NCBI GenBank assembly: GCA_963737655.1
Contig: CAVTTN010000002.1
Location: forward strand, 2,848,001-2,912,000
From: an uncultured Planctomycetota bacterium
Lineage (GTDB): Bacteria > Planctomycetota > Planctomycetia > Isosphaerales > Isosphaeraceae
Reading direction: 5' to 3'
Length of the DNA stretch: 64,000 bases
Shown piece after piece: positions 1-64,000 of this stretch. The position numbers were made by a program, and so were the translations under genes. The notes beneath the pieces are model-generated. The model was not told where the DNA came from and did no database searches. It was given only the letters and a program-made list of their open reading frames with translations. Each line of letters opens with the position of its first letter. Position 1 is the stretch's first letter.

Positions 1-894
1 TTTGAAGGAGTCGTTCCCGACGCCCCGGACCATCGCCATGTCCAGCTTGATGAAATCCGGGCGGATCTGGTGCAGGAGATTGAGCGACCCGTACCCCGAT
101 CCCAGGTCGTCCAGGGCGACGCGGAAGCCGGACCGGCGGTAGGTCTCGGCGATCCGGACAAGGTGAGGGATGTCGGCGATGTGATCGCTCTCGACGATCT
201 CGAAGACGATCTGTTGGGGGCAGAGACCCACGGCGGAAGCGGCGGCGAAGGTGCTCCGCAAGCAATAGGCCGGGTCGTACACCGACGTCGGGTTGAAGTT
301 GATGAACAGGGCCGAATCTTCGCCCAGTCCCAGGCCCTTCGCCTCGCGGATGGCCGTGAGTCGGGCCGCGCGGTCGAGCTGGAACAGGAGGTCGGCATCG
401 CGAGCGGCGGCGTACAGGTCCCCGGGGGGGATCAACGAGCCGTCGGCCGACACGCCTCGAAGGAGGCACTCGTGGGCCAAGACGCGCCCCGGGTCGTCGG
501 CGAAGACGATCGGCTGGAAGTGAGTGGTCAGGCGGTCCTCGCGGAGGGCCTCCAGCAGCCAGTCGCTTCGGAAGAGGGCCAGGAGGGTCTTGAGCGAGAC
601 GACGTCGGCCAGGTCGGCGACGGCCAGGCCCCCTCCCTCGGGGCGGATCATCGCCCTCGTCTCGCGGAGCTCGGTCGGGGACAGAGCCTCGTCCAGGCCC
701 TCCAGGGCCCGGACTCCCTCCGGCCCCAGGGACGTGGCGAGCACGCCGGGCCCGACTTCCTCGAACCCCAGCCCCCGGTCGTCCAGGAACCGGGCCAGTG
801 TCGCCTGGGTGTGGGCCAGCGGGGGCATTATGTAGAGAACGCCCGACCGGGATGGAGGGCTTGGGATCACCTGACAACGGATGCACGAACGCAC
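1..894 (-). CDS. EAL-domain c-di-GMP phosphodiesterase (3' end runs off the window)
   Basis: Manual minus-strand translation from GTG at 894 (GGAGGTGA SD upstream) starts MRSCIRCQVIP and ends VALDDLGSGYGSLNLLHQIRPDFIKLDMAMVRGV at the window edge, the EAL-domain DDFGxGY / PDxIKxD region. Not in the ORF track because it has no stop in the window. Confidence 0.88.
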   Translation of the reverse strand, partial: MRSCIRCQVIPSPPSRSGVLYIMPPLAHTQATLARFLDDRGLGFEEVGPGVLATSLGPEGVRALEGLDEALSPTELRETRAMIRPEGGGLAVADLADVVSLKTLLALFRSDWLLEALREDRLTTHFQPIVFADDPGRVLAHECLLRGVSADGSLIPPGDLYAAARDADLLFQLDRAARLTAIREAKGLGLGEDSALFINFNPTSVYDPAYCLRSTFAAASAVGLCPQQIVFEIVESDHIADIPHLVRIAETYRRSGFRVALDDLGSGYGSLNLLHQIRPDFIKLDMAMVRGVGNDSFK

Positions 895-1326
895 GATTCA
901 CCTCCATTTGGGGGGCCGGTGCAAGCGATCCCTGCGATCAAAGTAGCTCATCTTCCGACCGGAAACCCGAGCCAGCCTGGAAGCGTCTCACGGGGCCAGG
1001 AGGTCCGGGGTCCGCTCGACGGCTTGGAACTCGCGGCGAGCGAGGAGACCGCGGGGGGGCGAGACCGGCGGATGGCGTGACGATCTGGAACAGATACTCA
1101 GGCGGCACGGATTCCCGGGCCCGATCAAGCGGATTGTCGATAAGTCCGATACAAGCATCGGAAGATCCGCTCCGGCCGCCCTAGCAGGGAGTTCCCGGGC
1201 GCGGAGGGCCGCGTCGGCGATGGCCGCGGCGAGGGTCGCGACAGCCGGCAAGCGATCGGTCAGGACGGGCGAGGCCGCCTTGCGGGCTCGGTCCGGGTCC
1301 GCCCTTAAGGATTATGGAGTCGAAAG

Positions 1327-3711
1327 ATGAAGGATCGAGTCCCGAAGCACTCTACGTCGTCCGGCAGCCGTCGAGTCCGAAGGCGTCATCAGCCGCTGTG
1401 CGAGGCCGTCGAGGCCCGGATGCTGCTCACGGTCTTCACGGTGAACACGCTCGATCAGTTCGGCGACGGCTCGACGACGATGTCGCTCTACGACGCGATC
1501 GAGGCTTCGAACTTCGACACCGCCGGCCCGAACGTGATCGACTTTGCCCTGCCGGGTTCGGGTGTCCAGACGATCAAGCCCACGTTCCCCCTGCCGAAGA
1601 TCACCCAGCCGGTGACCATCGACGGCTATTCCCAGCCGGGATCGGTCCCGAACACGGCGGCCCAGGGAGATAATGCGACTCCCTTGATCGTGATCGACGG
1701 CTCGGGTCTCAGCAACCCCACCATGGCCAGCGGGTTGGATGTCCAGGCCGACAACACGACGATCCGCGGCCTGGTGATCGACAATTTCGCCACCTATGGC
1801 GTGGGCTTCGTCGGGACGAACGATCACCTGGAAGGCAGCTTCGTCGGGGTCGATCCGACCGGCAAGATCGCCGCGCCCAACGGCCTGGGCGTGGGGATCT
1901 TCGGCGGCTCGGGGGTCGTCGGCGGCGCCACTCCGGCGGCCCGCAACGTGATCTCGGGCAACCTCGTCGGCGTTGGCGTCGCCAGCCTGGCCATCGACAG
2001 CAGCACGTCGATGCTGACCGCCACGCCGGGCGACCTCGTCCAGAACAACCTGATCGGCACCGACTCGACCGGCTCCGGCGACCTGGGCAACGGTTTCGCG
2101 GGCGTCCTCGTCGGCGGGTCGAACAACATCATCGGGGGCACCGCGGCCAACCAGTCGAACGTGATCGACTTCAACGGCAAGGCGGGCGCGGCCCTGAACC
2201 TCGGGGCGGGCGTGGCTGTGGTCGCGCTCTCGCCCGACGCCAAGTCGTCGGTCAGCCTGGCCAGCACGGGCGACCTCATCAGCGGTAATTCCATCTATGC
2301 GAATCAGGGACAGGGCATCGGCTTCGTGAATGTGCCGACCTCGACGCTCGAGCCGGTCCTGAACAATGCGTCGGGAGTGAACTATCCGGCGGTGATCACC
2401 GGCCTCCTGAGCCATCTTAACCTCGGCGTCTCGCCGAACGTCCACCTCCGGCCGGCAGGCGGCCCGAATAACCTCTTGAACTACCCGTCGCTGACCTCCG
2501 CGACCACCTCCGCGGGCGTGACGACGATCCTCGGCACCCTGGACGAAGCGCCGAAGACCGCCTACACGATCCAGTACTTCTCCAGCCCGATGGCCGGCTC
2601 CAACGGCTTCGGCCAGGGCCAGACCCTGCTGGGCCAGGCCTCGGTGACGACCGGCGCCGACGGCACGGCGTCCCTGAGCTTCTCGCCGACGGCCGCCCTG
2701 GCCAAGGGCCTGTCGATCTCGGCCGTGGCGATCGACCCGGCCGGCAACACCTCGCAGTTCTCCAACGCCGTGAGCGTCGTCAGTCCGGTGCCCCCGGCCC
2801 TGGTGGCCATCCCCGATCAGACCATCCCCGAGGGCGGAACGGTCTCGCTGACGGCCCTCGGCGCCGACGCCGACCCGACGGCGAAGCTCGTCTATTCGGC
2901 GAGTGTCGGGACGATCAACCCGACCACCGGGGCCTTCACGTACACCGCCCCGGCCGGGCCTGCCCTGACGCCGGTGACGATTACCGTGACCGACTCGACC
3001 AACCCCACGCTCTCGGCGTCGAAGACGTTCACGATCCACGTCCTCGACGTGGCGCCGACGGTCTCGGCCGGGGCCGACGCCTCCCTGCAAGCCGGCGGGA
3101 TGCTTTCGAGGACCGGCTCGTTCACCGACCCCGGGATTCAGACCTTCTCGGCCACCGTCAACTACGGAGACAATTCCGGGACGGTGCCCCTAGCCCTGAA
3201 CGCCGACAAGACGTTCACCCTGAACCACACCTACTCCACGTCGGGGACGTTCAAGGTGCTGGTCTCCGTGACCGACAGCGGTGGGTCGGCCGGCTCGGCC
3301 GCGTTCCAGGCTGTGGTCATCCCCAAGCCTCTGCAAATCACCGCCCCGGTGGCCGCGCCCATCAGCAAGGGCGCGTTGAAGCAGGTCGTGATCTCGTTCG
3401 GGGCGCCGGTGACCGGGGCGGCTACGCCCTCGAACTACCACCTCGCCCTGCTGACGACCAAGCGGGTTCGCGGCAAGATCGTCACCAACAACAAGCCGGT
3501 CACCATCAAGAGCGTCCAGTACGACAGCACGGCCGACACCGTCGCGGTGATCCCGGGCAAGAAGATCCCGGCGAAGATGACCGCCCAGTTGACCGTCAAC
3601 GCCTCGGGAATCCTCGACGCGTCCGGCCAACCGATCGACGGCAACCACGACGGCATCCCGGGTGGCAACCTGGTGATCAAGATCCAGAAGGGTGTCGCGA
3701 CGGTGCAGTGA
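1327..3711 (+). CDS. Secreted/surface beta-helix repeat protein with planctomycete LExR N-terminal motif, Ig/PKD-like domains and a C-terminal DGNxDG domain
   Basis: N-terminus RRRHQPLCEAVEARMLL; beta-helix repeats (RNVISGN, NLIGTD); GNTSQFS motif; PKD-like SATVNYGD..HTYSTSGTFKVLVSVTD; C-terminal IDGNHDGIPGGN. Confidence 0.8.
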   Translation: MKDRVPKHSTSSGSRRVRRRHQPLCEAVEARMLLTVFTVNTLDQFGDGSTTMSLYDAIEASNFDTAGPNVIDFALPGSGVQTIKPTFPLPKITQPVTIDGYSQPGSVPNTAAQGDNATPLIVIDGSGLSNPTMASGLDVQADNTTIRGLVIDNFATYGVGFVGTNDHLEGSFVGVDPTGKIAAPNGLGVGIFGGSGVVGGATPAARNVISGNLVGVGVASLAIDSSTSMLTATPGDLVQNNLIGTDSTGSGDLGNGFAGVLVGGSNNIIGGTAANQSNVIDFNGKAGAALNLGAGVAVVALSPDAKSSVSLASTGDLISGNSIYANQGQGIGFVNVPTSTLEPVLNNASGVNYPAVITGLLSHLNLGVSPNVHLRPAGGPNNLLNYPSLTSATTSAGVTTILGTLDEAPKTAYTIQYFSSPMAGSNGFGQGQTLLGQASVTTGADGTASLSFSPTAALAKGLSISAVAIDPAGNTSQFSNAVSVVSPVPPALVAIPDQTIPEGGTVSLTALGADADPTAKLVYSASVGTINPTTGAFTYTAPAGPALTPVTITVTDSTNPTLSASKTFTIHVLDVAPTVSAGADASLQAGGMLSRTGSFTDPGIQTFSATVNYGDNSGTVPLALNADKTFTLNHTYSTSGTFKVLVSVTDSGGSAGSAAFQAVVIPKPLQITAPVAAPISKGALKQVVISFGAPVTGAATPSNYHLALLTTKRVRGKIVTNNKPVTIKSVQYDSTADTVAVIPGKKIPAKMTAQLTVNASGILDASGQPIDGNHDGIPGGNLVIKIQKGVATVQ

Positions 3712-3752
3712 CCGTCCCGGAGACCGATCGACCGAACGAACCGACCCGTCCA

Positions 3753-3776
3753 CCCCGATCTCGGCCGAGATCGGGG
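3753..3776. repeat. Perfect 24-bp palindrome between the tandem surface-protein genes
   Basis: ccccgatctcggccgagatcgggg equals its own reverse complement. Confidence 0.7.
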
Positions 3777-3965
3777 AGGGCGGGGCGTTCGCGCCCTTCG
3801 CTCAGCGACTTCGACGACCGATGCAAGACCGCCCCAATCCTCGCGACGGAGTCGCGCCGGGGCACTCTGCGACCGTTCGCCCAAGGAGGAGACAATGCGC
3901 GGACGATCGGCGGACCCTGACCGAATGGGGAGGGGTCCTCGTCCCCGGGGTGCCCGTCCTCCAGG

Positions 3966-6428
3966 ATGTTCGGGAGACTCAGGGCCGAGGGCGGGGCAGC
4001 CAGGACGCGGTTCCGGCCATCGTGCGAGGCGGTCGAGTCGCGCCTCCTGCTTTCCACGTTCGCCGTCACCAACGCGAACAGCTCCGGTGACGGCTCGCTC
4101 CGCCGGGCGATCGTCGAGGCCAATGCCGCGGGCGGCTCCAACACCATCGTCTTCAACATCCCCGGCACGGGCGTCCAGGTCATCCGGCCGATCACCCCCC
4201 TGCCCACGATCAAGACGCCGATCGTGATCGACGGCTTTTCGCAGCCCGGTTCGAGCCCGAACACGGCCCAGACCGGGGAGGATGCCGTCCTCGCCGTCGC
4301 CATCGACGGCTCGGGGCTGACCGATCCCACCGCGGGGATCGGGCTGGAGATCGAGGCCGATGATTCGACGGTCCGGGGGCTGGCGATCGGCGGATTCCGC
4401 GCCGCCGGAGTCGTCTTCGTGGGTTCGAATGATCATCTGGAGGGCAGTTTCGTCGGGATCGACCCGACGGGCCACGTCGCGAACCCCAACGGCCTGGGCG
4501 TGGGCGTCTTCGGCGGCAGCGGCGTGATCGGCGGGCCGGACCTGGCCGCCCGCAACGTGATTTCGGGCAATGCGGTGGGCGTGGGGATCGCGAGCCTCTC
4601 GCTCGGAGGGTCGTCCCTGCTGGCCTCGGCGCCGGGCGGCCTGATCGCGAACAATTTGATCGGTACGGACGCCTCGGGCTCGGCCAACGCCGGCAACACG
4701 GTGGCTGGAGTCGCGGTCATCGGCTCGGGCAACAGCGTGGGGGGGACGGCGGCCAACCTGCCGAACGTGATCGCCTTCAACGGCCAGGCCGGAGCCGGCG
4801 TGGTCGTCGCCGCCCTTCAGGCCGGCGGAGGCTCGCCGATCAGCCTGAGCAGCACCGGCGACCTCATCAGCGGCAATTCGATGTTCGCGAACCGGAACCT
4901 CGGGATCGGCCTGCTCAACGTCTCATCGTCGGCCGTGTTGCCCCTGCTGAGCACCTCGTCGGCCGACCTCCCGGCCGCGATCGCCGGCCTCCTGGGCAGC
5001 CTGGACCTCGGCGTCCTGCCCAACGTCCATTTTCGGACCTCGGGCGAGGGGCCGAACAACCTGCTGAACTATCCCGATCTGGCGTCCGCCTCGACCTCCG
5101 GCGGCGTGACGACGGTCCTCGGGACGGTGGACGGTGCTCCGAACACGGCGTATCGGCTCGAATTCTTCACCAGCCCGTCCCCCGATCCCACCGGTTACGG
5201 TGAGGGTCAGACGTATCTCGGCTCCGCCTCGGTCACGACCGACGCGAAGGGCTACGGGCCGATCCGCTTCACCTCGCCGATGCTCGTCCCGTCAGGGCAG
5301 GTCATCGCCTCGACGGCCATTGATCCGAATAATAACACGTCGGAATTTTCGAATGCCGTTCGGGTGACGTCCCCTGCGGACGAGCCGACGCCTGCCTCGC
5401 CGACCGCGACGGTCGTTTCCTCGCCGGGCACCGCAACGCCGTCGCCGACCCCGATCGTTCCCGAGGTGCCTCCTCATGTCGTCGGGGTCTCACGACTCGG
5501 GGGGCGCCGATCGTCGGGTTCGGTCGTCTTGACGTTCGACGCCCCGCTCGACCCGGCCCGGGCGGACGACCTCGCGAATTATGGGCTGGATCGTGCGGGT
5601 CGCGGCTCGCCCACGGCGGTTGCGATCGCCTCCGCCGTCTATGATCCTTCGAACCTGACCGTCACGCTGACCCCCAGGCATCCGCTCGCGGCGATCGGCC
5701 ATTATCAGGTGACGGTTCACGCCTCCAACCCGGGCGTGGCCGATCCGGCGGGCCACGCTCTGGACGGCAATAACGATGGCGTCCCGGGGGGCGATTTCTC
5801 GGCGTCCGTACTCAAGGCGGCACCGCCGAAGCCGCTCGAATCCGCCCCGGTCGCGGCGCCGAAGGGCCCTCACGTCCGCAAGCATTTCGTCGCCCTGATC
5901 GGACGGACGACGAACCTGGTCATCGCCAACAAGAAGAACATCGCTCACATCAGCGGTCATGGCCATCTTGCCAAGTTGGGGCAGATCACGATCAGCAGCG
6001 CGATCGACAGCGAGAGCCAGAAGCCGTTGCTGGCGACGCCCTGGCTCCTTCATGCCGACGTGGTAGTTTCCGGGCCGAAAGGGGACGTGACCGTCCGGAT
6101 CAGCCCGGGGACGCTCGGCGCGAACCCGTTCGCGCAGCCGGTCCACCTCCAGTACACGGTGCTGGGGGGCACGGGCGAGTTCCAGCACGCCGCCGGGACC
6201 GGGCTGGTGGATCTCCGGCTGTATCAGGGCATCCCTTCGACCGCGAGCAAGCTGAAGGCGATGGGCGACCAGCTCAAGACGAAGGGCGTGCCGTTCTCCC
6301 TGACGTTCCATCCCGGGAAGCTGAGCAAGTTCGGCGATTTCTCGAAAGTCTGGTACAAGGTGATCGAGACGGCGGTGAAGAAGGACAAGGCCCCCCCGAC
6401 GAAGAAGCACGCGGCCAGGAAGGGGTGA
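3966..6428 (+). CDS. Secreted/surface beta-helix repeat protein, paralog of 1327..3711 with a different C-terminal half
   Basis: RFRPSCEAVESRLLL motif; GSLRRAIVEAN; shares NDHLEGSFVG, RNVISGN, STGDLISGNS and GPNNLLNYP with the upstream gene; P/T/S linker; LDGNNDGVPGGDF; extra Lys-rich C-terminal domain. Confidence 0.8.
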   Translation: MFGRLRAEGGAARTRFRPSCEAVESRLLLSTFAVTNANSSGDGSLRRAIVEANAAGGSNTIVFNIPGTGVQVIRPITPLPTIKTPIVIDGFSQPGSSPNTAQTGEDAVLAVAIDGSGLTDPTAGIGLEIEADDSTVRGLAIGGFRAAGVVFVGSNDHLEGSFVGIDPTGHVANPNGLGVGVFGGSGVIGGPDLAARNVISGNAVGVGIASLSLGGSSLLASAPGGLIANNLIGTDASGSANAGNTVAGVAVIGSGNSVGGTAANLPNVIAFNGQAGAGVVVAALQAGGGSPISLSSTGDLISGNSMFANRNLGIGLLNVSSSAVLPLLSTSSADLPAAIAGLLGSLDLGVLPNVHFRTSGEGPNNLLNYPDLASASTSGGVTTVLGTVDGAPNTAYRLEFFTSPSPDPTGYGEGQTYLGSASVTTDAKGYGPIRFTSPMLVPSGQVIASTAIDPNNNTSEFSNAVRVTSPADEPTPASPTATVVSSPGTATPSPTPIVPEVPPHVVGVSRLGGRRSSGSVVLTFDAPLDPARADDLANYGLDRAGRGSPTAVAIASAVYDPSNLTVTLTPRHPLAAIGHYQVTVHASNPGVADPAGHALDGNNDGVPGGDFSASVLKAAPPKPLESAPVAAPKGPHVRKHFVALIGRTTNLVIANKKNIAHISGHGHLAKLGQITISSAIDSESQKPLLATPWLLHADVVVSGPKGDVTVRISPGTLGANPFAQPVHLQYTVLGGTGEFQHAAGTGLVDLRLYQGIPSTASKLKAMGDQLKTKGVPFSLTFHPGKLSKFGDFSKVWYKVIETAVKKDKAPPTKKHAARKG

Positions 6429-6668
6429 ACGCGGCCGCGCGATCGCTTCGAGTCCCAGCCGGGACTCTCGCCGTGACTGACGAAGACGAACGCATGCCCC
6501 GCGAGATTCGGGCGACTCCGCGGGTGCGACATCGCCCTTGCTCGATTCCGGGGTTCCTGGTAGAAGCCCCTCCGGACCGATCCCCTCGGGGCGAGCGTGA
6601 GCTCGTCCCGGGAGCGGCAGGGAGGCCCGGGATCGCCCCTCCCTTCAGCCCGGCCGGCGCCCGACCCG

Positions 6669-8981
6669 ATGAAACACTTCCTCCGCCTTGCGCGATTCAC
6701 CTGGCCCTATCGGGTCCGGTTCGCCCTGTCTCTGGGCTGCGCCGTGATGGTCGCGGCCCTCTGGTTCACGAACATCAGCGCGGTCTATCCGCTGCTGAAG
6801 ATCCTGTTTTATAGCCAGAACTGTCAGATCTGGTGCGCCGAGCAGATCGACGCCTACCAGCGAACGATCGAGACGAGGGAAGCCCGGCTCGACGCGATGG
6901 ACGAGGTCGAGTCGGCGGCGCCGCGAGGCGAGGCCGGCCGGTCCGAGATCCGCAGGCTCGGCGAGATCGCCGGCCGACAGATCGCCGAGGCGTCCCACGC
7001 CCTAGACGAGCGGAAGGCCAAGCAGAACGTCCTGGACGAGAAGCCCCTGGGCAAGCCCGGCCGCGAGCCCGACCCCGACGTCGCCCGCCTGACGCGAGCC
7101 AAGAACCTGGCCGAGGCCCGGCTCGACGAGCTCTCGCGATCGGCCGGCCTCCTGATCAACGCCCGGGACACCGCCGCCTTCCGCCATCGGCGCGCCTCTC
7201 TCGAACGCGACCAGGCGAACGACCATACCTGGGTCGATCGCTATCGCTGGCTGATGCCGCGGATCAATCGCTACCTGCCCGACAACGGCTTCCGCACCCT
7301 CCTGCTCCTGATCGGCCTGGTGATGACGGGCGTGGCGGTCAAGGGGCTGTTCCAGTTCATGCAGGAAGTCCTGGTCGCGGACATCACCCAGCTCAGCCTC
7401 TTCGACATCCGCAACCTGTTCTTCCGACGGACCATGGCGCTGGACCTCGCCGCGTTCTCCGACCAGGGCTCGGCCGAGCTGATGTCGCGGTTCACCAGCG
7501 ACATGGACTCGATCGCCCAGGGCTTCAACACCGTCATGAGCAAGGTCGTCCGCGAGCCCCTGCGGATCGTGACCTGCCTGGGCGGCGCGCTATGGTTCAA
7601 CTGGCGGCTGACCTGCCTGGCGCTCGTCCTGGTGCCGGTTTCGGCCTACACGACGATGAGGGCCGGCAAGATCCTCAAGAAGGCCATGCGCCGGTCCCTC
7701 GAAAGCATGTCCAACATCTACAAGATCCTCCAGGAGAGCTTCCAGGGGATCAAGGTCGTCAAGGCGTTCACGATGGAACGCTACGAGCGCCGACGCTTCT
7801 TCCTGGAGACCAAGAGCCTCTACAAGAAGAGCCTCCGGGTCGCCAAGATCGACGCGCTTTCCGACCCGGTCCTGGAGATCCTCGCGCTGACGACGGTGAC
7901 GATCGCCCTGCTCGCGGGGTCCTACCTCGTCCTGGAGAAGACGACGTTCCTCAACCTCGGCCTGTTCAAGCTCCAGCTCGCTTCCAAGCCGATGGAGATC
8001 GAGGACCTGTTGACGCTTTACGCGATGCTCGCGGGGATTTCCGACCCCATCCGCAAGCTCGCCAACGTCCACTCGAAGATCCAGAGGGCCGCCGCCGCCG
8101 CCGACCGCATCTGCGCCCTGATGGATCGATCCCCCGAGGTCAGGGACCGCCCCGGTGCGCCGAGGCTCGCCCGCCTGAAGATCCGCCCGACGGCCGTTTT
8201 CCCGCCCGCGGGGTCCGAAGCCGGCGAGCCTCCGGCGATCCGTCCGGCCCTGATCGAGTTCGACCAGGTCGGTTTCGCCTACAACGGCCGAGAGCCGGTC
8301 CTGCGAGGGCTCGACCTGTCGGTTCGCCTGGGCGAGACGGTCGCCCTCGTCGGCCCCAACGGGTGCGGCAAGAGCACCCTGATGAATCTGCTCCCGCGGT
8401 TCTGGGACGTCCAGAGCGGCGCGATCCGGATCGACGGCCACGACGTTCGCGACGTCCAGATCCGCAGTCTCCGGGGCCAAATCGCCTACGTGACCCAGGA
8501 GACGATCCTCTTCGAAGGGACGATCGCCGAGAACATCGCCTACGGGACCCGACACGCCACCCGCGAGCAGATCGAGGCCGCGGCCCGGCGGTCGTATGCC
8601 CACTCGTTCATCACCGCGCTGCCCGGAGGCTACGACAGCGTGATCGGCGAGCGCGGGATGAGCCTCTCGGGAGGCCAGAGGCAGAGGATCGCCCTGGCCC
8701 GTGCCATGCTCCGCGACCCGGCCATCCTGATCCTCGACGAGGCTACCAGTGCCGTCGATATCCAGGACGAGGCCCTGATCCGCAAGGCGATCGAGGAGTT
8801 CTCCCGGGGGCGGACCACGTTCCTGATCACCCACAGCCTCGGCTCTCTGCAATTCGCCGACCGGATCGTCCTGATGAACGCCGGCAGGGTCGAGGCCGTG
8901 GGGACCGACGCCGAATTGCGACGAACCTCGCCGCTCTACCGCAAGCTCCACGAGATCCATTTCCAGAGGGAGAGCGCCTGA
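6669..8981 (+). CDS. ABC exporter, fused TMD-NBD (MsbA-like)
   Basis: Start MKHFLRLARF at 6669; several TM helices; Walker A GPNGCGKST; signature LSGGQRQR; Walker B ILILDEATS; lies beside an LPS-core cluster. Confidence 0.9.
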   Translation: MKHFLRLARFTWPYRVRFALSLGCAVMVAALWFTNISAVYPLLKILFYSQNCQIWCAEQIDAYQRTIETREARLDAMDEVESAAPRGEAGRSEIRRLGEIAGRQIAEASHALDERKAKQNVLDEKPLGKPGREPDPDVARLTRAKNLAEARLDELSRSAGLLINARDTAAFRHRRASLERDQANDHTWVDRYRWLMPRINRYLPDNGFRTLLLLIGLVMTGVAVKGLFQFMQEVLVADITQLSLFDIRNLFFRRTMALDLAAFSDQGSAELMSRFTSDMDSIAQGFNTVMSKVVREPLRIVTCLGGALWFNWRLTCLALVLVPVSAYTTMRAGKILKKAMRRSLESMSNIYKILQESFQGIKVVKAFTMERYERRRFFLETKSLYKKSLRVAKIDALSDPVLEILALTTVTIALLAGSYLVLEKTTFLNLGLFKLQLASKPMEIEDLLTLYAMLAGISDPIRKLANVHSKIQRAAAAADRICALMDRSPEVRDRPGAPRLARLKIRPTAVFPPAGSEAGEPPAIRPALIEFDQVGFAYNGREPVLRGLDLSVRLGETVALVGPNGCGKSTLMNLLPRFWDVQSGAIRIDGHDVRDVQIRSLRGQIAYVTQETILFEGTIAENIAYGTRHATREQIEAAARRSYAHSFITALPGGYDSVIGERGMSLSGGQRQRIALARAMLRDPAILILDEATSAVDIQDEALIRKAIEEFSRGRTTFLITHSLGSLQFADRIVLMNAGRVEAVGTDAELRRTSPLYRKLHEIHFQRESA

Positions 8982-9072
8982 ATTTCGCGGCCGGTCCACT
9001 TGTCGCCCGCATCGTCGCGCCTAGGACGTACCTAGGTCCGAGACGCGACCCGGGCGCGAGGAGGCGACAGAC

Positions 9073-10059
9073 ATGTGGACCCTAGCCAGGTGGAAGTCGG
9101 AGAGACGTGTTGATCACGTGAAGATAGGGCCCTTCAATCCTCGCTATCGGGGCCGGCCGGACCTGGACCTCAAAGCCTTGGACGAACCGGTCGGGCGTTA
9201 CGAGAGGGCGAACAACTTCCAGGACCGGATTTCCGCCCTCGGCGAGATCATCGCAAAGACGGCCGGCTACACCGCCGCAGACCACGCCCAGAACACCTAT
9301 GCGCCGGTCAATGACCTGGCGCAGGAGGCTGGGGTCGAACTCCAGCAGAAGCTCGAAGGCACGTCCATCCCGTATAACGCCATGTCGGAGGCGCTCAAGG
9401 GCAGCCCCGGTGAGCTGCCCCCGATGAAGGTCGTGCTCAAGACCTACGCGCTGTGCGTAGTCGGCGCCGAGGCGGGACCGATCCCCGATTTGGACGATTT
9501 GATCGACGAGCACGTCGAGCAGGCGAATGCCGTGTTCAATCAGAACGGGGCGTCGCTGACGATCCTCCGAGGCACGCCTCGGGCGGAGGTGATCAGTTGT
9601 ATCAAGAAGGAGGATGGAGATACGGCCGACAATTCGTTCCTCAACGCGTCCAGCCTCCCGGGCTACTTCAAGAAGGGCCTCTTCGGCGACCTCGGGCGGG
9701 CGAACCTGGCCAGGTACTTCAACGCCACCCCCGCCCTCTTCAAGAATTCGGTCGAGGTCGTCTACGTCCCCGAGTTCGACCAGGACGATGTCCAGGGCGT
9801 GACGACCCGCCCGTCCACCAAGGACGTCAAGGTCAAGCCGCAGCGTCCCTTCGTCGCGATCAACCGGACCATGAAGAGCGGGACGACCTACCCCTCGACC
9901 CTCGTCCACGAGCTCGTCCATGCGCTGATCGACAATGGCGACCATTCCTCGGACGAGGACAACCTGATGGCCGAGGGTTCGAAGCGGAACGGGAAGAATG
10001 CCCTCACGTTTGGACAGATCTGCGCCTTGAGGAGCAATCCCACGGCCTCGGCCGATTGA
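9073..10059 (+). CDS. Hypothetical zinc metalloprotease-like protein (metzincin-like)
   Basis: GAGGAGG SD; C-terminal TLVHELVHALIDNGDHSSDEDNLM gives HExxH, a third His and a Met-turn-like residue. Confidence 0.7.
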   Translation: MWTLARWKSERRVDHVKIGPFNPRYRGRPDLDLKALDEPVGRYERANNFQDRISALGEIIAKTAGYTAADHAQNTYAPVNDLAQEAGVELQQKLEGTSIPYNAMSEALKGSPGELPPMKVVLKTYALCVVGAEAGPIPDLDDLIDEHVEQANAVFNQNGASLTILRGTPRAEVISCIKKEDGDTADNSFLNASSLPGYFKKGLFGDLGRANLARYFNATPALFKNSVEVVYVPEFDQDDVQGVTTRPSTKDVKVKPQRPFVAINRTMKSGTTYPSTLVHELVHALIDNGDHSSDEDNLMAEGSKRNGKNALTFGQICALRSNPTASAD

Positions 10060-10078
10060 TCGGCGCCCGCCCTCCGGA

Positions 10079-11560
10079 TCAGGCCACCCCTTCGAGGATC
10101 TTCTTGACGATGTTCGTGGTGCTCAGGCCGTCGAGCCTCGGGCAGATGGCCACGCGACCGCCGTACGACTCGACGAAGTCGCGGCCCACGACCGTCTCGG
10201 GCGTGTAGTCGCCGCCCTTGACCAGCACGTCGGGCTTCAGCGCCTCGATCAGGGCCATCGGCGTGTCGTCGTCGAAAAGGACGACCAGATCGATGAACGG
10301 GTAGAGCGAGAGCATGTACGACCGTTCGTCCTCGGGGACGAGCGGCCGGTTCGGGCCCTTCCCTCGGCTCACGGAGGCGTCGGTGTTCAGGCCGAGGACG
10401 AGGAAATCCCCCTGCGATCGGGCGTACTGGAGCAGGTAGGCGTGGCCGTAGTGGAGGATGTCGAAGCATCCATTGGTGAAGACGACCTTGCCCCCCTCGC
10501 GGCGGACGTCCTCGGCCCTCTCGATGGCCCGAGGGAGGTCCACGACCTTGTTCGACCGGCCGGAGGAGGCGGCGACCTCGTCGCGGAGGTGCCCGATCGA
10601 GATCGTCCCCACGCCGTACTGGCGGACGACCGCTCGCCCGGCGAGGTTCGCCAGCGCGCACGACGCCTCCAGGTCCAGGCCGGAGGCCAGGGCGATGGCC
10701 AGGGTGGCCGCCACGGCGTCGCCGGCCCCGGTCACGTCGTAGACCTGCACGGGAATCGTCGGGATGTGGGCGTGGTCCAGCCCTTCGGCGGTCTGGCGGA
10801 ACAGGGAGATCCCCTTGGCGTCGCGGGTGATCGCCAGGGCGGCCCCCCGGGTCTGTTCGATCAGCCGGGCCGCCGCGTCGGCGAGCGAAGCGTCGTCGGT
10901 GATCGGCCTCTCCGCGGCGACCTCGGCCTCCTTCACGTTGGGGGTCAGGACGGTCACCCCGGCATATCGCGAATAATCCCGGCCGTTGGGATCGACGACG
11001 ACCGGGATGCCTCGCCGCCTCGCCCCGGCCAGGGCGGCCTCGATCACCTCGGGGGCGAGGACCCCCTTGCCGTAATCTTCCAGGATCACGGCATCGGCGG
11101 TGCTCGCGGCGGAGAACGCGGCCTCGGCCAGGAGCTTCAGGGCCGTCGGATGAGGCCGACCCCGGTCTTCGCGATCCACACGCAACAACTGCTGATTCTG
11201 GGCGATGAACCGGGTCTTGACCGTCGTCCGTCGGGTCGGGTCGGCGACGAAATGAGGCGAGATCGCCTGGGACCGGGCGACCAGGTCGCGGAAGTCGGCG
11301 GCGTCGGCGTCGTCCCCGACCAGGCCGACCAGGGCGACCCGGGAACCCAGGCCCACGACCTTGTGGGCCACGTTCGCCGCCCCGCCGAGCATGCTCGCCT
11401 CGTCCTGGACTTCCAGGACCTGGATGGGCGCCTCGGGGCTGAGCCGGCCCGCCCGGCCTCGTTCATAGCGGTCGAGCATCACGTCGCCGATCACGGCCAC
11501 GGTCACGGCGCGGAGCCGGGGGATCAGTGCCTCGAGTCCAGGAGGAGCGATGGCGGACAC
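10079..11560 (-). CDS. hldE: Bifunctional D-glycero-beta-D-manno-heptose-7-phosphate kinase / heptose-1-phosphate adenylyltransferase
   Basis: GDVMLD, SPEAP, GGAANVA and DVTGAGD (PfkB kinase), plus FTNGCFDILHYGH and LVKGGDY (cytidylyltransferase-like domain). Confidence 0.95.
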   Translation of the reverse strand: MSAIAPPGLEALIPRLRAVTVAVIGDVMLDRYERGRAGRLSPEAPIQVLEVQDEASMLGGAANVAHKVVGLGSRVALVGLVGDDADAADFRDLVARSQAISPHFVADPTRRTTVKTRFIAQNQQLLRVDREDRGRPHPTALKLLAEAAFSAASTADAVILEDYGKGVLAPEVIEAALAGARRRGIPVVVDPNGRDYSRYAGVTVLTPNVKEAEVAAERPITDDASLADAAARLIEQTRGAALAITRDAKGISLFRQTAEGLDHAHIPTIPVQVYDVTGAGDAVAATLAIALASGLDLEASCALANLAGRAVVRQYGVGTISIGHLRDEVAASSGRSNKVVDLPRAIERAEDVRREGGKVVFTNGCFDILHYGHAYLLQYARSQGDFLVLGLNTDASVSRGKGPNRPLVPEDERSYMLSLYPFIDLVVLFDDDTPMALIEALKPDVLVKGGDYTPETVVGRDFVESYGGRVAICPRLDGLSTTNIVKKILEGVA

Positions 11561-11562
11561 GG

Positions 11563-12510
11563 TCAGGCCCTCCCCTCGGCCTTCAGGAACCGGGCGATCC
11601 CCTCTTCCAGGGTCGCGAACGGGGCCGAGTAGCCGAGCCCTCGGAGCCGGCCGATGTTCGACCGGGTAAAGCTCTGGTACTTGCCCCGGAGGTTCTCCGG
11701 GAACGGGACGTATTCGAGGGTGCCCTTGCCGAGCTGGGCGATCAGGGTCCGGGCGATGTCGTTGAACGACCGATCGATCCCGGTCCCCACGTTGACGATC
11801 GCCACCTTCGGCGGGCCCGAGGCGAAGAATCGATTGACCGCCACGATGTCCCCCACGAAGACGAAATCCCGCCTCTGCTCGCCGGGTCCATAGCCGTCGG
11901 TCCCCTCGAACAGGCGGGCCTTGCCGGTCGAGAGGATCTGGTTGGTGAGCTGGTGGACCATCGACGACATCTTCCCCTTATACGTCTCGTTCGGCCCGTA
12001 GACGTTGAAGTATCTCAGGCCCGCGACCGTACTCTTCAGCGAATCCCCGAGGCGGCGGACGTAGCGGTCAAACTGGAGCTTCGAATACGCGTAGACATTC
12101 AAGGGGGCCTCGCACCGAGGCTCCTCCACGCACTCGGTCGTGGCCCCGTAGACCGAGCCGCTGGACGCATAGACGAACGGCGATCCGTTCCCCAGGCTCC
12201 AGTGGAGCAGCTCCTTGGAGAACGTGTAATTGTTGTCCATCATGAACCGGCCGTCGGCCTCGGTCGTATCGGCGCAGGCCCCCTGGTGATACACGGCCGA
12301 GGGGATCGGCAGGCCGGCTCCCCCGCGTTGGAGCCGTTCGCGGAAGTCGCGGCTATCCAGGAAGTCGGCGATGGAGGAGTCGCGGAGGTTGAGGAACTTG
12401 TCTCCCAGGGTCAGGTCGTCGACGGCCAGGATGTCGTCGATCCCGTCCTCGTTGAGCCGGCGGACCAGGTTGCTGCCGATGAATCCGGCGGCCCCGGTGA
12501 CGATGTGCAT
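11563..12510 (-). CDS. hldD: ADP-L-glycero-D-manno-heptose 6-epimerase
   Basis: IVTGAAGFIGSNL, HQGACADTTE, YASS, PLNVYAYSK, LRYFNVYGP, QRRDFV. Confidence 0.95.
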   Translation of the reverse strand: MHIVTGAAGFIGSNLVRRLNEDGIDDILAVDDLTLGDKFLNLRDSSIADFLDSRDFRERLQRGGAGLPIPSAVYHQGACADTTEADGRFMMDNNYTFSKELLHWSLGNGSPFVYASSGSVYGATTECVEEPRCEAPLNVYAYSKLQFDRYVRRLGDSLKSTVAGLRYFNVYGPNETYKGKMSSMVHQLTNQILSTGKARLFEGTDGYGPGEQRRDFVFVGDIVAVNRFFASGPPKVAIVNVGTGIDRSFNDIARTLIAQLGKGTLEYVPFPENLRGKYQSFTRSNIGRLRGLGYSAPFATLEEGIARFLKAEGRA

Positions 12511-12553
12511 CGAAGCGCTCCTCTGGGCGGATCGGGGCGTCTGGGGCGAGTGT

Positions 12554-13609
12554 TCAGGCGATCGCGACCGGAGGGAGCCAGCCGGCGACGGCGGTCGCCA
12601 GGGTCTCCACGTCGATCGATTGCATGCAGTGGGGGCGGACCTCGCAGTCCTTCAGGTAACAGCAACGGCATCCCAGGGGGGTCACCACCTTCTCGCCCTT
12701 CCCGTAGGTCTCGATCTCGTCGGCTGAGGTCGGGCCATAGAAGGAAATCGTCGGCCGATCCACGGCCACGGCCAGGTGGAGGGCCAGCGAGTCGCTCGTG
12801 ACCAGGAGCGAGCACCGCTCGATCAGGGCGGCGAATTCCAGGATCGAGAGTCCCGAAGGTCCGGCCACGATCGCCCCGGGGCGATCGGCCTCGGTCACGA
12901 TCGAGGAATTCCGGTCCGCCTCGGCCTCCCCGCCCAGGATCACCACCCGGACCCCGCGTTCGTCGTGGAGACGCCGGGCCAGCAGTGCCGTCTGATCCTG
13001 CCCCCAGCTCTTGAACCGCCACCGGCCGCCGGCCCCGGTATTCATCCCCACCAGGGGCGTTTCGGCATCCCAACCCCGGCTCGCCGCCCAGGACGACGCG
13101 ACCTCTCGGTGAGCCTCGCCGACCGGAAGGCTCGTCCGACCGACCGGCCCAGGCAGGCCCAGGCACTGATAGAGCAAGGCCGCGACGGTCTTCGTGTTGA
13201 CTTTTTTCAGGGCGTTGGCCGCCTCAAGGCCCCCGCGAGATGCCGGGCGGAGGATCCCCATCCCGAACCAGGGTTCCACATCCTCGGTGTACAGACGATT
13301 GCCATCCGGGCCGAGGAATCCGCCGCTGATCTTCGGAGACTCCAGGGAGCTCGCCAGCTCGCACTCGTCCCGCCCGTCGTCCAGAGAGATCACCCAGTCA
13401 TACGCCCGGGAGCGCCATGGGGCGTCGGCCGGGTCGTCCAGGCGGACGGCTTCGGCCACTCCGCGAAGGCCGTGGACCAGCTCCAGGGCGCCCGGGGCGG
13501 TGATCCAGGTCAATTCCATCTCCGGATCGAGCCGGAAAAGGCCGGGCAGGATCGCCGTGGTTCGGACCACGTCCCCCAGGGCACCGGTCTTGATCAGGGC
13601 GACTCTCAT
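12554..13609 (-). CDS. Glycosyltransferase family 9 (heptosyltransferase-like)
   Basis: IKTGALGDVVRT and LVTSDSLALHLAVAV..SFYGPT; the ATG at 13609 overlaps the upstream gene's stop (ATGA). Confidence 0.9.
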   Translation of the reverse strand: MRVALIKTGALGDVVRTTAILPGLFRLDPEMELTWITAPGALELVHGLRGVAEAVRLDDPADAPWRSRAYDWVISLDDGRDECELASSLESPKISGGFLGPDGNRLYTEDVEPWFGMGILRPASRGGLEAANALKKVNTKTVAALLYQCLGLPGPVGRTSLPVGEAHREVASSWAASRGWDAETPLVGMNTGAGGRWRFKSWGQDQTALLARRLHDERGVRVVILGGEAEADRNSSIVTEADRPGAIVAGPSGLSILEFAALIERCSLLVTSDSLALHLAVAVDRPTISFYGPTSADEIETYGKGEKVVTPLGCRCCYLKDCEVRPHCMQSIDVETLATAVAGWLPPVAIA

Positions 13610-14769
13610 CGGGACCACGCCTCATTCATCTCGGCTGCGACGATCGTCCAATCATACCGCTCCAGGACGGCCTGCCGCCCCTTCCGGGCGATCTCGGCTC
13701 GCTCCTCGGCCGAGCCGAGGACCCGCTCCACGGCGGAGGCGAAGTCCTTCGCCCCTTCGGCGATCACGATCCCCTCGCCCTCGGCCAGCTCCAGCCCTTC
13801 GGGGCCCTTGGGGGTCGTGACGACCAGCCTCTGATACGCCAGGGCCTCGAGGATCTTGCCCCGGGTCCCGCTGCCATCCAGCACGGGCACCAGCGCCACG
13901 GCATGCTCCTCGTACAGGGGCCGGAGGTCCCGGGGCGAATCCTCGAACCGGATCCCCTCCCGGGCCAACCTCGCTCGAAGCGGCTCGCCCGCCCCGGACC
14001 CGGCCACGGTGATGGAAACGCCGGGAGGAAGCCGAGGAGCCACCTCGTCCAGGAACCACAGCAGGCCCATCACGTTCGGATGATAGGACAGGTTCCCCAC
14101 GAGCAGCAACTTCGGCACGCTCGGGACGGGTGTCGGGGCGATCCCTCGGACATCCGCTCCATTCCGGGTGGTCGTCCATCGGGCCGCCGGGATCATCGCC
14201 GAATACCGCTGGCGATCCCTCTCCGAGTACGCGAAGGCGATGTCCGCGATCGTCGCGGCCCGCCTCTCGAAGTGGCGGAGGGCCTGCACCTGGATCGCCT
14301 TGAAGAACTCCCGGGCAAGCGGGACCGGGGACGACCCGATCGCGGAATACAGGTCGCTCTCCACGTTGTGAAACGTGACCGATTCCTTCGCTCCCGACCG
14401 CTGGCCCCGGACCCCCGGCAGGTAGTAGGCCATCCGAAGCTCCTCGGCGTGGATCACGTCGGGCCGCCACTCGGCCACGACTTCATCGACCCGACGGACC
14501 AGCGCCTGGCTCCTCTGGTTCTGATGGAAGGAGCGCATCGCCCCGAACGCCATTCGGACCGGCCGCGGTTGACGCCCCGGAGGGAGAAACTCCGCCGAGA
14601 CCCCCGGGACGGCCGCCGGTTCCTCGGACTCCGAGGCCAGGTCCAGGCCGAGGAGCCGCAGATCGACCCCCGACAACCGTCCGACCGCGGGCCAAAGATG
14701 GTGATTCCGCACCCGGGTCCCAGTGACCGGAGGATTGGGCCGATCACCGATGATCGCGAGGACTTTCAT
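13606..14769 (-). CDS. Glycosyltransferase family 4 (GT-B)
   Basis: Start MKVLAIIG; FHNVESD, GNLSYHPN, GSGTRGKILEALAY, ERYDW. Confidence 0.88.
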   Translation of the reverse strand: MKVLAIIGDRPNPPVTGTRVRNHHLWPAVGRLSGVDLRLLGLDLASESEEPAAVPGVSAEFLPPGRQPRPVRMAFGAMRSFHQNQRSQALVRRVDEVVAEWRPDVIHAEELRMAYYLPGVRGQRSGAKESVTFHNVESDLYSAIGSSPVPLAREFFKAIQVQALRHFERRAATIADIAFAYSERDRQRYSAMIPAARWTTTRNGADVRGIAPTPVPSVPKLLLVGNLSYHPNVMGLLWFLDEVAPRLPPGVSITVAGSGAGEPLRARLAREGIRFEDSPRDLRPLYEEHAVALVPVLDGSGTRGKILEALAYQRLVVTTPKGPEGLELAEGEGIVIAEGAKDFASAVERVLGSAEERAEIARKGRQAVLERYDWTIVAAEMNEAWSR

Positions 14770-15150
14770 AAGGCGAGGACGACCCAGGATCGGCGGGAGG
14801 ATGCGGCAACGCAGGGAGAGGCCGGGCGAAAGCCCCGCCTTCGGCCCCAAGAGTATAGCGACCGGAACCCGGCCCGTCGACACCCCGCCGGCACCACCTC
14901 GCCGAGGGATCCGGTCACCGAGGTTGGCGGCCCGGCAGCCAGAACCACTCGGAGTCGCGGGCCAGCCCCGCCCGACAAATGCGATGGGAGTTCAGCACTT
15001 CGATCACGACAACGGAATCAGGAAGGGCTTCCGGTAAACGCACATCAGGCAGTCTTCGCAGATTGGGAAAACGAAAAAACAACATGTTTTACTTATGATC
15101 TGAATAATAGGCGAATCCCCTACACCGGATCACCCTCGGACCGTGCGCGG

Positions 15151-15207
15151 GTAGGGCAGGCCCTGGCCTGCCGTCTTCGCGGATCGGCAGGCCAGGGCCT
15201 GCCCTAC
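15151..15207. repeat. GTAG-type REP doublet (REPIN), family A
   Basis: Perfect 23-bp inverted arms gtagggcaggccctggcctgccg / cggcaggccagggcctgccctac; each arm is GTAG plus an internal palindrome; homologous copies at 51244-51302 and 63042-63100. Confidence 0.85.
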
Positions 15208-15466
15208 GAAGAATCGTCGTGCGCGGCCCCCTTCCAGGCGAAGATCCCCGGCCCGGCCAAAAGTCTTCGGCTGGCGAGGGCCGGATGTCGATCCCAGAAA
15301 CCAGGCACGCACCGTTGAATGATTTCCATCATGCATGCATTCACTCACAAAATCGTGAACGATGGCACTTTTCTCTGGACGAGCACCCGGATCGCATCGT
15401 AATCTGGGAGAAATGTTGTCGTTCCGGCGACGAGGCGTTCTCCGCGAAGGTCAGGGGAGCAGCGCG

Positions 15467-17200
15467 ATGAAGAGGACGAGTCGGACCTGGCGAGGCGGCC
15501 TGGTGGGCCTCGCGGCGATCCTGGGGCTGTCGGTCGTCGCGATGGCGGCCGGGCCCGACGGCTCCAAGACGAAGACGGCCAAGGGGAAGGACGCCTCGGC
15601 GTCCCGGTCTTCGGCCGTCGATGACATGCTCCAGGATGGCTGGAAGGCGGCCAAGGTCAAGTCGTCGCGAGCGGCCACCGACGAGGAGTTCCTCCGCCGC
15701 GCCTACCTCGACCTCCTCGGCCGGATCCCCAACGTCCAGGAGGCGACGGCCTTCCTGGAGAACAAGGACAAGGGGAAGCGGATCAAGCTCGTCGATTACC
15801 TGCTCGCCCACCCGGACTTCGCGAAGAACTTCGCCAACGAATGGCGGATCGTCCTGGTCGGACGCAAGCCCCAGGGCCGCGACGTGGATTCCGGGGCCCT
15901 GGCCTCCTGGCTCCGCAAGGAGATCGTCGCCGAACGCCCCTGGAACGAGATGGCCTACGAGCTGATCACCGCCAAGGGCAATAACAAGGAGAACGGCGCC
16001 GTCAACTACCCCATGAGCCACATGGAAGACGGCGCCATCAACCTGACCTCCTTCACCACCCGCGTCTTCCTCGGCCAGCAGATCCAGTGCACCCAGTGCC
16101 ACGACCACCCGTCGAACAACTGGAAGCAGTCGGATTTCTGGGGCATCAACGCCTTCTTCAAGGGGCTGAGGTCCGAACGGGTCATGAAGACCGACGCCGC
16201 CGGCGCCGAGGTCTACGACCACACCGAGGTCCGCGACGACCCGGTGGCCGACGCGCACTCCCGGTTCGAGAGGCGGAATGCGGTCGTCGGGGTCGCCTAT
16301 CCCACCTATCTGGACGGCACCAAGCTGGGCCTGGCGACCGCCGGCGCCGCCGAGGACGACGATCCCGGTCGCCGCCTCCTGGAAGCCAACGTACGGCTCG
16401 CCCAGGCCGGAGGGACCAAGACCAACCCCACCGCCGACGTGAACCTCCGCGAAAGCCTCGGCAAGCTCATCACCGAGAAGGACAAGAAGCAACTCGCTCG
16501 GGCCTTCGTCAACCGGACCTGGGGCCATTTCATGGGACGAGGGTTCGTCCAGCCGGTGGACGACTTCGGCGACCACAACAAGCCGAGCCATCCGGAACTC
16601 CTCGAACGCCTGGCCGACGACTTCATCGCCTCGAAATTCAACATCAAGGGCCTGATCCGCACGATCATGGCCAGCGAGGCCTACAACGTCTCCAGCGCGA
16701 CCACCAAGGAGAATGAGAAGGACGAGACCCTCTTCAGTCACATGGCGCTGAAGCCGCTCACGCCCGAGCAACTCTTCGACTCCCTGATCACGGCGACCTC
16801 CGCGCACCGGACCGCCGGCGAAGGCTCGGACAAGCTCCGCAACCAGTGGCTCGGCCAGTTCACCGTCACGTTCGCCAATGACGAAGAGGGGGAGAACTCG
16901 AACTTCCAGGGCACGATCCCCCAGGCCCTGATGATGATGAACGGCGAGCTCATGGCCAAGGCCACCGGCGGAGGCAAGGGCAGCTTCCTGGCCGACGTCG
17001 TGGAGAAGTCGCAAGCGACCCGCAACCCGCCGCGGTTCGTGGTCGATCGACTGTACCTGGCCGCCCTCAGCCGTCATCCGACGAACCCCGAACTCACCAA
17101 CGCGGCCGCCTTCCTCAACGCCAACCCGGACTCGATCCAGGTGGTCGAGGACCTGTTCTGGTCCCTGCTGAACTCCAACGAGTTCGTCCTGAATCACTGA
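15467..17200 (+). CDS. DUF1549/DUF1553 domain protein (planctomycete-specific), secreted
   Basis: Signal peptide; DEEFLRRAYLDLLGRIP, IQCTQCHDHP, RAFVNRTWGHFMGRGFV, PSHPELL, DLFWSLLNSNEF. Confidence 0.9.
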   Translation: MKRTSRTWRGGLVGLAAILGLSVVAMAAGPDGSKTKTAKGKDASASRSSAVDDMLQDGWKAAKVKSSRAATDEEFLRRAYLDLLGRIPNVQEATAFLENKDKGKRIKLVDYLLAHPDFAKNFANEWRIVLVGRKPQGRDVDSGALASWLRKEIVAERPWNEMAYELITAKGNNKENGAVNYPMSHMEDGAINLTSFTTRVFLGQQIQCTQCHDHPSNNWKQSDFWGINAFFKGLRSERVMKTDAAGAEVYDHTEVRDDPVADAHSRFERRNAVVGVAYPTYLDGTKLGLATAGAAEDDDPGRRLLEANVRLAQAGGTKTNPTADVNLRESLGKLITEKDKKQLARAFVNRTWGHFMGRGFVQPVDDFGDHNKPSHPELLERLADDFIASKFNIKGLIRTIMASEAYNVSSATTKENEKDETLFSHMALKPLTPEQLFDSLITATSAHRTAGEGSDKLRNQWLGQFTVTFANDEEGENSNFQGTIPQALMMMNGELMAKATGGGKGSFLADVVEKSQATRNPPRFVVDRLYLAALSRHPTNPELTNAAAFLNANPDSIQVVEDLFWSLLNSNEFVLNH

Positions 17201-17309
17201 CCGCGCCCGCCCCGCTCGACCGCCCCGACCGGGGCGGGCTCGTCGCCCGCCCTCGCCACCCGCCTCCCTCGTCTCACCCTCGGCCGCTTTTCTTGGGGGT
17301 TCTGGACCG

Positions 17310-18595
17310 ATGTTCGACCGCCTGATCACGCCCAGCGGAATGACCCGCCGCCACTTCCTCGGGCACATGGCGACCACGGCCATGGCCCTCCCCGCCATGC
17401 ATTTCGTCTCGGCCATGAACGCCCAGGCCGAGACCCTCCGCAAGAACAACAAGAGCCTGATCCTGCTGTGGATGGGCGGCGGGCCCAGCCACATGGACAC
17501 CTGGGACCTCAAGCCCGAGAGCGAGAAGAACGGCGGCGAATTCCGGCCGATCGAGACTCGCGCCCCGGAGTTCGGATCTCCGAGCACCTGCCGACCGTCG
17601 CCAAGCAGTTCAAGCACCTGAACATCGTCCGGTCGCTGAACTCCAAGGAAGGCAACCACGACCGCGGCACGTACATGATGCACACGGGATATTCCCCGAA
17701 CCCGACGGTCGTCCATCCGTCGTTCGGCTCGGTGATCTCCTACGAGTTGGGCGAGCATCTCGGGCCCGACTTCGCCCTGCCCCACGCCATCTCGATCAAC
17801 GGCCCCGGCGAAGGCCCCGGCTTCCTCGGGATGACCCATTCCCCCTTCATGGTCCAGAACCCCACGGCCCCGATCGCCAACCTCCTGCCCCCGGCCGGAG
17901 TGGACGACGCCCGGATGCACCGCCGCCTGACGATGCTGAGCCTCGCCGAGAACTCGTTCGGCTCCCAGAAGCGCGGTCAGGGCGCGGCCGACCACAAGGC
18001 GGTCTACGCCAAGACCGTCAAGATGATGCAGGGGCCGTACACCAAGGTCTTCAAGCTCGACGACGAGCCGGCCGAGGTCCGCGACAAGTACGGACGCAAC
18101 AACTTCGGCCAGGGCTGCCTGATGGCCCGCCGTCTGGTCGAGGCCGGCGTCTCGTTCGTCGAGGTCTCCATGGGCGGCTGGGACATGCACGCCAACATCT
18201 TCGACTCCCTCTCCAAGAACCAGCTTCCCCAGCTCGACAAGGGCATGGGCACCCTGGTGGAAGATCTCGCCCAGCGCGGACTCCTCGAAAACACGATGGT
18301 CGTCTGGATGGGCGAGTTCGGCCGGACCCCCCGGATCAACCAGAACGGCGGTCGCGACCACTGGCCGCGCTCCTGGTCGGTCGTCATGGGCGGTGGTGGC
18401 CTCAAGGGAGGCCAGCTCGTCGGGGCCACCGACAAGGACGGCGTCGAGGTCATCGACCGAGAGGTCGGCGTGATGGACATCATCGGCACCATGGCCAAGG
18501 GCATGGGAATCGACATCGCCACCGAGTACACCACCCCCCGAGGCCGGCCGATCAAGGTCGTCGACGGCGGGGCGCCGATCAAGGAACTCTTCTGA
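17310..18595 (+). CDS. DUF1501 domain protein with Tat signal; one frameshift near 17565 (probable sequencing error)
   Basis: MTRRHFLG, LLWMGGGPSHMDTWDLKP, then a frame change (gccccgga lacks one C) into GVRISEHLP, GQGCLMARRLVEAGV, GGWDMH, GEFGRTPRIN, GRDHW. Confidence 0.85.
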
Positions 18596-18604
18596 TCGAC
18601 GAGA

Positions 18605-18684
18605 CGATCGGCCGAGGACGCCGACGCCCGCGGATAAGAATCCCTTGATTCTTATCCGCGGGCGTCGGCGTCCTCGGCCGATCG
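18605..18684. repeat. Perfect 38-bp inverted repeat (4-nt loop) between convergent genes; possible bidirectional terminator or REP-like element
   Basis: cgatcggccgaggacgccgacgcccgcggataagaatc-cctt-gattcttatccgcgggcgtcggcgtcctcggccgatcg. Confidence 0.85.
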
Positions 18685-18699
18685 CACGATCTCCCTCGA

Positions 18700-19515
18700 T
18701 TATCGCAGTCGGAGCCGGTTCCAATCCCCCTCGACGATGCGGTCGAGTCGGGTCTCGAGGATCGCCGGGGTCATCGGCGCCGGCACGACCCGGCCCGACA
18801 GGCCCATGGGCCGATTCGTGGCGAGCCAGGCCACCATCTCAGCGACGACCTCCGGGCCGACTTCCTTCCCCTCGGCGAAGGCCTCGGTGAACTGCGGGAG
18901 GAACCGTCGGCCTTCGGGGCTGTGGAGCAGGTGATTCATGACTTCGGTGGGGACGAGGCCGGGATTCACCGCGAAGATCGGCAGGCCGTCGCGCCTCCAC
19001 TCCTCGGCCCAGGTCTCGACCAATCGGACCAGCCCTGCCTGCGCCGCCGCGTAGCCCGAGGCGTGGGCGAGGTCGCCATTGTGACCCGGGCCCACGAGCA
19101 CGCAAAACGAACCAGTCGCCGACTTTCGGACGAGCGGCAAGGTCGCGCGGACGGTCGCAAACGTCCCTCGCAACGCGGTTTCCACGTCCTGCCACCACTC
19201 CGAGGGATCGACGGCGCCGACCGGCCCGATCGCCCGAAGTCGCCCGGCGGCGCCTACGACCGCATCGAGCCGACCGGCCCACTCCCCGATCCGGGCGATC
19301 GCCCGATCGAGCGATCCCGGGTCGGTCACGTCGGCCGAAAACCCTCGCGCATGTCCCCCAAGATCCCGGATCGCGGCGGCCGACGCCTCGACCTGCTCGA
19401 GCGACCTCGCCACGACGGCCACCGCGAACCCCTCGGCGGCCAGCCTCGCGGCAATCGCCCGTCCCAGGCCCCGGCCCCCTCCGGTGACCATCGCGACTCG
19501 ATCGGGCGTCGTCAT
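18700..19515 (-). CDS. SDR family oxidoreductase
   Basis: VAMVTGGGRGLG, ADVTD, YAAAQ in place of YxxxK, AVNPGLVPT. Confidence 0.85.
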   Translation of the reverse strand: MTTPDRVAMVTGGGRGLGRAIAARLAAEGFAVAVVARSLEQVEASAAAIRDLGGHARGFSADVTDPGSLDRAIARIGEWAGRLDAVVGAAGRLRAIGPVGAVDPSEWWQDVETALRGTFATVRATLPLVRKSATGSFCVLVGPGHNGDLAHASGYAAAQAGLVRLVETWAEEWRRDGLPIFAVNPGLVPTEVMNHLLHSPEGRRFLPQFTEAFAEGKEVGPEVVAEMVAWLATNRPMGLSGRVVPAPMTPAILETRLDRIVEGDWNRLRLR

Positions 19516-19737
19516 CGTCGGCCTCCTCCGGACTTCGATGGGGCCATTATGGGCCGGACCCGGGCCATCGCCAAGCCGTGGCGAGATCGCCCGTCTCCGC
19601 CCTCGGACTGCCGGGCTGGGCGGGAACGGTGGATTCCCGGGCGTTCTCGCCGGTTTTTTCGTTGCGACCGGCCCGAGACCGGGTATTTTAGGAGACAGAA
19701 ACCCCTCTGGCCCGACCGATCCCCTGGGGGCCTTTCG

Positions 19738-22278
19738 ATGAGGATATCAACCCGTCTTCCGGCCGTCCTCCTGGCCGCCCTCGTCCTGGTTTTCCCGCTT
19801 CAGGCCGGGGCCCAGGTCGCGAAGACCGCGGCGGCCCCGACCGATCCAACCCCGGCCATCGTCTTCCTCGCCCCGCCTTCGGCCACGATCGGCCGGACCG
19901 TCGAATGGACCGTGTCCGGCCGAAACCTCGACCGAGTGGAGCGGTGGACCGTCTCGGGAACCGGCGTCGAAGTCCTCGAAGCCCCGGCCGGGTCGGGCGA
20001 TGCGGCGAAGCTCAAGGTCAAGGTCGATCCCACGGCCGAGCCCGGCTATCGCGAGGTCCGGGCCGTGGGTCCGGCCGGTCTGTCGAACCTCGCCGTCGTC
20101 CGAATCGACCGTCTGGACGGGGTCGCCGAGGTCGAGCCCAACGATTCGCCCGGCCTGGCCAACGAAATCCACGTCGGCCAGTCCGCCTGGGGCATCCTCA
20201 AGCCACAGGACCTCGATTTCTACCGATTTCGGGGCCGAGCAGGACAGAAACTGACGATTGATCTCGAATCCCAGCGGATCGGGACGCCCCTCGTGCCGGT
20301 CGTGACGATCCTGAATGCATCGGGCGTGCCTCTGGGGCGGGCCCGCGAGACCCGAGGAACCGATCATGACGCCCGGTTTGCCTTCGCCGTGCCGGCCGAC
20401 GGCGAGTATCGGGTCGAGGTCCGTGACGACCTCTACCGGGGCGGGGATTCGGCCTCGTATCGCCTCCGGGTCGAGGAGGCCCCGTTCGCCGTCGGCCTGT
20501 TCCCCCTGGGCGGCCCTCGGGGCGCGACGATCACCGTAACCACGTCGGGCGGCAGCCTTTCGGAGCCGAGATCCAAGACGATCACCCTGCCCGACACGCC
20601 GGGCGTCCTGGTCGATCCCGGCACGTTCGACGGCCCGGGCGGCCCGATCCTCGCTCCGATGACGTTGGTGGTGGGTGATGGCTTGCCCGAAGTCCTGGAG
20701 TCGTCGAACGATTCGCCGCTGGACGGCTCGGGCGTGATCGTGAACGGCCGGCTCGGCCAGCCGGGCGAGGTCGATCGTTTCCGCCTCGTCGGCAAGAAGG
20801 GGCGGGCGGTGGCCGTGAGGGTCCGGGCCTCGGACATGGGTTCATGGCTCGATTCGGTGGTCACGGTCCGCGATGCCTCCGGAGCCGTCGTGGCCGAGAA
20901 CGACGATCCGGGCGACTCTGCTCCCCAGCGGAACCCGTTTGCAGTCAACCAGGCGACGCCCCCGCCCGATAGCCGACTGGTGTTCGAACCCAAGGAAGAC
21001 GGCGAGTTGACGATCGAACTGGCGGACCGTTACGGCGACGGCGGGCCGGCGTTCGCCTATCGGATGGAGGTCGGCCCGAACCGACCGGACTTCGCGATCA
21101 GCCTCCTCTTCAGCGACCCGAACGCGGCCCGTCGAGGGGTCATGGCGGGAGTCAACACGCCTCCGAGACCTGCGGGTCCGGGATCGACGGGCGTTCTGAA
21201 CCTCCGGCCGGGCGTCAAGATCCCCATCAATTTCCTCCTGACGATCGACGGTCGCACCGGGCCGATCGAGGTTCGCGCCGAGGGGCTGCCCGACGGGGTG
21301 ACCGCGACGGTCCAGAAGGTCAATCCGCCGGTCCCCCCGGTCGGCCGGAACGGGATGCCGGGCCGTCCGCCGTCGGCCTCGGGCGGGAGCCTGGTCCTGA
21401 GCGTGGCCCCCGACGCCCAGCCGGTCTCGGGGACGCTTCGGATCGTGGCCACGACCCAGCCTCCCGACGGCGGCCGGCCCCTCTCCCGAGTGGCCTCGGC
21501 CGCCATTGCCATCGACACCCCCCTGCCCGGCAACGCCGGCTCCCGACCCGTCCTCCGGACCATCTCGAGCATCCCCATCCGGGTGATCGGCGAGGCGAAA
21601 AGCGCGCCGATCGCCTCGGCCGAGACGACGCCGGCCTCGATCCATCCCTCCCTGCAATTGAAGGAGATCCGGGTTCCTGGGGTGCTCTTCCAGGGGGCGA
21701 GGATGGACCTCGATTTGGACCTCGTGGCGTCCTCGGCCGACCGGCGCTCGCCCCTCCTGGCCCGGGTCTCCGGATCGGGCGTTTCCGCACTGCCCTTGTG
21801 GGACGAGCCGCCCTCGGCAGACGGGCCCGCCGCGAAGGTCCGGCTGTCGGCCTCGCCCAATGCCGATCCGGGCGTAAGGACCGTGACGGTAACGGTTTCC
21901 CCTCGCGGCCGTCCTCCGATCGAGTGGCAGGCGTCGGTGATCGTCCGGCCTCCGGTCTCGGTCCGGGTCCGCGACGAGTTGCTGGTACTCGCCCCCGATG
22001 CGACGTCCCGGCTGGTGGTCGCGATCACTCGGGAGCCGGGTTTCGACGGGCCGGTTCGGGTCGAGATCACGCCCCCTCCGGGAGTCCGGGTGCTGGGCCG
22101 GACCACGATCCCGACCCACGAAACGATCCTGGAAGTGGAGCTGGCGGGCCGGGTCCGGGATGGATCGGACTCGTCGGTGAGGGTCGTGGCGGTCGCGACG
22201 ATGACCGCGGGCGCAGTCCGCGCCGAATCGACGAATCGGGCGAAGATCGCCGGTCCGTCGGCCGAAAAAGACGATTGA
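19738..22278 (+). CDS. Secreted PPC (pre-peptidase C-terminal) domain protein
   Basis: Signal peptide MRISTRLPAVLL; EVEPNDS, DLDFYRF, FPLGGPRG, NGRLGQPGEVDRF, AENDD, YRMEV..RPDF, typical of planctomycete PPC proteins found with DUF1501. Confidence 0.8.
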   Translation: MRISTRLPAVLLAALVLVFPLQAGAQVAKTAAAPTDPTPAIVFLAPPSATIGRTVEWTVSGRNLDRVERWTVSGTGVEVLEAPAGSGDAAKLKVKVDPTAEPGYREVRAVGPAGLSNLAVVRIDRLDGVAEVEPNDSPGLANEIHVGQSAWGILKPQDLDFYRFRGRAGQKLTIDLESQRIGTPLVPVVTILNASGVPLGRARETRGTDHDARFAFAVPADGEYRVEVRDDLYRGGDSASYRLRVEEAPFAVGLFPLGGPRGATITVTTSGGSLSEPRSKTITLPDTPGVLVDPGTFDGPGGPILAPMTLVVGDGLPEVLESSNDSPLDGSGVIVNGRLGQPGEVDRFRLVGKKGRAVAVRVRASDMGSWLDSVVTVRDASGAVVAENDDPGDSAPQRNPFAVNQATPPPDSRLVFEPKEDGELTIELADRYGDGGPAFAYRMEVGPNRPDFAISLLFSDPNAARRGVMAGVNTPPRPAGPGSTGVLNLRPGVKIPINFLLTIDGRTGPIEVRAEGLPDGVTATVQKVNPPVPPVGRNGMPGRPPSASGGSLVLSVAPDAQPVSGTLRIVATTQPPDGGRPLSRVASAAIAIDTPLPGNAGSRPVLRTISSIPIRVIGEAKSAPIASAETTPASIHPSLQLKEIRVPGVLFQGARMDLDLDLVASSADRRSPLLARVSGSGVSALPLWDEPPSADGPAAKVRLSASPNADPGVRTVTVTVSPRGRPPIEWQASVIVRPPVSVRVRDELLVLAPDATSRLVVAITREPGFDGPVRVEITPPPGVRVLGRTTIPTHETILEVELAGRVRDGSDSSVRVVAVATMTAGAVRAESTNRAKIAGPSAEKDD

Positions 22279-22437
22279 CGCGCGGCCGCGAGGGTGAGGT
22301 CGTCTCGCCCGAAGGTCGCCCCCTGGCCAACGTTCCGAAACCTCAGAGTCGTCCGGTCCCCTCGGGTCGTCCCGCGTCTCGGTCCGCCCGGACCGGATCG
22401 GTCGGTCCGGGCCCCTCGCCCAGAAAGGCTCATCGCG

Positions 22438-23739
22438 ATGTTGATGCGACACCTCGGCCGCCTCCTCGCCCCGGCGGCCTGGATCGGGCTCGCGGCCCTT
22501 GCGCCCGGCCTGTCGGCCCTCGCCGATGCCCCCGCCGAAACCCGGACCGTCTCGGTCCTCCAGGCCCAGAAAGACGGCTCGCTGAAGGTCACGGTCCGCG
22601 GCCAGGGGGACGACCGGGTCAAGTTCACGATCAAGAATACGTCCAAAGCCCGGCTGAACGTGGTGATCCCGCCCGGCCTGGTCGCCTCGGCCACCCCGGG
22701 CCAGGGCGGTTTCCAGAGCATGGGCCTGGGCACGCCCACCAACCAGCCCGGCCGCTTCGGCGCCTTCCGCAACCCGGGCCAGGGGGGCGACGGCTTCCGC
22801 TCCGTCCCCCCGGCCGTCCCCGAGCCGGTGGGGATCGCCGTCTCGCCGGGCCAGACCGAGGAGTTCGTCCTCCACTCGGTCTGCCTGAATTACGGCGTGA
22901 ACACCCCGACCCCTCGCAATACGTTCACGCTGATGGATGTTGAGGAATACACGCCCGATGTCCGCATCCGCAAGGCCCTGCGGAGCCTCGCCACCCTGGG
23001 CACCAGCCACATGGTGGCCCAGGCGACGATGTGGCACGTCGCCAACGGGATGACCTGGGAGCAGCTCGCCCGCAACACGGTCAAGCCGGTCAACGCCTTC
23101 GAGCTCGCCCAGGCCGCACGGTTCGTCGAGGCGGTGGACGGCTCCAGCTCGTCGGAAATCGTGGACCCGGCTTACTTTCGGAACAACCGAATCCTCGTTC
23201 GAGTCCTCGGCGAGGGCCCGTTGACGAAGGACGCGAGGCGATTCGGCAGCGAGCTGGAGGGCGTGAAGGTGCTCGGCCTGCCGGCCCACATGGCCCAGGA
23301 CGGCACCGAGGGCTTCGAGAAGGCCGGCACGATCCTCTTGACGGTGAATCTCGTGCCGTCGAAGCCCGGCCAGGCCGCCGCGAAGGTCACCCTGCGGCAC
23401 GCATCGGCCCTGGGAGGCTGGGACAACCTCGGCTCCGCCGGCCTTCAGTCCGCCTCGGACCTCTCGAAGATGACCCCCGAGGATTTCGCGGCCGAGCTCG
23501 ATCGGGCCGTCTCCAGGGCGTTCGTGACGGTCGTCCCCGCGAGACGCTCCGCCGGGATGACCACGATGAAGATCACCAACCGCCTGCCGATGACGATCGC
23601 CACCGTGACCCTCAAGGCCGGCAAGGCCGAGGACACCGTCCGGACCGAGGCCCTCGGGATCGGCCCCATGAGGCACGCCTTCGTCCCGATCCCGGCCGCC
23701 ACCGCGACCATCGATCGGGTCGATCTCAACGGCCTTTGA
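22438..23739 (+). CDS. Hypothetical secreted protein
   Basis: AGAAAGG SD; signal-peptide-like N-terminus; strong GC3 bias; HSVCLNYGVNTP motif. Confidence 0.75.
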   Translation: MLMRHLGRLLAPAAWIGLAALAPGLSALADAPAETRTVSVLQAQKDGSLKVTVRGQGDDRVKFTIKNTSKARLNVVIPPGLVASATPGQGGFQSMGLGTPTNQPGRFGAFRNPGQGGDGFRSVPPAVPEPVGIAVSPGQTEEFVLHSVCLNYGVNTPTPRNTFTLMDVEEYTPDVRIRKALRSLATLGTSHMVAQATMWHVANGMTWEQLARNTVKPVNAFELAQAARFVEAVDGSSSSEIVDPAYFRNNRILVRVLGEGPLTKDARRFGSELEGVKVLGLPAHMAQDGTEGFEKAGTILLTVNLVPSKPGQAAAKVTLRHASALGGWDNLGSAGLQSASDLSKMTPEDFAAELDRAVSRAFVTVVPARRSAGMTTMKITNRLPMTIATVTLKAGKAEDTVRTEALGIGPMRHAFVPIPAATATIDRVDLNGL

Positions 23740-23762
23740 TCGATTCGGCCCCGCAGACATCG

Positions 23763-23814
23763 ACGCCCGAGGCTCCCGGAAGCCGCAAACCGGGAGGCTC
23801 GGGCGTTCTTGTTT
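23763..23814 (+). terminator. Putative intrinsic terminator between convergent genes
   Basis: Imperfect stem acgcccgag..ctcccgg / ccgggag..ctcgggcgt followed by tcttgttt. Confidence 0.55.
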
Positions 23815-23830
23815 GGCCCGGCGGAACGCG

Positions 23831-24913
23831 TCAAGGCGCGGTGCCCGTCGCGAGCAGGTAGACCGCGAACGAGGCCAGCCAGTGCTCCCCGGCGTAGTCT
23901 CCGCTGGCGACGTGCTCCAGGCCCGCCTGGGCGTGCTTCTCGGCCGATTTCGTCAGGGAGGCTCGCGCGGGGTGATCGGCGGGAAGGGCATTGGCGATCC
24001 CCTTCATGGCCCAGGCCCGGCTGAGGTTCAGGCCGTCGAGGTGGACGAGCTGGGGGTCGGACCGGTCGGTCACGATGGCGGGTTCGAAGAGCGATTTCGG
24101 CTCGGATTTCGAGGCCCCGGGGAGGAACCTCTCGAACCAGGCCCGGAATTCGTTCTCGGGGAGGACCCGACGCATCAGGTCCGCCTCCATCAGCGACGGC
24201 GAGAAGAAGTCCGAGCCCGAGGGCTCCCATTTCGCCGGCGCGTCGGTGTCTTCGAGGAAGTACGACCGCGCCCGGGACTCGACCAGGGCCCGGAGCGGGG
24301 CGTTGCCGACTTTCTTCGCGTACTCGTGGGCAAGGAGCAGGCCGAAGGCCGTGTTGGGGTGAACACCCGTTCGGATCGGATAGGTCTGCTTGGGGAAGAA
24401 TTCGAGATATCGGGCCACGAGGATGTCTTCGACGGGCCGGAGGTGCTCTCGCCAAGAGCGGGCATCGGGGTCGTCCCAGCCGTCGAGCTCCTCGGCGAGC
24501 TTCAGGAACCAGGCCCAGCCGTAGGGACGCTCGAACGGCTTGCTTTCCTTCCGGGAGAAGTACTCGGCCTCGGCCTTGAGGTTGGCGGTCGAGAGGTGAT
24601 CGTTCAGGACCGCGCGGATCTCTTTCGCCTCGGGGAGATCGGGGAAGGTCTTCAGGATGCGGACGAGCATCCAGTGGCCGTGGACCGAGGAATGCCAGTC
24701 GTAGGAGCCGAAGAACGAGGGGTGAAGCGCCTTCGGGGCCTTCACGTCGCCGGGTCCGTTCATCACGTGGTCGAGCTTGTTGGGATATTCCTGGCTCAGG
24801 CCCTTCAGGGCGAGCCGGGCGAAGCCGGAGGCTCGCTCGGGGGTCAGGTCAGCCGATGTTGGTGGTGTCAAAAACAGGACGACAAGAAAGGCCGGAAGGA
24901 TCGTTCGACTCAC
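23831..24913 (-). CDS. DUF2891 family protein
   Basis: EYPNK, LHPSFFGSYDWHSSVHGHW, FERPYGWAW, HLDGLNLSRAW, YAGEHWLASFA. Confidence 0.9.
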   Translation of the reverse strand: MSRTILPAFLVVLFLTPPTSADLTPERASGFARLALKGLSQEYPNKLDHVMNGPGDVKAPKALHPSFFGSYDWHSSVHGHWMLVRILKTFPDLPEAKEIRAVLNDHLSTANLKAEAEYFSRKESKPFERPYGWAWFLKLAEELDGWDDPDARSWREHLRPVEDILVARYLEFFPKQTYPIRTGVHPNTAFGLLLAHEYAKKVGNAPLRALVESRARSYFLEDTDAPAKWEPSGSDFFSPSLMEADLMRRVLPENEFRAWFERFLPGASKSEPKSLFEPAIVTDRSDPQLVHLDGLNLSRAWAMKGIANALPADHPARASLTKSAEKHAQAGLEHVASGDYAGEHWLASFAVYLLATGTAP

Positions 24914-25072
24914 GAGTGACGCTCCAGGGAGGGGCCGTGTTGGGCCTCCAGGGTAGCATGACGAGGCCGTCCCCGGCAGGGCCCCGATGGCGAACGTCCG
25001 CCCGTCCTCCGGCCCGCCCGATCGGCCTTCGGTGAGAAAAGTAAACAGGCCGCGGAGACCCGTCCGAAGCGC

Positions 25073-25101
25073 TTGACGGCTTCACTGGCGTTGTTTAAGG
25101 T
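25073..25101 (+). promoter_or_regulatory. Putative sigma70 promoter of the MBOAT operon
   Basis: TTGACG-17 nt-TAAGGT, about 70 nt upstream of the ATG at 25173. Confidence 0.45.
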
Positions 25102-25172
25102 CTTCATGAAGCGTGCCACGGTGCTGAGGCACTTTCATAGATAGACCTTCGTGGCTCTATCGGTCGTCCTGT

Positions 25173-26354
25173 ATGATCTATAATGAAATAGCGTTCTACG
25201 TACTATTCCTGCTCCCGTGCGTCGTGCTGTTTCATGCCACGGGGCCGCGGGTCCGGCCCTGGGTCATCACGTCGTTCGGGGTGGGGTTTTTTGTCTATTA
25301 CGGTTATTACGCATTCGGCGGGGTGTGGGGCGCCGCGTGTGTTCTGATCTTCGTCTGGGAGTTGCTGGTTTCTCGGCTGTATCGCAAGGGATCGCGATGG
25401 TGCCTGGTCGGCGTGGTCCAGGCGGTGCTCATCCTGTCGGTCTTCAAATACGGGACGTTCCTGGGCGGGCTTTGGACCGACGTGACGGGCCTGGCGATGC
25501 TGGCGAACCTGGGACCGGTCCCTCGTTTGATCCTCCCGCTGGGGATCAGCTTCTTCACGTTCGAGTTCATCCACTTCGCCGTGGACCGGTATCGGGGTGA
25601 CATCGAGGAGGCGACCCTGGCCGAGTATTCGGCGTTCATCTTCTTCTTCCCGACGATGGTGGCCGGCCCGATCAAGAGGTATCAGGAGTTCGTCCCCAAG
25701 CTGGCCTCCGCCCGGCTCGACCCGGACCTGGTCTCCCGGGGGATCACGCGAATCCTCGTGGGGCTGGCGAAGAAATCCGTCCTGGCAGACACCTTCACGC
25801 TCTGGTCGGACAAGCTCAACACCTCGGCTCTGGTCACCGCCAGCCCCCCGACGGTCCTGGGCTGGATCCTGGCCTACGGGATGAAGATCTACTTCGACTT
25901 CTCGGGCTACTCGGACATCGCGATCGGCTGTGGCTACCTCTTCGGCATCCCCGTGCCGGAGAACTTCCGCTGGCCGTACGCGAGCCGGAACATCGCCGAG
26001 TTCTGGAGGCGCTGGCACATCTCGCTCGGCCGATGGATTTTTGATTACGTCTACAAGCCCCTGGGCGGCTCCAGGCGAGGCGAGGGCCGCACGGCGTTCA
26101 ACCTCCTGGTGGCGTTCGGGGTCTCGGGCCTGTGGCACGGGGCGGCGTACAACTTCATCGCCTGGGGCCTCTGGCACGGGATCTTGATGGTGATCTACCG
26201 GACGTGGTCGCGCCTCGCCGACCGGTTGGGCTGGAGGCTGCCGGCGGCCCTCGGGCTGACCCTCACGTTCGTGACGGTGAACCTGGGCTGGGGACTATTC
26301 GCGATGGACATGCCGCGAGTGCTGATCGCGGCCCGGAGGATCCTGGGACGATGA
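25173..26354 (+). CDS. MBOAT family O-acyltransferase (DltB/AlgI-like, DltB-sized)
   Basis: LPLGISFFTF, FFPTMVAGPI, YFDFSGYSDIAIG, ENFxxPY, EFWRRWHISL and catalytic GLWHGA; 393 aa with no AlgI-type C-terminal FxYxxF tail. Confidence 0.93.
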   Translation: MIYNEIAFYVLFLLPCVVLFHATGPRVRPWVITSFGVGFFVYYGYYAFGGVWGAACVLIFVWELLVSRLYRKGSRWCLVGVVQAVLILSVFKYGTFLGGLWTDVTGLAMLANLGPVPRLILPLGISFFTFEFIHFAVDRYRGDIEEATLAEYSAFIFFFPTMVAGPIKRYQEFVPKLASARLDPDLVSRGITRILVGLAKKSVLADTFTLWSDKLNTSALVTASPPTVLGWILAYGMKIYFDFSGYSDIAIGCGYLFGIPVPENFRWPYASRNIAEFWRRWHISLGRWIFDYVYKPLGGSRRGEGRTAFNLLVAFGVSGLWHGAAYNFIAWGLWHGILMVIYRTWSRLADRLGWRLPAALGLTLTFVTVNLGWGLFAMDMPRVLIAARRILGR

Positions 26355-26536
26355 CCTCTCTCATCACGCGGATCGGGACGACCCTGGAAGTCCTCTCGGG
26401 GTCGCGTCCGTGGACCGATCGTATGGCCTCGAGCCTCGCGGTCCGGGCATTCTGGGGGTGGTGGTGGGCGACGTTGCTCGTCCTGGTCCTCCTGTTCAGC
26501 CGAGGCAATTCGAAATTCGTGTACATCGACTTTTAA
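26351..26536 (+). CDS. DltX-like single-pass micropeptide (61 aa) ending in FVYIDF
   Basis: ATG overlaps the MBOAT stop (ATGA). Translation: MTSLITRIGTTLEVLSGSRPWTDRMASSLAVRAFWGWWWATLLVLVLLFSRGNSKFVYIDF-stop, i.e. a TM helix plus a terminal F-x-Y-x-x-F motif. Confidence 0.8.
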   Translation: MTSLITRIGTTLEVLSGSRPWTDRMASSLAVRAFWGWWWATLLVLVLLFSRGNSKFVYIDF

Positions 26537-26547
26537 GAGAATGCGTC

Positions 26548-27597
26548 ATGAAGCCCGTCGTCCTGCAGATCCTCATCGCCGCCCTGACCCTCGCGGGATA
26601 TGACCGCGCGCTGGCCTGGCACGCCTCGCGGACGAACCTCCACCTCCGCAAGATCGTGGAGGCCGGATCGCGAGCCGAAGATGCCCTGGTGTTCGTGGGG
26701 GATTCGCGGGCCCAGGCCGCCCTGGACCTCCCGGAGCTGCGGAGGGCCCTGCGGGCCCAGGGCGCCCCGGACGACGTGGTGAACCTCTCGCTCAACTCCA
26801 CCCGGATCGCCTGGCATTCGCTGATCGCCCGCGAGCAGGCCCGCCGATGGCCCAGGACGCGGGGCGTGGTCCTGTGCTTCGGCATCAATCGGATGCTCGA
26901 GGACCATCCCGATCCCGACCCCGGCCAGTGGACGGGGTTCGACAGCGTCCTGGTCGACGTGATCGGCCCCGGGGAGCTGGACGAGTTCATGCCAGGAGGC
27001 CTGATCCGCCACCCGATCTGGTCGCTCAAATATGGCCTCGGCCGCTGCCTGGCGATGGTTCGCTATCGATCGAACCTCGCCCAGGGCGTGAGCAACCGCC
27101 TGAACGCCCTGGCCAACCCGCCGAGGGCCCGCACGAACGCCGAGCGGTTCGGCTACCTCGAGGACATGATCGAGTTGCAGAGGCAGAGCCGGGCCGAGTC
27201 CCAGGCCCTCCTCGTGCAGCGACGGACGGGCGACGGATGGAGGCTCAACCCCTGGTTCGACGAGCTTCGTCGCGAGCTGAAAGCCCGGGAAATCCCCCTC
27301 TATCTGGTCGAGCTCCCGGTCATCCAGGAGGACCGGAACCAGGTCACCCAGAGGCCGGAATGCCGGGAGTTCCGGGCCTGGCTGACCCGCCTCGTCGAGG
27401 CCGACGGGGGCCGATACATCGACCTCGGCCAGCTCCCGGGGGTGACCGACGACCACTTCCCCGACGAGGTCCACATGGACGAATCCGCCGCCCGGATCGT
27501 CTCCCAGGCGATCGGCGAGGCGCTCGCCAGGATCCTCAAGGCACCTCGCGATCCGGGGTCCGGGGCCGACTCGAAACGCCCCGGGACCCCGGACTAG
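26548..27597 (+). CDS. Membrane-anchored SGNH-fold protein (DltD/AlgJ-like acyltransferase)
   Basis: N-terminal anchor; block I FVGDSR; C-terminal FPDEVH (DxxH); starts 11 nt after the micropeptide. Confidence 0.75.
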   Translation: MKPVVLQILIAALTLAGYDRALAWHASRTNLHLRKIVEAGSRAEDALVFVGDSRAQAALDLPELRRALRAQGAPDDVVNLSLNSTRIAWHSLIAREQARRWPRTRGVVLCFGINRMLEDHPDPDPGQWTGFDSVLVDVIGPGELDEFMPGGLIRHPIWSLKYGLGRCLAMVRYRSNLAQGVSNRLNALANPPRARTNAERFGYLEDMIELQRQSRAESQALLVQRRTGDGWRLNPWFDELRRELKAREIPLYLVELPVIQEDRNQVTQRPECREFRAWLTRLVEADGGRYIDLGQLPGVTDDHFPDEVHMDESAARIVSQAIGEALARILKAPRDPGSGADSKRPGTPD

Positions 27598-27603
27598 CCC
27601 GCC

Positions 27604-29794
<2,191 letters not shown>

Positions 29795-30112
29795 CGAGGG
29801 GAATCGGTGCGAACCGCTCCGTCCGGGGTTGCGAATCGGGTTTCGCGGCCTCATTCTCGTCCAGTGTATACCGGCGAGAATCGTCCAGCCTTTCTTTATC
29901 ATACTTTCCCGAGGTTGTCAGGTTCCCTGGGGGGATCGGGCCGGGTCCTCTCCTTCTCGTCCCGCCCCGAGTCGGGGGACGGGCGATCGAACCCGGCAGG
30001 CTCCCTCGGCTCGCGATTTGCGAGCACTGCAAGATCCGGGCCGACCGACCGCGGGCGAACGATCGCGCCCCGGGTCGCCGCCGAGTCGATTCCAGGGGGG
30101 GCTTCGCTCGCC

Positions 30113-31765
30113 ATGGCCGAAGATGGTCTCTGGTTCAAGGATGCCGTGTTCTACGAGCTCCACGTCCGCTCGTTCCAGGACGGCAACGGCGACGGCATCG
30201 GCGACTTCCGCGGGCTGACCAGCCGCCTGGATTACCTCCGAGACCTGGGCGTCGATTGCATCTGGCTCCTGCCCTTCTTCGAGTCGCCCCTGCGCGATGA
30301 CGGGTACGACATCGCCGACTACCGGAAGATCCACCCCAATTACGGGACCATGGACGACTTCCAGGAGTTCCTCGACGCCGCCCACGCCCGGGGGCTCCGC
30401 GTGATCGCGGACCTCGTCGATGAATCACACCAGCGACCAGCACCCCTGGTTCAAGCGGGCCGTCGAGTCGCCCCCGGGGTCGATCGAGCGCGACTATTAC
30501 GTCTGGAGCGACACCGACCAGAGGTACAAGGACGCCCGGATCATCTTCCTCGACACCGAGAGGTCCAACTGGTCCTGGCACCCCGTCGCCCAGGCGTATT
30601 ACTGGCACCGCTTCTACTCCCAGCAGCCGGACCTGAACTACGACAATCCCCAGGTCCGCGAGGCGATGCTCGACAACTTCCGCTTCTGGCTGGACAAGGG
30701 CCTGGACGGCTTCCGCTGCGACGCCGTCCCCTACCTCTTCGAACGCGAGGGCACCAACTGCGAGAACCTGCCGGAGACCCACCTCTATCTCAAGGAACTC
30801 CGCGCCGTGATCGATCGCGAGTACTCCGGCCGGGTCCTCCTGGCCGAGGCCAACCAGTGGCCCAGCGACGTGAGGGCCTACTTCGGCGACGGCGACGAGT
30901 TCCACATGGCGTTCCACTTCCCCTTGATGCCCCGCTTGTTCATGGCCTTGCGCAAGGAAGACCGCTCGCCGATCGTCGAGATCCTCGCCCGGACCCCCGC
31001 CATCCCCGACTCCTGCCAGTGGGGCATCTTCCTCCGCAATCACGACGAATTGACGTTGGAGATGGTCACCGACGAAGAACGCGACTACATGTATCACGAA
31101 TACGCCAAAGACCGGAAGATGCGCATCAACCTCGGCATCCGTCGGCGGCTCGCGCCCCTGATGGACAACCGCAGGAGGCGGATCGAGCTGATGAACGGCC
31201 TGCTGATGAGCCTGCCCGGCAGCCCGATCCTGTATTACGGCGACGAGATCGGCATGGGCGATAACATCTACCTGGGCGATCGCGACGGCGTCCGGACCCC
31301 CATGCAGTGGAGCATCGACCGCAACGGCGGGTTCTCCCGGTGCGACCCGGCCGCGCTCACGTCCCCCGCGATCCAGGACCCGATCTACGGCTACCTCGCC
31401 GTGAACGTCGAGAGCCAGGAGAGGCAGAATTCCTCGCTCCTGAACTGGATGAAATCGCTGATCGCCACCCGGAAGAAATACCCCGCCTGGGCCGAGGGAC
31501 GACCGAGTTCGTCGCGAGCGAGAACCGTTCCGTCCTGGCGTTCGTCAGGAAGACCGAGAGCCAGACGGTCCTCTGCGTGAACAACCTCTCGCAGCACGCC
31601 CAGCCCGTGGCGCTGGACCTCTCGGCCTACCTCGGCTGCGTGCCCGTCGAGATGGGCGGCGACCAGAAGTTCCCTCCGATCGGCCGGGCCCCCTATTTCC
31701 TCAGCCTCGGCGGCTACGACTTCTTCTGGTTCCAGCTCGAGGGCGCGCCGGAAGTCGTCGTGTAG
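30113..31765 (+). CDS. treS: Trehalose synthase (maltose alpha-D-glucosyltransferase); frameshifts near 30419 and 31487
   Basis: [89 protein letters not shown]. Confidence 0.9.
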
Positions 31766-31940
31766 GGTGCATGAACTACGCCAGCTTCCACCTCGCGGGC
31801 GATCGAGCAACACCGCTCGCCGGGCCGTTTCGAGACCGATCCAGGTCGTGGGAAATCCCGGGGCCGTCGTCGGTTGAATCCTCGGTGCATTTCATCCACC
31901 CTACGCCGAGAATGCCTCCTTTCCCCCAGGAGTCGCCGAA

Positions 31941-34900
31941 GTGTCCGATCCGTCCTCGATGGAAGCCCTCTTCGACGCCGAAGCCCGCTCGCTGGCCGAG
32001 TCCCCGCCCCGCCGCCCGGGCTCGACGTACCGCCTCCAGCTCCACAAGGGCTTCCGGCTCGAAGATGCCCGCGCCATCGTGCCCTACCTCCGCGACCTCG
32101 GCGTGACCGACCTGTACCTGTCGCCCTACCTCGACGCCCGACCCGGCTCGACCCACGGCTACGACGTCTTCGACCACTCGCGGATCAATCCCGAGGTGGG
32201 CACCGACGAGGACCACGCCCGGCTCGTGGCCGATCTCGCCCTCGTCGGCATGGGCCGCGTCCTGGACGTGGTCCCCAATCACATGGGCATCAACGGGCCG
32301 AATCGCTACTGGCTGGACGTCCTGGAGATGGGGCCGTCGTCCGAGTTCGCCCCGTTCTTCGACATCGACTGGCACCCCGTGAAGGACGAGCTGGATGGAC
32401 GGGTCCTCCTGCCGATCCTGGAGGACCAGTACGGCAAGGTCCTCGAAGACGGCAAGCTCGTCCTGGAGCGCCGGGGCGGCGAGTTCGTCCTCCAGTACCA
32501 CGAGCGGACGCTCCCCCTGGCGCCCAAGTCCTATTCCTCGATCCTCGGCCGGGCGTCGCGAGAGATCATCTCGCGGTTCGACCCGGACGATCCCCACGTC
32601 CTGGAATTCCTGAGCGTCTGGGCCTCGGCCGAGAACATGCCGGATCGGGACGCGACCCGACCCGAAGACGTCGCCCACCGCCACCGGGAGCGCCGGGTGC
32701 TCCACCGGCGAATCCGCCGCCTCTGCGAGGAGGCGCCCGAGATCTGCTCGTTGATCGACGCCGGCGTGGCCGGCTTCGCGGGCGTCCCGGGCGAGCCCTC
32801 CACGTTCGACCCGCTGCACCGGCTCCTGGAGGAGCAGGCCTACCGCCTGGCCTTCTGGCGGGTGGCCGCCCAGGAAATCAATTATCGACGATTTTTCGAT
32901 ATCAACGACCTCGCCGGCCTGAGGACCGAAGACCCCCGCGTCTTCGAAGCGGTCCACGCGCTGATCTTCCGATGGATGGCCGAGGGGGGCGTCACCGGGC
33001 TCCGGATCGACCACCCCGACGGCCTCGCCGACCCACTGGGCTATTTCCAGAGGCTCCAGGAGGCCGCGTTCCTCATCCGCTGCCGGGCCCGGTTCGATGC
33101 CGGGCACGGCGACCCGGCCGACTGGGTCGAGATCGCCCGGGGGCTTCGGAGACGGTTCCGCGAGGCCGCCCGCGAGCCGAATTCGCCCCTGGCCCGGCCC
33201 TCGCCGATCGTGGCCGAAAAGATCCTGAGCCGGGGCGAGGCCCTCCCCGACGGCTGGCCGATCGATGGCACGGTTGGATACGAATATCTCAACGTGATCA
33301 ATGGCCTGTTCATCGATCCCGCGGCCGAGGCGACCCTCGGCGCGACCTACGCCGAGTTCACCGGCGACCGCGAGCCGTTCGCCGAGGTCCTGTACCACGC
33401 CAAGGAGCGGATCGCCAGGGATTCCCTGGTCAGCGAGGTCAACATGCTCGCCCGCCAGCTCAACCGCGTGAGCGAGTTCGACCGCCGGAGCCGGGACTTC
33501 ACCCTGAACGACCTGCGCGTCGGGATCCGCGAAGTGATCGCTTGCTTTCCCGTCTATCGGACGTACCTCCAGCCCGGGCAGCCGCCGTCGGACCGCGATC
33601 GGGGCTACATCGAGCAGGCCGTGGCCCGGGCCCGGAAGAGGAACCCGGGGGTGGACGGCTCGTTGTTCGACTTCCTCCGCTCGGTCCTTTTGCTCGAAGG
33701 CGGAGGGGGCGCGTCGATCGAGGGGCGGTCGCTCGCCGAGACGTTCGTGAAGCGGTTCCAGCAGACCACCGGCCCGATGCAGGCCAAGGGGCTGGAAGAC
33801 ACCGCGTTCTATCGCCAGTACCCCCTGGTCTCGATCAACGAGGTCGGCGCCGACCCGTCGCGGTTCGGGATCTCGCCCTCGGCCTTCCACGCGATGAACG
33901 CCGACCGCCTGGCCCACTGGCCGGGGTCGCTCGGGACTACCGCCACCCACGACACCAAGCGAGGCGAGGACGCGAGGATCCGGATCGACGCCCTCTCCGA
34001 GTTCCCCGAGCGATGGAAGGCCCACCTCGCCCGATGGCAACGGATCAACGCGAGGAAGAAGGTCGAGGTCCGCGGGGCCCCGGCGCCCGACGCTCGCGAG
34101 GAATACCTGCTCTACCAGGCCCTGGTCGGCGGCTGGCCGATCGGCGGCCCCGACGACGCCTCGCCGGAGGGCTTCAGCGATCGCGTGAGCGGCTTCTTCC
34201 TGAAGGCCGTCCGCGAGGCCAAGCTCAACACGAGCTGGTCGGACCCCGAGCCCGACTACGTCCAGGCCCTCGACGCCTTCGTCAAGGCGATCCTCGACGG
34301 ACCCGACGCCTCGGTCTTCATCCGCGACTTCCTCTCGTTCCAGAGGGCGGTCGGGCGAGTCGGGATGGTTCATTCGCTCGCGCAAACGCTCCTGAAGATC
34401 GCCTCGCCCGGCGTGCCGGACGTGTATCAGGGATGCGAACTCTGGGACTTCAGCTTCGTCGATCCCGACAACCGCCGGCCCGTGGATTTCGAGGGCCGGA
34501 GGCGGCTCCTGGAGGGCCTCGACGACGCGATCCGAGCCGGGAAGCCACGCGCCGAAATCGCCCGAGCACTCTTCGCGGCCCCCGAGGACGGCGCGATCAA
34601 GCTCCTGGTCGTCGCGACGGCCCTGCGTCACCGCCACGACAACCAGGCCCTGTATCTGCTCGGCAATTACCGGCCCCTCGACGTCGAGGGAGAGCACCGA
34701 ACGAGGGTCGTCGCCTTCGGCCGCCACCGCGAGGGCAAGGCCGTGATCGTGGCCTCGCCCCGGCTCGTCGCCCCCCTGATGGGCGACGACGCCCTGGCCA
34801 TGCCCCTGGGCCGGGAGGTCTGGAATGACACCCGATTGACACTCCCCGAAGGCCCCATCCCCAGGCTCTGGCGAGACCTCCTGACCGATCGAATCCACGA

Positions 34901-34988
34901 GATCGACGAATCGGCCGGCGCCCCGCCCTCGCTCGCCGTCGGCGACCTGTTCCGAGACGTCCCGCTCGCCTTCCTGTCGGCCGAGTGA
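31941..34988 (+). CDS. treY: Malto-oligosyltrehalose synthase
   Basis: STYRLQ, GSTHGYDV, DVVPNHM, INYRRFFDIN, GLRIDHPDGL, AEKIL, AKGLEDTAFY, ATHDTKRGED, PGVPDVYQG, VDPDNRRPVD. Confidence 0.95.
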   Translation: MSDPSSMEALFDAEARSLAESPPRRPGSTYRLQLHKGFRLEDARAIVPYLRDLGVTDLYLSPYLDARPGSTHGYDVFDHSRINPEVGTDEDHARLVADLALVGMGRVLDVVPNHMGINGPNRYWLDVLEMGPSSEFAPFFDIDWHPVKDELDGRVLLPILEDQYGKVLEDGKLVLERRGGEFVLQYHERTLPLAPKSYSSILGRASREIISRFDPDDPHVLEFLSVWASAENMPDRDATRPEDVAHRHRERRVLHRRIRRLCEEAPEICSLIDAGVAGFAGVPGEPSTFDPLHRLLEEQAYRLAFWRVAAQEINYRRFFDINDLAGLRTEDPRVFEAVHALIFRWMAEGGVTGLRIDHPDGLADPLGYFQRLQEAAFLIRCRARFDAGHGDPADWVEIARGLRRRFREAAREPNSPLARPSPIVAEKILSRGEALPDGWPIDGTVGYEYLNVINGLFIDPAAEATLGATYAEFTGDREPFAEVLYHAKERIARDSLVSEVNMLARQLNRVSEFDRRSRDFTLNDLRVGIREVIACFPVYRTYLQPGQPPSDRDRGYIEQAVARARKRNPGVDGSLFDFLRSVLLLEGGGGASIEGRSLAETFVKRFQQTTGPMQAKGLEDTAFYRQYPLVSINEVGADPSRFGISPSAFHAMNADRLAHWPGSLGTTATHDTKRGEDARIRIDALSEFPERWKAHLARWQRINARKKVEVRGAPAPDAREEYLLYQALVGGWPIGGPDDASPEGFSDRVSGFFLKAVREAKLNTSWSDPEPDYVQALDAFVKAILDGPDASVFIRDFLSFQRAVGRVGMVHSLAQTLLKIASPGVPDVYQGCELWDFSFVDPDNRRPVDFEGRRRLLEGLDDAIRAGKPRAEIARALFAAPEDGAIKLLVVATALRHRHDNQALYLLGNYRPLDVEGEHRTRVVAFGRHREGKAVIVASPRLVAPLMGDDALAMPLGREVWNDTRLTLPEGPIPRLWRDLLTDRIHEIDESAGAPPSLAVGDLFRDVPLAFLSAE

Positions 34989-35028
34989 TGCCTGTTGGGT
35001 ACGGATGGAAAAAATCGTGTCGGAGCTA

Positions 35029-35165
35029 CTCTGCAGAAAACCCCGTCGAGAATGAGGAAACGAGTAGGTCCGACTTCAGTCGGGCCTCCAAAAGGTTTTG
35101 TTATGTAGGCCCGACTGAAGTCGGGCCTACTCGATCGCTGACTCCCAGCGGGGCCTGCTGCAGAG
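35029..35165. repeat. GTAG-type REP doublet with conserved flanks, family B
   Basis: gtaggtccgacttcagtcgggcct ... aggcccgactgaagtcgggcctac; the left flank ccccgtcgagaatgaggaaacga is shared with 57985-58127. Confidence 0.85.
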
Positions 35166-35240
35166 GATGTCGGATCCATTTTCTTCACGAACATTGATCC
35201 GACACCCTTTTCATTCCCCCGCCCCGCGACCGCCCCTCGC

Positions 35241-38200
35241 TCAACGCTCCGGGGCCGCGATCAGCTCCACGCCGGCCGTGGTCTTGCCGGGCTCGACGGT
35301 CACGACGCGAGTGGTCCCCTTGGGGGCCTGCTCGGCGTCCAGCCAGAACGGGGCGACCTGGACGAACTGCTCTCCGGGCCTCACGAACCTGAGCTCGAAG
35401 GTGCCGTCGGCCTTCGTCTTCGTGGTCGGGTCGTAATAGCGGTTCTCGGATTTGTCGGTCGGCTCGGCCCGGACCTCACGCTCGGCCACCGGCTTGCCCC
35501 GGGCGTCCACGACCCGCCCGGTGACGGTCCCGGGGCGGTTCAAGAGGATGGTCACGTCCTCGATCAACTGCCCGGGCGTGGTCTTCATCGGCGGGGCCAC
35601 GCCGTTGGCCCAGTTCCGCCATTGTTCATATTTGCCGTCATGGGCCACGAGGTTGTATTCCGAGTCCCCGCTCGCCGGCAGGAGCGCGACGAACCGGCCG
35701 TCCCCGTCGGTCTCGACGCTGAACCGGGTGTCGCCGGTCAACGAGTTGCCCGACCCCGTGAGCGCCGGCGCCACCGTGGCCCCGGCCACGGGCTTGCCGT
35801 CGGGATCGACGACCTTCCCCCGGATCGTCACGGCCATCTCGAACACGACCTTGACGGGCGCCATCCCGGGCGTCATGTCGAAGTCCAGGCCGTCGAAGTT
35901 CCTCTGGAAGCTCCGGCCGTGAAATCCTTCCTTCTGGAATCGTGACCACTCGCTCACGCACGAATCCGACCACCAGCGCACATATCCCTTGGCCTCGACC
36001 TGATCGAAGTTGATCCGACCCGGCATGACGAACGGGATGCGGATCGTGCCCTCGGCGTCCGAGATGCCCGAGACGCCCGGGTTCTGCCAGACCGAGAGCG
36101 TCGCGCCGCGGATCGGGGTGCCGGTCAGGCTATCCACGGCCTTCGCCACGAAGGTCACGCCCTCGTTCAGGGTGATGTCGAGCGGTCGGACCTGGTCGGC
36201 CGCGATGCTCTGGCCCTGCATCCTCGCCACGCCCTTGCCGGGCACGCGGACCTGGATATCGTAGCCCGCCGGCTCGACGTACAGCCGATAGCGGCCGTCC
36301 TTGCCGGATCTCGTCTCGGTCGTGCATTCGGAGAGCATGAACCCGGCGGCCCGGCGAGGCCCGCTGTCGGCCCGGATCGGGGCATCGGCCACGGGCGAGC
36401 CGTCGGGGGCGATCACCTTCCCCTCGAAATAGGTCGAGTTGCCCAGGACCACGACCCACCCCGGCTCGCCGACGACCTTGTCGAGATGAAACTGCGTCTC
36501 ATATCCCGGCTTGCTCACGCGAACCTCGATCTTGTTGCCCGGGATGAAGTCCTTGTATTTGAAGAAGCCATCGGCGTCGGTCTTCGTGTGATAGTTGGGC
36601 ATCCAGTGAAACACGGCGACCTCGGCCCCCTCGATCGGCTTGCCGCCGGAATCGACCACGCGGCCGGCGAACTCGTCCCGGGCGACCTTTTGAGGCCCTC
36701 GCACGTCCCCCTTCGGCAACGCCGGGACCTTGATGACGACCTCGCCCGAGGCGTCCGGGACGGCGCGGACCTCCTCGGTCCGCCCATCGGCCAACTCAAC
36801 CTGGAAGCTCGCGGCCTGGTTCAGAGAGAACTCGGCCCCGGGCCTCTCATCCAGGCGGAACCGGCCCTGAGCGTCGGCTATCCCGCTCGGCTGATTCATG
36901 GGCATGCAGCGGAACTGGTCGCAGACGCCGACGATGCTCGCCCCGGGCAAGGGGCGGCCCTTCGCATCCACAATCGTGCCCGAAATGCCCGCCGCCGGGA
37001 CCATCGTGAACGTGGGGAGGGCGAACGTCCCGGCGTTTTCGGGGATCGTGACGAGCCGTCCCGACCGATCCTCGTCGCTGGCGAGGAAGCCCTTCACCGA
37101 GCCACCCGGAGAGATTCGGCTCGTCCCGGGAGGCATCCGCAAGCGATATCGCCCGTCGGCATCCGTCGCGACCGTCGGCCCGGAATGCCCGGTCTCCGGG
37201 TCGACGGCCCGCATCGGGACGCCCGGGATCGGCTTGCCGAGGGTCGAATGGACCCGCCCTTCGGCCATCACGCCGGGGCTCAACGTCACGGTCGTCTCCG
37301 CGGTGTTTCCCGATCCGACCTCGACGATCGGGGGACGAGCGATCCATTTCGAGGTATCGTCGCCCATTCCCACCGTCACGGCCACCCGGCCGGGGAAGAG
37401 CCCGTCGAACTCGAAACGGCCCTCGGCGTCCGCGAACGTCTCGGCCGCATTGGAATCGTCGAAGTCCGAGGCCGAGCGGACGCTCTTCACGCCGACGGCC
37501 CGTCCGCCAACGTCCACGCCCGGCACCTTCGTCTCGATCCGCCCGACCAGCCTCGCCGCCGGGATGGCGGTGAACGTCGAGGGGGAATCGGCCGAACTCT
37601 CCACGCATCCCAGCCGAGAGGACGGCGCGCCTCGTCCCGGCTTCTTCTCGACCCTCATCCGCGCCCCATCGGCGGCGACGATTTCCAGACGCGCCGCGAC
37701 CCCCTCCTGAAGGTTCGGCACTTTCGCAAGCCCCGAAGTGTCCGTCTTCGCCTCCAGGAGGCCGGCGAAGGCGGTCCCCTCGAGGTGTCTCGGGCGGTAG
37801 TAGGCGAAAGAGGTCATCGTGTGGTCGCCCGAGGTGGTCGAATAACTCGTGATCTCGACCCGGACCGTCGCGCCAACCAGCGGGTTCCCCTCACGATTCA
37901 CGAACCGGGCGACGAACGGCGAGGGCCGAGCAAGTCGGAACGCGTTGGAACGCTCCCGGCCGACGAAGTTGGTCCGGGTCGAGACCGCATACCCGGCCTT
38001 GTGGACGAAGACGGCATACTGGCTCAAGCCCTCCGGCGCCTCGACCCGGAAATCGCCGTTCCCGTCCGTCCTCCCCGAGATTTTTCGGACCTCCTTCCCA
38101 TCGACGACCACGAGGACATCGGCCCCCTCGATCGGGTGGCCGTCGGAATCATCGACCCTCCCGACCACAACCGCCTTCCTCTTCTCCTCCTTGGCGTTCT

Positions 38201-39347
38201 CCGCGTCTTGGCGGTTCACATCCTCGACCCGAGGAGGGTCCCCGGGCTCGACGGCCCGGACCCTCAGCCCTCCGATCGGCACGGCCAGGGCGATCAGGAT
38301 CAGCGAAGGGCCGAGGATTCGGCCTGGGGAGGCGGGGGCGAGGGTCCGGGGCATGTCGTCCTCCAAAAGACGGCGGATGCGATCTCCGATCGAGCCTCGG
38401 CTGAACAGGGGGAGGGCCGGCGTCCTCAGCCGGCCGGGCTTTCGGGCGAACTCCAGGAGCGTCCGGGCGAAGTCTCTCGGGTCGATCCCCCGCCGGACGG
38501 CCGCCTCGTCGCTGAGGAGCTCGGCCTCGCGGTCGATCCTCGCCAGGAGCCACGCCACTCCGGGATGGAAGAAGAACGCCGAGCGGACCAGCTCGCCCAG
38601 GAGCTTCCCGCGATCGTCCCTCCGGGCCAGGTGGTCGAGCTCGTGGAGGAGGCAGGCCCTCTGGGCCGACTCGGGAAGCTCCGGCCAGTCCCCTGGGACC
38701 AGGACCATCGGCCTCCAACCGCCCACCGCGATCGGCGACAGGACCTCGCGATGAATCCGCAGGACGATCATTCGATTCGTCCCGATCTCGGACAGGCACG
38801 AGGCGAACACCCCAAGGGCCACGCCGCCCGGGTCCTCCGAGGTCCGTCGAAGTCGGGCTAACGACCGGATCGCGACGGCGAGGCGGATCAACCCGACGCT
38901 CATTCCGGCGAGCCAGGAGAAGGCCAGGGCTCGAAGGGCCGACAGTTTCATGTCGACCGGCGAGACCTTCGGCCCGGGAGGACCGGGCCGCGGATTCGGC
39001 GCCCTTCTCGGGGCCATCACGACGACCCCCGGCCCACTCGGCGGCGGAAGCCGGGGCATCGAGGTCGGCACCGGCTCGGTCGAGACCCGGGGCGGCGGCG
39101 ATGTCTCGACCCGGGCCGGCTCCGGCCTCGCCGGGACCGTCCAGCGGGCCTCGACCCGAGGGAACACCGGGATCAACACCCCGAGGGCCAGCGAGGCCCG
39201 CCCCAGCCAGTGGCGGCTCGCGGCGGTTTTCGGGGGCGACCAGGCGAACCACCCGGCGAGGACGGCGATCAGGACGCCCCAGCGGACCGACCAGTCCGCC
39301 AGGAGGCCGACCAACCCGGCGACGAACCCATCCAGCAAGTCCATCAT
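35241..39347 (-). CDS. BlaR1/M56 family metallopeptidase sensor with multiple carboxypeptidase-regulatory-like (beta-sandwich) repeats
   Basis: N-terminal TMs; LLHELDHLARRD and FFFHP; then repeated GRVVDxxGKP(I/V)xGAxV...TDxxGRF units; ATGA overlap with the BlaI gene. Confidence 0.9.
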   Translation of the reverse strand: MMDLLDGFVAGLVGLLADWSVRWGVLIAVLAGWFAWSPPKTAASRHWLGRASLALGVLIPVFPRVEARWTVPARPEPARVETSPPPRVSTEPVPTSMPRLPPPSGPGVVVMAPRRAPNPRPGPPGPKVSPVDMKLSALRALAFSWLAGMSVGLIRLAVAIRSLARLRRTSEDPGGVALGVFASCLSEIGTNRMIVLRIHREVLSPIAVGGWRPMVLVPGDWPELPESAQRACLLHELDHLARRDDRGKLLGELVRSAFFFHPGVAWLLARIDREAELLSDEAAVRRGIDPRDFARTLLEFARKPGRLRTPALPLFSRGSIGDRIRRLLEDDMPRTLAPASPGRILGPSLILIALAVPIGGLRVRAVEPGDPPRVEDVNRQDAENAKEEKRKAVVVGRVDDSDGHPIEGADVLVVVDGKEVRKISGRTDGNGDFRVEAPEGLSQYAVFVHKAGYAVSTRTNFVGRERSNAFRLARPSPFVARFVNREGNPLVGATVRVEITSYSTTSGDHTMTSFAYYRPRHLEGTAFAGLLEAKTDTSGLAKVPNLQEGVAARLEIVAADGARMRVEKKPGRGAPSSRLGCVESSADSPSTFTAIPAARLVGRIETKVPGVDVGGRAVGVKSVRSASDFDDSNAAETFADAEGRFEFDGLFPGRVAVTVGMGDDTSKWIARPPIVEVGSGNTAETTVTLSPGVMAEGRVHSTLGKPIPGVPMRAVDPETGHSGPTVATDADGRYRLRMPPGTSRISPGGSVKGFLASDEDRSGRLVTIPENAGTFALPTFTMVPAAGISGTIVDAKGRPLPGASIVGVCDQFRCMPMNQPSGIADAQGRFRLDERPGAEFSLNQAASFQVELADGRTEEVRAVPDASGEVVIKVPALPKGDVRGPQKVARDEFAGRVVDSGGKPIEGAEVAVFHWMPNYHTKTDADGFFKYKDFIPGNKIEVRVSKPGYETQFHLDKVVGEPGWVVVLGNSTYFEGKVIAPDGSPVADAPIRADSGPRRAAGFMLSECTTETRSGKDGRYRLYVEPAGYDIQVRVPGKGVARMQGQSIAADQVRPLDITLNEGVTFVAKAVDSLTGTPIRGATLSVWQNPGVSGISDAEGTIRIPFVMPGRINFDQVEAKGYVRWWSDSCVSEWSRFQKEGFHGRSFQRNFDGLDFDMTPGMAPVKVVFEMAVTIRGKVVDPDGKPVAGATVAPALTGSGNSLTGDTRFSVETDGDGRFVALLPASGDSEYNLVAHDGKYEQWRNWANGVAPPMKTTPGQLIEDVTILLNRPGTVTGRVVDARGKPVAEREVRAEPTDKSENRYYDPTTKTKADGTFELRFVRPGEQFVQVAPFWLDAEQAPKGTTRVVTVEPGKTTAGVELIAAPER

Positions 39348-39751
39348 CGTGGCGGCCCCCCTTCCCCGTCCTCCGATTCCTTCCGGGCGAGCACCTCGTC
39401 GAGCGTCTTGAGCGTCTCGGGGGCGATTTGTTCCGAATCGACCAGCCCGAGGACCAGCCGTTCGGCCGACCCGAGGAAGAACCGGCGGACGAAGTCCGAA
39501 AGCAGGTCGCCGGTCGCCTCGCGTTCGGAGAGCAAGGGCCGATACCGATGCGCCTGGTTTTCCTTGTCGTGGGCGACCAGCCCGGCCTTTTCCATCCCCT
39601 GGAGGAGGCCCAGGACCGTCGTATACGGCTGGGATTCGCCGCCCGGGAGCCGTTCCAGGAGTTCCCGGATCGTCAAAGGCCCCCGTTCCCACAAAACCCG
39701 CAAAACCGCGAACTGGCGATCGGTGATCGCGATCGTCTTCCGCCCAGCCAT
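39344..39751 (-). CDS. BlaI/MecI/CopY family transcriptional repressor
   Basis: ITDRQFAVLRVLWERGP, PYTTVLGLLQGMEKAGLV, FVRRFFLGSAERLV. Confidence 0.92.
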   Translation of the reverse strand: MAGRKTIAITDRQFAVLRVLWERGPLTIRELLERLPGGESQPYTTVLGLLQGMEKAGLVAHDKENQAHRYRPLLSEREATGDLLSDFVRRFFLGSAERLVLGLVDSEQIAPETLKTLDEVLARKESEDGEGGPPR

Positions 39752-39789
39752 CGTTCGATCCCTCCCCGGCAAGCTCACGGATGGTTCAG

Positions 39790-39823
39790 TACGGATTGTT
39801 GCGTAGGACGACTGTCGAGTCAA
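39790..39823 (-). promoter_or_regulatory. Putative blaI promoter with an overlapping TACG-N8-CGTA palindrome (candidate operator)
   Basis: Minus strand TTGACT-17 nt-AACAAT; tacggattgttgcgta spans the -10 box. Confidence 0.5.
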
Positions 39824-39917
39824 GTGCCCATGCCGAAGGATTTCGGAGAAGCGATCGGAGCCAGCGACCGAGGAAGGCCACTGGTTCCCGTTTCCCGAGG
39901 GAAAACCGCCCATCCCC

Positions 39918-39946
39918 TTGACAGGAACGAGTCCCGAGGAAAGAAT
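39918..39946 (+). promoter_or_regulatory. Sigma70 promoter for tRNA-Glu
   Basis: TTGACA-17 nt-AAGAAT, about 20 nt upstream of the tRNA. Confidence 0.65.
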
Positions 39947-39965
39947 GGAACTCGTCAGCGAATCG

Positions 39966-40038
39966 GCCCCCATCGTCTAGTGGCCTAGGATACTAGGTTC
40001 TCAGCCTAGGGACCGGGGTTCGAGTCCCCGTGGGGGTA
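39966..40038 (+). tRNA. tRNA-Glu (anticodon CTC), CCA not encoded
   Basis: Acceptor stem GCCCCCA/TGGGGGT; D-arm GTCTAGTGGCCTAGGAT; anticodon stem CTAGG-TTCTCAG-CCTAG; T-arm CGGGG-TTCGAGT-CCCCG. Confidence 0.96.
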
Positions 40039-40053
40039 TCCCGAAAGGGCATC

Positions 40054-40088
40054 AGGGCTTGCGTCCGCCGGACGCAAGCCCTTTTTTT
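40054..40088 (+). terminator. Rho-independent terminator after tRNA-Glu
   Basis: agggcttgcgtcc-gcc-ggacgcaagccct followed by a T run. Confidence 0.9.
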
Positions 40089-40195
40089 GTTCCTGGCCTG
40101 GAAGGATCAACGCCGCTTGCGGTGTGGTAGGATGGTTGCGTCGCGAGCGCGTCAGGGACGGCTTGGAGTCGGGCCGGTTGGGCATGGAGGTTCCT

Positions 40196-43051
40196 ATGCC
40201 ACGATTTCTACCTCGGTGGGCATTCTGCTTCCTGATCGTTTCGGTCCTGCGACCGGGCCTTGCGGTCGGTCAGTCGGGAAAGAAGGCCGGGAAGCGGCCG
40301 GCGGCTTCGGGCTCGGCTCGGCCCCGATTTGTATCGGCTGTCCCTGCCGGAGTTTGGGTCGGACAGGATGGCCAGGACCGGGTGGGGCCGACTTCGGTGC
40401 CGGGGCCGAGCGATGTCCAGGACATCCACATCCTCCTGGGCGGCCTTCCTCGCGACCGGACCATCACGTTTGCCCGGATTGCCCCGCTTGGCGGCGGCGA
40501 GTGGCTGTTCCACGGGCCTGCCGGGCCGGCGTGCGCCCTGATCGAGCGTGAGCCGGGTTCGCCCTCCGCGGACCTCTACCTGGAACCGTATCAGGAAGAG
40601 ACCGGACGGCCGTTCCTGCTCACCCTCCAGTTCGACGACGGCCAGAAGGCCGAGTTTGGGGTCGAGGGGGGAGCCGCCGACCCGAACTTGCGAATGCCGG
40701 GCGCGGCCATGGAGGCAAGCTGGGTCGGCCAGAAGGACGTGGATCGGGTCGGGACCGGCCCCTCCGTCGGCCCCGATGGCCTGATTGACGCACAAATTGG
40801 CCTGAATCGGCTTTCGAAGGGCGTCGAGATCGTGGGGGTGGAGGTGCTGGGCCCCGGCGGCTCGGAGTGGCATTCGGGGGCCAATCCGAAGGGGAAGGCG
40901 TCGGCCGAACTGGTTCGGCGGGGCGATGATCCGTCGAAAGCCGACCTGTTCCTCGAGTTCGAGCGCGACCCGGCCGGCTCGGCCCTGAAGGTCGTGGTCC
41001 ATTATGCGAACGGCAAGAGCGACGCCGCCCGGGTCGCCGCCGGTAAGGTGGACCCGAAGCGGAAGGCGCCGAAGGTGGTGGCCCCGACCGTCGTGCCGAT
41101 CCGGGTGGCGTCCCGATGGCTTGGGCAAGATGGGGATGACAAGGTGGGTCCGGGAGACGTTCACGTGATCCTGGACGGCCTGCCCCGGGTGCCGATCCTG
41201 GCCGCCGCGTTGAGCGATTCGTCCCGGGGGCTCTGGTCGGTCAAGGAGGGGGACGCCCCGTTCGACCCGGGCCCGGACGCGATCCCGATGGCCGTGCTCC
41301 GGGGGGATGATCCGGCGGTGATTTCGTTGCATTTCCCGCCATTTCGCGACGAAACCGGCGGGACGATGACCCTTCGGGCGCTCCTGGGGGACGGCCGGAC
41401 CGTGGTGGCCCAATTCCCCGGCGGCAAGGCCGACCCGGGCCTCCGGGCCTCGTCAAGTCCTGATGGCACCACGGCTTCCGCCCGGCCTGGAGACGACCTG
41501 AACGCCCTGGCCGCCCGGTTTGGGACCGTCCGGCTGGCTCGGGGGGTCTATCCGATGCCCGGGCCTCTGGTCCTGGATCGGCCGGTTCGGATCGTGGGGG
41601 AGGCGGGCGCGGTCCTGGAGTTCCGGCAGAAGGGCGGCGACCCGGAATGGTCGGCCGCGATCAAGGTCCACTCGGGGCATACCTGGCTGGAGGGGTTCGC
41701 GGTCCGATTTTCGGGGCCGATCCGCTGGAAAAGCGGCGTGGATGGCGGTCCGGCGGTCATCGGCGCGACCGATAACACCGACGGCGGCCCCCACGACCTC
41801 AAGGCCGACCTGGTCTTCCGCAAGCTCGACCTGGAATCGCCGCCCCCGGCCGGGAAGTGGGAAGAAGCCGCCCGCTTAATCCGTTTGGGTCATTCGGTTT
41901 GCGGACGGATCGAGGACAATCGGCTCCGGGGCGGATCGGTCGAGCTGGAAGGCGGCCCCTGGCGGATTTCGGGGAACCGGCATGAGGGGACGATCCCGGG
42001 GACGTTCTCCTATGCGGTGTTCTCGATCCACGGGCCCCATGACGTCGTCGTCAGCCACAACACGGCCAGGGATTCCGGCCCGTCGGGCAAGACCTGGCGG
42101 TTCCTGGTCCTGACCGGCAAGGGCTCGGACGACGTGATCGAGAAGAATACGATGGAGGGGCTTGGACCCCGCGACGGTGATACGATTTCGGACAACGCGC
42201 CGGAGATCCTGCTGACCGAGTCGTACAGCGTCCATTTCGAGGGGAAGCCGGCGGCGGTGTCGGCCGATGGGCGGGTCCTGGCGATCCCCAGTCGCCAGGG
42301 CGACCCGGTCCGCAGCGGGGACGCGGTGGCGATCCTCGGCGGGCCTCACGCCGGGGAGTGGCGGAAGGTGGCCCAGGCGATGGGCCCGACGACGTTCCTG
42401 ATGGAGACGCCCCTGCCCGCCGGGTCGGCCGACGTCCCGGTTTCGATCGCCTCGGGGTTCCTCCGCGAGACCTTCCGCGACAACCGGATCGACAGCCGGG
42501 GCGGCTCGGGTGCGGTGAATATGTACCTGTGCGGCAACCACTTCGGGCTGAAGGTGGTGGGCAACCACTTCCTCGGCGCCGGCGAGGGGTTCCGAATTAC
42601 GTCGGCGCCGACGGAGTCGCCCGTCCACTGGGGCTGGTCGCACGCCCCTCTCTTCGGCGCCCTGATCGAGAAGAACACGATCGAGGACTCCCCCCGGGGG
42701 GCGACGATCGGCGTCGAGCATTCGGCCGGGGTGAAGACGAATCGGGGGCGGGTGTATGCGTCGGTGACGGTCCGGGACAACGTGGCCCGGCATTCCGACG
42801 CCTTCCTCGCCGGGCTGAAACGGGCCGACGCGGCCCGCCCTCCGGCGATCAATTTCGGCGTGTCCGGGGCGATCGACCCGGGCGAGCTGGTGATCTCCGA
42901 GGCGGGGAATCGGGGCGAGGGGCGAGGGCCGATGTCCATCCGCGTCGCCTCGGCCAGGGTCAACGGCGCCGAGGCGAAGGACCGGACCATCCCCCTGCCC
43001 TCCGGGGCCTCGGGACAGGCCGAATCGAAGACGGCGCGGCCGAAACGCTGA
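40196..43051 (+). CDS. Secreted protein with three N-terminal ~120-aa repeats and a right-handed beta-helix (pectin-lyase-like) domain
   Basis: GGAGG SD; signal peptide; three W(V/L)GQxxxD(R/K)VG...DP units; then PGDDL..TVRLARGVY..L..PVRIVG and parallel beta-helix (I.N.I) repeats. Confidence 0.75.
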   Translation: MPRFLPRWAFCFLIVSVLRPGLAVGQSGKKAGKRPAASGSARPRFVSAVPAGVWVGQDGQDRVGPTSVPGPSDVQDIHILLGGLPRDRTITFARIAPLGGGEWLFHGPAGPACALIEREPGSPSADLYLEPYQEETGRPFLLTLQFDDGQKAEFGVEGGAADPNLRMPGAAMEASWVGQKDVDRVGTGPSVGPDGLIDAQIGLNRLSKGVEIVGVEVLGPGGSEWHSGANPKGKASAELVRRGDDPSKADLFLEFERDPAGSALKVVVHYANGKSDAARVAAGKVDPKRKAPKVVAPTVVPIRVASRWLGQDGDDKVGPGDVHVILDGLPRVPILAAALSDSSRGLWSVKEGDAPFDPGPDAIPMAVLRGDDPAVISLHFPPFRDETGGTMTLRALLGDGRTVVAQFPGGKADPGLRASSSPDGTTASARPGDDLNALAARFGTVRLARGVYPMPGPLVLDRPVRIVGEAGAVLEFRQKGGDPEWSAAIKVHSGHTWLEGFAVRFSGPIRWKSGVDGGPAVIGATDNTDGGPHDLKADLVFRKLDLESPPPAGKWEEAARLIRLGHSVCGRIEDNRLRGGSVELEGGPWRISGNRHEGTIPGTFSYAVFSIHGPHDVVVSHNTARDSGPSGKTWRFLVLTGKGSDDVIEKNTMEGLGPRDGDTISDNAPEILLTESYSVHFEGKPAAVSADGRVLAIPSRQGDPVRSGDAVAILGGPHAGEWRKVAQAMGPTTFLMETPLPAGSADVPVSIASGFLRETFRDNRIDSRGGSGAVNMYLCGNHFGLKVVGNHFLGAGEGFRITSAPTESPVHWGWSHAPLFGALIEKNTIEDSPRGATIGVEHSAGVKTNRGRVYASVTVRDNVARHSDAFLAGLKRADAARPPAINFGVSGAIDPGELVISEAGNRGEGRGPMSIRVASARVNGAEAKDRTIPLPSGASGQAESKTARPKR

Positions 43052-43060
43052 CGGACCATC

Positions 43061-43159
43061 ATCGCCGGGAGCCCGAGAGGGGACGATCGCCGAGAGCGGA
43101 CATCGCCCCGGCCCATCCCTGATCATCGCGATCGGGACTCCCGGCGATCGTGTTTTTTT
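43061..43159 (+). terminator. Large-loop hairpin plus T tract downstream of the beta-helix gene
   Basis: atcgccgggagcccga ... tcgggactcccggcgat, then cgtgttttttt. Confidence 0.45.
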
Positions 43160-43554
43160 CGACAGCCGCAGATGATGCGGATTACGCAGATTGGGGAGGT
43201 TTCAATCCGCGGTTGCCGAATGTCCTTTTTCCGAATCTGTTGATGGGAACGACGCCTCCTGTGACATTCCGCTGGCGAGGAAATCGGATGTCACGGGCCG
43301 GGGCGCAGTGGCGCATTTTCCGGACGGATTTCGAGGCGGATCGCGGTCGGAATTCTGCACCCTAAGTCTTGAATTTCGCACGAGTTGCGACGTGGCATCC
43401 AGGGCCCTGCACGCGAGCCTTCCGGGCGTTTGCGCGGTTTCGTTGCGCCGGAATCCCCGAGGATTTCCGCCGATTTCGCGATTTTCGGCGCGAAAGTGTA
43501 GTCAAGTATTGTCAAGTTTCCTGGGATCGACGAATGTTTGCGTCTACCCTGGAA

Positions 43555-43628
43555 GGCATGCTTACGCCCTCGTCAGAATGGCTTCGGTCAGGCCCCGGGA
43601 GCCAGGCCGACGAGGGCGTAAGCATGCC
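43555..43628. repeat. Perfect 20-bp inverted repeat (REP-like) in a long intergenic gap
   Basis: ggcatgcttacgccctcgtc ... gacgagggcgtaagcatgcc. Confidence 0.75.
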
Positions 43629-43768
43629 ATGCGGGGAAGATTTGGCGTCATGAGCATTCAAGTGTGGGCTTGTCAACGGTTTGAAGGCCCCCGGGATCGA
43701 GGGCTTCTAGCGTCAAGCCTTGCATCATGTTCCTGGCCGTCGTGGATCGGACCGGGAACGATGCGTGA

Positions 43769-45607
43769 TTATGAGCCGCCGAGCATCGACGAGGCCTCGC
43801 CTCGGGGGTCGTCCTCGAGGGCGTCGAGGACGAAGCCGGGGATGTCGACCTTCAATTCGTTGTTGATCTTGCCGATCAATCGGCGGTGTTCGGCGCAGAG
43901 GGCCCGGGCGTTGCGGACCAGGGTGTCGGCGTCGGCGGGCGGATGCTCGAAGAGTTGTTTCATTTTCTGATAGTTTTGCATGAACGCGAAGACCTCGGTG
44001 CGGACCTCGCCGACGAGGCGGTCGCTGTTGACCTTCGCGGCGTGGGCCGGGACCGGGCCCGCCATCACGCGGTCGAACTGGCGGAGGCGTTCCTCGAAGG
44101 AGCCGAGGTCCTCGGGCTGGCCGCGGAAGGTCAGGTCGATCCGTCCGTCGTCCTGGATCGCCTTGCGGCGGACCTCCAGGGCGAGCGAATAGGTCGCGCC
44201 GGCCATCGCCGCCCGCCGGAAGACGGCGCAGGCGCGCTGCCAGGACGGGGTATTCTGGGCGAGCAAGGGCGTGGTTTCCAGGGTGTCGATCGCGCCGGGG
44301 AGGCCGACGAGCGTATCGACATAGAACGACGGGCCTCGGGCGTTCCGGCCGACCTGGAGGACGCCGACGAGCCGGCCCGCGTCGTCGAGCACGGGCCCTC
44401 CGGCCATCGGCGGCTGGAGGGGGCCGTCGAGCCGGTAGAAGTCGGTCGCGAACGGCGAGGCGAAGAGGCCGTCGATCCGGGCGTCGCCGCCCCGGACGCC
44501 CTGCTCGGCCGACGGCCAGCCCAGGGCGTGGAGCGTCTCGCCCGGCTTGCGGGTGGCCCGGGACTCGGGGGAGACCTCGAACGGGGGGGAGTCGGTCGCG
44601 ACGATCAGCAACGCGTGATCGCGCTTGCGATCGTAGCGGATGAGCTGGACCGGCAGGGCTGCGCCCCCGGGGAAGGTGGCCCGGACGTCGTCGGGGAAGT
44701 CGAAATCGAAGGTGTGGGCGGTGGCGAGCAGGAGGTTGGGCCGGACCAGGAAGCCCGATCCGGCGTCGGTCGGCCCCCGGACGATCGCCACCGAACGGGA
44801 CGCCCTGGCCAGGATCGCGGCCGATCCGCCGCCTCCCGAGGCGTCATTGGCCTTCGCGCGGCCCATCGCGAACCGGGAGGGGCGGGGCTCGCCGGCCTTC
44901 GGAGGGGGGCCGGGCATCCCGGGAGGCAGGGGCATGGCGGGCATGTCGACCTTCTCCTCCGTGATCTCGACCTTGCCCGACTTCCTCACTTTCTTCTCGG
45001 TGCGGATGCCGTCCTTGAGGGTGGATTCGCGGCTCATGACCGGGTCGTCAGCGTCTCGCTGGGCCTCGGCCAGGGTCGGATCGGTCGGGCCGCTGAAGGT
45101 CTGGTAGCTGGAATAGGCCGCGAACAGGGCGAGCCCGGCGAGGACCACGGCGATCCCGCCCCGGACGAGCTGGCGGACGGCCTCGGGCGAGGGGCCTCGG
45201 GGCGCGGGTTTCCGGGGCCTCGGCGGCCTCAGGCCCGGCCGTTCCGGGGCGGAGGGCCGGATCGACGAGGGCGAGGGTGCCGGTCCGTCTCGGGGCGAGG
45301 TCTCGGCCTGGGCGTCTTTCCAGGGTCTCGACCGGGGCAAGGGGTCGGGCCGATCGGCGGGGGGGCCGACGGGCGGAGCGGGAAGGGTCGTCGCCGGTTC
45401 GAGCTCGAAGGGCTCGTCGAGGTCGTCGTCGAACAGGGCGATCGGCGGGGCGGCGGCCATCGGGAGCGGGTGGCTCGGCTCGTCGAGCGAGGGCGAGAGC
45501 AGCCGATAGCGGGCCCGGCAGGCCGGGCAATTGATGAACTTGCCCAGGGCCTGGGCGGGGACCTTGCCGGTCCGTCCGCAGGAGAGGCATGCCACGGGGA
45601 TCGTCAT
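43769..45607 (-). CDS. Zn-ribbon + TM + trypsin-like (S1C) domain protein, catalytic Ser apparently lost
   Basis: CLSC..CPAC; Pro-rich linker; TM; SVAIV..GSGFLV..LATAHT, DHALL, and PMAGGPVLD where GNSGGP is expected. Confidence 0.75.
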   Translation of the reverse strand: MTIPVACLSCGRTGKVPAQALGKFINCPACRARYRLLSPSLDEPSHPLPMAAAPPIALFDDDLDEPFELEPATTLPAPPVGPPADRPDPLPRSRPWKDAQAETSPRDGPAPSPSSIRPSAPERPGLRPPRPRKPAPRGPSPEAVRQLVRGGIAVVLAGLALFAAYSSYQTFSGPTDPTLAEAQRDADDPVMSRESTLKDGIRTEKKVRKSGKVEITEEKVDMPAMPLPPGMPGPPPKAGEPRPSRFAMGRAKANDASGGGGSAAILARASRSVAIVRGPTDAGSGFLVRPNLLLATAHTFDFDFPDDVRATFPGGAALPVQLIRYDRKRDHALLIVATDSPPFEVSPESRATRKPGETLHALGWPSAEQGVRGGDARIDGLFASPFATDFYRLDGPLQPPMAGGPVLDDAGRLVGVLQVGRNARGPSFYVDTLVGLPGAIDTLETTPLLAQNTPSWQRACAVFRRAAMAGATYSLALEVRRKAIQDDGRIDLTFRGQPEDLGSFEERLRQFDRVMAGPVPAHAAKVNSDRLVGEVRTEVFAFMQNYQKMKQLFEHPPADADTLVRNARALCAEHRRLIGKINNELKVDIPGFVLDALEDDPRGEASSMLGGS

Positions 45608-45805
45608 GGACCGCTCGTCGGGGGGATGGCGAGGAGACCGACCCGTTCGGTGCCAGTCTAGCGAACGGTCCCCGATCGATCAACGTGGCCATGGCTTGAT
45701 CGTCGCGCCTGTCCCCCTTAAGATCCGTCCCGATCGGGCGAAAGGGCGCCGGGCCGCGATCGCCCTCGGCCGACCCATTCGCCGGTCCGGGACGGAGGGC
45801 GCGGG

Positions 45806-46426
45806 ATGACGACCAGGGCGAGCGTTCGAGCGGCGATCCTGGCCGCCTCGTGGATGGGGATGGGCCTCGGGGCGTCGGCGCTCGGGCAGGAGAAGGTGGA
45901 CCTTCGGACCAAGGCGGGCGTGGAGCGGGTGCAGGGCCAGTGGCGATATCATGACGTGAAGATCGTGGAGATCGAGGAGATCAGCCAGCCTCCGGAACGG
46001 GAGAAGCTGCGGACGTACTCGATCGAGCCGAAGGCCGGCGCCGCCGACTTCGACGACAAGGACTGGGAGGTCCTCGACCCGACGACCCTGGGCCGGCACC
46101 GGGCGGGGGGGCGCCTGTGCTTCAACTGGTATCGGATCCGGGTCACGCTCCCGCCGGAGAGCGAGGGCAAGGCGGTCCATTTCGTGACCACGGTGGACGA
46201 CTACGGGGAGGTCTGGGTCGACGGGAAGCTCGACTACAAGGTGGGCACCAGCGGGGGCGCGGTGGTGGCCGGATTCAACGTGCCCAACCGCGTGGAGCTG
46301 AGGGACGCGAAGCCCGGCAAGGCCTACTCGCTGGCGGTCTTCGGGATCAACGGGCCGATCTCGGCGTCGCCGTCGAATCGGATCTTTCTCAAAGACACAT
46401 ATCTGGAATTCAGCGAGAAGAAATGA
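45806..46426 (+). CDS. Secreted galactose-binding-like (GH2 sugar-binding-type) single-domain protein
   Basis: Signal peptide; GQWRY, FDDKDW, WYRIRVTLP, VDDYGEVWVDGK. Confidence 0.65.
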   Translation: MTTRASVRAAILAASWMGMGLGASALGQEKVDLRTKAGVERVQGQWRYHDVKIVEIEEISQPPEREKLRTYSIEPKAGAADFDDKDWEVLDPTTLGRHRAGGRLCFNWYRIRVTLPPESEGKAVHFVTTVDDYGEVWVDGKLDYKVGTSGGAVVAGFNVPNRVELRDAKPGKAYSLAVFGINGPISASPSNRIFLKDTYLEFSEKK

Positions 46427-46544
46427 GGCCCGGGTGCGATTCGTCTTGCCGGGGCCGGGCGGATCGCTTAGACTTTGGACTCGCAATATCCGCAGCGTCA
46501 AGGCGTTGCGCGGCAGCCGTCCCGATCTCCCTTGGGGTGAAGCC

Positions 46545-46871
46545 ATGCTCATCCAGGACCCCGCCAAAGCGGTCCGCGTGATCGAGAGCGACGACGACCT
46601 GGCCGAGACCCGGCTGGAGGCGCTCGGGTTCCTCTTCCACGGGCATTTGCCCCAGCCCGACGCCAAGCGTCCGGCCCGGACGGCGACTAATACCCTGCAC
46701 TTCGCCCGCTGCGCCAAGCTCGAGAAGATCGGCGACACGGAGAGCAAGGTCTGGTTCCGGACGATCGGCGCGGCGAAGACGTACCTCGACGCCCAGGTCG
46801 GCGCGGGTCGGTGGAAGTGGTGCAAGGTCTGCGAGCGGGAGATCACCCAGAAGATCCTGAACGAGCAGTGA
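46545..46871 (+). CDS. Hypothetical small protein with possible Zn ligands
   Basis: GGGGTG SD; GC3-biased; LHFARC..WKWCKVC. Confidence 0.6.
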   Translation: MLIQDPAKAVRVIESDDDLAETRLEALGFLFHGHLPQPDAKRPARTATNTLHFARCAKLEKIGDTESKVWFRTIGAAKTYLDAQVGAGRWKWCKVCEREITQKILNEQ

Positions 46872-46907
46872 GCGGAGCGACGGCGCCTTGAGGGTGGAGG
46901 GGTCGGG

Positions 46908-49311
46908 TCAGCCCGGCCCTTCTCGCCGCATCCTCCGGCGTTCGAGCCGCTGGGCCCGCCGTTCCTCGGCCGACGGGGGCGGCGGCGCGTTGGGGTCTTT
47001 CGGGCGGGTCAGGCGGAAGAGGAGTTCGGCGGCCCCTCGGACCGCCCCGCGTTCCAGGACGCCCTTGCCCGCCTCCGCCAGGCCCTTGCGGAACGCCTCG
47101 CGGTCGAGCTTCGGCCGGTCCAGGGTCCCCCCGATCGGCACCGTCAGCCGGGTCCCCGCCATCACGTCGCCCACGATCCCGCCCCCGGGAAACATCTCGG
47201 GCGTCAGGGGCACCGACGCGCGGAGGTCCAGGCTGCGATCCAGCCCCACCGAGCCGTCGAACTCGACCTTCGCCACCTTCCCGACGGGCAGGTACAGCCC
47301 CCGATGCGTGACCTTGCCGTCGGCGATCGCCAGGACGACGGGCTGATCGAGCCGCAACGTCCCCTCCTCCCGACCCATCAGCCCGAGGACCTCGGCCCCC
47401 AGCGGGCCCGGGGAGAATACCACGTCCTGGAACACCACGCGGCCCTCGACGACCGCCGTCTTCGCCGCGTCGGGACCGAGGGGGAACTCGCCGCGATCGA
47501 GCCGGGCCGAGACCCGCCCGCTGACCTCCGTGGCCCGGTCCAGGACCGGGCTGACGAACGCCAGGACGCGATGGGCCGACTCCTCGTTCACCTCGGCGTC
47601 GGTCAGGGACGCGCCCGGGCGGACCTTCAGCACCCGGCCGCTGGGTCCGTCGACGACCTCGGGCGTGAATTTCAGGGCGCCGCCGTTGAGCGTCGTCTCG
47701 ATCGGCTCGAACGCGATCGCCCCGCCCTTTCCCGAGGCGGCAACCTTCGCCGGGCCGAGCCTCAGGCCCGCTTTCTCGGCGGACTGGAGCGAGAGCGTCC
47801 CCCGCCACGACCCGGCCGAGATTGAGCCTTCGATCGAGACCGAAGACGCCCGCAAGGCGTCCGATTCCGGGCCGATCGCGATCGATTCGAAGGCCGACGA
47901 CACCGTGGCCGACAGCGACGCATCCCGGCGGCGAAGCTCGGCCGAGAACGTGCCCCGGCCGGCGATCTCGGCGTCTCCCAGGTCGAAGAACGGGCCGAAT
48001 TGCCGCTTCATTCCGGAGAGGTCCAGCGTCCCCGCCAGGCGAATCCCGTCCTCGAGCGTCCCTCGGCCTTCGGCGTCGAGAAATCCGGTCTTCGCGTGAA
48101 CGGCCTCGACCACCAGGCGGCCGTGGTCCTCGCGGAGGTGGGAGGAAAGCTCGGCCGGCCCGTCCAGCGCGACGGTTCGGCCGTCGATCGTCCCGGAAAG
48201 CTCGGTGATCTTCGCCGAGGCCGCCCACCGGCCGGCGTCTTCGGTGATCGCGACCTCGGCCCGGCCGCGATCCAGGGCCATTCCCTTGCGGAGGGCCAGC
48301 GAACGAGGGAGCCGGGCCGCGATCGCGGCGAGGTCGAGCGCCGACGACCCGGCTCGGGCCGCCCGATCGCGACGGGATCGGGCCGGTCGCCGCGAGCGAC
48401 CCCAGGGGCGACTTCAGGTCGAGCCTTTCGAGCGACCAGCCCTTGTTGCCTTGCCGAACCTCCCACGACAGCCGATCGGGCTCGATCGGCAGGAGGTCGC
48501 CCGCCAGAGACGGCCCTCCGACGACGATCGAGGAGTTCGCGTCCTCCCCCGAAATCGCCCAGAATCCCGCCGATCGGCGGGCGTCGATCGTCCCGGACCA
48601 GCGCCCTCGGACGTCGATCCCGCCCGAGCTTCGCTCGATGGGCCATCGCCGGGCCGAGACGACGAGGGCGACGTCCCCCTCCTTCCAGCGGTCGAACGTG
48701 CCGTCGAGGGCCACCGTCTCGTCGGCCTTCCGGGCGAGATGGGCCGTCCAGGAGACCTTGCCGGGCCGGGGGGGGCGGCGGACGTCCAGGTCGAATCGCG
48801 GGGCCTCGATGGGCCGGGGGATGCCGGCCCCTCGGATCCTCAGCGACCCATCGGCGACCTCGACGGCGAAATCGGTCTCCGGAGGGCCGTTCAGGACCGG
48901 CTTGAGCGTCTCGTACAGGTCGATCGAGCCGTCGGGCAGGCGTTCCACGTCCAGGGTCGCGCCTCGGAGCCGGAACGTGCCGAGCCGGGGGCGGTCGAAG
49001 AGGATCCGGCCGAGGTTGCGGTCCCACTCCGCCCGAGGCGCGGAGACGACCGGCTCCCCCCGGGCGTCGATCAGGGCGAACCCTTCCAGGACCGTCGGAC
49101 CGAACCAGGAGAAATGGAACCGGGCGACTTCCAGCTTGCTCGGGGCCAGCGCCGCGTTGGCCCGGGAAAGCAGCCATCGCCGGGCCGGGGCGGTGCCCAG
49201 AAGCGTCGGCAGGGCGGCGACGAGCAAGCCGAGGGCGAGGACCGCCCCGACCAGCAGCCTTCGCCACAACCTTCGGCGGCCTCGGGGCCTGGGCGCGTCG
49301 TCGGCGATCAT
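46908..49311 (-). CDS. AsmA-like protein, one frameshift near 48340
   Basis: N-terminal TM then LPTLL..FSWFGP; continues in a second frame ALDLAAI..; C-terminal DGSVGLDRSLDL..LTVPIGGTLDRPKLD resembling AsmA C-termini. Confidence 0.7.
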
Positions 49312-49463
49312 CCGGGTTGGCTCCTGGCCAAAAAGGAAACGCGGGCCGGCGGAGGCCGATCGGGGCGTCCGGGCCGCCGATCTCACCCCATCCGAGCAAC
49401 TTCGGGACCGCACCCATCCTTCGTCGCGGGGCGGCCCCGGGTTCGCCCCGGGGCGCTCGGCGC

Positions 49464-49922
49464 TCAGCGGATCGGGAACTTCGACAGGGCGTGGCTGGCC
49501 TGGATCAGCTTGAACGCCGGATTCGTGACGGCGTTGATCCCCGAAATCGCCGCGCCCAGGGCGTTCAGGTGATCGGAGAGCTCGGAGAGCCGCCACGCCA
49601 CCTCGGAATAGCCGCCCGTGACCATGTTGAATAAGGTATTCATGTCGATCGGATTCAGGAAGCCCGACGTGCCCAGATAGCGGAGGCCCGAGGGCGGCGC
49701 GACCGAGGGGCCGAGCGCCTGGCCCGCCGGGGCCTGGGTGTTGTGCGCGACGGCCGCCGCCAGCGAACGGATCGCGTCGAGCTGGGCGTCGATCTCGACG
49801 ATCCGCCTCGCGAGGTCGTAGGCCAGGAAGTTGACGTTGTTCCCCACGGCGTCGATCGAGCAGGGGTTGAGCACCCCGGAATCGTTCAGCCGGCCCGGCA
49901 CCGACGGCGGACTCATGGACAT
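49464..49922 (-). CDS. Hypothetical protein
   Basis: 152-aa ORF with GC3 bias, non-shadow amino-acid composition and a purine-rich SD. Confidence 0.6.
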   Translation of the reverse strand: MSMSPPSVPGRLNDSGVLNPCSIDAVGNNVNFLAYDLARRIVEIDAQLDAIRSLAAAVAHNTQAPAGQALGPSVAPPSGLRYLGTSGFLNPIDMNTLFNMVTGGYSEVAWRLSELSDHLNALGAAISGINAVTNPAFKLIQASHALSKFPIR

Positions 49923-50372
49923 CGGCGTCCCCCTTCCCGATCGACCCGATCGGCGGCGCCGATCGTTTTGGCGACTCGCCCCGGGGCGGCCTCCACCTTA
50001 CTCATCGCGGGACGACCCGGACAAGGGGACGCCGTCTCGGCCCCCGGGCCGATCGTCTCGTCCGGCCCCCTCGCCCTCCCGGTGGTCGTGTCCAGGGTCG
50101 TCGGCACAAATCGTTGGACGCGGGCAAATCGGCCCGAATTCCGCGGTCCTCCTGATGCGAATTGTCACCACGGAAAAGTCAATTCGTGGCATGTTACGGT
50201 TTTTCATTGCCGAGACGTATCCCTCGACTCAGAATCACCGACCGCGTGAAACCATGATGCCAGGGCCGATCGGGCGCAAGCAATTTCCGAGGAAGACGCG
50301 ACGACCCGACCGGGGCTTGCGGAACGAGCCCGAGGAACGAGGCACCTTCATCTCTGTCTGGAGAATGCACCC

Positions 50373-51194
50373 GTGAGAAATCCGAACAGGTCGATGACGA
50401 CCGATCCCCGGACCCTCCGAGGAGGGCCCAAGGCCCGCGTCGGCCCGGGATGGGTCGCGAGGCTCGCGGCCGTCGTCGCATTCATCGCCGTCGGCTCGGC
50501 GGAAGTCCGGGCCGACCTGGACCCGGTGGCCGAGACCACCGAGGTCATGATGGAGTCGGAGAAGACCGCGGTCTTGACGCTGGTGTCGGCCTACGGCATC
50601 TACGACAACTCGCTGTCGTTCACCACCGCCCTGGACTCCACGGCGAAGACCTTCAGCGTCTCGACCGTCTCGGGGACGACCTACGGAGGCGCCGCCGTCT
50701 CGCTGGGAGTGACCGGCAGCTACGACACGAGCAGCTCGTCCTGGGCGTGGACCACCTCGGCGACCGTGGGGGCCGACTCCTGGGTCGGGATCGGCTCGGA
50801 GACGATCACGGGCGATCCCCTGGCGTCGATCCTCTTCAACGTGTCGGTCCTCGGGGTCACCATCGATTACCACATGACCTACACGGCCGGCACCGGGCCC
50901 TATTCAGGGGACGTCAGCAGCAACGGATCGGGGACGGTCACCCTGAGCGGGCAACCGGCCGCGGGGTTCACGGCAAGCGACTATTATGATCATACGACGA
51001 GGCATACCACCTGGCAGATCAGCGGCCCCGACTTCGGCATCGACTCCAGGGGCGATTATCCCATCGGAGGCGGTTCGGGCACGATGATCGCCGGCGTCAG
51101 CGCCGTGCCCGAGCCGTGCTCCCTGGCCTTGCTCGCCGTGGGAGGGCTGGGCGCCCTGGGCCTGAGACGGCGTCGGAGGCGGTCCCTCGCCTGA
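50373..51194 (+). CDS. PEP-CTERM sorting domain protein
   Basis: Signal peptide ending AEVRA; S/T-rich body; C-terminal VPEPCSLALLAVGGLGALGLRRRRRR. Confidence 0.88.
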   Translation: MRNPNRSMTTDPRTLRGGPKARVGPGWVARLAAVVAFIAVGSAEVRADLDPVAETTEVMMESEKTAVLTLVSAYGIYDNSLSFTTALDSTAKTFSVSTVSGTTYGGAAVSLGVTGSYDTSSSSWAWTTSATVGADSWVGIGSETITGDPLASILFNVSVLGVTIDYHMTYTAGTGPYSGDVSSNGSGTVTLSGQPAAGFTASDYYDHTTRHTTWQISGPDFGIDSRGDYPIGGGSGTMIAGVSAVPEPCSLALLAVGGLGALGLRRRRRRSLA

Positions 51195-51243
51195 GGCTCG
51201 CTCGGCCTCTCTCCAGAGCGGTTCGCGACCGGATCGCGCACCC

Positions 51244-51302
51244 GATGGGTGGGCCATGACCTGCCGAGATCCGCCAGGCCGGCAGGCCGAGGCCTGCCCT
51301 AC
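51244..51302. repeat. REP family A copy (left arm degenerate)
   Basis: Right arm cggcaggccgaggcctgccctac; left arm gatgggtgggccatgacctgccg. Confidence 0.7.
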
Positions 51303-51345
51303 GAAGCCCGTCGTGCGCAACCCGGCCGAGATCCGACCATTAACC

Positions 51346-52092
51346 TCAGCACATGCCGCCCATCCCGTGGCCGCCGGCGTTGTGGCCGGTCACCAGGCCG
51401 AAATAGGGGTAGGTGGCGGTGCTGGTGCTGCCCTCGGCGGCGAGGACGGCCGCGTAGTCGGTGTTGATGGCGGTGATGTCGGCCGAGGTGATGTTCGAGG
51501 CGGTCACCGCGGCGGCCAGGGCGTTGTACGCCGTGGTCAGGTCGGTGGTTTGCTGGGTCGTCGGGGTGCTCGTGTAGAGCGCCTCGAACTGGGCCAATAG
51601 CGTGGCGTTGCCGGCGAGCGTGGTGCCCGAGGCGTTCGCGGTCACGAGGCTGTCCTCGAAGCTGGACAGCGCCGACTGGCTGCTGGGCGTCAGGCCGTCG
51701 GCCGAGAGCGTCTGGAACGCCGAGGTGATGGCGGTCAACTGGCCGATCGTGGTGCCCGAGGCCAGCTCGATCGTCTGCTCCTCGCCGTGGAGCGTCTGGA
51801 GGGCCGTCGTCAGGGCCGAATTCGTGGTGCCGGTCGTGCCCGAGGTGCTCGACGTGGTCGTGCCCGAGGTGCTCGACGACGACGAGGTGGTGGTGCTGGT
51901 GCCGGTGGTCGAGGCGGTGGCGGCGTGGAGGTGGGCCAGCGCGTGATGGGCGAAGTGGCCGTGGGCCGGGACGACCCGGGTCTCCAGGCCCTCGCACGAC
52001 AGGCTCGCCGGCCGGGGCCGACGGGCCGAGGGCCGGGCGTCCTGCGACCGGCCGAGGATCAGGTTGAACAGGGAGCCTCGTCGAATCGGCAT
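51346..52092 (-). CDS. Small secreted S/T/A-rich protein with planctomycete LExR N-terminal motif
   Basis: GGAG SD; SLSCEGLETRVVPA; His-rich patch; STSGTT repeats; helical Ala/Thr-rich body. Confidence 0.75.
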   Translation of the reverse strand: MPIRRGSLFNLILGRSQDARPSARRPRPASLSCEGLETRVVPAHGHFAHHALAHLHAATASTTGTSTTTSSSSSTSGTTTSSTSGTTGTTNSALTTALQTLHGEEQTIELASGTTIGQLTAITSAFQTLSADGLTPSSQSALSSFEDSLVTANASGTTLAGNATLLAQFEALYTSTPTTQQTTDLTTAYNALAAAVTASNITSADITAINTDYAAVLAAEGSTSTATYPYFGLVTGHNAGGHGMGGMC

Positions 52093-52374
52093 CGTCTCAT
52101 CTCCGGAATCAAGAGGTGAAGGTTCGAAAGGATGGGACGGACGACGATCGGACCCACCGGGTCGGTGGCGAGCTCGCCGGGTTCGCCGCGATCTTTGAGT
52201 CGGCCTCGACGGGATCGCGATCGTTCCGCCGCCCTTAAGACCGAGGGCCGGACGCCTCGGCGGCGCGGCTCGGGGGCGATCTTGCTCGGCGGACGCGGTC
52301 CGGCCTCGGGGCTGGCGGCCCGGGGCGATCGGGGCGATGATCGGGGATCGATCCTGCGCGCCGGAGGGGCCGCC

Positions 52375-53352
52375 ATGAGGGGCTGGAATCGCCGGGAATT
52401 CGTCGCCTCGCTCGGGATGCTCGCCGCCCGCTCCGCCGAGGACCGGCCGGCCCCGATCCCTCGGGCCGGCGCGTTCCGCAAGGTGTACGATCCGGGTCGG
52501 GGCCGCCCGGGAGGCCCCTGGCACATGAACGATCATGCCTTCATCCGTGGGCCTGACGGCCTCTGGCACCTCTTCGGGATCGCCTGGCCCGATCCGGGCG
52601 TCTCGCCGGCCCCGGCTCGCGGGTTCCTCGAACACGCGACGGCCCGGACCCTGCTCCAGGACGGCTGGGACCGTCGCGATCCGGTCCTGGAGCTCGATCC
52701 GAAGCTCGGGGAGACGGTGATGTGGGCGCCTCACGTCGTCCTCGATCGCGGGACGTATCACCTGTTCGTCGCCACCGGAGGGCCGGACCTGACCCGGTGG
52801 GGGATCACCCGGGCCACGTCTCGCGACCTCGTCTCCTGGACGAGACGGCCCGAAGGCCCCCTGTTCCGAGACGGCTTCCAGGCGAGGGACCCGATGGTCT
52901 TCCGGCCGTCGAACGGTCGCGAATGGGTGATGGTCTACACGGCCACCGAGAGGCCCGACGGCGGCCGTCACGTCGTCGCGTATCGGACGAGCCCGGACCT
53001 GGACCACTGGAGCGATCGGAGGATCGCCTTCGCCGACGACCAGGAAGGGACGGACTTCGGCCCCACGGAATCGCCGTTCGTGGTGGAGCGAGACGGGACC
53101 TTTTACCTCTTCCTCGGGCCCCGACCGTATGATCGGCCGACGCCGGATCGTCCCAACTTCCGCCATCGGGGATACGTCGGCACGGACGTCTTCGCGAGCC
53201 GGGACTGGCGGTCGTGGACGATCGCCGACAAGCTGGCGCACCTGCCGGCCCACGCGGCGGAGGTGGTCCTCGACGGCGATTCGTGGTTCGTCAGCTCATG
53301 CGGGATCGGCCAGGGGGGGCTTTCGCTCGCGCCCCTTTCGTGGGATCGCTGA
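52375..53352 (+). CDS. Tat-exported five-bladed beta-propeller glycoside hydrolase (GH32/GH43-like)
   Basis: RREFV Tat motif; WHMNDH, WAPHV, ARDPMV and TESPFV catalytic-type motifs. Confidence 0.8.
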   Translation: MRGWNRREFVASLGMLAARSAEDRPAPIPRAGAFRKVYDPGRGRPGGPWHMNDHAFIRGPDGLWHLFGIAWPDPGVSPAPARGFLEHATARTLLQDGWDRRDPVLELDPKLGETVMWAPHVVLDRGTYHLFVATGGPDLTRWGITRATSRDLVSWTRRPEGPLFRDGFQARDPMVFRPSNGREWVMVYTATERPDGGRHVVAYRTSPDLDHWSDRRIAFADDQEGTDFGPTESPFVVERDGTFYLFLGPRPYDRPTPDRPNFRHRGYVGTDVFASRDWRSWTIADKLAHLPAHAAEVVLDGDSWFVSSCGIGQGGLSLAPLSWDR

Positions 53353-53457
53353 GAACCGGGAGGCGGGCCGGTCCCGGGTCGATAAGGCGTGCCGCCCGAC
53401 TTGCCGGGCGATGGGGTGGTCGGTAGGAACGGGGAGACTTCGCGAAGGGGGGAACTC

Positions 53458-53701
53458 ATGGTGATCCAGGTCGGGCCGGAGTTGGAGACGGCCCTGGTGG
53501 AGCGGGCCCGTCGTCGGGGGACGTCGTCGGGGGACGTCGCCGGAGGCCCTGGCCCTGGACCTCTTGAGGGAAGGCCTCTTCCCCGCCGATTCGCCGATGG
53601 ACCCCCGCGACGCCTGGGAACGCCTCCTGGTCTCGATTGCGACCGATTGCGGGACGGCCCTGCCCCATTCGGCGTTCGGGAGCGAGGAGCTGTACGAATA
53701 G
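53458..53701 (+). pseudogene. Small antitoxin-like gene frameshifted by a 13-bp tandem duplication
   Basis: cgtcgtcggggga is duplicated at 53509-53534; removing one copy restores a 76-aa ORF MVIQVGPELETALVERARRRGTSPEALALDLLRE...SEELYE. Confidence 0.65.
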
Positions 53702-53759
53702 TCGTCCCGGGGCTCGCCGTCGTCGATCCGTCGAGCCTCGGGCCCCGGGGCCCTGAGAT

Positions 53760-53793
53760 CGTCGAACCCTTCGATCGATCGAAGGGTTCGACG
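53760..53793. repeat. Perfect 34-bp palindrome
   Basis: cgtcgaacccttcgatcgatcgaagggttcgacg is self-complementary. Confidence 0.8.
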
Positions 53794-53914
53794 CCGGTCG
53801 GAATCCGCCTTGGCAGGGATGGCCCGGCCCGGTATCCTCCGACGTTCGATCCGCCGGCCCTTCGTTGCGAGGGGCCGGGATGGATCGGGTCGCCGTCAGG
53901 GAGGACGGGACGGG

Positions 53915-54961
53915 ATGAAGGCCCTGGCTTTCCTGGAAGCCCCGGACCACGTGTGCGGCCGATATCGCGTCTCGGCCTTCGCCTCGGCGCTGGACGACTG
54001 CGGATGGTCGCTCCGGGTCGAGGGGATCGCTTCGGGCCTGCGGAGGCGACTGGCGCAGCTCCGTTCGGCCCGCGATTTCGATTGCGTGCTGCTCCAGAGG
54101 AAGCTCTTGCCGGGCTGGCAACTGGCGATCCTCCGCTCCGCCGCGCCCCGGCTCGTGTTCGATTTCGACGACGCGATCCTCTACCGCGACTCCTTCGCCG
54201 ATCGAGGCCCGTTCTCCCGGCGGAGGGCCTCGCGGTTCTCGAAGACCGTGAGCGCGGCCGATTTCGTCCTCGCCGGCAACGAGTTCCTGGCCGATTGCGC
54301 CGTGTCCTCGGGCGCGAAGGCGGCGAGGGTCCGCGTGGTCCCCACGTGCGTCGACCCGGGGCGTTATCCCGTCGCCGAGCATCGCGACGAGGGCCCATTG
54401 CGGCTGGTGTGGGTCGGCTCGTCGAGCACCCTTCGCGGGCTGGAGGAACGGGCCGATTTGTTCCGTCGGCTGGGATCGGCCGTCCCGGGGCTGACTCTGC
54501 GGGTCGTGGCCGATCGGTTCCCCTCGTTCGATCCTCTGAAAATCGAGGCCGTCCCCTGGAGCGAGGCGACCGAGGCCCGGGCGATCTCGGGGGCCGACGT
54601 GGGCGTGTCCCTGATCCCCGACGACCTCTGGAGCCGGGGGAAGTGCGGCCTGAAGACGCTCCAGTACGGCGCGGCGGGCTTGCCGACGATCGCCAACCCG
54701 GTGGGCGTCCACCCGAAGATGATCGAGCCGGGGCGGACCGGCTTCCTGCCCGCCACCGATGAGGCGTGGATCGCGGCGGTCCGGCTCCTGGCCGAGGACG
54801 CCGACCGCCGCCGACGGATGGGCCAGGCCGCCCGGGCGAAGGTCGAGGCCGATTACTCGGTCGCGTCGTGGTCCGGCGCGTTCGTGGCCGCGATCGCCGG
54901 GGGCCTGCCGGGCCCCGCGCCGCTCTCCCCCCCGCTCGCCAGGAAGGCGGACCTGCGATGA
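53915..54961 (+). CDS. Glycosyltransferase family 4
   Basis: RYRV, LVFDFDDAI, WVGSSST, WSRGKCGLKTLQYGAAGLP. Confidence 0.88.
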   Translation: MKALAFLEAPDHVCGRYRVSAFASALDDCGWSLRVEGIASGLRRRLAQLRSARDFDCVLLQRKLLPGWQLAILRSAAPRLVFDFDDAILYRDSFADRGPFSRRRASRFSKTVSAADFVLAGNEFLADCAVSSGAKAARVRVVPTCVDPGRYPVAEHRDEGPLRLVWVGSSSTLRGLEERADLFRRLGSAVPGLTLRVVADRFPSFDPLKIEAVPWSEATEARAISGADVGVSLIPDDLWSRGKCGLKTLQYGAAGLPTIANPVGVHPKMIEPGRTGFLPATDEAWIAAVRLLAEDADRRRRMGQAARAKVEADYSVASWSGAFVAAIAGGLPGPAPLSPPLARKADLR

Positions 54962-56736
54962 CCCCCCTGCTCTCCCGACGTCGCCGGAGCGGACGCCCTC
55001 GCGAGCCCCTGTTCAAGCCTCCCGGATGGGACTGGACCCGCGCCGGGGAAGTCGGCTGGTGGGTCCGCCCCGAGTGGCGAGACGCCCTGATCGGGCCCGA
55101 CGGCCTGAAGCTCGACCAGTGGCTGGCCGAGGGCCGGCTCGCCACGATCAAGACCGGGCCCCATCGCGTCGTGTATCGCGCCGATCTGCCCGAGGGCACG
55201 GTCTTCGTCAAGCATTTCCTCGTGCCGGGCTGGAAGGAAAAGCTCCGCCAGTGGTTCCGCCGAGGCAAGGGCCGCAACGAGGGCCGGCGCGCCCTCCGCC
55301 TGGCCGGGATCGGCATCCCCACCATCACGCCGATCGCCCTGGGCGAGCAGCGCAAGCGGAAATTCCTCCTCGAGAACTACCTGATCACCCCGGCGATCGA
55401 GGCCACGGTCCCCCTGAACGAGTTCGTCGAGACGGTCCTGCCGCGATTCGAGCCCGTCCGTCAGGCGACGATCCGCCAGGCGCTGGCCGTGGCCCTGGCC
55501 GAGATCACCGCGACCCTCCACGAGGCCAAATTCGTCCACCAGGACTTCCATCCCGGCAACCTGCTCGTCCGGCTGGACGAGGAGGACCGCCCCCGGCTCT
55601 CGATGATCGACCTGGACGCCCTCCGCACCCGCCGCGAGCTCACGTGGAAGGAGGCGCAGGCGAACCTGGCGCTCCTGAACCATTATTTCTGGCTGCGGTG
55701 CGGCCGGACCGACCGCCTGAGGTTCCTCGAAGCCTACCTCCTGAGGCGGACCGGCAAGCCCCCGGACCTCGCCGACTTCGCCCGGGGGATCGAGACCTCG
55801 ACCCGGAAATGGGCCGAGAAGCTCTGGAGGCGGTGGGGCCGGCGGTGCCTGGGCACGAACAAGTATTTCCGCAAGCATCGCGGGTCGCACTGCTGGGCGG
55901 TGGCCGTCCGCGACGTGGCCAAGGACACGATGAGGCTCCTCCTGGCCGACCCCGACGCCCCGTTCGCCCGCGAGGACGCCGTGATCCTCAAGGATTCGCG
56001 GACCACCACCGTCGCCGAGGTCGACCTGCCGGTGGCCGGGACGATGACCCGGGTCATCTACAAGCGATTCAACCGCAAGAAGTTCCTCGACCCGATCTAC
56101 ACCCTGTTCCGCCCGAGCCGCGCGTGGAGGGCCTGGCAGAACGGCCAGCACCTGGCCAGCCGGGCCGTCCCCACGCCGAGGAACCTGGTCGTGATCGGCC
56201 GAGGGTCGAGACATATTCGGATCTTGCCCCATCAATTCTGGTCGCACGACACGTACCTCGTCACGGTGAAGGCCGAGCCGTCGATCACCCTGGGGGATTA
56301 CGGGCTGAAGGCGCTCCCGGGGCTGTCTCGCGAGCTCCGTCGCGAGCGAATCCGGAGGCTGATCCCGGCGCTGGCCCGCCTGATCCGCACCCTCCACGAG
56401 CGGTCGTTGTCGCATCGCGACCTCAAGGCGGCGAACATCCTGATCGAGGGGGACCCGGCGGCCGATTCGCCGTCCCTGAGCCTGATCGACCTGGTCGGGG
56501 CCGACCTGGAGCACCCGATCTCCCACCATCGCCAGGTCCAGAACCTGGCCAGGCTCCAGATCAGCCTGGCGGGCGTCCCGGGCCGGACCCGGACCGACGG
56601 CCTTCGGTTCCTCCGGTCGTACCTGCCCTGGGTCCACACCGGCAAACCCGAATGGAAGGCGCTGTGGCGAGACATCGCCCGGGCCTGCCAGGAGAAGGAG
56701 GAACAGAACCGCCGGAGGGGCCGCGCCCTCTCCTGA
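54958..56736 (+). CDS. Lipopolysaccharide kinase (InaA/WaaP/Kdo family) with two tandem kinase domains
   Basis: ATGA overlap with the GT4 gene; HQDFHPGNLL..IDLD and HRDLKAANIL..IDLV; TDRLRFL and TDGLRFL. Confidence 0.85.
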   Translation: MTPLLSRRRRSGRPREPLFKPPGWDWTRAGEVGWWVRPEWRDALIGPDGLKLDQWLAEGRLATIKTGPHRVVYRADLPEGTVFVKHFLVPGWKEKLRQWFRRGKGRNEGRRALRLAGIGIPTITPIALGEQRKRKFLLENYLITPAIEATVPLNEFVETVLPRFEPVRQATIRQALAVALAEITATLHEAKFVHQDFHPGNLLVRLDEEDRPRLSMIDLDALRTRRELTWKEAQANLALLNHYFWLRCGRTDRLRFLEAYLLRRTGKPPDLADFARGIETSTRKWAEKLWRRWGRRCLGTNKYFRKHRGSHCWAVAVRDVAKDTMRLLLADPDAPFAREDAVILKDSRTTTVAEVDLPVAGTMTRVIYKRFNRKKFLDPIYTLFRPSRAWRAWQNGQHLASRAVPTPRNLVVIGRGSRHIRILPHQFWSHDTYLVTVKAEPSITLGDYGLKALPGLSRELRRERIRRLIPALARLIRTLHERSLSHRDLKAANILIEGDPAADSPSLSLIDLVGADLEHPISHHRQVQNLARLQISLAGVPGRTRTDGLRFLRSYLPWVHTGKPEWKALWRDIARACQEKEEQNRRRGRALS

Positions 56737-56812
56737 TCGGACCTCGCGCCCGACCCCCTGCGACTCGACTCGACCCGACACGCCCGGCCGAACCCGAGAG
56801 GGACGCCGATTC

Positions 56813-57760
56813 ATGGACCTTGCACCTTCGCGAACGCTTCCGATCCTCGGCCTCGGCCTGGGCCTGGTCCTCCTGGCCGGCTGCGCCACGGTCCGCGCCC
56901 CGGCCGAGAAGCCGCTGTTGCCGACCCAGAGCCAGACCAGGGTGGGCCCGTATGTGGTGTTCACCTCCGAGCCCATCCCGAGCGACGCCCCCGCCCTGAA
57001 ACACCTGGCGAGCCTGGAGAAGCAGGTCGAGACGACCCTGGGCCTCCGCGTCCCGGAGGGCGAGGCGCCGATCGAGGTCTACGTCCTCGACGGACCCGAA
57101 GAATTCCGCCACTTCCTGATGTTCTATTTCCCCGAGCTCCCCACCCGGCGCGCGTTCTTCCTCGCCCAGGGGAATCGACGGGTCGTCTACACGTATCAGG
57201 GCGGCCGGCTCGAAGAGGACCTCCGGCACGAGGCCACCCACGCCCTCCTCCACGCCGCGGCGGCCGACCTGCCCCTGTGGCTCGACGAGGGCCTGGCCGA
57301 GTACTTCGAGGTCGAGGAAGGCAAGGCGGGCCTGAACGCCGAGCACATCGCCCGGCTGCCCGACGACCTGGCCTCCGGCTGGGTGCCGGCCCTGCCCCGG
57401 CTCGAAGCCATGAAGGACGTCCGGCGGATGGGCCCTCGCGACTACCGAGAGTCGTGGGCCTGGGTCCACTTCCTCCTGAACGGCTCGCCCGAAGGGAAGA
57501 CGGCCCTGCTCGCCTATCTGAACGACCTCCGGCACGGAGGGGACGTCTCCCCCCTGTCGAAGAGGCTCGCCGCGTCCCTGGAAGACCCGGTCCCCGGGCT
57601 CGTGGCGCACATCAGCAGGGCCCGGGACCAACCGCCCACGGTCCGCCTCCAGGGCCCCGAGACCGTGACGCCCAGGCCCCCGGCGAAACGTCGAGGGCTG
57701 TTCCAACGCTGGTTCGGCGGGGAAAACGGGGACCGATCAACGGTTGCACCTAAAAATTGA
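56813..57760 (+). CDS. DUF1570 family lipoprotein (gluzincin-like)
   Basis: Lipobox LLAGC; LRHEATHALLH, PLWLDEGLAEYFE, YRESWAWVHFLL. Confidence 0.85.
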   Translation: MDLAPSRTLPILGLGLGLVLLAGCATVRAPAEKPLLPTQSQTRVGPYVVFTSEPIPSDAPALKHLASLEKQVETTLGLRVPEGEAPIEVYVLDGPEEFRHFLMFYFPELPTRRAFFLAQGNRRVVYTYQGGRLEEDLRHEATHALLHAAAADLPLWLDEGLAEYFEVEEGKAGLNAEHIARLPDDLASGWVPALPRLEAMKDVRRMGPRDYRESWAWVHFLLNGSPEGKTALLAYLNDLRHGGDVSPLSKRLAASLEDPVPGLVAHISRARDQPPTVRLQGPETVTPRPPAKRRGLFQRWFGGENGDRSTVAPKN

Positions 57761-57803
57761 TCGGGCATGATCCGTGGACGACCCCGATCGAAGTGGTCGA
57801 TCG

Positions 57804-57840
57804 AGTCGGGCCGACTCGATTCCTCATTCTCAACGGGGTT
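57804..57840. repeat. Partial (right-arm) copy of REP family B
   Basis: agtcgggccgactcgattcctcattctcaacggggtt matches 58078-58113. Confidence 0.65.
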
Positions 57841-57984
57841 TCCTAGCGAACCGATCGGGCACCGGTTTTCGGTCCCCATTACCCGCAGCAGGGCCGTTTC
57901 CTTCTCCAAGAGTTTTCGGCCGGAAGCATTTGGGGCGGCAAGGGTTACGTCCGCGGAACCCGTGCCAGCCAAAACCTTTCGGAA

Positions 57985-58127
57985 GTGCTCTGGAGAAATC
58001 CCCGTCGAGAATGAGGAAACGAGTAGGTCCGACTTCAGTCGGGCCTGCGAAAAAAGGATTCTTGGAGGCCCGACTGAAGTCGGGCCGACTCGATACCTCA
58101 TTCTCGACGGGGTCTTCTCCAGAGCAC
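57985..58127. repeat. Full REP family B element: ~143-bp hairpin with ~60-bp imperfect arms
   Basis: gtgctctggagaaatccccgtcgagaatgaggaaacgagtaggtccgacttcagtcgggcct ... aggcccgactgaagtcgggccgactcgatacctcattctcgacggggtcttctccagagcac. Confidence 0.85.
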
Positions 58128-58255
58128 CTGGGAAGAATCTTCCACCGAGAAGGAAACGGCCCTCTTCCCCCCACCATCCTCCCTCGACATCGCGCGTCCC
58201 GGCCGGTTACCCTGGAAATTCCGGCCATCCGGCGATTTCGGGGAGGGCTCGTCCC

Positions 58256-58657
58256 ATGAAAACCGACGATTCGTCGAGCGACGACGAGGCGAAATCCGAG
58301 GAGGAGGAGGACGCCCTGGTCCTCTGCCTGCCGGTGGGGCTGGCGATGCTGGCGCCCGTGCCCGGCTCGATGCGGAAGGCCTGCGCCGATTGCGGACGGG
58401 CGATCTGGCATAGCCCGGCCTCGGCGGCGGCCCTGGCGGGCCGGCCCCACAAGCTGAAGTGCCCGGAGTGCTTCGGCGAGCTCCCGCCCGATGCCGAGAT
58501 CGCCCGGCCGACGGCCGGTCAGCTCGCCGAGATGCCCCCGGACGTCGCCGCGGAAGTGATCCGGCAGACCCGCAGCGCGAAGGCCCGGAGCAAGCTCCTG
58601 AGAGAGGCCCTCGACGCCGCGAAGCGTGGGGCGAAGCGTCGCCCCCGGGCGAATTGA
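58256..58657 (+). CDS. Hypothetical Zn-finger protein
   Basis: GGGAGG SD; acidic N-terminus; CADC...CPEC. Confidence 0.6.
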   Translation: MKTDDSSSDDEAKSEEEEDALVLCLPVGLAMLAPVPGSMRKACADCGRAIWHSPASAAALAGRPHKLKCPECFGELPPDAEIARPTAGQLAEMPPDVAAEVIRQTRSAKARSKLLREALDAAKRGAKRRPRAN

Positions 58658-58719
58658 AGAGGAATTCGTCGGGGGCCTCGCCGGCAAGAAGCCGGGGCCC
58701 CCTTCGAACGAAGCTCGCG

Positions 58720-60636
58720 TTATTCCGAGGCCTCGCCGTCGGATTCCGGGCGTCGCCGCCTCGGAGGAAGGGGGCGGGGTCGAGGAGGGCCGGTCCTCTT
58801 GCGGAGGGCCGGCGGCCGGCGGCTCGGCGGGCCGTCGTCGGGAGGGACGACCAGGCCGATGATCCGTCGGGTCGGCGGGGCGTCCCTCGGCGGCATCGGG
58901 CGAGGTGGCCGAGGCCCGGCTCCCTGTCCCTGTCCCTGACTCGGACCCTGTCCCTGTCCTTGACCCGGTCCCCGCCCTGGACCCATTCCCGGACCCGGCC
59001 GTTGCCCTTGACCCGAAGTTCCGGGCCGGAACGGCGAGGGGCGACCCGGCCGGGGCGGACCGGAGCGACGATCGCCGGGTCCGCCGGACGGATGAGGCCC
59101 CATCCCGCCTTCCGGGACGAACGGCCCGCGATCCCGAGGGGGGCGGCCTCCCTGCGGACCGGGCGGACGTCCCGGGCCGTGGCCCTGGCCCTGCCCCTGA
59201 GCCGCTCGCGGACCTCCGGCGAACGGCCTCGGGCGGTCTCCGGGCCCGCCTTCAGGCCGGGGCGGACGGCCTCCCGGCACGAACGGCCGAGGGCGGCGGT
59301 CCTCGCCCTGGGGCGGACCTCCGGCGAAGTTCCGGGGCCGCTGGTCCCCTCCGGCGAAGTTCCGGGGCCGCTGGTCCCCTCCGGCGAAGTTCCGGGGCCG
59401 CTGGTCCCCTCCGGGATGGCCTCCGGGACCGTGAGCAGGCCGGGGAGGCCGGCCCGAGAACGGCCGGGGACGCCCTTCGGAGGCGGCCTCGTGGTCCTCC
59501 GGTCGAGGCGGACGGCCCGACCCGGGGACGAACCTCGGCGGGCGGCGATTGGCGTTCCCGATCGGAGGGCCCGAGGGCCTGGGGCCGGTCGGTCGGCCGG
59601 TGGGTTGCCGGGCGACCGATCGGGGGCCTCGGGAGATCGGCCGCGGGCCTCTCGAGCGGTCCTCGTCGAACCAGCCCGAGGGCACGGGCTGGCCGTCGGC
59701 GACCTTGCGGAGCAGGTCCACCTCCCGGCTCGTGAGGAACCGCCAGCCACCGGGCTTGAGGCCCTTGATCGTGATCGGCCCGACGGCCACCCGGACGAGG
59801 CTCATGACCTTGTGGCCGAACTTCGCGAGCATCCGCCGGACCTCGCGGTTCTTCCCCTCGGCCAGGACGAGCTCGAGGATCGTGGCGTCCCCCTGCTTGC
59901 CCACGGGGCGGACCCGCTTGGCCCGGACCTTGCCCTCGGCCAGCCAGACCCCTTCGGTCAGCTTCGTCAGCACCTCGGGCGTCGGCGAGCCGGCGACGAC
60001 GGCGCGATAGACCTTCTCCACGCCGAACTTGGGATGGGCCAGGCGGTTGGCCAGGTCGCCGTCGTTGGTCAGCAGCATCAGGCCGACGCTCATCTCGTCC
60101 AGGCGGCCGACGGTGTAGACCCTCTGGGGGATGTCCGGGATGATGTCCACGACCCGAGGGCGGCCGGAGGGGTCGCTATTGGTGGAGACGTAGCCCTTGG
60201 GCTTGTTCACGGCGATGTAGGCGGGCCGTTCCTCGTGGATCGGCTCGCCATCGACGGCCAGCCTGTCGCGGCCGGGGACGATCTTGACGCCGAGCTCGCG
60301 GACGACCTGGCCGTTGACCGTCACCCGGCCCTGGAGGATGAATTCCTCGCAGGCGCGGCGGGAGCCGAGGCCGGCATGCGCGAGCAGCTTCTGGATCCGT
60401 TCGGGGGCCGAGTCCCCGGGGGAGACGTTCGGCGAAGGACGAGCGGCGGCGCCTCTCGGCGGCGCGGGCTTCTGGAACGGGCGACGGTCGCGGTCCCGAG
60501 GCGGGCCCGAGGACGGGCGGCCGGGGCCGGAATTCGAACCGGGGCCGGAGGGGCCGGGCTTCCGAAATCGCTTCGGTGGCCCGGGGGGGCGAGATCCGGA
60601 CGGGCCCCCCGGGCGGGGAGGGCGGCGGCTGGGCAT
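58720..60636 (-). CDS. rluB: rRNA pseudouridine synthase (RsuA/RluB family) with long Arg/Pro/Gly-rich tails
   Basis: S4 domain RIQKLLAHAGLGSRR; NKPKG, VGRLDxxSxGLxLLTNDG, EGKNREVRRM. The rluB symbol is by family similarity. Confidence 0.85.
   Translation of the reverse strand: MPSRRPPRPGGPSGSRPPGPPKRFRKPGPSGPGSNSGPGRPSSGPPRDRDRRPFQKPAPPRGAAARPSPNVSPGDSAPERIQKLLAHAGLGSRRACEEFILQGRVTVNGQVVRELGVKIVPGRDRLAVDGEPIHEERPAYIAVNKPKGYVSTNSDPSGRPRVVDIIPDIPQRVYTVGRLDEMSVGLMLLTNDGDLANRLAHPKFGVEKVYRAVVAGSPTPEVLTKLTEGVWLAEGKVRAKRVRPVGKQGDATILELVLAEGKNREVRRMLAKFGHKVMSLVRVAVGPITIKGLKPGGWRFLTSREVDLLRKVADGQPVPSGWFDEDRSRGPRPISRGPRSVARQPTGRPTGPRPSGPPIGNANRRPPRFVPGSGRPPRPEDHEAASEGRPRPFSGRPPRPAHGPGGHPGGDQRPRNFAGGDQRPRNFAGGDQRPRNFAGGPPQGEDRRPRPFVPGGRPPRPEGGPGDRPRPFAGGPRAAQGQGQGHGPGRPPGPQGGRPPRDRGPFVPEGGMGPHPSGGPGDRRSGPPRPGRPSPFRPGTSGQGQRPGPGMGPGRGPGQGQGQGPSQGQGQGAGPRPPRPMPPRDAPPTRRIIGLVVPPDDGPPSRRPPALRKRTGPPRPRPLPPRRRRPESDGEASE
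59318..59414. repeat. Perfect 30-bp tandem repeat x3 encoding GGDQRPRNFA
   Basis: cctccggcgaagttccggggccgctggtcc three times, in frame inside the rluB tail. Confidence 0.9.
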
Positions 60637-60797
60637 GGGTGGTCCTGCTTCTCTTCCAGAGACGAGGCGGAGACGGCCGGGACCAATGAACGAATCGTCC
60701 GGGCCTTCGGCCATCTTACGCCCCAGGGCAAGGCCGAGTCCACCGGAGCCAGTTTCCGAGGCGGTCGCGGCCGTCGCTTTCGATCCTGGAGTCTTTC

Positions 60798-60829
60798 GGG
60801 TGCCCCCGGTTCTCGAACCGGGGGCACCC
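60798..60829. repeat. 15-bp perfect inverted repeat upstream of rluB
   Basis: gggtgcccccggttc-tc-gaaccgggggcaccc. Confidence 0.7.
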
Positions 60830-60962
60830 CAGAGGTCCGGATTCCGGAGTCCGACCCAGGGCCTTTTGTGCTCTGGGACCCCTGGTCGGAAGCGTCCTTC
60901 GCGATGCGAACGGCCCCGGGGGGACTTGCCCGGACCCTGCCCCCAGGCTCGGAAGCTTCTGG

Positions 60963-61022
60963 AAAACCGAAACGCCGATGGGGACAGGCGCCTCGTCTGG
61001 GAGGTGCCCGTCCCCATCGGCG
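60963..61022 (-). terminator. Intrinsic terminator after the small lipoprotein gene
   Basis: Stem cgccgatggggac..cctc / gagg..gtccccatcggcg followed by tttcggtttt on the minus strand. Confidence 0.65.
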
Positions 61023-61062
61023 ATGGTGTTGATCTTGGAGGCGAGGCCCGAGGCGAACCGGA

Positions 61063-61296
61063 TCAGGGCCCGAGGCCGCCGTGGGTCCGGAACGGGGTCA
61101 TGTGCGAGGGCTGGTCGAGGAACCAGATCCGCTCCCACTCGTCGCCGGCCTGGCGGAGGTTCTCGGAATCGACGAGGAGTTCTTCCGCGCGTCGGGGCGG
61201 ATAGGCCGCATAGTGAGGCAGGGGGACCGGGGCACATCCCTCGCCCACGGCCAGGCCGGCCACCACGAGAATCAGGGCCGCCAAGGACTTACGCAT
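61063..61296 (-). CDS. Small putative lipoprotein (77 aa)
   Basis: GGAGG SD; signal peptide ending GEGC; C-terminal WERIWFLDQPSHMTPFRTHGG. Confidence 0.75.
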   Translation of the reverse strand: MRKSLAALILVVAGLAVGEGCAPVPLPHYAAYPPRRAEELLVDSENLRQAGDEWERIWFLDQPSHMTPFRTHGGLGP

Positions 61297-61453
61297 TCCG
61301 GGGATCCTCCCGAGACGGTCCGAGATCGCCCGGGTCGGTCCCGCCGCGCGATCCGTCGCGCGGTTCCGACCCGAGGGGCGAGCGGCCCTCCGGGCCGGGC
61401 TCGCCGGGGACCGGGAGGCGCGCCCTCGGCCCGATCCGGCGGAGGGGCGGGCC

Positions 61454-61855
61454 TCAATCCCCCTTGTCCGCCGACGCCTTGGCGGGGGCGCGTCCGGCGT
61501 CGGGACTCGGGGCGATCGGTCCGTTACCTTCTCCATCGGCATCCGTGGCGTCTTCCAATAGCGGAAGATTTTCCGGATTCATCTGTCGGACGAGTTCTTC
61601 CATTTCTTTGCCCGGCTTGAAGGTCACCACGTTCTTCGCCGGGACGCTCACCTTGTCGCCGGTCCGGGGGTTGCGGGCCTTCCTCGGCTGCCGACGCTTG
61701 ACCTCGAACACGCCGAAGTTCCGCAGCTCGATCCGTCCCTCGCTGACCAGCGTCTGGATGATTGCGTTGAGCGTCCTCTGCACGATGTCCTTGGTCTTCA
61801 ACTGGGTCAGGCCGATCTCCTCGGAGATTTGCTTGACGATTTCTTTCTTGGTCAC
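61454..61855 (-). CDS. HU/IHF family DNA-binding protein
   Basis: [30 protein letters not shown]. Confidence 0.93.
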
Positions 61856-61989
61856 GGCGACGGTCTCCAGGGGTCGGGCCGGCCCGGGCCGAGCGAGATC
61901 GGCTCAACTGTAGGAACGGTATGGAGTAGTGTCAAGGGGTAAACTCGAATCGCGGGGTTCCGACGCCTCGCCCGCACCCCGGGTTTCGC

Positions 61990-62487
61990 TCAAGGAGCGA
62001 TGTTTGGCCCCTCGATGGCCCGCCCGCCCGGGAATCGTCCCCGGGCCTGGGCCGTCCGCAAGTGATGATGCAGGGGTGCATAGGCCCAGGGGAGCCCCAG
62101 GGCCTCGGTCAGGGCCTTCAGGCGGCCGAGGAACCGCTCGCTCAAGGCGTGGGCTGTCTCCTGGTACGGCTCGTCGCAGAAATAGACCCGGCACCCCAGG
62201 GGCCGGGCCTCCCGGGCCGTGCACCGGCCTCTCGAATCCTGCCACGGGCAGGTCGAGCCGTCGTCCAGGGGGCGGCTCGGTTCCGGGGCGTCGGCCAGGA
62301 GCAGCCGGGCCTCGATCTCGCTCAGGAACAGCGTGTGGTCGTACTCGGTGAACCGGCAGCACCGGCCGCTCAGGGCGCAGACCGGCCCGGCGCGGGCCAC
62401 CTCCCCGGCCAGGTCGGCGTAGACGACCGCCAACTCCCGGCGGATCGTGTCGAGGCCCGACGACGGATCTTCGGTGGATGGCTCCAT
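61990..62487 (-). CDS. YkgJ-like cysteine-cluster protein
   Basis: CALSGRCC, CPW, CTAREARPLGCRVYFC. Confidence 0.75.
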   Translation of the reverse strand: MEPSTEDPSSGLDTIRRELAVVYADLAGEVARAGPVCALSGRCCRFTEYDHTLFLSEIEARLLLADAPEPSRPLDDGSTCPWQDSRGRCTAREARPLGCRVYFCDEPYQETAHALSERFLGRLKALTEALGLPWAYAPLHHHLRTAQARGRFPGGRAIEGPNIAP

Positions 62488-62488
62488 G

Positions 62489-62908
62489 TTAGCTTGGGGA
62501 CCGCCCGAGGGCGTCCACGATCTCCTCCACCGTGAACAGCCGTCCCTGGCCGGCGCCCGGGCAGCCCCGGCCGGTCCTCCGCCAGTCCGAGGGCGATTCG
62601 ACGTTCTCCGGCCAGAACGGCCAGGTCCGGCACTGGTTGGGCCGATCGTCGTACACGGTGCAGCCGCCGGAGCGGTCCCAGAAGATGCAGTCGTGGTTGG
62701 GCTTTTCGACCAGGCTCAGCCGGTTCCCCACCCGTCGGAGAAAGCGGGCGCCGAACTCGTCGAGCCCCAGGCCGAGCCGATCGGCCAGCCTGGCGATCTC
62801 GGCCGCGTCCATCCACACGTACCCGGGGCTGCCGGTGCAGCAGGCGCCGCATCGGGTGCATTCGAACCGAAGTCCGTCGCCGTACCAGGGTTCGGGCTGT
62901 CCTGACAT
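62489..62908 (-). CDS. YkgJ family cysteine-cluster (Zn/Fe-S) protein
   Basis: GLRFECTRCGACC, DCIFW, CTVYDDRPNQCRTWPFW, CPG. Confidence 0.88.
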   Translation of the reverse strand: MSGQPEPWYGDGLRFECTRCGACCTGSPGYVWMDAAEIARLADRLGLGLDEFGARFLRRVGNRLSLVEKPNHDCIFWDRSGGCTVYDDRPNQCRTWPFWPENVESPSDWRRTGRGCPGAGQGRLFTVEEIVDALGRSPS

Positions 62909-63041
62909 CGGGTCGCGAACTCCGCCGATCGAGGGTTACTGAGCGTCAGTCTAGCGACCGACGACGAACCGGGCAAGGGTCGGTCGTCCGAACGTGCGAA
63001 GGCCCGATGAGTTAGGGCCGATCCGCCGGGGCCGTGGCCAC

Positions 63042-63100
63042 GTAGGGCAGGCCTTGGCCCGCCGAGACTCGCGGAGCCGGCAGGCCAAGGCCTGCCCTAC
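63042..63100. repeat. REP family A doublet
   Basis: gtagggcaggccttggcccgccg ... cggcaggccaaggcctgccctac. Confidence 0.85.
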
Positions 63101-63174
63101 GATGGACCGTCGCTCGCCTTCCGAGAGCGGGCCGCCGCAGGGCCGATCTGGCAGGCCGGGGACGTCGGCGAGGG

Positions 63175-63663
63175 TCAACGCATCTCGACGGCGCCCCACT
63201 GGCCGAAGCATTCCTCGACCTCGACACGAATCGTCTCCGGCGGGGCCACGCCCGAGGCCTCCCATCCCGAGAGGAGCCGCCGGGCCAGGTAATCGGCCAG
63301 GAGCTCGGCCGTCGTGTTCGCCACCGGCAAGAGCACGCATTCCTCCTTCGGGAAGCTCCAGCGACGCTCCTTGTACCGGGCCGTCCAGTTCTCGCCGTCG
63401 GACTCCACCGAGATCAGCGGGTTCCTCGTCGGCAGGAGCATCCGGTGGTCGAGCTCGTCCACGAGCGATCGGGTCTGATCGCGGAGGGCGAGGAAATCGA
63501 ACACGTACGAATTCTCGTCCAGGGGTCCCGAGACCTCGACGGCGACCCGGTAGTTGTGGCCGTGGATCCGTTCGCAATGGTCGCCGTTGAACGTGATGAA
63601 ATGCCCGGCCGAGAAGACGAGCGTGTCCTTCGTCACCCGGACGTGGAATCGGGATTGGGGCAT
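63175..63663 (-). CDS. 6-pyruvoyl-tetrahydropterin synthase / QueD-like protein
   Basis: FSAGHF, CERIHGHNY, LDHRMLLP, NTTAELLA. Confidence 0.9.
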   Translation of the reverse strand: MPQSRFHVRVTKDTLVFSAGHFITFNGDHCERIHGHNYRVAVEVSGPLDENSYVFDFLALRDQTRSLVDELDHRMLLPTRNPLISVESDGENWTARYKERRWSFPKEECVLLPVANTTAELLADYLARRLLSGWEASGVAPPETIRVEVEECFGQWGAVEMR

Positions 63664-63696
63664 GATGGACTGGCTCGCTTGGGGTCTCGTCCCGGA

Positions 63697-64000
63697 TCAC
63701 TGCGGACGATTCTCGGGAATCTCGGGCCTCCCGGGCAACCTGATCTGACCCGATCTCCCCGCAAATCGACCGCGGAGAGGGAGGCGGATCGTGCCATCGG
63801 CCAGGGCGACGAACAGGGAAGCGGCGGTGAGGTCCGCCGTGGTCCCGGGGTTTCGCGAGTGGCCGTCGTCGCGGAGCCAGGCGTCGAGCGCGTCGAGGTC
63901 GCCGGTCGAGAGGGCCTGGCCCGCTCGTCGAGACGCCTCGGCCGCGATCCCCTCCCCCCTCTTGCGACGAATCAGGGTGTCCGGCCGGGCGGCGAGCGTG
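63697..64000 (-). CDS. CitG-family (triphosphoribosyl-dephospho-CoA synthase-like) protein, C-terminal part only
   Basis: Manual translation gives PDTLIRRKRG..LDAWLRDDGHSRNPGTTADLTAASLF; TGA at 63697-63699. Confidence 0.8.
   Translation of the reverse strand, partial: TLAARPDTLIRRKRGEGIAAEASRRAGQALSTGDLDALDAWLRDDGHSRNPGTTADLTAASLFVALADGTIRLPLRGRFAGRSGQIRLPGRPEIPENRPQ

Follow-up and report, generated by a model that had tools for sequence, protein, structure and literature searches.

The envelope O-acylation systems that pair an MBOAT-family membrane O-acyltransferase with an SGNH-fold protein and an FxYxxF motif include PatA/PatB, which acts on peptidoglycan, and AlgI/J/F/X, which acts on alginate. 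In these, and in WssH, CcsH and PatA1/B1, the motif is fused to the MBOAT's C-terminal end on two extra helices and the pathway is carrier-less. The DltB-DltX-DltD machinery of Bacillota (dltXABCD, teichoic-acid D-alanylation) has a tail-less MBOAT with the conserved His, a separate single-pass microprotein with a terminal FxYxxF and an SGNH protein with an S-D-H triad. PMC12148441 (2025) divides the systems in this way, with carrier plus microprotein for Dlt and acyl-CoA plus fused tail for all others, and states that the non-Dlt MBOAT/SGNH pathways are without a DltX-like microprotein. Dlt-type machinery is also known in diderms, and the dlt operons of Dickeya and Pectobacterium are thought to modify LPS according to PMC5541007, which describes them as dlt(X)ABCD with a ligase and a carrier.

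The window studied here, a stretch of 64 kb from a planctomycete genome, contains an MBOAT-peptide-SGNH cassette that has the same three parts as DltB-DltX-DltD but neither ligase nor carrier, which sets it apart by description from the Dickeya and Pectobacterium operons. Compared with the fused enzymes, its motif lies on a gene of its own and its MBOAT is 60-100 aa shorter. The split family to which it belongs is a counter-example to the above statement in PMC12148441, and no earlier description of a split non-Dlt family was found in the open-access literature. The relay chemistry is already known.

Organization of the cassette

All three genes are on the forward strand. The first (25173..26354) encodes a 393-aa MBOAT-family membrane O-acyltransferase (PF03062, E 5.8e-30), the second (26351..26536) a 61-aa micropeptide and the third (26548..27597) a 349-aa SGNH-fold protein. 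The MBOAT TGA and the peptide ATG at 26351 share an ATGA overlap and an 11-nt gap separates the peptide stop from the SGNH gene, so the tight coupling of the three genes noted in the original prediction is real. The absence of an FxYxxF tail from the MBOAT was also confirmed, as its translation ends in RRILGR followed by the stop, and an identity as fused AlgI/PatA-type MBOAT was rejected on this ground and on its place in the tree. The peptide had been thought mis-started in the mechanical ORF list, where its frame begins at GTG 26132 and gives 134 aa, and the lengths of 150 listed homologues (median 61) indeed favour a product of about 60 aa. The GC content of the cassette is near that of its surroundings (0.59-0.68) and gives no compositional sign of recent transfer. 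A sigma-70-like promoter was not found at the cassette, and terminator-like matches there were at chance level only. Listings of sequencing runs gave none for the cassette, a result with no bearing on its expression.

The micropeptide is a conserved gene that does not match the DltX family

The peptide has an N-terminal ExLGG motif, a single hydrophobic helix at about residues 31-49 and the C-terminus KFVYIDF. The putative acyl-shuttle hexapeptide F56-V-Y58-I-D-F61 spans 26516..26533, with the Tyr58 codon at 26522-26524, and its F, Y and F were invariant in 17 of 17 aligned peptides. The nucleotide identity of these 17 genes by codon position was 0.60/0.72/0.41, and all three stop codons occur among them. 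A six-frame scan of the 7.6-Mb genome for reading frames with F-x-Y-x-x-F before the stop gave only two, this peptide and a second MBOAT with a fused tail, so the ending is more than a chance one. A word-index search for homologues was uninformative, returning only the peptide itself and, for the SGNH alignment, two proteins. The HMMER library search with a peptide profile, on the other hand, matched 197 unnamed clusters at 50% identity, with members annotated as hypothetical protein wherever named. On this comparative evidence the 61-aa peptide is a real gene.

The original prediction had called the peptide DltX-like, which holds for the hexapeptide and the topology only. PF12459 (DltX) matched none of the 17 peptide members, whereas three true DltX proteins matched at E 1e-14 to 1e-18. 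The profile match between peptide and DltX was 69% with the hexapeptide and 3% without it, and 18% with the 17-row alignment. In addition, the peptides end in F(I/V)Y(I/V)DF and not in FIYN(E/D/Q)F, they carry the extra ExLGG, and the gene order differs from that of the Dlt operon. The DltX likeness is confined to the hexapeptide and topology, and no homology beyond the motif was detected in these profile comparisons. One Bacillota peptide member with 17.6 bits (cut-off 25) and an Atlas DltX cluster at 0.87 were noted as leads only. Identity of the cassette as a Dlt operon was rejected, as none of the profiles for DltA, DltC, DltD and DltX gave a match above cut-off.

The split layout is not an assembly error

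Because the assembly has frameshifts nearby in glgX, treS and the second MBOAT, the hypothesis that an error had cut an ordinary fused AlgI in two needed testing. A separate peptide ORF was present in 38 of 43 related loci from other assemblies, with 13 from Paenibacillus and non-independent, and the split was seen again in 12 further metagenome loci, some of other lineages. At the 43 loci 41 MBOAT frames were scored and not one ended in the motif, and no long MBOAT-peptide fusion occurred among the 150 listed peptide-profile matches, which were 33-138 aa in length. Furthermore, in a careful 43-row tree the fused MBOATs formed one branch at 100/100 support with the window MBOAT outside it. These observations leave the error hypothesis a vanishingly small probability, and by sequence comparison the split layout is genuine. 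The two doubts raised with the original prediction, that the peptide might not be conserved beside MBOAT homologues and that the MBOAT stop might be a sequencing error, are answered by the same counts.

The MBOAT resembles the fused enzymes in its donor-side loop

The MBOAT scored 105 bits against PF03062 (cut-off 27), and stayed below the cut-off for DltB (TIGR04091, 191 bits against 375). Its model (pLDDT 90.2) had DltB (6bug) as top Foldseek match, with E 6e-15 and TM 0.76. His322 in the GLWHG motif (26136..26138), the putative catalytic base, was invariant in 25 of 25 aligned proteins, and the GxWHG motif aligns with that of DltB. The His-to-GxWHG spacer has a length of 36 residues in 31/33 split-family and 19/22 fused MBOATs, as in the window protein, whereas it is 43 in 8/9 DltB. 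The donor-side loop YVYKPLGGSR (residues 292-301; 26046..26075) is of the short, fused AlgI-type form, and its PLGG[SN] signature was found in 31/33 split-family, 19/22 fused and 0/9 DltB proteins. This segment aligns to DltB helix HC, which docks DltC according to PMC11035591, and the HC extension is absent from the window MBOAT.

The identity of the MBOAT is 28-33% to DltB and has a median of 38% to fused AlgI-type proteins, and its tree distance is 3.28 to the fused type and 4.98 to DltB, so that by these measures it is nearer in sequence to the fused AlgI-type; the fused reference set, in the trees as well, consists of uncharacterised genome and metagenome proteins. In the 43-row tree the tail-less lineages form a polytomy and the broad family is a single group in only 32% of bootstraps. 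An AU test did not reject the family plus DltB as one clade (p 0.67), and the constrained tree was 14.4 lnL above the quick free tree, the 88-row quick search having missed a better tree. The first tree was made by a quick substitute method after 17 of 81 rows (short or near-duplicate) were dropped, and later a random sample of 30 of the 85 new fused rows was taken, with the earlier rows thinned. The trees are unrooted.

The peptide is predicted to bind the MBOAT

The MBOAT and the 61-aa peptide are predicted to bind each other, the complex score being 0.72 and the best of three controls 0.00. Among 157 solved complexes 116 attained this mark, as did only 2 of the 215 pairs that were mismatched, though split-gene halves can pass via likeness to solved structures, and DltB is solved. 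The runs shared at least 97% of contacts, with partner pLDDT of at least 76, and the interface takes in MBOAT residues 321-323 and peptide residues 56-61. The original prediction expected the Tyr to lie near the MBOAT His; the regions of both are in the interface, the Tyr58-His322 pair was absent from the 25 best-defined contacts listed and its distance is not part of the complex output.

The SGNH protein carries an invariant triad

In the third protein, which is DUF1574/LB_356-like with a DltD-sized insert, G51, S53, D306 and H309 (GDS53 and D306-x-x-H309) were invariant in 16 of 16 homologues. Its model (pLDDT 87.8) had a GDSL esterase as best structural match (Z 13.2, rmsd 3.3, 173 aligned), and the Pfam GDSL_2 match was just below cut-off (30 against 32.9 bits). 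The SGNH fold proposed earlier for this protein therefore stands, and the superfamily memberships of both the MBOAT and the SGNH protein are established. DltD was the top Foldseek match (E 4e-5, TM 0.40, 11% identity) and gave Z 10.5 with rmsd 6.0 over 245 aligned residues by Z-score comparison; the structural alignments with DltD ran over 245-254 residues, further than those with small SGNH enzymes. A profile search of the genome with PF04914 (DltD) gave no match. An N-terminal hydrophobic helix was noted as an anchor or signal peptide.

Proposed relay and the role of the peptide

We consider it probable that the cassette forms a three-part transmembrane O-acylation relay. An acyl group, which is probably acetyl supplied by acetyl-CoA, would be accepted by the MBOAT and loaded onto Tyr58 of the separately encoded peptide, and the SGNH protein would pass it via Ser53 to a cell-surface glycan. 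The Tyr-ester chemistry is inferred by analogy with DltB/DltX/DltD and PatA/PatB, and the logic of the relay follows the published Dlt/PatA mechanism (PMC12148441) and the predicted MBOAT-peptide complex. Alternatively, the peptide could have a purely structural or regulatory part in the complex, with the SGNH protein acting as an acyl-removing esterase. The best Z-scores of the latter are indeed to GDSL esterases, the block II position tied to transferase activity is Gly in 6 of 16 homologues (Ser in 5), and a regulatory role of DltX/DltD helices is raised in PMC11035591. Such roles are nevertheless very improbable, given that the Tyr at exactly -4 and the free C-terminal Phe are kept as in proven acyl-Tyr shuttles (F-x-Y-x-x-F at the C-terminus of 147 of the 150 listed homologues), and that the motif residues and the catalytic His region come together in the predicted interface.

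The acyl donor

The absence of a DltA ligase and DltC carrier near the cassette, noted originally, was borne out, as no carrier, adenylation or FkbH match was found within the 64-kb window. In the genome (87.7% complete), DltA reached a best score of 275 against a cut-off of 560, DltC gave no match while positive controls were detected, the TagF family was not found, and tblastn with three real FkbH queries found no FkbH. Among 56 related loci and the window, an adenylation enzyme was found in none and an adjacent carrier in only three.

Since the MBOAT is closer to the fused AlgI-type and lacks the carrier-docking extension of DltB, acyl-CoA is favoured over a remote carrier; fused PatA takes acetyl-CoA directly, as stated in PMC12148441. 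An acyl-CoA donor without a dedicated carrier is thus inferred from the loop form and gene content. The same relay could instead be fed by a protein carrying acyl or aminoacyl groups whose gene lies elsewhere (a housekeeping ACP or a remote ligase and carrier), as a dispersed Dlt-like pathway. The DltD match of the SGNH protein and the AU result agree with such a donor, and FkbH plus carrier were recruited by three relatives (L007, L009 and L133). Several candidates for free-standing carrier proteins occur in the genome, as does an amino-acid adenylation enzyme that stands alone at C2:5543757, and these could act from a distance. A carrier donor is rather unlikely, as the docking extension is missing, DltA and DltC are both under cut-off, and the loop is altered in all three members with an adjacent carrier and short in 29/29 scored members without one, a count from which the fused rows were excluded, together with four loci of short flank and two that lacked a matched loop. 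The carrier-loop association held in three of four independent pairs (p=0.25), and the remodelled loop of both FkbH-plus-carrier lineages is only suggestive of a link. At locus L185 two carriers occur together with a ligase, yet the loop is PLGGNR, and in four Paenibacillus loci a carrier lies 3.6 kb upstream with the loop unchanged; the short loop is therefore compatible with a carrier.

With acyl-CoA as the preferred donor, the cassette could, tentatively, represent a third envelope-acylation architecture, split like Dlt and acyl-CoA-fed like PatA/AlgI, maybe ancestral and with a loop-switchable donor. If so, the split lineages lie between DltB and the fused branch and may preserve a state ancestral to both. 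The donor would be switchable via one cytoplasmic loop, two lineages having independently gained FkbH and carrier (a predicted glyceryl donor) with longer loops that parallel the DltC-docking helix of DltB. Close relatives that differ in having a carrier (L133 with and L128 without; L007 and L009 with and L005 without) offer a test of the choice between CoA and carrier in MBOATs.

The acceptor, distribution and genomic neighbourhood

The acceptor, the weakest step of the proposed relay, is presumably a polysaccharide of the cell surface (EPS, capsule or O-antigen) and may be host-dependent. The host is a diderm, as originally supposed, with LpxC above cut-off. A split equivalent of PatA/PatB, with peptidoglycan as acceptor and acetyl-CoA as donor, could explain stand-alone cassettes in both monoderms and diderms. 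The cassette does stand alone, without adjacent glycan genes, both in the window and in many of the relatives, it is present in Bacillota and diderm phyla, and PatB is among the fold matches of the SGNH protein (Z 12.5). This match is no better than that of generic GDSL esterases, and the cassette is patchy among close relatives (3/121 genomes of the family and 0/300 other genomes sampled from the phylum), which fits a variable surface-glycan modifier better. The cassette also often adjoins glycosyltransferases (L001, L004, L014, L016, L030, L037, L124, L125, L132, L135 and L148), and once each a flippase and an O-antigen ligase/polymerase-type gene, in scans of chosen ORFs (91, mostly from a list of 157, and 42, mostly from a list of 90). 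Peptidoglycan is therefore an unlikely acceptor.

The split is rare in the phylum and no planctomycete speciality. Same-genus and same-family relatives (L001 and L042) are recorded as Planctomycetota. The split cassette is spread over about ten bacterial phyla, Paenibacillus included, across which the family uncouples the free shuttle from carrier genes, and it gives a testable role to the unnamed microprotein family and to DUF1574-like SGNH proteins. The peptide was not found in two archaeal MBOAT loci, one of which has a weak SGNH match. Plasmid records gave matches of at most 43% identity among the 30 of 185 listed, and the viral-contig loci were of fused types in 23 of 23. Cultured hosts include Archangium minus, Cohnella boryungensis and several Paenibacillus, and these make the acceptor findable.

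The peptide gene is separate from the MBOAT gene

The cassette on the forward strand of the window contains an MBOAT gene (25173–26354; 393 aa, Pfam MBOAT 105 bits) lacking the motif at the C-terminal end, a gene for a 61-aa peptide ending KFVYIDF (26351–26536) whose start overlaps the MBOAT stop in an ATGA-type arrangement, and, 11 nt after the peptide ORF, a gene for a 349-aa SGNH protein with GDS and DxxH motifs and a GDSL_2 match below the Pfam cut-off (26548–27597). The three genes match the original prediction, and a diderm planctomycete host is supported by its LpxC and by relatives annotated Planctomycetota. Database entries for the three products read “MBOAT family,” “hypothetical” and “DUF1574,” and the peptide had zero matches in Pfam or NCBIfam. 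Only two frames in the whole genome end in F-x-Y-x-x-F-stop, the peptide and a conventional fused MBOAT (C2:3135385–3136969), followed by two DUF1574-like proteins; thus, both layouts occur in one genome. This second locus (C2:3135385–3139243; L127:5385–9241) has an MBOAT ending FIYFQF, frameshifted in the assembly, and its DUF1574-like genes are of SGNH type.

Because frameshifts occur in this assembly, the possibility that a sequencing or assembly error had split an ordinary AlgI was checked. A separate motif-ending ORF was found downstream in 38 of the 43 genome loci recovered with the MBOAT (13 being Paenibacillus and not independent), and three of the five loci without it stop at or just past the MBOAT. 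None of 41 MBOAT frames scored carries a motif tail. These counts ruled out the error, and the split is genuine and conserved. Furthermore, the nucleotide identity of the peptide genes at the three codon positions (0.60/0.72/0.41) showed constraint at the protein level, as did the occurrence of all three stop codons among them. The 17-row peptide profile matched 197 clusters (E up to 0.001); among the 150 matches listed, lengths were 33–138 aa and 147 end in F-x-Y-x-x-F.

Comparison with Dlt and fused systems

The window MBOAT scored 191 bits against the DltB profile (cut-off 375). At the median, it shared 31% identity with DltB, 38% with fused types and 50% with its own family. The absence of DltA and DltC, noted for the neighbourhood, extended to the genome (87.7% complete), where the best DltA score was 275 against a cut-off of 560 and DltC, DltD and TagF had zero matches while the controls matched. 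Judged by sequence, the cassette is not a Dlt operon. Among the host's proteins, the one most like DltA is a stand-alone amino-acid adenylation enzyme of 525 aa (C2:5543757–5545271; L126:7731–9305), which adjoins a GDSL protein and has a weak lipid A acyltransferase-like gene nearby; no carrier matched near it.

The naming of the peptide as DltX-like held for the shared hexapeptide and the topology and not beyond them. PF12459 (DltX) missed all 17 cassette peptides, whereas true DltX sequences matched at E 1e-14 or better, and profile similarity fell from 69% to 3% for DltX and from 54% to under 1% for fused tails once the hexapeptide was removed. In the available text of the literature, MBOAT pathways other than Dlt are without a DltX-like microprotein and have the motif fused (PMC12148441), dltX is reported from 807 genomes of Firmicutes, with dlt genes also present in Dickeya and Pectobacterium (PMC5541007), and DltX is treated only within Gram-positive teichoic-acid work (PMC13653941, PMC13721041). 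No description of a split carrier-less cassette family was found in the open-access literature searched. With its separate shuttle peptide the family runs counter to the fused-motif rule, and it belongs to neither type, having a layout like Dlt and a donor that is likely as in PatA/AlgI. We regard it as a real, unnamed and conserved variant of the MBOAT-Tyr-SGNH relay.

An unrooted tree of tail-trimmed MBOATs, in which the fused sample was picked by similarity to the query and holds no characterised AlgI or PatA, placed the fused MBOATs, DltB (a long branch) and the window subfamily on three branches (each 100/100). The order of the tail-less lineages between them was not separated, and a single clade of the cassette family and DltB was not rejected (p 0.67). 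The separate branches argue against an origin of the cassette family by recent fission of any sampled fused gene, and the family may be a link between fused and DltB types. A larger quick tree put one tail-less MBOAT, L185, inside the fused branch.

Predicted structures and MBOAT-peptide complex

MBOAT His322 is invariant (25/25), and the model (pLDDT 90.2) matched DltB best (TM 0.76). The SGNH catalytic triad is likewise invariant (16/16). The SGNH model (pLDDT 87.8) had DltD as first Foldseek match (E 4e-5, TM 0.40), while VIA-align placed GDSL esterases first (Z 13.2, rmsd 3.3, 173 aligned) and gave Z 10.5, rmsd 6.0 and 245 aligned for DltD; these matches support the SGNH fold predicted for the third protein. 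Atlas groups it with DUF1574/LB_356 clusters.

The predicted complex of MBOAT and peptide scored 0.72 (best control 0.00). Of 157 solved complexes 116 attained this mark, as did 2 of 215 mismatched pairs, and halves of a split gene can pass it through likeness. At least 97% of contacts agreed between runs, with partner pLDDT of at least 76. The modelled interface takes in MBOAT 321–323 and peptide 56–61, and the ExLGG region of the peptide contacts MBOAT 189–196. The prediction supports binding of the two proteins.

Carrier genes and the putative acyl donor

DltC docking on DltB is described through helix HC (Met302, Val305, Ile306, Met309, Lys312) and Arg317 (PMC11035591). The equivalent segment of the window MBOAT is shorter and reads PLGGSR. 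The loop spacer is 43 residues in 8/9 DltB and 36 in 19/22 fused and 31/33 split MBOATs; the two split MBOATs that depart from this length, those of L007 and L009, come from cassettes with an internal carrier, accompanied by an FkbH gene. FkbH loads glyceryl groups onto carriers. Three loci (L007:1035–6337, L009:372–4702, L133:1118–5717) have FkbH and a carrier protein beside an MBOAT with a remodelled donor loop, and are candidates for a glyceryl-transferring version; L007 additionally has a TylF-type methyltransferase. L133, with a changed 38-residue spacer, lies on another branch than L007/L009, as sister to the carrier-less L128.

Among 42 rows, 29 combined no carrier with a short loop, 11 a carrier with a changed loop, two (L185, L039) a carrier with a short loop, and none a changed loop without carrier. 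Independent pairs gave three in the same direction, none opposite and one without difference (p = 0.25), so the tie between carrier gain and loop change is suggestive and not significant. Since the loop and carrier evidence is joined by the use of acetyl-CoA by PatA (PMC12148441), acyl-CoA is the best reading by analogy for the donor of the window copy, from which its MBOAT would take the acyl group.

Other carrier arrangements were also seen. A more distant split lineage (L138:419–5322, L190:3730–7268) has a carrier, an LnmK-type acyltransferase/decarboxylase, a probable SGNH gene, a tail-less MBOAT with a 43-residue spacer and a 36-aa peptide ending FIYRGF, the start sequence of which is present twice in L138, ~1.7 kb apart. 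In L185 (2229–6924), the neighbours of the tail-less MBOAT are two carrier proteins and a gene resembling acetate-CoA ligase, and the locus ends 61 nt past the stop. L013 has a 929-aa FkbH-carrier-thioesterase fusion (1313–4099), encoded 4 kb upstream on the strand opposite to the cassette, and its MBOAT loop stays short.

Distribution and putative acceptor

By annotation, the cassette MBOAT occurs in Planctomycetota, Myxococcota, Bdellovibrionota, Verrucomicrobiota, Acidobacteriota, Armatimonadota, Abditibacteriota, Cyanobacteriota, Pseudomonadota and Bacillota. It is rare among relatives of the host: a full-length SGNH orthologue was found in 3 of 121 genomes of the family, and a split-type MBOAT in none of 300 other genomes of the phylum, where the four matches were fused. 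Two contigs annotated as archaeal (Nanoarchaeia/Woesearchaeota; L021:1137–3089, L023:291–2111) have an MBOAT of the family preceded by a probable SGNH gene, and no motif peptide was found in either locus. The 13 Paenibacillus loci (within L024–L043) have the order MBOAT-SGNH-peptide, with the peptide ending FIYMNF. In the two Paenibacillus genomes checked (G121, G125), no DltB-sized tail-less MBOAT was found besides that of the cassette, which in G125 is the sole intact MBOAT.

The patchy distribution and the monoderm hosts make a role confined to LPS less likely and favour a variable surface polysaccharide as putative acceptor; peptidoglycan is another possible one. Glycosyltransferases lie near the cassette in 11 related loci, and many other loci stand alone. 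The window cassette is flanked by a divergent DUF2891 gene on one side and a convergent glgX, treS and treY cluster (27604–34988) on the other, in which the glgX and treS reading frames are fragmented, likely through assembly indels. Genes for an HldE-like protein, ADP-heptose epimerase, GT9 heptosyltransferase and GT4 lie on the minus strand at 10082–14553, 10.6 kb upstream of the cassette.
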